From the NCBI GenBank assembly GCA_002269645.1, contig NIVC01002137.1, positions 1-64,000 on the forward strand: a DNA stretch of 64,000 nucleotides, given 5' to 3'. Under the pieces are notes generated by a model, which did no database searches, was not told the origin of the DNA, and was given only the letters and a program-made list of their open reading frames with translations. Below are positions 1 through 64,000 of this stretch, piece after piece. How positions within the stretch are numbered: the stretch's first letter is position 1; each line of letters starts with the position of its first letter. A program made the position numbers and the translations under genes. This DNA is from Macrostomum lignano (Eukaryota).

Positions 1-133
1 AACTTCTTCTTATAGTTGGGAAGCCGGCTAGGATTGACCATAGTTGGTTTTATTATTCTTTTGGTTGCGAAATTGATTGAACTTTGCACTTTTTTAGCAC
101 CACGTGACCGTTGCTGGCACTGAGTGCAATATT

Positions 134-238
134 ATAAGATATTCTATGGTTTGAGGTCGGTATGTGATTAAATCCCGAGAGCTGAAGGCTCGAGGATTTA
201 AGTGAAATACCGACCGAAAAACACATAGAATATCTTAT
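134..238. repeat. Long imperfect inverted repeat (hairpin), possibly a Crypton-type element end
   Basis: ATAAGATATTCTATG..GTCGGTAT (from 134) pairs with ATACCGAC..CATAGAATATCTTAT (to 238). The inner stem TTAAATCC-CGAG/CTCG-AGGATTTAA encloses AGCTGAAGG. Confidence 0.6.
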
Positions 239-865
239 TTAAACTACTTTAATTTAGCGGATGTATTCAGATAAATCCGGAGCCATACTTGTATGTCTAT
301 GGTTGAAGTTGAGGATGGGGGTGTGGGGGCGAAGCCCTGCTGGGGTGTGGGGACGAAGCCCCACATTCTAACCATAGACAAAATTTCATTAAGAAATTTC
401 TCGAGTCACGAAGGAACAGAGAGAGAAGCTCGCTTATTTAGATACATGCAATAATCCTTGCAATATGTCCGGGAAAGTGATCGATTAAATCCCGCAAAAT
501 AAAATCTATGTCAATAACCTCCCTGAAAGTGAGCTTTAAAGTGGTTTAAATTAATATAGACTGGCTTTTCAGTTCATTTCAGTCCGAACAGCCAGTCCAT
601 ATTAGTGTTATGGGTAGGCTGAAGCGCGGACGCACAACGCGGTTTCACGTCCACAGAAACTGTCTATGGTTGAAAAAGCTTAGCTATATGCTTCGTGGCA
701 GTTTCGCAGTCCGCGGAAACTGTCTATGGTTGAAACCCAAATAGAGTTTGAAGCATTCTTCTCTCGGTGGGTGGGAGAGAAAATAAGATTTAAACAGCTT
801 TAAGGTTCGGAACTAGCCATGTTTCACTGGAATCAATACTAGAGGAAGATATTAGCGGTTTAGAA

Positions 866-1141
866 ATGAATGAGATTGAGTTTCTGCAGCAACTTGGACA
901 TCGTGATCCTGGTGAAGAAGTTAGTCAGTGGACCGGTGTGACCGTAAGACAGCAGGAGTTGATTGACGCAGAATTGTCCAATCCAAGCATTCTGAATAAT
1001 GCCGAGCTTCTGCGGGAACTGACGGAAGAAGAGGAAGCTGCTGTGCAAGACGTCGAAGAGGCTGCCAAACGCAAATCGACCACGGATCAAACCGCTCTTC
1101 ATGTGAAGCGCTTCAAAAAATATCTGGTATTGAGATTCTAA
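866..1141 (+). mobile_element. Short ORF, possible remnant of a Crypton/DUF3504 tyrosine-recombinase transposon N-terminus
   Basis: An acidic stretch followed by AKRKSTTDQTALHVKRFKKYL resembles, from memory, the N-terminal helix of CryptonA/KCTD1-like proteins. It sits near the hairpin and repeated TGTCTATGGTTGAA motifs (296, 661, 721, inverted near 1325). Confidence 0.25.
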
Positions 1142-3139
1142 AAACTATTGAGGTAACTATTGATGAACTCTCCAGCCACATATCATTTTGAGCTTCCAAG
1201 CGTTATTTACTGAATTATTTCGTTTACTTCGTGTTTCATTCCTGTTGTGTTTGGTCTTGTGTTTGTTGGCAGTGAAATATACAGTGGCTATAAGTGATGA
1301 ATTGAATATAATTGAAATATGCTTCAACCATAGACAGTGACGGCGGACAAATGTAGAGCGTTTCAATCGCGTTTCAACCCAGGCAGCCTACCCATAACGA
1401 GTACTTCTGATGTTTCTTTCATCATATCACACGATGATGTTTCTTTGCTTTACGTCACCGTTTTGAATTTTGGATTCAATCCTTCTGTGTACTTTTAATA
1501 AAGTCTGTGTACTTTATCGTGCATCAATGTACTTTTATATGATTTTGCACTTTACGGCGGTCATATCTTTTCCGTGTGCTCTCTCTACGCATATTTCTGA
1601 ACCCTTTCCATTTGACATGGTCAGTAACTTCTATTGGCGCACCTTAATGCACTTTAAAAGCCTAGTGTACTTTTACACACACCACTGGAAATTAAGGAAA
1701 TCATTCGAAAAGGCAAAAAAAGCAAAATAAAGCATTAATTTAAACATAAATTACGCACAAAAAAAGACTTTTATGTACTTTTATTCGCATACACGCTCAT
1801 TACAAGTTGTAATGAGCATCAAGATAAAATGAACGACAACAACAACAAAATACGCCTCCAGGGTCTTTAGAAGAAGGCTCTAGCGTCACAAGGTCGCGGC
1901 GGCTGCGTCATCCAGCAGACAGTTGGATGAAACGGGTAGAGAATTAAAGGACTTAATTAACAATAGAATTTTTGAAAGCATCAAACAAAAAGGGTAAAGC
2001 AAAAGCCTAAATAGAAAAACAGCGTCACATTTCTAGACAACAAAAAGCTTTTTAGACTGAGGCATATCGAATAAAAATAACAGATAAACAAAGGGGAAAA
2101 GGGAGAGAAATTTTAGGTGATGTCAAAGAAACGACAAAATATTTCTGGTATGGTATTACATAGATAAAACTGAAATTTCGGTCTAATTTTGTTTCGGGCT
2201 TGCTATTGTCAGTCTTTTTTCTCTCCAGCGTATCTCCTTCGTGTTTAGAAAACAGAAGACAAGCACGGATAAGAAGCACATATTAAAATATTGGGCTTTG
2301 GAGCATTGGCGCCGTGCCACTGTCTCACTGAAAACACTCAATCAGAGGGGACGCTATAGCTTACAGATTGGACATCTCAATTCTAAAGTTAGCCTGTAAC
2401 TAATGCAAAAGTTGACAAGCAAACTGAACCATTCTTTAAACACATGGCAGTCCGTGAGAATGTCTATGTCCAAAAGACCGCTAATGCAGTGTAAAACGCA
2501 TTTCAGCGACTGTCTATGGTGAATCCTCTTATTTGGAGATTATGCTGACTCAGCACTCGGCCATAGACTATAGAGCCAGTCAAGCTGATGAAGCCACATT
2601 GAAGCAAATATAATTCTGCCGAAAGAACTTCGAATTTCTGCACTTGGTCGAGATCGGCTTAATTATCAGTTTGACTGGCAAAGACTCTGCAGGAAACTCA
2701 GTGTTGGCATAAGGAAATTTACTCTTTCTAAAGTTGGACAATATGACACGATAACTTTATTAGTTTAGACAACTATTAAAACATAAAAATTACAGTAATT
2801 TGTTCTGCTAGTCCTTATAAAATGACGAGTCTAAAGTGATTTTGGAATGTATTCTATAATTTTACTGACTGTAGTTGATCGATGTATGACTGACTTGATT
2901 AATTAAGTTCAAATTTGCATTGGGTAGCTTAAAAATCAATTGACACTTGCATGAGGATCTTACAAGTATGACGATGTGTCAGGGTGCCTCTGTTATATAC
3001 TGTGTTGCTCTAGACTGTAATAGATAGTTCAAAGATTGATTTGGGTAGAATTGCCTCAGTTTATCGAAGTGGTATCTATAAAATGTATTTAAAAACTTTT
3101 CAATGTGTTAGCAGCGGCTAAGACACCTCTAGGACCTCT

Positions 3140-3465
3140 TGGTCGCTATACCTCAAGAATCTATTGGTGATTGGTCACCTCTAGGATGCGTTGGTTACCT
3201 CTTTGGTGCATTGGTTACCTTTAGGATGCATTGGTTACCTCTATAATGCACTGGTTACCTCTAGAATGCATTGAATACCTCTATAATGCACTGGTTACCT
3301 GTAGGATGCACTGGTTACCTCTAGAATGCATTGAATACCTCTATAATGCACTGGTTACCTGTAGGATGCACTTGTTACCTCTAGAATGCATTGAATACCT
3401 CTATAATGCATTGAATACCTCTATAATGCATTGGATACCTCTAGGATGCATTGGGCGCCTCTAGA
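3140..3465. repeat. ~20-bp minisatellite (CTATAATGCACTGGTTACCT family) just 3' of the TRHR-like stop codon
   Basis: Tandem units are directly visible. Confidence 0.85.
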
Positions 3466-3526
3466 ACTGCAGGGATCATACAAAAATAACTCTATAATAT
3501 TGAAATCGATAACTCAAAGCAACCAA

Positions 3527-11237
<7,711 letters not shown>

Positions 11238-11469
11238 TTTTTTAGCAACTATACTTTGATTTGACTTCCTTTGACTTTTTCTTCCGTTCTCTCTGGGGAT
11301 CTGTCTGCGTCTTGCGAGTTGCCTGTAGCCACTTTAAATCCCCTAAACTCCCGGACCAATGGGGAAGAAGGGAGGGCCTGTCCGCTTGATTGGCTGGGAT
11401 AGAAATTCTGCTCGAAATTAGCGAGACAAATGTTTATAGGCCTCTGGATTAGTACCAGTTTGATGGGTG

Positions 11470-12012
11470 CAGCATCCATTGGATGTGTGTGTGTGTTAGA
11501 CATGAGTGTGTTAGACATGAGTGTGTTAGACATGAGTGTGTTAGACATGAGTGTGTTAGACATGAGTGTGTTAGACATGAGTGTGTTAGACATGAGTGTG
11601 TTAGACATGAGTGTGTTAGACATGAGTGTGTTAGACATGAGTGTGTTAGACATGAGTGTGTTAGACATGAGTGTGTTAGACATGAGTGTGTTAGACATGA
11701 GTGTGTTAGACATGAGTGTGTTAGACATGCGTGTGTTAGACATGAGTGTGTTAGACATGAGTGTGTTAGACATGAGTGTGTTAGACATGGGTGTGTTAGA
11801 CATGAGTGTGTTAGACATGGGTGTGTTAGACATGAGTGTGTTAGACATGAGTGTGTTAGACATGAGTGTGTTAGACATGGGTGTGTTAGACATGAGTGTG
11901 TTAGACATGAGTGTGTTAGACATGAGTGTGTTAGACATGAGTGTGTTAGACATGAGTGTGTTAGACATGAGACATGAGTGTGTTAGACATGAGTGTGTTA
12001 GACATGAGTGTG
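11470..12012. repeat. 15-bp minisatellite (GTGTGTTAGACATGA) upstream of the TRHR-like ATG
   Basis: About 36 near-identical units. Confidence 0.96.
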
Positions 12013-12604
12013 CTAGACTGAACAGGATGTCAGACTAAATAGAGTGTCAGAGGGAAACATTATGTTAGAAATTTCTAAAGGCAGAACTTGATGTGACAGC
12101 CGTGAACGATTCTCAAAGAAATTTAATAAGTGCCAAAATGTGTTCATATAAATAAGAAATGAAGTCCTAAGCCTCAAATCTGACCAATAAATGATCAGAT
12201 CCCATCTGTTACATCCTCGGTTAGAAAAATGATAAATTATTATAGAAAAGGAAGCTGCACCTTCTGACACCCAATGAATTATGCTGTCATTATGTACCAG
12301 TCGAAATCCCTTTTAGAAGCGGCGGCATTCCCTGTGGGAAATCAATGGCTGCGGGATCCCCGTCTCATGCGAGTAATTTCCGGCGCGAAGCAGACGGGGG
12401 AGGCGGCGATGGGCAATTTGGAAATTTGGGGCTTCCCGTGGGATGCAGAGGCAAATTATTTTTCCAACCTGCAGATTCTTCAGCTTTAATTTTCTTCTAC
12501 TAAAAGCAATTTGCAAAATTAGCAGAAAAATATTTTTTTCTGGAGAAAATTTTCCGACAGCGACAAAACTGATGCAGCAATGCAGCTGCTTAACATGTAG
12601 CCGC

Positions 12605-13110
12605 TTTAGCCAGATTCCGCCCCCCTCCTGAACTGAATCCGCCCCCGATTCCGCCCCCCTCCAGAACTGAATCCGCTCCGATTCCGCCCACTCCAGAACT
12701 GAATCCGCTGTCGATTCCGCCCCCCTCCTGAACTGAATCCGCCCCCGATTCCGCCCCCCTCCAGAACTGAATCCGCCCCCGATTCCGCCTCCCTCCAGAA
12801 CTGAATCCGCCCCCGATTCCGCCCCCCTCCAGAACTGAATCCGCCCCCGATTCCGCCCCCCTCCAGAACTGAATCCGCTCCGATTCCGCCCACTCCAGAA
12901 CTGAATCCGCTCCGATTCCGCCCCCTCCAGAACTGAATCCGCCCCCGATTCCGCCCCTCCAGAACTGAATCCGCTCCGATTCCGCCCACTTCAGAACTGA
13001 ATCCGCTGTCGATTCCGCCCCCCTCCTGAACAGAATCCGCTCCGATTCCGCCCACTTCAGAACTGAATCCGCTCTCGATTCCGCCCCTTCCAGAACTGAA
13101 TCCGCTCCCG
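12605..13110. repeat. ~34-bp GC-rich minisatellite (CCAGAACTGAATCCGCCCCCGATTCCGCCCCCCT)
   Basis: About 15 units. Confidence 0.93.
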
Positions 13111-13815
13111 ATTTAACCATTTCCAAACTTAAATTCGCTGTTCTAAAAATTGAATCCGCTCCATTCACTTTCAATTAATAAAAAATTGGTGTTTGAAAGC
13201 CAAGCTCAGGAGGTTTTTGATGCATACGTCGTACGAGCTATTTATAAGTTAGACATTTGTCCGCTTTATTAGAGAACTTTGATAGGGCTGACAGGGCGAG
13301 TCCTAGAGTACTCAGAGCATCAGTCGCACTGTAGTCAGAGAAAATCATTATTCCGACTTTCAAAAAAAGAGATTTTAATCCGTCGGTTTGCTAGAATTTT
13401 CAACTTAGCAAAGCACTCAGTTGACCATCTTCAAGAGAAAAAAATGGATTATCTTATAGAGAAAATGTTCAGCTGACAGGATCAAGACTCAAACTTGAAA
13501 AAAGAGATTAGGAATAAAAGGCTGACTTAATCCAGCTTAAATTTTTTTCAACAAAAAAATAACGAAAAAGTATTTGAGCTGAGGGAACTGACTAGAATTA
13601 CAGCAGGAATAAAATTTGACAAGTAGAAAAAACTGCTAACTGATCTGACATGTGAAGTGACGGATGGGCATTTTCCGTCCGGACTAGAAATGTATTGCAC
13701 GCTCATTAATAGTACAAATCTTATCTTGTCATCAACGCGTTGTAAGGGATTAGAATGTAACAGATTATAATCTGCTCTAAAAAGGCTCAGTTTTCTTCTC
13801 ACTGTTCTTCCATTC

Positions 13816-16800
13816 TCATTTCTTCTTCTTCCTGGGCGCTCGCTTTTTCGTCTTCTGCTCAATGAGCAGCAACGACTGCTTCTTGACGGCCGCCCTGGAC
13901 AGGACCTCGCCGTCGCCGTCCGCTCCGTCGCCACCAGAGTCCGAGTCGTCATCGTCGTAGACGTCACGACCGCCGCCGCCACCCCCGCCAGCGCCTCCGC
14001 CGCCGCCGCCGCCGACACCGACGCCGCCAGAGCCCAACTTGACCCGCACGTTCTGCTGCGGCAGCTTCGACTCCACCTGAGCGCTGAACTCTTCGCTGCG
14101 CATGTCGCGCAGTCGCTGATCGACGTCCTCAGTCTCCAGCTCCTCCAGCAGCCGGATGACTTTCTCCTCGGCCTTGCCCAGCAGGTCGATGGCGTAAGTG
14201 TCGCTGGCCGGGTCGATTTGCGCCTGCAGCGCGTGGCTCCGCGGCGCCCGGACGTGGGCGAGCTTCTCGTGCAGGTGCTCCACGCCGGCCTTGGCCTGCA
14301 CGAGAACTTTGGACAGCCGCTCGAGCTCCTCGGCGATGCTCACCCGGTCAGAGTCTTCGCGGAGCAGCTGGTTCTGGTACTTCTCCAGCAGAGTCTGGCC
14401 GGAGCTCAGCCGGCACTCGCCGGAATATTTCAGATCGTCGAACTGCGCTCTCAGCTGGTCGCGCTGGTCGCGCAGCCGGCGAATCTGCGTCTCCGACGAC
14501 GCCTTGAGACCTTCGAGGCGTTCGCGGGTGGCGCCCTGGCCTTCGAATCTGGCAACGACCTCGGGCAGGTCGCTGACTCCCGTGGCCTCTTTAATGCGCT
14601 GGAAGGCCTCCTGCAGATCTGTGATCCGCTCCGGCGGCTGCTGCAGCTGCTGCTGAGAGCCGCCCGGGGCAGCTGAAAACGACCTTTCGCCGCCGCCGCC
14701 GCCGCCGATGTCCTGCGTGCTGCTGCTCTCGCGCTGAGCGATTCGCCGTTCAATTTTCTCGTAGTGAAGCCGCTTCTCCTCGGCCTCGGCTTTCAGCTGC
14801 TGGATTTCCTGCTCGCGGCGCTTCCGCTCAGTGTAGACTGTCTCCTCTGTCTTCTTGAGCTTGAGCTGCGCCTCCTCCTTGTCTGCGGCGCAAGAGTTGA
14901 CGTTTTTATGCCGGTTGTTTAAGTATTTAATGAAGTTTAATTAACTAATTGCATTGGGTCCTAGTTAGGGATGGAGTGGAGTGGGCGTGCTGAGTGAGGT
15001 GGGCGTGCTGAGTGAGGTGGGCGTGCTGAGTGAGGTGGGCGTGCTGAGTGAGGTGGGCGTGCTGAGTGAGGTGGGCCTGCTGACTGAGATGGGCCTGCTG
15101 ACTGAGGTGGGCGTGCTGAGTCAGGTACATGTAGGCGTGCTGAGTGAGGTACATGTAGACGTGCTGAGTGATTTGGGCGTGCTGAGTGAGGTGGGCCTGC
15201 TGAGTGAGGTGGGCGTGCTGAGTTAGGTACATGTAGGCGTGCTGAGTGAGGTACATGTAGACGTGCTGAGTGATTTGGGCGTGCTGAGTGAGGTGGGCCT
15301 GCTGAGTGAGGTGGGCGTGCTGAGTTAGGTACATGTAGGCGTGCTGAGTGAGGTACATGTAGACGTGCTGAGTGATTTGGGCGTGCTGAGTAAGGTGGGC
15401 GTGTTGAGTGAGGTGGGCGTGCTGAGTGAGATGGGCGTGCTGAGTGAGGTGGGTGTGCTGAGTGAGGTAAGCAGCGTGATGAGTGAGGTGGGTGTGCTGA
15501 GTGAGGTGGGTGTGCTGAGTGAGGTAAGCAGCGTGATGAGTGAGGTGGGTGTGCTGAGTGAGGTAAGCAGCGTGATGAGTGAGATGGGCGTGCTGAGTGA
15601 GGTGGGTGTGCTGAGTGAGGTGGGTGTGCTGAGTGAGGTGGGTGTGCTGAGTGAGGTGGGTGTGCTGAGTGAGGTGGGTGTGCTGAGTGAGGTGGGTGTG
15701 CTGAGTGAGGTGGGTGTGCTGAGTGAGGTAAGCAGCGTGATGAGTGAGGTGGGTGTGCTGAGTGAGGTAAGCTGCGTGATGAGTGAGATGGGCGTGCTGA
15801 GTGATGTGGGTGTGCTGAGTGAGGTAAGCAGCGTGATGAGTGAGGTGGGCGTGCTGAGTGAGGTGGGTGTGCTGAGTGAGGTGGGTGTGCTGAGTGAGGT
15901 GGGTGTGCTGAGTGAGGTAAGCAGCGTGATGAGTGAGGTGGGTGTGCTGAGTGAGGTAAGCAGCGTGATGAGTGATGTGGGTGTGCTGAGTGAGGTGGGT
16001 GTGCTGAGTGAGGTGGGTGTGCTGAGTGAGGTAAGCAGCGTGATGAGTGAGATGGGCGTGCTGAGTGAGGTGGGTGTGCTGAGTGAGGTAAGCAGCGTGC
16101 TGAGTGAGGTGGGCACATATCGCGAATTGGTTAACTTATAGAAGCTTTGAAGCTAAGCTGCCTTGTGCAAAGCAAACTGCTTCCCATCTTGCCTGTGCTC
16201 TTCAATACTGATTTCTTGTGTTCTTCCTAAATGTGTATTTAATTACTTCAACCGGGCAGCGCAGAGCTCTATGAGAAGCCCAGGAAAAGTTGCTCTCAGT
16301 TGCTCACGGATGACTGAAGATGCCCAGCTAGCCAACTTCAAAGTGAAGTCTGTCTTTGAGAAAACTCGAGTCAAAGAAACTGTTTCGATACTAGAGTAAG
16401 GTGCATGGTAGTGTTATGCCTGCAGAAAGAATGGCTGCCCACTGCATATCTGATGCTAATTTTTAATCCACGCCAACAGCTCATAGCACACGTCTAAAAG
16501 GTACTTCGGTATCGCAACAGTTTTTTGTCAAAAATAGTAGCATTTCGAAAAACCTAAACTTCAAACTTAAACAGGCCAGTTGCATCTGAAGCAGACACAT
16601 TATTATCCAAAACAAACATCCTCAATCAAAACAGACACATCCTGATCCAAAACAGACACAGCCTTTTTCAAAACAGACATCCTGATCTAAAACAGACATC
16701 CTGATCTAAAACAGACATCCCCAATCAAAACAGACATCCCCAATAAAAAAAATACACATCCTCATCCAAAACAGACACATCATTTTTCAAAACAGACACA

Positions 16801-18773
16801 TCCTGATCTAAAACAGACATCCCCAATCAAAACAGACATCCCCAATCAAAACAGACATCCCCAATCAAAACAGACATCCCCAATCAAAACAGACATCCCC
16901 AATCAAAACAGACATCCTCAACCAAAACAGACACATCATTTTCCAAAAAATACACATCCTCATCCAAAACAGACACATCATTTTCAAAACAGACACATCC
17001 TGATCTAAAACAGACATCCCCAATCAAAACAGACATCCCCAATCAAAACAGACATCCCCAATCAAAACAGACATCCCCAATCAAAACAGACATCCCCAAT
17101 CAAAACAGACATCCCCAATCAAAACAGACATCCTCAACCAAAACAGACACATCATTTTCCAAAAAATACACATCCTCATCCAAAACAGACACATCATTTT
17201 CCAAAACAGACACATCCTGATCTAAAACAGATATCCCCAATCAAAAAACATTCGCATACTAATCCAAAACAGACGCATCCTCAACCAAAACAGACACATC
17301 CTCAACCAAAACAGACACATCCTCATCCAAAACAGACACATCATTTTCCAAAACAGACACATCCTGATCTAAAACAGATATCCCCAATCAAAACATACGC
17401 ATCCTAATCCAAAACAGACGCATCCTTAACCAAAAACAGACACATCATTTTCCAAAACAGACGCATCCTTATCCATAAAAGACACATCCTCATCCAAAAC
17501 AGACACATCCTCATCCAAAACAGACACATCCTCAACCAAAAAAGACGCATAATTTTCCAAAATAGACACATCCTTATCTAAAACAGACACATCCTCATCC
17601 AAAACAGACACATCCTCATCCAAAACAGACGCATCCTTATACAAAACAGACCCATTCTCAACCAAAACAGACACATCCTCAACCAAAACAGACACATCCT
17701 CATCCAAAACAGACACATCCTCATCCAAAACAGACACATCCTCATCCAAAACAGACGCATCCTCAACCAAAACAGACACATCCTCATCCAAAACAGACAC
17801 ATCCTCATCCAAAACAGACACATCCTCATCCAAAACAGACGCATCCTCATCCAAAACAGACACACCAGCCAACTCACTTCTTTTAGCTTCCTCCTCCCGC
17901 AGCCGGAGCTCTGCAATTTCGACTCTGCAGTCGCGGATCTCCTTCTCCATGGAGTCCAGTGAGTTGCCAAAGCTCAGATGGTCCTCGTGCAGTCGAGCTT
18001 TGATCTGCTCATAAGTTCGTTTGATATGCTCAGCCTCTTTCAGCTTCATGCTAGTCTTGTCCATTTTGTTCTCAAGGTCGCGCAGCTTCTGCGCCTCAGG
18101 CGACGCGTTGGCGTCGTCTCCATCGCCTCCAGCGGCGTTTGAGGAAGCCTCTCCGGATTCTTTCTTCAACGCCTGATTGGCAGTTTGCAGCTCTTGAAGG
18201 CGCTTTTGCTTACCGGAAGTTACGTGCTTCAAAGCGTTTAGCTTCTTCTTCGTGTCGCACACCTTTGTGTGCGAAGGGTAGAGAGTGAGGTTTTTTCTCG
18301 TAGTTATTTTGGATTATTTAATGAATAAAAGGAAAAGACTTAAGCCACCCGACTCTTAAGTACCAACAAACTACCGATATTGGCGCTGAAGAGTCAATAG
18401 AAAGGGGAGAATTGCCTCATCGCTGGTTGTGGGACGATTGCGCAGAACTGATAACCCAACCGGACGAAAATTTTCGCTAACTCACCTTGTAGTCCATGGC
18501 CTGGATGGCATCCCTGCCAGTTTTATTAGCCATCGCGGCTCGCTCTACCGGCTTCTCCTGAAAAGCCTGCCCGATCACGTGATCATCAGCTGACAGCCTG
18601 TCGCGCAGCTGCTTGCGCAAGTCTTTATTCTCTTTGCGCAGCTGACCGATTCGCTCGCGGTTGCGCTTCTGCGTGTAGTAGCTGTTTTCATAGTAGGCCT
18701 TGCGATCTCCCTCCAGCAAGTTGATCTTGCTTCTCAGCTCGTCCACTTTCTCTGTTAGAGAACGCTCAGTCAT
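13816..18773 (-). CDS. CCDC151: Outer dynein arm docking complex subunit CCDC151/ODAD3, 3 exons, ~579 aa
   Basis: Exons 18773-18486, 18262-17878 and 14882-13816 have GT-AG junctions (phases 0, 1) and total 1740 nt. Motifs KINLLEGDRKAYYE, LRDLENKMDKTSMKLKEAEHI, FQRIKEATG and FDDLKYSGE match CCDC151. Confidence 0.9.
14985..16113. repeat. 18-bp minisatellite (GTGCTGAGTGAGGTGGGC/T) in CCDC151 intron 2
   Basis: About 60 units with sub-variants. Confidence 0.95.
16605..17865. repeat. ~19-21-bp minisatellite (CAAAACAGACACATCCTCATC) in CCDC151 intron 2, next to the donor
   Basis: Tandem units run to within about 10 nt of the GTGAGT donor at 17877. Confidence 0.93.
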
Positions 18774-21321
18774 GACTAATCAGCTGTGCAGTGTCTACAA
18801 CTGAAAAGCTGGAATTTTATTAATAAATATCCTTTTTACTAATTCAGGTTAATGACCGAAAGACCAAAGCGTACTCTTCTACTGTATGTGCTCATTAAAA
18901 ATTGAGTTGGAATTTGTTTAAATACCCATTCTTATTTCTGGGTCTTTTAATCTATTTTTGATAACTAATACTAAGTGTAGTATTGAGACAGAGGTAAAAA
19001 TGGATATTAACTTTCTCTTCTATTTACTGCGCCTCGTTTTTTGTTTAAACTGCTTAATTTTTTCAAATAATGCCAAACTTTGCAATATTACAAAGTATAC
19101 AGTAATAGCGCGTTACACACTACGAGTATGAGCATATTTGCTTTATTTAACAAATTAATGTAAATTGGTAATTGCTTTTTTATTTTACTGAAAATCTAAA
19201 CATTTTCTAATTGTTTCCATTTAACAGAGTTTTTGGAATTGAAAATTAAAAACTTGGATGAATTGGAAGAAAGAATTTTGGAAAGGTTATTTTAATATTT
19301 CTTTGAAAAGAGGCATTGAAACCCAGGCAGAAAGGCACGAGAAATAGCTAAAATTAATACCCGGTAATACTTTCTTAGTTGCAGTCTTGAAGGATTGCGA
19401 AAAATGATAAAACTATGAGTTTAAAAGGACAGAGACAATTTAAAAGTCAACTATGCCTAACAGCCACAGACTAACTTCTTTGCTTTTCAATTTTTGCAAT
19501 TTGCTTTTTAAAATTCGAAATACAACTACTATTTAACTTTAATACAGACATTGAAGATTCAAATGATTCAGCAGCTGCTTACTGAGGAGCAGCATTAAGA
19601 TTAACAAGATTATTATCAATCTGCAACAGCTATAGGGCCTAGGGGTATATAGTTGAAAAACTATAGTTAATATTTTTATCAAAAAATATTTAGCGAACAT
19701 TAATGCCTATAGCCAAAAAAATTAAGAAACTCTGATTCATCTGATTCAATGATTCAAAAGCTTCAAATGAATAGATTGAGAGATCAGGAAATATATGTTA
19801 AGGAATTAAGGAAATACGCTTTCCTTAATAGTTACACTGATAAAACCAAGTTTCGATATCGGATTGAATGTTTAACTAAATTTAGCTAAAATTGGAACTG
19901 TCACAAACTTACTTTTACCATAGTAATGCAAATTCGTAAAGTTTAGACGCTTTAAATTAGTGCATGAATTAAAAAATAACATTATTTAAAATAAAAATAC
20001 ACTATAAAGTCTTGCTTTAAACGAGAAACATTTTTATATTGAGAAACTTTGTTTGAAACATCTAGACTAACGGCTTAGCAAAAAATCTAAACTTGGTAAA
20101 TGGGTTGGAAACTAACAGTATTATTTATTCATCGTAGTCAAGAAAATACTGAAAAAATACGTGCACAACATGCGATTATACTGCAAACTCATTTTGTACA
20201 CATCTTTAGCGCTTTGAGAAAGTTCTTTATAAACTGCAGATGGGCCGGTTAGCTTGAATATTGGTAATACTTGAGGGAACAAGAAGCATGAATGATCCTC
20301 CAGAAAGGAGCTAACATGTCGATATAGAGTTTTTACATTATACATGCGTACTTGCACTGATAATCATATCTTTTGTACGCTTGTACAGATTTTACTATTT
20401 AATAATTACGGTGATACAATTATCCAAATATTGCGATTGAGTAATTGTCCTTTAATTTAGCAATAAAGATGTTTATTTAAGTTTCAGTATATTTCGTCTT
20501 CGAAGACTTCGTTAGTAAGTTCAGTGTCACTAACAGTGTCATTAAATTGTCGCTAATGTTTAACGAAGGATTAAACTATAAAATATTTAATATATAAAAT
20601 ATTTAAATATTTAAATATATAAATATAAATATAAAATATATAATAAATAATATTTATTCATCATAAATTACGATGAATAAGACTGTCCCTATGGTTTCAA
20701 AAGGTCGATCACCGTCTCTAAACCGGCGTCGGCCCTCAAATCTTCTTCTGTAGCGGACCCGGAGTCCCGTCTCGTTAGTAGGTGTCCTCGGGTGTACTTC
20801 TATGCAGGCAGGTTGCGGTTATGTGGCGGGTTACGCCACAACAATCAAGGTTTAAACACGCACTACATGTAAAATTGCAAGATTGTTATTCTAAAACCAG
20901 CACTCTGATTACAGCACTGCGAGCCGTGATGCGGTCCATATTAATCATGAAAACTGGTAACTTTTCTAAATTTAAATTGAGCGTCCCTTGGCCAAACCCA
21001 GCATTGCTGGAAGACAGACTGGCAGACAAGGATGCACGCGTGGTGTACAGCTTTACTTCATTACGCGTGCCCAATGACAGCTGCCATGTTTATAGTTTCA
21101 TATTTCACCACTAGTAGCAACACCAACAGCCAAGGCATTTTAAGATATAATTATATTTTTAGAATTGCGGTCATAGCTATTCTGCACAAGGGAAATGCCT
21201 GACCACGCGTTGCTTTATACATGCAGTGTTCAGTTTGTGTGCGGGTTGAAGGTAATTCTTCATTGATGACGAATGACTGATTAATCCGCTAGTCTACCAC
21301 GGGAATCCCGCTTCGGCTTTG

Positions 21322-21328
21322 CATAAAA
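21322..21328 (+). promoter_or_regulatory. TATA-like box (CATAAAA) of secreted gene 1
   Basis: It lies about 70 nt upstream of ATG 21396, the same spacing as the TATA boxes of both paralogues. Confidence 0.35.
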
Positions 21329-21395
21329 GAATTCTGTGGTTGGCTCTGAAGCAAATTAAAATAACCTGGAACTTAATCCGTCCGAAACTGGCGCA

Positions 21396-21983
21396 ATGAC
21401 CGCTGACAAAGTTGTCCTGCTATTGCAGTTGTCTATCCTCTACGGCCTGCTGGTGCCGCTCGCCAGCTCCTCGCCGGGATCCGGCCGGATCTTCGACAGC
21501 GTCAACTCGAGCTTCGCCGAGTTCGCTTGTCCTCGCGAGTTCGCCGTCTTGTCGCTCGGCTGGTCGCCGAGTCGCCGTCGAAGCGGCGTCGATTTCCTGG
21601 TCGAGAAGCGGTCGCTAAGCAACCAGACGAAGGAGCTGGAGCTGTCGCAGCTGCTCTCGGAGCTGCAGCAGGTCATCGTTCGGCACAAGCTGAGCTTCAA
21701 CGTCTCCGAAACGAATCGCCGACTGCCGACCTCGCTGTTCGAAGCGAGCGACGCCAAGCCGAGGCTTTGCGCTCCGACCTACGAGCTGGACGCCGGAGGC
21801 GTGACGCGGCCGAGGCTGCCGACCTTCCTGCTGGGCGTGTCGTGTCCGCACAGCTGCAGGGAGGTCCGACGAGACGTGCGAATCTACAAGCTGCTGTGCG
21901 ACTCCGAGCAGCCCGTGTACTACAGCTCGGCTGTGAGCATCGCGGTGGACTGCGCACCCGAGGCTGACAATGCGTGGCTGTGA
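21396..21983 (+). CDS. Intronless secreted protein, 195 aa, IL-17/noggin/trunk-like cystine-knot candidate (copy 1)
   Basis: It has a hydrophobic signal peptide, six Cys, N-glycosylation sequons (NSS, NQT, NVS), basic sites (RRRS, EKR) and strong GC codon bias. The C-terminal pattern is C-x-PTY...PTFLLGVSC-xxx-C..V...V.IYKLLC...V.IAVDC. The CDS is solid; the family label is tentative. Confidence 0.8.
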   Translation: MTADKVVLLLQLSILYGLLVPLASSSPGSGRIFDSVNSSFAEFACPREFAVLSLGWSPSRRRSGVDFLVEKRSLSNQTKELELSQLLSELQQVIVRHKLSFNVSETNRRLPTSLFEASDAKPRLCAPTYELDAGGVTRPRLPTFLLGVSCPHSCREVRRDVRIYKLLCDSEQPVYYSSAVSIAVDCAPEADNAWL

Positions 21984-23313
21984 TTCAAAAGCAACGCTTT
22001 CAAACATAGGTCGCATGATTTGTATAGTTTCTAGCAGTAGTATAGTTTGCTACTGCTATGAGATCAGGGTCTACATTTTGCTGCTTTCTTATACTTCCTT
22101 GGTACATGCATCAGCGCCTTAGTGATACTAGAATGCAATGCAAATATTTATTAGAATAATAGCATTTTTCTAATTTTGATTCGAGAATGCCCAAGTAATT
22201 TACTCAAGTCAAAGTAAAATGTTAACTTCTTGATTTGTTTTGAAATTGATTTTATTGTGCTTCAGATAAATAAAAGGCAAAAACGTGTAAAATTATCTAT
22301 AGTTTACTTATTCGTTCAGCTATTTTTGGTAGTATAAACAAGAAAATTTGCAACAGTAACAAAATAAGAATGTCTTTAAATTTTGGTTAAAAAATCATCC
22401 AGCAGGTGGCAAACCTTTAATTGTTTTAATCTACTCACCCGGGTAAACGTCGACCGTGAAGAAGGACTTTCAGAATTTGAAGCAGACAGAATCAAAGAGT
22501 GCATTTACGTGTTTAGAAATTCCACTTGGAGTTACGTAATATGTACACTTTATCCACAATAAGATGAAATTTTTCTACCGGTATTACCAATGCTAGTACT
22601 GTATTGAGCCCAGTATGGAGCAAAAAGCATTGCAGCTTTGCTGGATATGCACAAACTTTGTCTATTTGTTAATCTTAACCAACTTACTTAATAGCGACAC
22701 CTGTCCAACCCCACTTGGCAGCTTTTCTTTCTGAGGCAAACCCGATTAATCGCCTTGACCTTTTATTAGCTGGCAAAAAGTTCTTATCATTTGTTTAAAT
22801 TTGAGGTAATTCCTCGCAGACCATTGGTTGGGTTTAGTCTGGCAGATGCAGCAGTTCGACGCCAAGCTGCATCAAGTGCAATAGGCCAGTTGGCAAAGTT
22901 ACCAAAGAGAGACAGCACTTATACCCAAGTGAAACAGTTGCCTACTGACTGAAACTTGTGAAAGCTGGCGCGTTGGGCTTTTGGTCTAATTGGCAAAGTT
23001 TAATTTTGTAAATTAAATTAATAGCACTCAGAAATGCGAGGCGCTGAATCCAGAGTCAACACCATGGTACCCGTTCGTGTATTAAAAGGAATGAAGAAAG
23101 AGATGTCATGGCTGTTTTAACTCAAACTCCGTGTGCAAGCAACAAATAGTTAAAGTGTTCTTTCTCGAATTCAATGCTCAAATTAGTTGGTTATTCTAGC
23201 CTTCATGTGGCACACCATACTATCAGTCACTCCTCACTTACTGTTGCTGGTTGTTAAGAACTTTTGTCATTTTACGCTCAAAAAGAAATTTAATGAATAT
23301 TTATGCAGATTAT

Positions 23314-23590
23314 GGGAGTAGCAACCTAGTGGTCACAGCGTCGGACTCAAAACTTGAAGGTCGGGGGTTCGATCTTTGATCCCATTGGAACAGTTTGTGT
23401 CCTAATAAGCAAGACACTTAACTCTGCATTGCTTCAGTTCACCCAGCTGTAAAATGGGTGGTAATTGAGGGTGTGTGTGGCGACCCCCCAGTCCTTGGAC
23501 TGAACAGCCGTACGCAGCCTTCAGATGCGCCGCGCAATAGCTGCGGCTGAGCTGTCGGTTGCACATCTGCCCAAAGGATAGACTGGATAG
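23314..23590 (+). mobile_element. tRNA-derived SINE with CORE-like domain (family A, copy 1)
   Basis: A-box TAGCAACCTAGTGG and B-box GGTTCGATC are followed by GCAAGACACTTAAC..TTCAGTTCACCCAGCTGTAAAATGGG, which resembles the MIR/CORE consensus. A close copy lies at 34937. Confidence 0.75.
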
Positions 23591-24271
23591 TTATTATCAA
23601 AATTGAAGTCAACTTGAGAGGGTAGACCCACAATGTTCGATAAATTCGAAAATTACTATCAGCGGTTTCCTACTATTAGTAGCTGCTTAAATCGATAATT
23701 TTTTCTTAACAAAAAAGACAAAAAAGGCAATCTTTCAATAACAGCATGGCAGGACTATATCTGATTCCTGATCCATAAAGCGCTTTGTTGCAATTGGGAC
23801 ACTTCATTTTATCGATATTTTCTATCCAAATATTGACCTTTCTGCGTTTATAACTCAATTTGACAGCGTTGCTATGTGTATTATTAATAAGATTGTCTCC
23901 GTCTATTTAAAACTGTCTGCGACCTCCCTAAACGCTATGACTCGTTTCAGACTGGCATCTGCACTGCCAAATCCACACGCTAGAGCCAATTTTAAATCCA
24001 GAAAATTCAAAAAAGTCGAATTCAGCCAATGACAAGCTAGATTCATTTCTAAATATAGTCAGCAGAATTTCTGCAGGTGCCAGTAATGTGAATTACCCCA
24101 TCCGCGTAGGGGGGCAGCAGGGGTTACCCTGCGAATTGCAATGATCCATCTAATGGCTAAATTAGGGACTTCTTTGAGGTAAAAATAGATTTTGCGAGAA
24201 TTGACCAATGCTGACTCATAGATGAAGCCGGTGATGCTGTGATAAATCCCGCGGGAAATGTAGGCTGGCTG

Positions 24272-24278
24272 TATAAAA
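24272..24278 (+). promoter_or_regulatory. TATA box of secreted gene 2
   Basis: TATAAAA lies about 80 nt upstream of ATG 24357. Confidence 0.5.
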
Positions 24279-24356
24279 CTGACCAGACTCCGCCGCAGGT
24301 ATTAGCAAGGTTGACAACGGTCTGTAGAGTTGATAGAAGCGGGAGACACAATAGTC

Positions 24357-24932
24357 ATGTTGCACCGCTTGCAGTACATGTATGTAGCCCTGCTGATGGC
24401 AAGCTTGGTACTCCACAGTCAGCAGCTGTCAAGTAGCGGTCGAGTATTTGAGGAGGCAAGTGGCAGCCGCGTCGAGTCCCTGTGCAACCTGACTGGCGGC
24501 GTGCCCGACGGCCCGTTTCTGATCGAGCTGAAACGACCGCAGGTGAACCAGACCACTCTGGAGGCGTACGACCTGCTCGCCGAGCTGAGGAGAACTCTGG
24601 CCAAAAACTGGGTCGATTTCAATCAAACTGAGACGAACCCGATAAATTTCACAAAGATTTCAATCGCGAGCAAAGCAACAAACCGAGCCTGCCCGCCAAC
24701 ATACAGATTTATCAGGTATTCGTCGAGCTACTCGGTCCCAACCTACCTGCTGAATGTCACCTGCTCTGGCGACTGCATTCCGGTAATGCGCTCCGTGCCG
24801 GTGTACAAACTGATCTGCGAGAATCCGGACACTGATGATAAGGCAAGCTGGAGTGTCGCTTACGCCTCCAAGCTCGTCGGCGTTGGAGTGCACTGCGCTC
24901 CGAAGGATCGCGTTACCGAATTTTTCGGATAA
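24357..24932 (+). CDS. Intronless secreted protein, 191 aa, diverged paralogue of copy 1 (copy 2)
   Basis: The first ATG is at 24357 (the track ORF starts at a TTG). It has a signal peptide and aligns to copy 1 in blocks: SGRVF/SGRIF, FLIELKR..NQT/FLVEKR..NQT, DLLAEL/QLLSEL, FNQTETN/FNVSETN, RACPPTY/RLCAPTY, PTYLLNVTC/PTFLLGVSC, VYKLIC/IYKLLC, VHCAP/VDCAP. All six Cys are conserved. Confidence 0.82.
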   Translation: MLHRLQYMYVALLMASLVLHSQQLSSSGRVFEEASGSRVESLCNLTGGVPDGPFLIELKRPQVNQTTLEAYDLLAELRRTLAKNWVDFNQTETNPINFTKISIASKATNRACPPTYRFIRYSSSYSVPTYLLNVTCSGDCIPVMRSVPVYKLICENPDTDDKASWSVAYASKLVGVGVHCAPKDRVTEFFG

Positions 24933-25856
24933 CGCACTTAACGGACTTCTTGCAGCTGAAATATTTTGTTTTATTTTATACGCCACCATCTAATCTTGCG
25001 TAATCTAGGAGTAGTACTTAGTTTTATTATTTTAACCACTTCTTGCATGAATTTAATCAATACCTGTACAGGCTCGAATGTTTGGTAATGCTGACATACA
25101 AACTGTACCATTAATTCCGCGAACTTCCTTGAACCGAATTGTGGCAGCAAGAAACTTGAAGCTCAAAACTTTTTGCTAATGTTTTATATAACGACTCGTA
25201 TTTGGATTTCTTTGAAATGCATCGCCCATTTTAAATAGCTCTGCTCAATAAAAGAGCTCAACAAAAAAGGAAAAGTTTTTTTATTTTTTTGTGTTTCCAG
25301 CGACAAAGGACAAGCGACAAAACACGAATTTGGCACAAAATGACAGACAACGACGGGGTTTAAACACTCACCCCGCCACCCTGGCACTGCACAAACCAGT
25401 TCATTAATTTTCCCGTAGGAACTAAGGCGTAGATAATGTATATAGATCTATACTTCTGAATTGGCAATAAAACAAGGAAGTGTCTTAAGAACCAAGCATC
25501 TGAGGTGAAATTGTGTACGCAAAGAGCAAAACAAAGGGCGCCATTATATTTCAAGATTAAATAAGGAACTTTTCAAAGCTATAATTAGCAATTGGAAGCA
25601 CACCGGAATTCTTTTCTGCTTCCATCGGACAGCGAAATGCTTTAGGCGCAGCTGTCAGTCAGTAGCGTCCAATCGCTGAAACTTTTGGCTAAAAATTTAG
25701 CGCAGTAAATGTTCAAAAATAGCAACTGAATGGGGGCGGGGGCGTCAGCTCAGTCCTATGATGCGGTCGAAAATATATATTGTTAGAATCGGGTAGTTTA
25801 TTAATTAGGGCACAGCCCAGACAGACAAAACCCGTGGTGGGAACCAGCCAGGGCAC

Positions 25857-25864
25857 TATAAATA
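25857..25864 (+). promoter_or_regulatory. TATA box of secreted gene 3
   Basis: TATAAATA lies about 70 nt upstream of ATG 25933. Confidence 0.5.
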
Positions 25865-25932
25865 CGCACAGCAGACTAATCTTTAATAGAATTTGTGCAA
25901 CCTTCCTCGCGATAGTTCTTTGTGCCCAAAAA

Positions 25933-26506
25933 ATGACTTCAGCGGCGACTTTAATACTTTTTATATGCGGCCTGCTGGTGCCGCTCGCCAGCTCCTCGCC
26001 GGATCCGGCCGGATCTTCGACAGCGTCAACTCGAGCTTCGCCGAGTTCGCTTGTCCTCGCGAGTTCGCCGTCTTGTCGCTCGGCTGGTCGCCGAGTCGCC
26101 GTCGAAGCGGCGTCGATTTCCTGTCGAGAAGCGGTCGCTAAGCAACCAGACGAAGGAGCTGGAGCTGTCGCAGCTGCTCTCGGAGCTGCAGCAGGTCATC
26201 GTTCGGCACAAGCTGAGCTTCAACGTCTCCGAGACGAATCGCCGACTGCCGACCTCGCTGTTCGAAGCGAGCGACGCCAAGCCGAGGCTTTGCGCTCCGA
26301 CCTACGAGCTGGACGCCGGAGGCGTGACGCGGCCGAGGCTGCCGACCTTCCTGCTGGGCGTGTCGTGTCCGCACAGCTGCAGGGAGGTCCGACGAGACGT
26401 GCGAATCTACAAGCTGCTGTGCGACTCCGAGCAGCCCGTGTACTACAGCTCGGCTGTGAGCGTCGCGGTGGACTGCGCACCCGAGGCTGACAGTGCGTGG
26501 CTGTGA
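25933..26506 (+). pseudogene. Third copy, near-identical to copy 1, with two 1-bp deletions (pseudogene or assembly error)
   Basis: 25968-26506 matches 21443-21983 except for a missing G in GGG (~26001), a missing G in GG (~26123) and three substitutions. It has its own ATG, signal-peptide start (MTSAATLILFICGLLVPLASS) and TATA box. Confidence 0.65.
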
Positions 26507-28996
26507 CGTGCAAATTTTTCTTGGATAAAACATTTTGTATAGTTTTGATCTTTGCTGATATTTTTTCTTCAAATTTTGGCGCTGGCTTGCCGTGCATTTG
26601 CATGTTTTTGTCTTTTATTGTTGTATATGCGCTTCGGAATGCGCGTCTCAAAGGGCGATTCGAACCCGGGGTGGGCTACGACCTGCATGGTCCCGAGCAA
26701 CTTCTCATGGCTGGTCTGTTGAGCTACTAACTTGTAATTATCGCACACGTTTAAATTTCATTGTAAATACTCGTATCAAAGTTCATCGTCTTTGAGCACG
26801 CTCAAATATTCACTTCAAATTGTTGTCTCTACTCGTTTGCAAGCAATTTTTACGTACCTGCGTTTGAAATATAATCTGACGAATGCACAGCTGCCTGTGA
26901 TTGCGACTCTAGCGCGATGGTGTCTGGGATTCCTTTTTCTTACCTGCTTTAGTTGCCGTTCATCATAGATTTCTTATTCTAAAACTTTGCGCTAGAAGCT
27001 GCGAGTTTTGCTTTTAGAAGACAATCTGGACTTGTGCCAAGAAACAGTTAGATAAGTAAGGAGCAGTTCTATTCCATATTTAGCTAGTGGGGCAGCAGGG
27101 CGCGCACGCCGATCAGGGGGGGGGGGTGTTGAATGAAATAAACACCGGCTCGCCCGCAGTGAAAAGCGCGACCCCCATGCTAAATTCACTTTATAAGTAC
27201 CTATCTTATTGGTTTTGTTTTATTAATCGTAAAAATTTGAACGCAAATTTGAATCTCGGGAACAGGAAGCTTTGAAAAAGCGGAACAGTACCGGATGACA
27301 TTATCATATTGCTAGCTATTAATTACTCACCGTTCTGACTCTTGTGCTGCATCAACCTCGGTTTCTGCGTTTAATATATAATTTTTCTTATTCCTGTGGC
27401 GAAATTGCGTTGTTGTTGATGGTTGCTTTGATTAAAGGTATGCTTTATATTGCAATCCGCCTGATCCGCCCTGATCCGTTACCTCGCGGTTGAGTGACCG
27501 AATTGGGCGATATGAAATATGAAATCCTTTTCTGTTTTGGCTTTGATGATTTTTGCTAATAATGACAATAATGATAGCATCGAGGGCATGCTACACAGTT
27601 CTATCGGAGCCTAGCTGTAGACATTGAAAGACAGCAATATTCATGTGTGAAACATGCAGCTTGATACTTGATAGGTGGGTGGGGCATACGTACCGTAGTG
27701 AAATAAAATTTAAGTTGAATTTCGTAAATTTTGACCGGCCATGTTATTAGTAGTACGATAGTAGTATGCTTCGTTTAGTTAAATCAATGCCTCAAAAGTA
27801 CTCTAGAAACAGTTTAATAGATTAAATTTTAATGTATTGTATTTTACCGGGCCATGCGTTTAAATGCATGGCCCGTGAAAAATGCACGTGAATAATGCAT
27901 GCGCTTGCGAGCGTGTGGCTGGCGGCGCTTGTAAAAGCTAGTGTTGATGTTTTAGTTTTTAGCAAAACTACGAAAGTACTACAATAAAAATGTCGAGAGA
28001 AATTATCCACATAGCTGCATTCACAGTTGGTGGCATTTTTTAATTTAGCCACCACGAACTACTTTTAAGTGTAAAGTACGGAACTGTTCTTCAGCCAGAT
28101 TTAAGTCTCAACCACAAAGCCGCTGGAAAGTTTAAACTTTTTTGGTCGTTAAGAATTGGGACAGGAGATTCGCCCACTCCCTCTTTTGCATGCAATTATA
28201 CTGACTGCGTCCTACTCTGCTTTAGCAGACTTAGAACAGCTTTAGACTGTTGCATTAACTTTGCCACTCCACAACCTGCTGGTCTGGGAAGGAGACTCAG
28301 CTATAGCCTCGCTCCTCTCCCTCATCTCTCAGTATCCAGTCAGACGGGGTGTTCTTCTAATCGATTTTCTGACCAAGCCAAGCGCGGCTTTAGGGTGTAG
28401 AGAAAAGAAAGATTGCACACCAGCTTTAGTGCCCAGTCTCTGACAGCAGATGCGGGGGGGGATGAAGCTGGATGGTGCGGCGGCATGCAGCGCTTTAGTC
28501 GAATTTATATAATTCAGTACTTCCCGCGGAGAGAGGCAGGCAGACTGCAGAGTCAGCTGAGAAATTTGAAACTTTTTCTCGACACTTTGAAGAGGAAGAG
28601 CCAGCTTTCAGAAAGTTGCAGTATATATACACATATGTACCAATGCTGAATCTTAGTAGATCCCCTAGCCAGAGGTTTAACGCCCGCGCTGCTTGATTTA
28701 TCTGCCGGGTGAAGCCGACAAATAAAGGCAGGCATCTTCGGCTAGTTCTCATCGAGAACTTAGTGGCTTATGCAAACCGTTGGGGTGATCTATGCCATGC
28801 CTTGCTCAGCGGCAGAAGTGCAACCCCTTGCATTGGCTCGTGTAGTTGCTGGGAGGAGCGTGATGTTGGAGTTATTTTTTTCGACGAATTTAATTGCGTA
28901 TTTAAATATCGCTAAACTCGGTATGCCTCCTGTAAATTAACCCAAGAACTGATGATGTCACAGACACCCATCGGATGTCTCAGACACCAATTTAAA

Positions 28997-29270
28997 GTCA
29001 CAGACACCAAGCTGACGTCACAGACACCAAGCTGACGTCACAGACACCAAGCTGACGTCACAGACACCAAGCTGACGTCACAGACACCAAGCTGACGTCA
29101 CAGACACCAAGCTGACGTCACAGACACCAAGCTGACGTCACAGACACCAAGCTGACGTCACAGACACCAAGCTGACGTCACAGACACCAAGCTGACGTCA
29201 CAGACACCAAGCTGACGTCACAGACACCAAGCTGACGTCACAGACACCAAGCTGACGTCACAGACACCCA
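28997..29270. repeat. Perfect 20-bp tandem repeat (GTCACAGACACCAAGCTGAC) containing 13 TGACGTCA palindromes
   Basis: Thirteen TGACGTCA sites at a 20-bp period from 29013 to 29260. Confidence 0.95.
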
Positions 29271-30420
29271 TCTGATTTCATAGTCACCAATCGAACTTTA
29301 TTGAACTTGTATTATAAACTACGCCGTTCATGCGTCATTATACGGATTGGTGATCGCCAAAATACTGAGGGCGGTATTTAATTATCCAATCGGAAATTGG
29401 TTAAGCCACAATAATTCTGAGTCCACTGAATTAATTTCCGCGCTATAGTCAGTCGAGACCTTTAGCTGATAGATAAAATAAAACGACAAAGGGGACACTG
29501 AATAGAATTAAAATTAATTGTTGGTTTTTCTACTGCAACCGTGGATTCGACCTCTATCTTGCTTGTTCCGATAAGCTTCAGTCAAAGACAGAAAATGTGG
29601 ATAAGTAGAGACGCTAAAGGTGGGACTTTCGCCTTAAAAGACGACGGCCTCAAGATCGTAGCCGGCCTTCATCGTTAAATTTTAGCGTTCACCTTCATAG
29701 TATCTCGAATCTTTATCCGAAATTAGTAATTACGTCGTATATGTAATTACTCAGTTGCATTGAAGGGTGAGGTTGCCTCTATATCTGTCATCTCTGTAAC
29801 GCTTGACTGAATTTCCAATTAGCATGCGATGCACGGGCTTATGGAAACTGCTCCAGAGCGAGAAAATAGGACATTTGAGAATCGCTAGCATTAGAGAAGA
29901 GAGTGGAGAGACCGACCGGTAGGCAGAAACTACCGCTGTTAGCTTGAGGTTGGCTGCCTGCGAGTTGAGACAAAAGACAGGATTTTTGCCAATAAAACGG
30001 AAAGCGTCAAGTACAAAAGCAACAGAAGCACCTAGTACGGACACTTGGGCGCCCGCGGAGACTCGGCTTGTCTCTCTTGGACCCACCCTGATTCTCCCCG
30101 TTTTCCATATCCTCCGTTAGGGGACTGTGGGAATGAGGGAGCTCCCTCCATGTTCTCCGCCAATAGGGACTTGCTTTGAGTTTACAGAGAGGGAGGCACA
30201 ATATTGGATAGAGAGGAGGGGCTGAGGCGTTGTCAGGCCAGACCGATGGGTGGTAGAACAACGGGACGACTTCAGGGCAATGTTTAGTTAATGAAGCCGT
30301 CACACTCTCAGGTCTTCGGTCCAAGCTGATAACTACTTGTAGGGCTAGTCAAACAGCCTTGGCGCAGTCTTTTAACAATCTAAAACCTCGACACACCGAT
30401 TCACCCCACCGTTAGTCGCG

Positions 30421-31749
30421 ATGTATGACAGAGTTGGAGCCTGTCGTCAGCGGCCAGAAGACAACACTTCGGAGATCGCTGAGTGGGTAATTCGTCTCTT
30501 AGGCGCCGTCATCATTGTTGGCGGCGTGCCCTGCAACCTGGCGGCGGCCTACATCCAAGGCACGGAGAGGTCCAACCGAGTCACCACTCGCTTCCTGATG
30601 GTCTGCCTTGCGCTGAGTGACAGCGGAGTCCTCCTCCTAGCGGTGGTGCGCTACTGGATCCGGGAGACGTTTAACATTGATTTGCGCGATCTGCACCCTT
30701 TTATCTGCCGCTTCCACCAGCCAGTAGTGGCCACGGTCAGCGACGTCGCTGTGTACACCCTGTGCGCCATCGGAGTTGAGCGCTTCGTCGTGGTTGCGTT
30801 CCCGTACCGGGTGCAGCAGATTCTGACTACTCGCAACTTTAGCCTGTCGTTCGGCGCGATGGTGCTGGCGCTGCTGGTTAAAAATATGCCGCTGTCATTC
30901 TTTCTGCACACCAGCAAATGCTACCGGCTGCTCAACTCCAGCCTGACAGAACAGAACGAGACAGACCTGGCCGAGATGGAAGCTGGCATTGACTACCAGC
31001 TGGTGGACAAGTGCGACTACAATCAGGACTTTGCGAAGTTCTTCATCAACCTGGACATGGTCACCTACCTGATTCTGCCCTACACTATTCTGCTGTTTTG
31101 CAACATCTACATCTATACCGCCATGCGACGTCAGAGCGCTGCAATGCGTCGCCATGCTCAGCCGACTGCCACAAACCAGCGGGCCGATAAGGGCAAAGCG
31201 GCTGACCAGGAGGTTCTCAACCCGAAGCGTCAGGGCGCATCGGCTGGAAACGCAGCCAGCAACGTTGAGAAGAAACGAGAGGCTGCTCGTCGCAAGCCGG
31301 AGAGTATCATGAAGATCCTGGCTGTGCTCACCGTGATCCACATTATCACCACCTTGCCAGCTTCCATTGCTCAGAAGCTGAAAGTCTACGGCGATAAAAA
31401 CTCGATCAGCGGTGCCACAAACAATGCTCTCAAGACGCTTATGTTCGCCAACAATGCCACCAACTTTCTGGCTTATTTTATCTCCTCAACTGCGTTCAGA
31501 CGCCGCGTGATGAACGCTTGTCCGTGGCGCAGGTCGTCCAACGGTTCAAGCGTCAACGGCGATGGCAAGAAAGCCCGAAGACGTCAGCAGGGGAGTCCCG
31601 AGGCGGAGCAGTCAGCAGAGCTGCCGATGCTGCGGATGACAACAACAGCTGCAAAGGCTGCGCCGTCGACTGAGGTGGCCGACCGGGACAGCCGCGAGGT
31701 AGTGGCCGCGCTGATCTCGGCTGAAGTGCCAGCCATGGAAGATGACTGA
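30421..31749 (+). CDS. Intronless orphan rhodopsin-class GPCR (FMRFamide-receptor-like group), 442 aa
   Basis: It has seven hydrophobic segments, TM2 CLALSD, TM3 AIGVERFVVVAFP, an ECL1-TM3 Cys and TM7 NNATNFLAYFISSTAFRR. There is an N-terminal NTS sequon and an in-frame stop upstream at 30373. Confidence 0.88.
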   Translation: MYDRVGACRQRPEDNTSEIAEWVIRLLGAVIIVGGVPCNLAAAYIQGTERSNRVTTRFLMVCLALSDSGVLLLAVVRYWIRETFNIDLRDLHPFICRFHQPVVATVSDVAVYTLCAIGVERFVVVAFPYRVQQILTTRNFSLSFGAMVLALLVKNMPLSFFLHTSKCYRLLNSSLTEQNETDLAEMEAGIDYQLVDKCDYNQDFAKFFINLDMVTYLILPYTILLFCNIYIYTAMRRQSAAMRRHAQPTATNQRADKGKAADQEVLNPKRQGASAGNAASNVEKKREAARRKPESIMKILAVLTVIHIITTLPASIAQKLKVYGDKNSISGATNNALKTLMFANNATNFLAYFISSTAFRRRVMNACPWRRSSNGSSVNGDGKKARRRQQGSPEAEQSAELPMLRMTTTAAKAAPSTEVADRDSREVVAALISAEVPAMEDD

Positions 31750-33029
31750 AAAAACAAGCAGCAACACGAGGTTCAGGAAAACTCTGAAACGCTTGTGATC
31801 TGTGTCGTACCGTCTTATAGTGATGTGCGCGTCTGTTAGTTTTACAGAACTCTCTGGACCTTTGCAGTTCGATGATGCGTCATTTTCTGTGCTTAGTATA
31901 GCTGTTATTTATAGTATTAAAATCGGAACTTGCATAAAGTCCTCCTGTCACGGCGGTTAACTCAAACGAGTTTGACCGAAAGAACTCTACCGTGGACTGC
32001 CTACGTTGGCAACCAAAATGATAGTATGATTCCACACTAGTGGCGTCATTCTACTTAAGTAATCCCTCATGAGCTCTTTGAGTTTAAATCAGTTTGCTTG
32101 TTGTATTTGTTTGTCCTTGTCCTGAACTAATTTTGTCGCATTAATGTCTCCACGCTGTTTTGTGCTTTCCGTCTGTCACAGTGAATTGTTCTTCACGTTT
32201 GCGTCAGGCGGCATATTGTGAAATAAAATTGTGTATTTTTTGCTGTTTAATAACCGTAAAAAAGCCACCAGTATCTAGTAGTGAATAGCGATCTTGCTTC
32301 ATACCTGGTTCAGGTGTCCGAAATCGGAAAAAAATTACTCAAACTCTGAAGACGATTGTCATGACTCTGTCGCTTCATAAATGCGGCAAGGAAGAACTAA
32401 AGACAGCCCATATCTGACGTGCACGCAAGCGTGTTTTTCTTCTCCTTGCACGAAGTTAAACTTTATTCCATAAGGGATCATATATCCCCATAGGCTGCAA
32501 CGGGTTATGACTGACTTTCCCGTGCAGCGCTTCAGCCAAAGTTCAAACTTGAGGGTCCAGTCGCGTGACAGCACATAAGGGTGACGCTGCCAACTTGCTT
32601 GCTGGTAAAATGTAGCACTTCTTTTGATAGTTACAATTGGAACAGCTATAGCGAATCATCACCTTCTGGCAAGCTAAACCTGTTGCAACAATTGTACCTG
32701 TTTCGTGGAAAGACTTTCGAATATAAAAAGCTGCTCAGCTTGGAAATAACAGTGTACTCTACCAGCCCAGTTTGGGGCGTCGTTGTAGTTGCCATGAAAT
32801 GACAGCTTCAGGATATTGGAAAGCAAACAAAGATGGCTATACAGCTATTGTCAGGGACGAAGACTCGCTATGCATCGGCAAACACAGGAGGAGAGAGAGA
32901 AAAACTGTGCTATTGGAAGAAGCTGCCGCGCGAGCAGTTATGTATGCAGAGTTTTCCGCTTCTGGGGGGAGGGACTTAAGCTAGTCACTTTCGATTAGTA
33001 ACCCGAGGACGGCTTAAGACAAGTATTGT

Positions 33030-33235
33030 TTAGGTGGCAGAACAGCTCATTAGTAAACGCGTTTCACTCTAGCGCCCACGAATTTGGTTCGATTCCTGAC
33101 GCTTGGAAAATCGCAAGACCATTTTACATGCATGCACACCCCGTGTGAGCGTGTGTACATGTATAAGTGTGTGCCTGCGTGCGTTAAGTATTTGAGTATT
33201 GTATGCTCAGAGTCAGTGGAATGGGCAGTATCGAT
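33030..33235 (+). mobile_element. Degraded tRNA-derived SINE (family B)
   Basis: B-box GGTTCGATTCC lies at ~33086. Segment 33140-33232 resembles the reverse complement of 54228-54305. Confidence 0.45.
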
Positions 33236-34936
33236 CTTCCTAATTGTATTCCTTGTTAGCACCTCCTACGCTCAGGTACAGTGTAGACTCCGACTTAATA
33301 TGGACATGGTTTAACCCCCCCCCCCAATTGCTACTTCAAACTTTACCTAATAATTAATTTATCGTTTCTACAAAGACAAAGAACAAAGGTGAAAGAAACT
33401 GCGGAAATTAAATATACATGTAATGGGTCACGTGTCTGGTTAGTGGAACCGGATATTGGATTGGGTTAATTAAGATCGGCCGGCGTCAAAGGGCTGCAAC
33501 AGGTCGCGGGGTGCTAAGCAAGAGATGAGCCCACATGTAGCAACCATAAGGCTAACGTAGATAAATCTTGTTTAATCCAAAAAAGGCATTTGCAACTCGG
33601 CGTCAACCGGACGCTAAACCGGAAAATCGTGTGCGGAGAGGCCGATTGTTGCTGCTACAAAATGCATTAGCGAGGATGTTTTCAAACAGACTAAGTAGAC
33701 GCTATCTTACCTTAATACTCAAAACATAAAAAAATTTAAATAGGATTTTGATATAGACAAGCTCGCGCTTGACAAAACTTGTTGAGGAAAATGCTCTAAG
33801 TAGATTAGGAACAAGTAAAGAGTTTGCTGAGGATAATTTCTGAAAGAAACTTGCTGAACAGGTGAATCAGACTCAGAGAAAGCACATGTATTTAATTTAA
33901 TTTAGTTGCAACCCAGGAGTTCACAAGGTGAGACACGGGTTTTGCTAATTTAGAGAGCCAAGTCCCTGAAAACTTTGTATATGTAACTAGCTAACCTATT
34001 TGGCAGCAATTCCCAAGTGCTGGCGTCCATATGCTTCCTATTTGGTTTTTACTACGTACAATTTAGGGCATTTCAAAGGGCCGGCAGAGTTCAATTTTCA
34101 GCATAGACGAAGAACTGAAAGAACGACGTGTTTTTAATCGAAAATTTACATTACAGTCAGTTTGAAGACTTAAATTTTTATCAGATAAAAGTTAGGCAGT
34201 GGGAGAGTAGGGAGCAGAACTTTGATGAGCGCTTCAAATTACAGTCTCGCTCCAGTGCGGCTGGAAATTACATCCGCTCAGTACAGTACATGTAATGTTT
34301 TTTAAAAAGAAATTTGAGCAGTGCAGACGACAGCATGCAATCTTGGCCAGTCTTATCCAACTCCTGCCGAACCTGCCATGGCCATACGCAGCACTTATCG
34401 GAAATTGCATTCATTCAGATGGACTCTGGTCGTGCTAAGTCAATTATAAAGTTCACCATCAAGTTCTATTGGTTCCTAGATATTTAAGTTCGGAGAATTG
34501 TATTGGAGAACTTCCCAGGTGCTACAAGACAAACCTCGTGATCTTCCGTAGTATTTTCCAAATGTAGCTTGTTGCAACCTTACTAACAAGATGACGAGTT
34601 CCTTTAGGTTTTACTCGTACGCTGGCAGCATCGCGAAGGGTTTTCATGCAGTCAGAACTGCAGACTGCAGTCTTTCGCCCTCCATAGGACAGAACAGAAA
34701 ATACCCGAACTGGCAGCTGATATGAGGCTTGAACTAATTACCCGCAGGCCTCCGAAACCTTAGCAGAGACAGCTGCTGACGATGCAAATTAACAGCGCTA
34801 AAAGGAAGCTTATTGAAACGCCTGCACTCCATTTCGTAATCACCATCTTGAAGACAGACTTCGACCGTCACAATCCCATTCAACTGACTAGCACGATAAG
34901 GCATACACTGGATGTGCAGTGGCAAATGGTTGTGCA

Positions 34937-35225
34937 GGGGGTTGTATAGCCTAGTGGCTAGAGCGTCGGGCTCACGACTTGAAGGTCGGGGGTTCGATCT
35001 TTGATCCCACTGGAACAATTTGTGTCCTGGAGCAAGACACTTAACTCTGCATTGTTTCAGTTCACCCAGCTGTAAAATGGGTGCTAGCATTGGCTTGGGT
35101 AATTGAGGGTGTGTGGCGACCCCCCAGTCCTTGGACTGAACAGCCGTACACAGCCTTCGGATTTGCCGCGTAATGGCTGCGGCTGAGCTGTCGGTTGCAC
35201 ATCTGGCCCAATTTGGATAGGTGTA
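34937..35225 (+). mobile_element. tRNA-derived CORE-like SINE (family A, copy 2)
   Basis: It is collinear with and highly similar to 23314-23590 across the head, core and tail. Confidence 0.78.
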
Positions 35226-36294
35226 ACCAATTATGATTATTAGTGGCAAATCCACATGCACTCTGTGTCTTACTCATGGTGTTGCCCCCCCCCCCCCGTT
35301 TGTGGCATCACAGTCAGACATGCTGACTTCCATATACTAAAAATGGTTCTCATCTCAGAATTGAGAAGAAAGCTGATAAACAGACACGGATCCCTACTCG
35401 ACGTCCAGTGCTCAAAGCTGGATTCTGAGTTATTTGATTCAATGTTTTCAGCGAGTCGAACCGAAAGTATCAGCAAAGACTGCATCATTATTATTATTTA
35501 TAGTATGTATAAATTTTGTATCAGCAGAACCTCCGCCACAGCTGTCACGACAGGGGCTTACCGTGCCGTATCTTGCCTCGGCAGTTGTGCCACATCCAAT
35601 TCCATGTTTTTTATCTAAACATAGAGAATGCATACTCTGCTTCTCAGCCGGAAATTCCCCAGCGGGGGTATGGAGTCGCAGTGATCTATCTGTCTATCCC
35701 ACGGACTCCCCAGCCCATGCTGATCGGACAAGCAGGGGATTAGCGCCCGATAATCCGCGGGCGCAATGCCAGGACCAGCTGCCTCATCAACGGGGCAATC
35801 TGCAGGAGACACACGTCAACCATTTCCTACGTCAGAAAACAACAAAATTACCTTTTTGTTAGCAGGGAAATTAATTAAACACTCAGGCAAAGCGTCTGAC
35901 AGAATTCTGCTGTACAACCTATTATAATTTAATTATGAAAATAATTGTTAATGAAAATTTGCTAGATAAATTGCAGCGTTTTAATTAGAGAAAATTTGGC
36001 ACATAACTACGAGTATAGCGATCAATGATGTCAAACAAACACTGTGAAAAACGATGAATGTGAAATTATAATGAAAACGCTAAAATAGTTCGCAAATATA
36101 TGGAAGACTACAAAAGCATGACTAAAGTGTAATTTATAATTCTATCGAACGAGAAGTTCAACAATAATACTTGGAATTATAAAGAGTAAAAGCAAAAAAC
36201 CTTAAAATATTGATGTATCGAATAAAAAAGAAGACCAATCGAAGTGAGTCCTGACACAGATGAAATTGCAGAGTAGGGACTTCAGCCAGCTTAG

Positions 36295-37710
36295 TGACTG
36301 AGGATCTGAGAGGCTGGCCCAGCAACTGAGGATCTGGGAGGCTGGCCCAGCAACTGAGGATCTGGGAGGCTGGCCCAGCAACTGACACTCTGGGAGGCTG
36401 GCCCAGCAACTGAGGATCTGGGAGGCTGGCCCAGCAACTAAGGATCTGGGAGGCTGGCCCAGCAACTGACACTCTGGGAGGCTGGCCCAGCAACTGAGGA
36501 TCTGGGAGGCTGGCCCAGCAACTGAGGATCTGGGAGGCTGGCCCAGCAACTGACACTCTGGGAGGCTGGCCCAGCAACTGACACTCTGGGAGGCTGGCCC
36601 AGCAACTAAGGATCTGGGAGGCTGGCCCAGCAACTGACACTCTGGAGGCTGGCCCAGCAACTGAGGATCTGGGAGGCTGGCCCAGCAACTGAGGATCTGG
36701 GAGGCTGGCCCAGCAACTGACACTCTGGGAGGCTGGCCCAGCAACTGAGGATCTGGGAGGCTGGCCCAGCAACTAAGGATTTGGGAGGCTGGCCCAGCAA
36801 CTGACACTCTGGGAGGCTGGCCCAGCAACTGAGGATCTGGGAGGCTGGCCCAGCAACTGAGGATCTGGGAGGCTGGCCCAGCAACTGACACTCTGGGAGG
36901 CTGGCCCAGCAACTGAGGATCTGGGAGGCTGGCCCAGCAACTGAGGATCTGGGAGGCTGGTGGCCCAGCACCTGAGGATCTGGGAGACTGGCCCAGCAAC
37001 TGAGGATTTGTGAGGGGAGACTGGCCCAGCAACTGAGGATCTGGGAGGCTGGTGGCCCAGCACCTGAGGATCTGGGAGACTGGCCCAGCAACTGAGGATC
37101 CGGGAGGCTGGCCCAGCAACTGAGGATCTGTGAGGCTGGTGGCCCAGCAACTGAGGATCTGGGAGTCTGGCCCAGTAACTGAGGATCTGGGAGGCTGGCC
37201 CAGCAACTGACACTCTGGGAGGCTGGCCCAGCAACTGAGGATCTGTGAGGCTGGTGGCCCAGCAACTGAGGATCCGGGAGGCTGGCCCAGCAACTGAGGA
37301 TCTGTGAGGCTGGTGGCCCAGCAACTGAGGATCTGGGAGGCTGGCCCAGCAATTCAGGATCTGGGAGGTTGGCCCAGCAACTGAGGATTTGGGAGGCTGG
37401 TGGCCCAGCAACTGAGGATCTGGGAGTCTGGCCCAGTAACTGAGGATCTGGGAGGCTGGCCCAGCAACTGAGGATCTGGGAGGCTGGCCGAGCAATGCAG
37501 GATCTGGGAGGTTGGCCCAGCAATGCAGGATCTGGGAGGTTGGCCCAGCAACTGAGGATTTGGGAGGCTGGTGGCCCAGCAACTGAGGATCTGGGAGTCT
37601 GGCCCAGTAACTGAGGATCTGGGAGGCTGGCCGAGCAATGCAGGATCTGGGAGGTTGGCCCAGCAATGCAGGATCTGGGAGGCTGGCCCAGCAACTGAGG
37701 ATTTGGGAGG
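36295..37710. repeat. 28-bp minisatellite (GGCTGGCCCAGCAACTGAGGATCTGGGA) immediately downstream of the SNX25 stop
   Basis: About 50 units; the same unit recurs at 63375-63445. Confidence 0.95.
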
Positions 37711-37718
37711 GTACAAAC

Positions 37719-40700
37719 CTATAGAGCGACCTCCTCCAAGAGAGCCAAGAGCCAGCCGTACAGCAGGGCCTTATTAGCCACCTGGCTGCAGGTGAACATC
37801 CAGTGCAGGAAGGCCACTCCCTGCCTGGCGCTCCGCTCGCCCAGCAGCAGCAGCGCAGGCTCCGGGAGGCTGGCCTGCATCAGCTGCAGGCACCGCGCCG
37901 ATTCTGAGCGGTCCTGTCGCCGCTGCTCGAAGTCGTCATGACGAGAGGCCGCTGCCTCCGCTGGTGGCCACAGGGTGTCCCGCAGCGCGCTCAAGTAGGA
38001 CAGCGAAGCCTCCGGCCCCGTCCAGGCCGCCAGGAGGTCGCGGCACCAGCGCTCTGCGGTGGTCTGGCCGCCGGCGTGCATGGCGAACAGGTGCAGCAGG
38101 CGGCGGGGTGCGCTGGACGAGCCAGCGAGGTCGAAGACGGCGTCGGCCAGGTGAAAGACGGCGTCGGCGAGCGGCTCCGGCGGCTGCTGCCTGGAGGATT
38201 GACGAATGATGAAGGATTAGTGATCTGAGGATTAGTGATCTGAGGATTAGTGATCTGAGGATTGGTGAACTGAGGATTGGTGAACTGAGGATTGGTGAAC
38301 TGAGGATTGGTGAACTGAGGATTGGTGAACTGAGGATTAGTGAACTGAGGATTAGTGAACTGAGGATTGGTGAACTGAGGATTAGTGAACTGAGGATTGG
38401 TTAACTGAGGATTGGTGAACTGAGGATTGGTGAACTGAGGATTGGTGAACTGAGGATTAGTGAACTGAGGATTGGTGAACTGAGGATTGGTGAACTGAGG
38501 ATTAGTGAACTGAGGATTAGTGAACTGAGGATTGGTGAACTGAGGATTGGTGAACTGAGGATTAGTGAACTGAGGATTGGTGAACTGAGGATTAGTGAAC
38601 TGAGAATTAGTGAAATGAGGATTAGTGAACTGAGGATTGGTGAACTGAGGATTAGTGAACTGAGAATTAGTGAAATGAGGATTAGTGAACTGAGGATTAG
38701 TGAATAGTGGATTAGTGAACGGATGATTTGTGAACGGAGGATTGGTGAACGGATAATTGTGTTAAGAAAGATGAGTTGCACGAAGTGTAATTGCAAATTT
38801 ATTCTATTTTGATAGGTGAATCCGTATGCCTCTCCTGAATTTCCCTGGTGAACGCAGTTAGCACAACTCATAAAAAAGACGTCACTATAATGAGGCATAA
38901 TATATCTAACAGGTGTTCTATAAGTACCAAGCATAAAAATAGCCTGTTTAATTTCCTAAAAATCGAGCCAACCATCTGTCTTAGCAAAGCTGATAATCTT
39001 TTTATAAATCTATGAATTTAATAACGGAAATGACTTTCTGAGCCGTCAAACATCCAAATGAAAACTTTTTCGCACCTGGCTGCTGAAGATGAGGCCTGAG
39101 ACTGTTGCTGCTGCAGCTGCTGGCTAGCAGAGATGGACTTCAGAGACGGGGAGATGCACAGCGGGCCAAGACCGTCGGCTGCCGCCGCTGTCGAAACAGG
39201 CAAAGGCGGCAACGGCGGCGGCTTTGGCAGATCGTGCGATGATCGGGGATGAGCAGTATAGGCAGACTCGGTGAGCAGTCGATGCAGCGAGTCGCAAGCG
39301 CAGGCCACCGGATCGGAGAGCGCCGCGTTCAAGTAGGCCTCGGCCGATTCTGGCCCCGGGCGGGACAGAGCTCGAGAGATTCCGGCCGACGATCGTCTTG
39401 CCGATGCCGACGATAGCAGCTGGCTGAGCTCAACGCTGAGCCGGCGAACCGACTCCAGCGACACGCTGACCTGCCAGCCGATGCCGTCCCCAGCTGGCTC
39501 TGACTCGGTACCGGAGGCTTGTGGCGGGCAGCAGACCTGTGCAAACGCGCGGCACAATTTAAAAGTTGATTTCAAACTTTACAATCGGTCATTTGTACCA
39601 ACCTGAAACCGCACCGAACTTGCGCCGCTGCGAGCGTCGGTCAACAGCCGAACTCGCCATCGACCAAGACGCTCCGTCCAGGCATCGGCGATTTCAGCAT
39701 AGGCGATCAGCCGCCTCCGCTCCAGATGCAAGCCGGACAGCTCCGCGGCCAGACGATCGCTGAACGCGGCCGATGGAAACACGGCGGCATCAATGTCGTC
39801 GCCGCAGTCAACGTTGTGTCGTTGAAACGCGTCGAGCTGAACTTGTTTGCGGCGAATGCGCGCGTCCAGAGCAGCGAGGGCGTCGCTGCACGGATCGTCA
39901 GGCGGAAGTGTCGCAAGTTTTGACAATGCCGCAGATGACGCTGCTGGTAATGAGGATTTTGTCTCTGCGGGAGCTGATGCTAAAGACGCCATCCCTGATG
40001 ATACGGATGTTGACATAAAGGATGCAGATGTCATCTCTGACGATGCGGATGTCATCCCTGACGATGCGGATGTTGACTTAACGGATGCGGATGTTGTCCC
40101 TGAAGATGTGGATGTTAACTTAACGGATGCGGATGTCATCCCTGACGATGTGGATGTTGACTTAACGGATGCGGATGTCATCCCTGACGATGCGGATGTT
40201 GACTTAACGGATGCGGATGTTGTCCCTGACGATGCGGATGTTAACTTAACGGATGCGGATGTCATCCCTGACGATGCGGATGTTGACTTAACGGATGCGG
40301 ATGTCATCCCTGACGATGCGGATGTTAACTTAACGGATGCGGATGTCATCCCTGACGATGCGGATGTTGACTTAACGGATGCGGATGTCGACTTAACGGA
40401 TGCGGATGTCATCCCTGACGATGCGGATGTCGACTTTACGGATGCGGATATTGTACCTAATGATGCGGACGTCGACAGATAAGTAGATGCCAAAGAAGAA
40501 GAGTTATCTCCGTCAGCGAGAGCATTGTCAGGTGTCAAGCCTCGCCTACAGAAATTCTCAAACTGCGGACTAATAACGAAGGTGCAGTACCAGAACTGCT
40601 CGGCGCAGTTGGCCACATCTCGCGCAATCGCTTCAAAACCCTCGACGCTTAATGAACGGCCAAGCAGAAAATCCCGAGCTAAGTTAAAATTTACAGCGGC

Positions 40701-42154
40701 ACTCTGGGTTGCGGGAGCGATGTAGACTAACTGTGAAGTGCCTCGATGTAGGTAGCGCTTGTACAGCTGCCAGGCCTCATCGTATAATCTTCGCAGAGCC
40801 AGTTTTGAGCTGCAGTCAGCGGCAGCAGCGAGCTCCGATAGTCGTTTTGCAGCCGCCCAGTAGTCCAACAGGACGGCTTCGTCAGGTTGTCGCTGCGACA
40901 CGAATCTGCGAAATTCAGCTCGGAAGGCTTCGTGCTCAAGGATTACCTGGCAGTTAAAGGTGTAGTGTTGTTAAGTGAGTGCTAATCGATTGAATAGAGT
41001 TCGGTTTCGCACCCTACCTGCAGTGAGTAAACTTGCAAAGACGCTCGCTCCGCTTCCACGTCTTCGAGATCGTCAAATTCTCTACTGTATGACTCGCCTG
41101 AGCCGTCGTCACAGCCGCCGCCTCCGCCACCATCGCCAATGCCGCCGACTCCGACGGACTTGTCTGACAGCAGGCCAGCCAGCCGCTGCTGGCAGAGCGC
41201 CTCGCACTGGCCCAGCTGGTTCAGGTAGCGTCGCAAATCGCGGTTCATCAGCTGGCCAGCTTTAGATGAATATTGTACAGCAGCCTGGGCGCCTTGCTGC
41301 TGTTGACGCTGCAGAGTTCGCAGCGCGCTAGCGTGCAAAATTTCGGCGCGCACACTGGCGCGTAATTGGCGCAGAGCTGGCGCCGATTCGCATTGTAAAA
41401 TTTGCCGTACGAAATCTTCAAAACTGCCGGCCGCAATTCGTTCGTATCGAATCCGACGACTGCGCTCGGCCAAGTGGCCGGAGACGAGACGGGCGAGGAC
41501 TTCCGGACAGGTGGCCGAGTCCATGGCCGGCTGGAGGACGTACCGGGCCAGCAAGTCAGTCAAAGCCACACGCACAGGCAGGCAGCGGCCGAGAGCGGCG
41601 GCCTCGGAGTCCAGACTGTCCAGCAGACGGCCGGCGACGGCTTGCAGCAGTCGACGCTCGTCGGCGTCGTTGCGAAGGAACTCCGGCACGGGCAGCTTGG
41701 CGGCTGGCCGAGCCGGCCGTCCGAGTTGCTGTCGGCTCTGCTGGCATCGGCGAAGCTGGAGAGCGTGCGCCGCGGCCAGCGGCAGCAGTCGGCGATGGCA
41801 CAGGCGGTGCCAGTCGACCCGAGCCAGCCGAACGGCCGCGGCCAACAGGAACCGCTGAATAAGGCGACGAACCCGTCTGGACAGGCTGGCCGGACACCAG
41901 GCTTCACCGGCCAGCTGCCGATGAAAGACCAGCTCGGCCAGTTCGGCCACAGCCGCTGCAACCTGCGGATCGAGCAGCTTGATTCCAGGATCTTCCGCTT
42001 CCTTCTGGTCTTCTTCTGGCCGTTGCTTCTGCTGCTGCTGCTGCTCTTCAACTGCGAAGCTGCAGACTCCCCGCCGATCGGCCAGGGAGGCGGCAGCGCG
42101 GATCAATAGGATGAGCGAGCAGCACAGCAGGAACAGGGCTATTGTGAGAAGCAT
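37719..42154 (-). CDS. SNX25: Sorting nexin 25-like (TM-PXA-RGS-PX-PXC), 4 exons, ~1137 aa
   Basis: Exons 42154-41018, 40946-39603, 39536-39076 and 38190-37719 have GT-AG junctions (phases 0, 0, 2). Motifs AAGSFEDFVRQI, LRRYLNQL, DAWTERLGRWRVRL, LRDTLWP and ANKALLY match SNX25. The start codon and any upstream exon are uncertain. Confidence 0.82.
38205..38760. repeat. 15-bp minisatellite (CTGAGGATTAGTGAA) next to the acceptor of SNX25 intron 3
   Basis: About 35 units that degrade with distance from the splice site. Confidence 0.95.
39985..40480 (-). repeat. In-frame coding minisatellite (21/42-bp units, SASVKSTSASSGMT) inside SNX25 exon 2
   Basis: The repeat keeps the frame between the RGS segment and the LAALDARIRRK coiled coil. 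Confidence 0.85.
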
Positions 42155-42264
42155 GTGACGCAATGTAGCTGTTTAGACAATTATATGCTGCTCAGCCGGC
42201 TGCAATTCGCAATTTGTTACAGGCGTTGAAAATTGAGGCTTGAACTCTGTGAACCATGTACCAT

Positions 42265-42990
42265 GAAAAATCTCATCCAATCCCATTCAAAATCTCATCC
42301 CGTACCATTCAAAATCTCACACGATACATTCAAAATCTCATCCCATACCATTTAAAATCTCACCCCATACAATTTAAAATCTCATCCCATACCATTTAAA
42401 ATCTCACCCCATACAATTCAAAATCTCATCCCATACCATTTAAAATCTCACCCCATACCCTGCATTCAAAATCTCATCCCATACTATTTAAAATCTCACC
42501 CCATACAATTCAAAATCTCATCCCATACCATTTAAAATCTTAACCCCATACCCTGCATTCAAAATCTCATTCCATACCATTCAAAATTTCATTCCAAACA
42601 ATTCAAAATCTCATCCCCTGCCATTCAAAATGTCATCTCATACCATTCAAAATCTCATCCCATTCAAAATCTCATCCCATGCCATTCAAAATCTCATCCC
42701 CTGCCATTCAAAATCTCATCCCATGCCATTCAAAATCTCATCCCATGCCATTCAAAATCTCATCCCATGCCATTCAAAATCTCATTCCATACCATTCAAA
42801 ATCTCACCCCATACCCTGCATTCAAAATCTCATCCCATACCATTTAAAATCTCACCCCATACAATTCAAAATCTCATCCCATACCATTTAAAATCTCACC
42901 CCATACCCTGCATTTGAAATCTCATTCCATAGCATTCAAAATCTCATCCTATGCATTCAAAATCTCATGTCATGTCATTCAAAGTCTCAC
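42265..42990. repeat. ~21-bp minisatellite (CCATTCAAAATCTCATCCCAT)
   Basis: Tandem units of the same family as 44640-45345. Confidence 0.92.
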
Positions 42991-43554
42991 CCGACGCCAT
43001 ATTTCCTAAATGTACTTTTTCTAGATAAATACTAAAACAAATCTATCTATAGGAAACCCCCATTGAACGCATTGCGAAATCATTTTAGAAAATGTGTACG
43101 GCGCCCCTCGCACGAAACACTAATTTGAAATTGGGAAATCCCAATGAGGTGAGATGTTGGGAAATTTGTGCTACAAAATCTGACAACTTCCTATCTGCAT
43201 CTGAAATGAGAAATTTGACTATCAAATATTCCATAATGTTTCACAAAAATTACATTTATTCTCAATTTATATTAAAAGATACACAGAAGACGGTTGGATG
43301 AAAAGCTTTGATTTCAATCCGAGTTGAATTAGTCTGCTCAAAGTGGTCACGCAAGCATAATAATGGAGCCACACTGCGTAAGGTTAAGGATTTTTTAAAC
43401 TGAAATCTAATTAAAACTGACCATCTGCGACTTTACTGTCAAACCGCTCATGCGGATAAAAAATATGTTGACTTTTTTAAATCTAGCTAAATTAATTCTG
43501 TGGAATCATGATATGCTGACAGAATTAACTAGACATTTTGGAAAAAATATTTCT

Positions 43555-44150
43555 AAACCATCAAATCTCATCCTAGATCTCATACCTCAGATGCAGCTTT
43601 CAAACTCTCATGTTAGATCTCATACCCCAGATGCAGCTTCCGAAATCTCATCCTAGACCTCATACCCCAGATGCAGCTTCAGAAATCTCACTCTAGATCT
43701 CATACCCCAGATGCAGCTTCCGAAATCTCACCCTAGATCTCATACCCCAGATGCAGCTTCCGAAATCTCATCCTAGACCTCATACCCCAGATGCAGCTTC
43801 AGAAATCTCATCCTAGATCTGATACCCCAGATGCAGCTTCAGAAATCTCATCCTAGACCTCATACCCAGATGCAGCTTCCGAACTCTCATCCTAGATCTG
43901 ATACCCCAGATGCAGCTTCAGAAATCTCACCCTAGATCTCATACCCCAGATGCAGCTTCAGAAATCAAATCTCACCCTAGATCTGATACCCCAGATGCAG
44001 CTTCAGAAATCTTACTCTAGATCTCATACCCTTGATGCAGCTTTCAAAATCTAACCCTAGATCTCACACCCTTGATGGAGCCTCCGAAATCTCACTGTAG
44101 ATCTCATACCCTTGATGCAGCTTCTAAAAATCTCACCCTATCCTAAACCC
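43555..44150. repeat. ~40-bp minisatellite (CTAGATCTCATACCCCAGATGCAGCTTCAGAAATCTCAC)
   Basis: About 14 units. Confidence 0.9.
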
Positions 44151-44639
44151 TTTACGCAGCTTAAAAAAATTCCATACTTACATAAATAAAAGAAATAACA
44201 ATTCACAAAACCAATAATTGATTAATCACATTAAATGACTAATTAAAACGAGTTCAAAATTTATAATCCATTCGACATATTTCAATGCACATATCAGGCT
44301 TAGAAGTATATATCGTAAAAATTATATTGAAAAATGAACAATCAATGAAGTTAACACTCACAATAAAGCATTGCCTAAGCATAAACTAAACTGTCAATAA
44401 TTGAAAACAATTAATGCTGTTCAATCATATATAACAACTAAACAGTGAATGCTGATTATTATGCGGTAGTACGGTAACCATAATAATTCTATAACGATAA
44501 GAGGTAAATAAGGAAGCAAGCAATTTCATTTCAAATAAATATTTGGGACAAGCTGCAGTTCTGAATAGCTTTGACTCAAAATCTGATCTTCTCAATCGTT
44601 TAAAAAATCTCAGACTTTTTATTCATAGCGTTGCCATAA

Positions 44640-45345
44640 TAATACCATTTAAGCCATTCAAATATCCTTACCATTGTTTTAAATATCTATAAATAGCCTT
44701 ATTTGTTGAAAGTGAAAAAATTACATACAAAATTTCATCATTTAGCTGCATTCAAATCCGTTTATTCAAAATCTCATCGTATGCCATTCAAAATCTCATC
44801 CCATGCATTCAAAGTCTCATCCCATGCCATAAAAAATATCATCCTGTCATTCAAAATCTCATCCCATGAATTCGAAATCTCATTCTATGCCATTCAAAGT
44901 CTCATCCCATGCCAATAAAAATATCATCCTATGCATTCAAAATCTTATTCTATGCCATTCAAAATCTCACCCTAAGCCATTAAAATCTCATCCAATGCCA
45001 TTAAAAATCTTATCCCATGCCATTCAAAATCTCACCCTATGCCATTCAAAATCTCACTTTATGCCATTCAAAATCTCACTTTATGCCATTCAAAATCTCA
45101 TCTTATGCCATTCAAAATCTCACTTTATGCCATTCGAAATCTCACTCTAAGCCATTAAAAATCTCATCCCATGCCATTAAAAATCTTATCCCATGCCATT
45201 CAAAATCTCATCCCATGCCATTAAAAATCTTATCCCATGCCATTCAAAATCTCATCTTATGCCATTCAAAATCTCACTTTATGCCATTCAAAATCTCACC
45301 CTATGCCATTCAAAATTTCACCCTATGCCATTCAAAATCATATCT
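44640..45345. repeat. ~21-bp minisatellite (GCCATTCAAAATCTCATCCCAT)
   Basis: Tandem units of the same family as 42265-42990. Confidence 0.9.
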
Positions 45346-45422
45346 AAAATGTTTAAAATAGCAGGTCAATTAAAAAGTCACTCAAAACGTCAATTTAAAA
45401 AATTTAAAAGACCTGTACTCGC

Positions 45423-63263
<17,841 letters not shown>

Positions 63264-63832
63264 CTGCGATTGGGGTTGCAGTGCTGCTGACGTGGCTTCA
63301 GGAACATACTCGCCCTTGGATACTGAGGACTGAGGGTCTGGAATGGAGGCCTAGCAACCCCTGAGAATCTAAAAGGCTGGCCCCAGCAACTCAGGATCTG
63401 GGAGGCTGGCTCGGCAACTGGGGATCTGGGAGGCTGGCCCAGCACCCGTTGGGCTCCAACTCCGACCTTTTGCAACCTGTCGGAGCATTATCGATCCATT
63501 GATCCATCGATCCATCCAATTCAAACCATTGAAATTGAGCTATAACTGATTGTATTTTTGTTACAATTTATTAAAAGTCCATCTCGATAGGATGCCTTTG
63601 TTAAAATCAGGTGCTGGAAAATCGTATTCAAGGCCCAGGTATATACTAGCAAGTATGCTCTCTACACCCAAAAATGCCTCATTCGAATCGATAACGCCAG
63701 CAACAATGGCGAATGCGTCAAGCAACAAAGAAAAATAAGCCGATGACATTAGACGCTGAGCAGCCCTGCAGTTAACCCTGATCGGAGTTCCGACGCGGCC
63801 GAACAAGGCCCAGGGTCTGCAGCACCGGCTGA

Positions 63833-64000
63833 AAAAATCGTGATGTCCTTATCCATGCGCCCATTTTTAATGGTGCAAATTTGAGCGTCTCCGAAGCCGC
63901 CGCTCTTATCGAGAACTTTTCTAAGCAAGTGAAGCTCCACCGTTATGGAAAGGAATCGTTACTCCGTTTGATACTCATACATCGTTTTCTACCTGCGGTC
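63833..64000 (+). mobile_element. Possible EnSpm/CACTA-like transposase fragment running off the window end
   Basis: A plus-strand frame reads APIFNGANLSVSEAAALIENFSKQVKLHRYGKESLLRLILIHRFLP, resembling a recalled 'PLF.GS..TV.EA...I..F...H.L....LL.LI...LP' motif. There is an upstream stop or frameshift. Confidence 0.25.

What the first reader, a model, noticed from the sequence alone, without database searches (positions are those of the whole stretch)
21396..26506. Tandem cluster of three intronless secreted cystine-knot-like (IL-17/noggin/trunk-type) ligand genes
Copies 1 and 2 are well diverged but share a signal peptide, a SGR(I/V)F block, an N-terminal Cys, basic processing sites, conserved NQT and FNxSETN/FNxTETN blocks, and a C-terminal C-x-PTY..PT(Y/F)LLxVxC-xxx-C..V..(V/I)YKLxC..VxVxC-AP domain. 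The spacing recalls IL-17/noggin/PTTH-trunk knots, but the canonical terminal CxC is replaced by a single C-AP, and the YKL-x-C motif is unusual. All three have a TATA-like box 70-80 nt upstream. This could be an undescribed lineage-specific cytokine or growth-factor family, and it is the strongest novelty candidate in the window.
Basis: partly seen in the sequence, partly recalled or inferred. Interest (0 to 1): 0.82.

Follow-up and report, generated by a model that had tools for sequence, protein, structure and literature searches.

The report
Three tandem secreted IL-17-like genes
An animal genome carries a tandem cluster of three small genes (one frameshifted as assembled) for secreted, glycosylated, six-cysteine proteins with no detectable relatives in public databases; their C-terminal domain shows a weak but above-chance resemblance to invertebrate interleukin-17 cytokines, which needs a structure or more sequences to settle.

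Summary
The sequence features are real. Two intact intronless ORFs (21396-21983, 195 aa; 24357-24932, 191 aa) are 32% identical (E 2e-21). Both have a signal peptide, six conserved Cys, two conserved N-glycosylation sequons and a TATA-like box 74-85 nt upstream. The third copy (25933-26506) is a near-identical gene-conversion copy of copy 1, but it has two 1-bp deletions in G runs. As assembled it is a pseudogene, unless those are assembly errors.

Pfam, a 5.8-billion-protein word search, exhaustive HMMER over 1.84 billion representatives, PDB sequences, viral contigs and metagenome contigs gave no true homologue. AlphaFold2 failed (pLDDT 41-44), so the fold is untested.

A profile of 22 mussel IL-17 isoforms aligns the whole C-terminal domain with every Cys in register. 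hhalign P is 0.004, 0 of 1200 column shuffles reach the score, and 1 of 600 do with the Cys columns fixed. This is superfamily-level similarity only: the same profile gives NGF 3e-4 and noggin 0.02. The odd single terminal "C-AP" has a precedent in genuine IL-17s that lack the 3/6 disulfide.

Verdict: a real, lineage-restricted secreted family, probably (about 50%) a very divergent IL-17-type reduced cystine knot. It is not a PTTH/trunk/noggin relative. Function and expression are unknown.

The parts
21322..21328 (+). TATA-like box (CATAAAA) of copy 1, 74 nt before the ATG
   Evidence: sequence
21396..21983 (+). Copy 1: intact intronless CDS of 195 aa. It has a signal-like segment (aa 1-26), SGRIF, C45, RRR60-62, KR71-72, sequons N37/N76/N102, and Cys at 125/150/154/168/186.
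21768..21959 (+). Copy 1 C-terminal five-Cys domain (aa 125-188), aligned to the IL-17 domain of the mussel profile
   Evidence: hhalign. Shuffle nulls.
24272..24278 (+). TATA box (TATAAAA) of copy 2, 85 nt before the ATG. A CCAAT motif lies about 65 nt further upstream.
   Evidence: sequence
24357..24932 (+). Copy 2: intact intronless CDS of 191 aa from the first ATG. It has SGRVF, C43, KR59-60, five sequons, and Cys at 112/136/140/154/180. An 8-aa insertion relative to copy 1 follows C154.
24690..24902 (+). Copy 2 C-terminal five-Cys domain (aa 112-182)
25857..25863 (+). TATA box (TATAAAT) of copy 3, 76 nt before its ATG
   Evidence: sequence
25933..26506 (+). Copy 3: own ATG and signal-peptide start (MTSAATLILFICGLLVPLASSSP), then copy-1-like sequence split over three frames. 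As assembled it is a pseudogene, or an intact gene with two homopolymer assembly errors.
25968..26506 (+). Tract near-identical to copy 1 (21443-21983): 3 substitutions and 2 one-base deletions. It starts inside the signal peptide and ends at the stop codon, and the flanks are unrelated. This fits gene conversion confined to the CDS.
26001..26002 (+). First frameshift of copy 3: GG where copy 1 has GGG (21476-21478)
26123..26123 (+). Second frameshift of copy 3: a single G where copy 1 has GG (21599-21600)

Best explanation
SHOWN. A tandem cluster of paralogous, intronless, independently promoted genes, native to this animal genome. They encode small (about 190 aa) proteins that enter the secretory pathway. 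Each has a signal peptide and two sequons conserved between paralogues that are only 32% identical. Six invariant Cys are enough for three disulfides. Copies 1 and 3 have been homogenised by gene conversion limited to the coding sequence. Copy 3 is frameshifted as assembled.

INFERRED (about 50%). The C-terminal ~65 aa is a highly divergent IL-17-type reduced cystine knot made of two beta-hairpin fingers. On the hhalign register:
- C125 is knot Cys 1 (the Cys of the invertebrate 'CPW' motif).
- C150 is Cys 2, preceded by the R-x-P-x7-C motif.
- C154 is Cys 4, which opens the '[SC]VP[IV]...' strand.
- C186 is Cys 5.
- Cys 3 and Cys 6 are absent, as in T1C-type invertebrate IL-17s.
- C168, near the tip of finger 2, would pair with the N-terminal C45, by analogy with the N-terminal/finger-2 cysteine pair of human IL-17A as I recall it (C10 and C106; not checked here).
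- The predicted pairing is therefore 125-154, 150-186 and 45-168.

INFERRED (about 40%). The mature glycoprotein, possibly a dimer like other knot cytokines, acts as an extracellular ligand for a cell-surface receptor of IL-17R or another type. It would be a fast-evolving, lineage-specific member of the kind seen in the tandemly expanded IL-17 repertoires of other invertebrates.
For: Genes are real and native:
- Frame-specific conservation: score 196 against 77 or less.
- BLASTP E 2e-21.
- GC3 of 0.69-0.85 equals that of the neighbouring genes.
- TATA-like motif at a fixed distance in all three copies.
- No flanking LTR/TIR repeats and no viral relatives.

Secreted:
- Hydrophobic N-termini, and the conserved sequons NQT and FN-x-S/T.

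IL-17-like:
- hhalign of the family against 22 Mytilus IL-17 isoforms (sequences from Suppl. Data 2 of PMC8353272) aligns 64-65 columns with all five C-terminal Cys in register.
- P is 0.0038 for A4, 0.0074 for A2, and 0.0016 against the 14 remaining isoforms (after removing the six T1B-like and two T1C-like ones).
- 0 of 1200 column shuffles reach the score (null mean 11.9, sd 2.3, real 23.1). Only 1 of 600 does when the Cys columns are held fixed, so the signal is not Cys spacing alone.
- The global alignment to the mammalian IL-17 profile and the local alignment to the mussel+mammal profile both align C125, the R-x-P motif, C150 and C186 to the same IL-17 positions.
- The three published IL-17 motifs (PMC4517768) have partial counterparts in the right order. 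Examples are copy 2 'C-IPV-MRS-VPVYKL' and mussel IL17-9 'C-RPV-SYR-IPVFEK', both with 13 residues to the next Cys.
- Invertebrate IL-17s carry Cys where chordates have Ser in SPW. They are 126-221 aa with a C-terminal domain, and are often tandemly duplicated with few exons (PMC8353272).
- A single terminal Cys occurs in genuine IL-17s: mussel IL17-18 and IL17-21 score Pfam IL17 E 1e-6 and 1e-11, and type T1C is described in PMC11087794.
- Both low-confidence AF2 runs place a long beta hairpin over C154-C186. The 8-aa indel between the paralogues falls at its tip.
Against: - No Pfam IL17 hit even at E<=10, although that model finds all tested mussel variants.
- The signal depends on the profile: P 0.037 with mussel plus mammal, and 0.07-0.26 with mammal only. 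Single sequences give P 0.06-0.07.
- HH-suite probability is only 5-16%.
- The same mussel profile scores NGF at 3e-4 and noggin at 0.02. A score at this level shows superfamily-like resemblance at best, not IL-17 membership.
- The C2-to-C4 linker would be 3 residues, against 11 or more in every mussel isoform. Such a short linker has no precedent in that mussel set, and its structural feasibility is untested.
- The Trp of CPW/SPW is missing (CAPTY/CPPTY).
- AF2 pLDDT is 41-44, and Foldseek finds nothing with E<2.
- There is no expression, receptor or functional evidence.
- About five target profiles or families were tried, so the nominal P should be read as roughly 0.01-0.02.
Confidence: 0.45

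Rival explanations
1. A lineage-specific family of secreted cysteine-rich glycoproteins with a fold unrelated to cystine-knot cytokines. Examples would be a gland, reproductive, adhesive or defence secretion product. The resemblance to IL-17 would then be convergent or chance similarity between small beta-rich disulfide domains.
For: - No homologue in Pfam, 5.8 billion proteins, 1.84 billion representatives, PDB, or viral and metagenome contigs.
- IL-17 similarity is only P 0.002-0.04 and depends on the profile.
- Pairwise tests against IL-17A/F/25, PTTH and noggin are all non-significant.
- Neither the canonical CxGxC nor the terminal CxC is present.
- Tandem, fast-evolving, intronless secreted orphan genes are common in animal genomes (general knowledge).
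Against: - The alignment to mussel IL-17 spans the whole domain with all five Cys and the R-x-P motif in register.
- It beats 1200 of 1200 shuffles, and 599 of 600 with the Cys columns fixed.
- Size, architecture and tandem organisation match invertebrate IL-17s.
Confidence: 0.4
2. Prohormone-type precursors. After signal-peptide removal, the conserved KR (copy 1 aa 71-72, copy 2 aa 59-60) would be cut by a prohormone convertase. This would release an N-terminal peptide beginning SGR(I/V)F and a ~125-aa C-terminal hormone with five Cys. The odd Cys would make an intermolecular disulfide. This resembles crustacean female sex hormone or PTTH precursors.
For: - The KR site is conserved between paralogues that are 32% identical, and copy 1 has an extra RRR.
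- The SGR(I/V)F block immediately follows the signal peptide.
- PTTH and CFSH are treated as IL-17-related hormones in PMC11087794. That they are cut from precursors at dibasic sites is my own recollection.
Against: - In copy 2 the KR is followed by Pro (KRPQ), which is unfavourable for convertases (established knowledge).
- C45 in the would-be propeptide is conserved. This suggests it stays disulfide-linked to the body.
- There are no amidation signals or repeated peptides.
- This reading is compatible with the main explanation rather than exclusive of it.
Confidence: 0.1
3. Not functional genes. The ORFs would be chance open frames in GC-rich duplicated DNA, or decaying pseudogenes.
For: - The GC-rich tract also carries long ORFs in other frames (105-146 aa).
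- Copy 3 is frameshifted.
- No expression evidence is available.
- The exact proteins are not on record in public gene calls.
Against: - Frame-specific protein conservation.
- All Cys and the sequons are conserved at 32% identity.
- dN/dS is about 0.5 and GC3 bias matches the host genes.
- Each copy has its own TATA box at the same distance from the ATG.
Confidence: 0.05

Closest known systems
Invertebrate IL-17 cytokines, especially the T1C disulfide type (e.g. Mytilus galloprovincialis IL17-18 and IL17-21; Pfam PF06083)
   Same: - Secreted, about 120-220 aa, with the knot domain at the C-terminus.
- Cys at the position of the chordate SPW serine.
- An R-x-P motif 8 residues before Cys 2.
- A '[SC]-x-P-V ... 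V-(F/Y)' strand after Cys 4.
- A Cys near the tip of finger 2, and an extra N-terminal Cys.
- A 'V-x-V-x-C' ending with a single terminal Cys.
- Tandem duplication and few or no introns.
- Profile-profile P about 0.004.
   Different: - No Pfam IL17 hit.
- The Trp of CPW is replaced (CAPTY/CPPTY).
- Only 3 residues lie between Cys 2 and the Cys aligned to Cys 4, against 11 or more.
- The similarity is far weaker than between mussel and human IL-17s (P 1e-13 to 1e-15).
- Receptor unknown.
PTTH / Trunk / Noggin group of cystine-knot ligands
   Same: - Same broad superfamily: PTTH matches the mussel IL-17 profile at P 8e-7.
- PTTH, trunk and noggin cluster together in PMC6660194.
- A Pro lies 8 residues before a Cys, followed by a second nearby Cys.
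- A secreted precursor with dibasic sites.
   Different: - Pairwise and hhalign comparisons with Bombyx PTTH (5AOQ_L) and human noggin (1M4U_A) are at chance, whereas PTTH and noggin detect each other (z 6.2).
- No terminal CxC.
- No Pfam Noggin hit.
Neurotrophins / Spaetzle (NGF-type cystine knots)
   Same: A small secreted beta-rich disulfide domain. NGF reaches a similar or better score than this family against the mussel IL-17 profile (P 3e-4). That shows what this score range means.
   Different: No direct similarity (hhalign P 0.36). The Cys spacing differs, and there is no terminal CxC.
Crustacean female sex hormone (CFSH), an IL-17-domain hormone
   Same: The architecture is signal peptide, then an N-terminal region, then a dibasic site, then a C-terminal IL-17-like Cys domain. 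That CFSH can interact with IL-17 receptors and counts as an IL-17 comes from PMC11087794; the precursor architecture is my own recollection.
   Different: No CFSH sequence was available here, so nothing was tested. It is a different phylum.

Membership tests
IL-17 (Pfam PF06083) | Match to the curated IL17 profile HMM at or above the gathering score | tested here: not met
   There is no hit for any copy even at E<=10. As a control, mussel IL17-18, -21, -3 and -23 score E 1e-6, 1e-11, 2e-8 and 5e-5.
IL-17 (Pfam PF06083) | Profile-profile similarity to genuine IL-17 domains over the whole domain | tested here: inconclusive
   hhalign P is 0.0016-0.0074 against mussel profiles, 0.037 against mussel plus mammal, and 0.07-0.26 against mammal only. 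0 of 1200 shuffles reach the score. NGF (3e-4) and noggin (0.02) score in the same range.
IL-17 (Pfam PF06083) | CPW (invertebrate) or SPW (chordate) motif at knot position 1 | tested here: inconclusive
   Cys is present and Pro follows (C-A-P-T-Y, C-P-P-T-Y), but there is no Trp. Mussel isoforms also vary at this position: CPH, CPY, CPV.
IL-17 (Pfam PF06083) | Motif R-[IYF]-P-x-x-[IL]-x-E-A-[RK]-C before knot Cys 2 (PMC4517768) | tested here: inconclusive
   Copy 1 has R-L-P-T-F-L-L-G-V-S-C and copy 2 has S-V-P-T-Y-L-L-N-V-T-C. The Pro at -8 and the aliphatic residue at -5 are kept, but E-A is not.
IL-17 (Pfam PF06083) | Knot cysteines 2/5 and 3/6 (chordate type) or 1/4, 2/5 and 3/6 (ancestral type) | tested here: not met
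   Cys 6 is absent (C-A-P), and on the hhalign register so is Cys 3. The remaining 1, 2, 4 and 5 correspond to the described T1C variant. The pairing itself was not tested.
IL-17 (Pfam PF06083) | Two-finger cystine-knot fold in three dimensions | tested here: inconclusive
   AF2 pLDDT is 40.8 and 43.9. Foldseek against PDB gives nothing with E<2.
IL-17 (Pfam PF06083) | Signals through an IL-17R (FN3 + SEFIR) receptor | not testable with these tools
   There is no receptor gene in the window, and the rest of the genome is not available.
PTTH/Trunk/Noggin | Detectable sequence similarity to PTTH/trunk/noggin, which detect one another | tested here: not met
   Smith-Waterman against shuffles gives z 0.5-0.7 for PTTH and a negative z for noggin. 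hhalign P is 0.54 and 0.25. The control, PTTH against noggin, gives z 6.2. No Pfam Noggin hit.
PTTH/Trunk/Noggin | C-terminal C-x-C of the knot | tested here: not met
   Both paralogues have a single Cys followed by A-P.
Canonical cystine-knot growth factors (TGF-beta, PDGF, glycoprotein hormone, DAN) | C-x-G-x-C ring motif plus C-x-C | tested here: not met
   The family has C-P-H-S-C and C-S-G-D-C, which keep the spacing of 3 but lack the central Gly in copy 1, and there is no CxC. hhalign against TGF-beta1 gives P 0.57.

The most novel reading that the evidence does not exclude
The family is a previously unrecognised, phylum-restricted branch of the IL-17/neurotrophin superfamily with a minimal knot. 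It would have two knot disulfides, the Cys 2 to Cys 4 loop collapsed to three residues, and a third disulfide tying the N-terminus to finger 2. If the host is indeed a flatworm, it would be a candidate IL-17-type ligand in a group for which I found none described. The alternative, equally unexcluded, is a wholly new disulfide-rich ligand fold.
Probability: 0.35. Interest if true: 0.6.

Novelty: new variant of a known kind. Interest (0 to 1): 0.45.

Why it matters
IL-17-type ligands are reported to be so divergent between animal groups that standard searches miss many of them (PMC11087794). Their disulfide patterns vary in ways that bear on how the knot tolerates loss of crosslinks.

A family with only superfamily-level similarity, a single terminal Cys and a three-residue Cys 2 to Cys 4 linker would extend that range. 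It would also give a concrete candidate cytokine or hormone to test by RNAi, expression and receptor binding in a lineage where none is described.

If the resemblance proves spurious, the cluster is one more orphan secreted gene family. That would be of local interest only.

Tried and rejected
Homologue searches that found nothing:
- Pfam scan of all three copies at E<=10: only a meaningless 9-residue match.
- Word-indexed search of 5.8 billion proteins: none.
- Exhaustive HMMER of the two-paralogue profile over 1.84 billion representatives: four hits, all repeat proteins (WD40 'SGRIFDA' repeats, translated repeats), rejected as spurious.
- PDB sequence profile search: only the activin receptor ectodomain at E 0.05-0.13, driven by Cys, rejected.
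- Exact-sequence look-ups of copy 1 and the neighbouring GPCR in public gene calls: not on record.
- Viral and metagenome contig scans: no relatives.
- Rfam at gathering and at E<=1, and ARAGORN: nothing in or near the cluster.

Structure:
- Two AF2 runs, full-length copy 1 and the post-KR part of copy 2: pLDDT 41 and 44.
- Foldseek against PDB: no match with E<2. Nine of the top 50 noise hits for the copy 1 model are knot growth factors, and none are for copy 2. I did not count this as evidence.

Sequence comparisons with known families:
- hhalign against 39 mammalian IL-17A/F/25: not significant.
- Smith-Waterman with 2000 shuffles against IL-17A/F/25, PTTH and noggin: best p 0.11.
- My by-eye matches (YELD/RLP in IL-25, WPRYVKVGSC in noggin) are therefore not evidence on their own.

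Other origins:
- Transposon or viral origin is rejected. There are no flanking repeats, and composition matches the host.

Literature:
- Searches for a flatworm IL-17, trunk or noggin-like family of this kind found nothing.

Host organism:
- Not identified. The only hit for a TRAPPC8 exon was a trematode protein at 36% identity.

Full report
**What is there**

The interval 21396-26506 holds three + strand copies of one gene type, and tblastn finds no fourth copy in the 64 kb window.

- Copy 1 (21396-21983) is an uninterrupted 195-aa ORF.
- Copy 2 is an uninterrupted 191-aa ORF from its first ATG (24357-24932).
- The two proteins are 32% identical (BLASTP E 2e-21).
- They share a hydrophobic N-terminal segment, SGRIF/SGRVF, an N-terminal Cys, a KR site, the sequons NQT and FN-x-S/T-ETN, and five C-terminal Cys in conserved contexts. 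Those contexts are C-x-PTY, PT(F/Y)LLxV(S/T)C-x3-C, V-x-(I/V)-YKL(L/I)C and V-x-V-x-CAP.

**Evidence that these are real genes**

- Translating both loci in all six frames gives a Smith-Waterman score of 196 for the proposed frames. Every other frame pair scores 77 or less.
- GC3 is 0.85 and 0.69, within the range of the neighbouring GPCR, PXA-domain and TRAPPC8 genes (0.51-0.86). The flanks are 37-42% GC.
- dN/dS between copies 1 and 2 is about 0.5, with dS near saturation.
- A TATA-like heptamer lies 74, 85 and 76 nt upstream of the three ATGs. The motif occurs only about 0.5 times per kb on this strand.
- There are no LTR- or TIR-like flanking repeats and no viral relatives.

The other long ORFs overlapping copies 1 and 3 (105-146 aa) are by-products of the high GC content.

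**Copy 3**

Copy 3 has its own TATA box, ATG (25933) and a different signal-peptide start.

- From 25968 to its stop it is copy 1 again, with three substitutions and unrelated flanks on both sides.
- Identity confined to the CDS, together with the higher GC3 of copies 1 and 3, fits gene conversion (possibly GC-biased) between older duplicates. This is an inference.
- Copy 3 lacks one G of a GGG run (26001-26002) and one G of a GG pair (26123), so the copy-1-like protein is split over three frames.
- As assembled it is a pseudogene. Both lesions are single-G deletions (in a GGG run and a GG pair), so assembly error cannot be excluded.

**Homology searches**

Nothing was found at the family level.

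- Pfam gave no hit at E<=10.
- The 5.8-billion-protein word search gave no hit.
- The exhaustive HMMER search of 1.84 billion representatives returned only four repeat proteins, matched through short repeated segments.
- The PDB sequence search gave only a Cys-driven match to the activin receptor ectodomain at E 0.05.
- Viral and metagenome contig scans found no relative.
- The proteins themselves are not on record in public gene calls.

The host is an animal: the window holds rhodopsin-type GPCRs, a PXA-domain protein and TRAPPC8. The only hit for a TRAPPC8 exon was a trematode protein at 36% identity. A flatworm host is therefore plausible but not shown.

**Fold**

AlphaFold2 with the two- or three-sequence alignments gave pLDDT 40.8 and 43.9, and Foldseek found nothing with E<2. 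It is neither passed nor failed.

Both runs nevertheless predict an N-terminal helix after the KR site and a long beta hairpin from C154 to C186. The 8-residue indel between the paralogues sits at the hairpin tip.

**Comparison with known knot ligands**

I verified my recalled sequences of human IL-17A, Bombyx PTTH and human noggin against PDB chains.

- Pairwise Smith-Waterman tests with 2000 shuffles against IL-17A/F/25, PTTH and noggin were all at chance (best p 0.11).
- hhalign against 39 mammalian IL-17A/F/25 sequences was not significant (P 0.07-0.26).
- In the same test PTTH and noggin detect each other (z 6.2). The family is therefore not a close relative of the PTTH/trunk/noggin group.

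The literature then changed the picture.

- Invertebrate IL-17s carry Cys where chordates have the Ser of SPW.
- They are 126-221 aa with a C-terminal domain.
- They are often tandemly duplicated (PMC8353272).
- They fall into five disulfide types, including T1C, which has lost the 3/6 disulfide.
- Many are too divergent for standard searches (PMC11087794).

I took 22 Mytilus IL-17 isoform sequences from that paper's Supplementary Data 2 and aligned them.

**The key test**

hhalign of the window family against the mussel profile gives a local alignment of 64-65 columns over the entire C-terminal domain.

| Window residue | Aligned IL-17 position |
|---|---|
| C125 | Cys 1 (CPW) |
| RLP / SVP | R-x-P |
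| C150 | Cys 2 |
| C154 | Cys 4 |
| C168 | finger-2 tip Cys |
| C186 | Cys 5 |

- P is 0.0038 for A4, 0.0074 for A2, and 0.0016 against the 14 isoforms left after removing the six T1B-like and two T1C-like ones.
- None of 1200 column shuffles reaches the real score (23.1; null mean 11.9, sd 2.3).
- With the Cys columns held in place, only 1 of 600 does. The signal therefore needs the intervening residues as well as the Cys spacing.

Calibration with the same profile:

| Query | P |
|---|---|
| Human IL-17A | 1e-15 |
| IL-25 | 5e-13 |
| PTTH | 8e-7 |
| NGF | 3e-4 |
| Window family (A4) | 0.0038 |
| Noggin | 0.019 |
| TGF-beta1 | 0.06 |

The window family therefore sits at the level of superfamily resemblance, not family membership.

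- Adding mammalian sequences weakens the score to P 0.037 while C125, the R-x-P motif, C150 and C186 stay aligned to the same IL-17 positions.
- Pfam IL17 detects the mussel single-terminal-Cys isoforms at E 1e-6 to 1e-11, but not the window proteins.
- On this register the Cys 2 to Cys 4 linker is 3 residues, against 11 or more in the mussel set. Such a short linker has no precedent in that mussel set.

**Interpretation**

- Shown: a native, tandem family of secreted, N-glycosylated six-Cys proteins. It has two intact members and one converted, frameshifted copy.
- Inferred, about 50%: the C-terminal domain is a very divergent IL-17-type reduced knot of T1C-like pattern. Predicted disulfides are 125-154, 150-186 and 45-168.
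- Inferred, about 40%: it acts as a secreted ligand.
- The main rival, about 40%, is an unrelated fold, with the resemblance arising by chance or convergence.
- A prohormone-processing variant (cleavage at the conserved KR) is compatible with either reading, but it is weakened by the Pro after KR in copy 2.

Allowing for about five comparisons tried, the effective significance is roughly 0.01-0.02. That is suggestive, not decisive.

**Novelty and score**

I found no description of such a family or of flatworm IL-17s in the searchable literature. The library is incomplete, and the 13 taxa surveyed in PMC11087794 could not be checked.

I rate it a new variant of a known kind, of moderate interest. 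It is an orphan secreted family with a testable, literature-consistent link to IL-17. It has no expression, structure or function data.

Noticed in passing
window 28893-29352: A minisatellite of about 17-23 copies of a 20-bp unit, TGACGTCACAGACACCAAGC. Each unit contains the perfect palindrome TGACGTCA (the CRE/ATF-site consensus). It lies 2.4 kb downstream of copy 3 and 1.1 kb upstream of the intronless GPCR gene at 30421.
   Followed up: no
window 26001-26002 and 26123: Both frameshifts of copy 3 are single-G deletions, one in a GGG run and one in a GG pair, against only three substitutions over 539 bp. That indel-to-substitution ratio looks more like homopolymer assembly error than decay, but this cannot be decided without reads.
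   Followed up: partly
window 21396-21983 and 25968-26506 versus 24357-24932: The two converted copies have GC3 of 0.85 against 0.69 for copy 2 and 37-42% GC in the flanks. This fits GC-biased gene conversion raising the GC of the homogenised pair.
   Followed up: partly
whole window (e.g. 4040-4958, 6614-7328, 7900-8507, 14974-16114, 36297-37710, 55438-56343, 60808-62414): The window has an extraordinary density of micro- and minisatellites: 46 TRF rows with score >=200, periods 4-126 bp, many 0.5-1.6 kb long. They generate most of the long spurious ORFs in the window.
   Followed up: partly
window 10623-11237 (-) and 30421-31749 (+): Two rhodopsin-family GPCR genes (Pfam 7tm_1, E 1.5e-29 and 1.3e-19) flank the cluster. 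The downstream one is a single 442-aa ORF. No functional link to the ligand-like genes was tested.
   Followed up: no
window 51936-63475 (-): A multi-exon TRAPPC8 gene (Pfam TRAPPC-Trs85 E 4e-41; Ig_TPPC8_3rd) with introns packed with tandem repeats. The only database hit for one exon was Paragonimus kellicotti (trematode) at 36% identity. This is the only clue to the host lineage.
   Followed up: partly
window 39579-42163 (-): A PXA-domain (sorting-nexin-like) gene. Its adjacent 440-aa ORF contains a 42-bp in-frame repeat array (40042-40431) that encodes Ser/Thr/Ala-rich repeats.
   Followed up: no
window 26640-26730 (-): A sequence with a tRNA-like T-arm (GGTTCGAATC) lies just downstream of copy 3 and may be a SINE remnant. 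ARAGORN and Rfam (E<=1) report nothing.
   Followed up: yes
not in the window (control computation): Bombyx PTTH matches the mussel IL-17 profile at hhalign P 8e-7 (probability 92%) and human NGF at 3e-4. This independently agrees with the published claim that IL-17, PTTH/Trunk and neurotrophins are related.
   Followed up: partly
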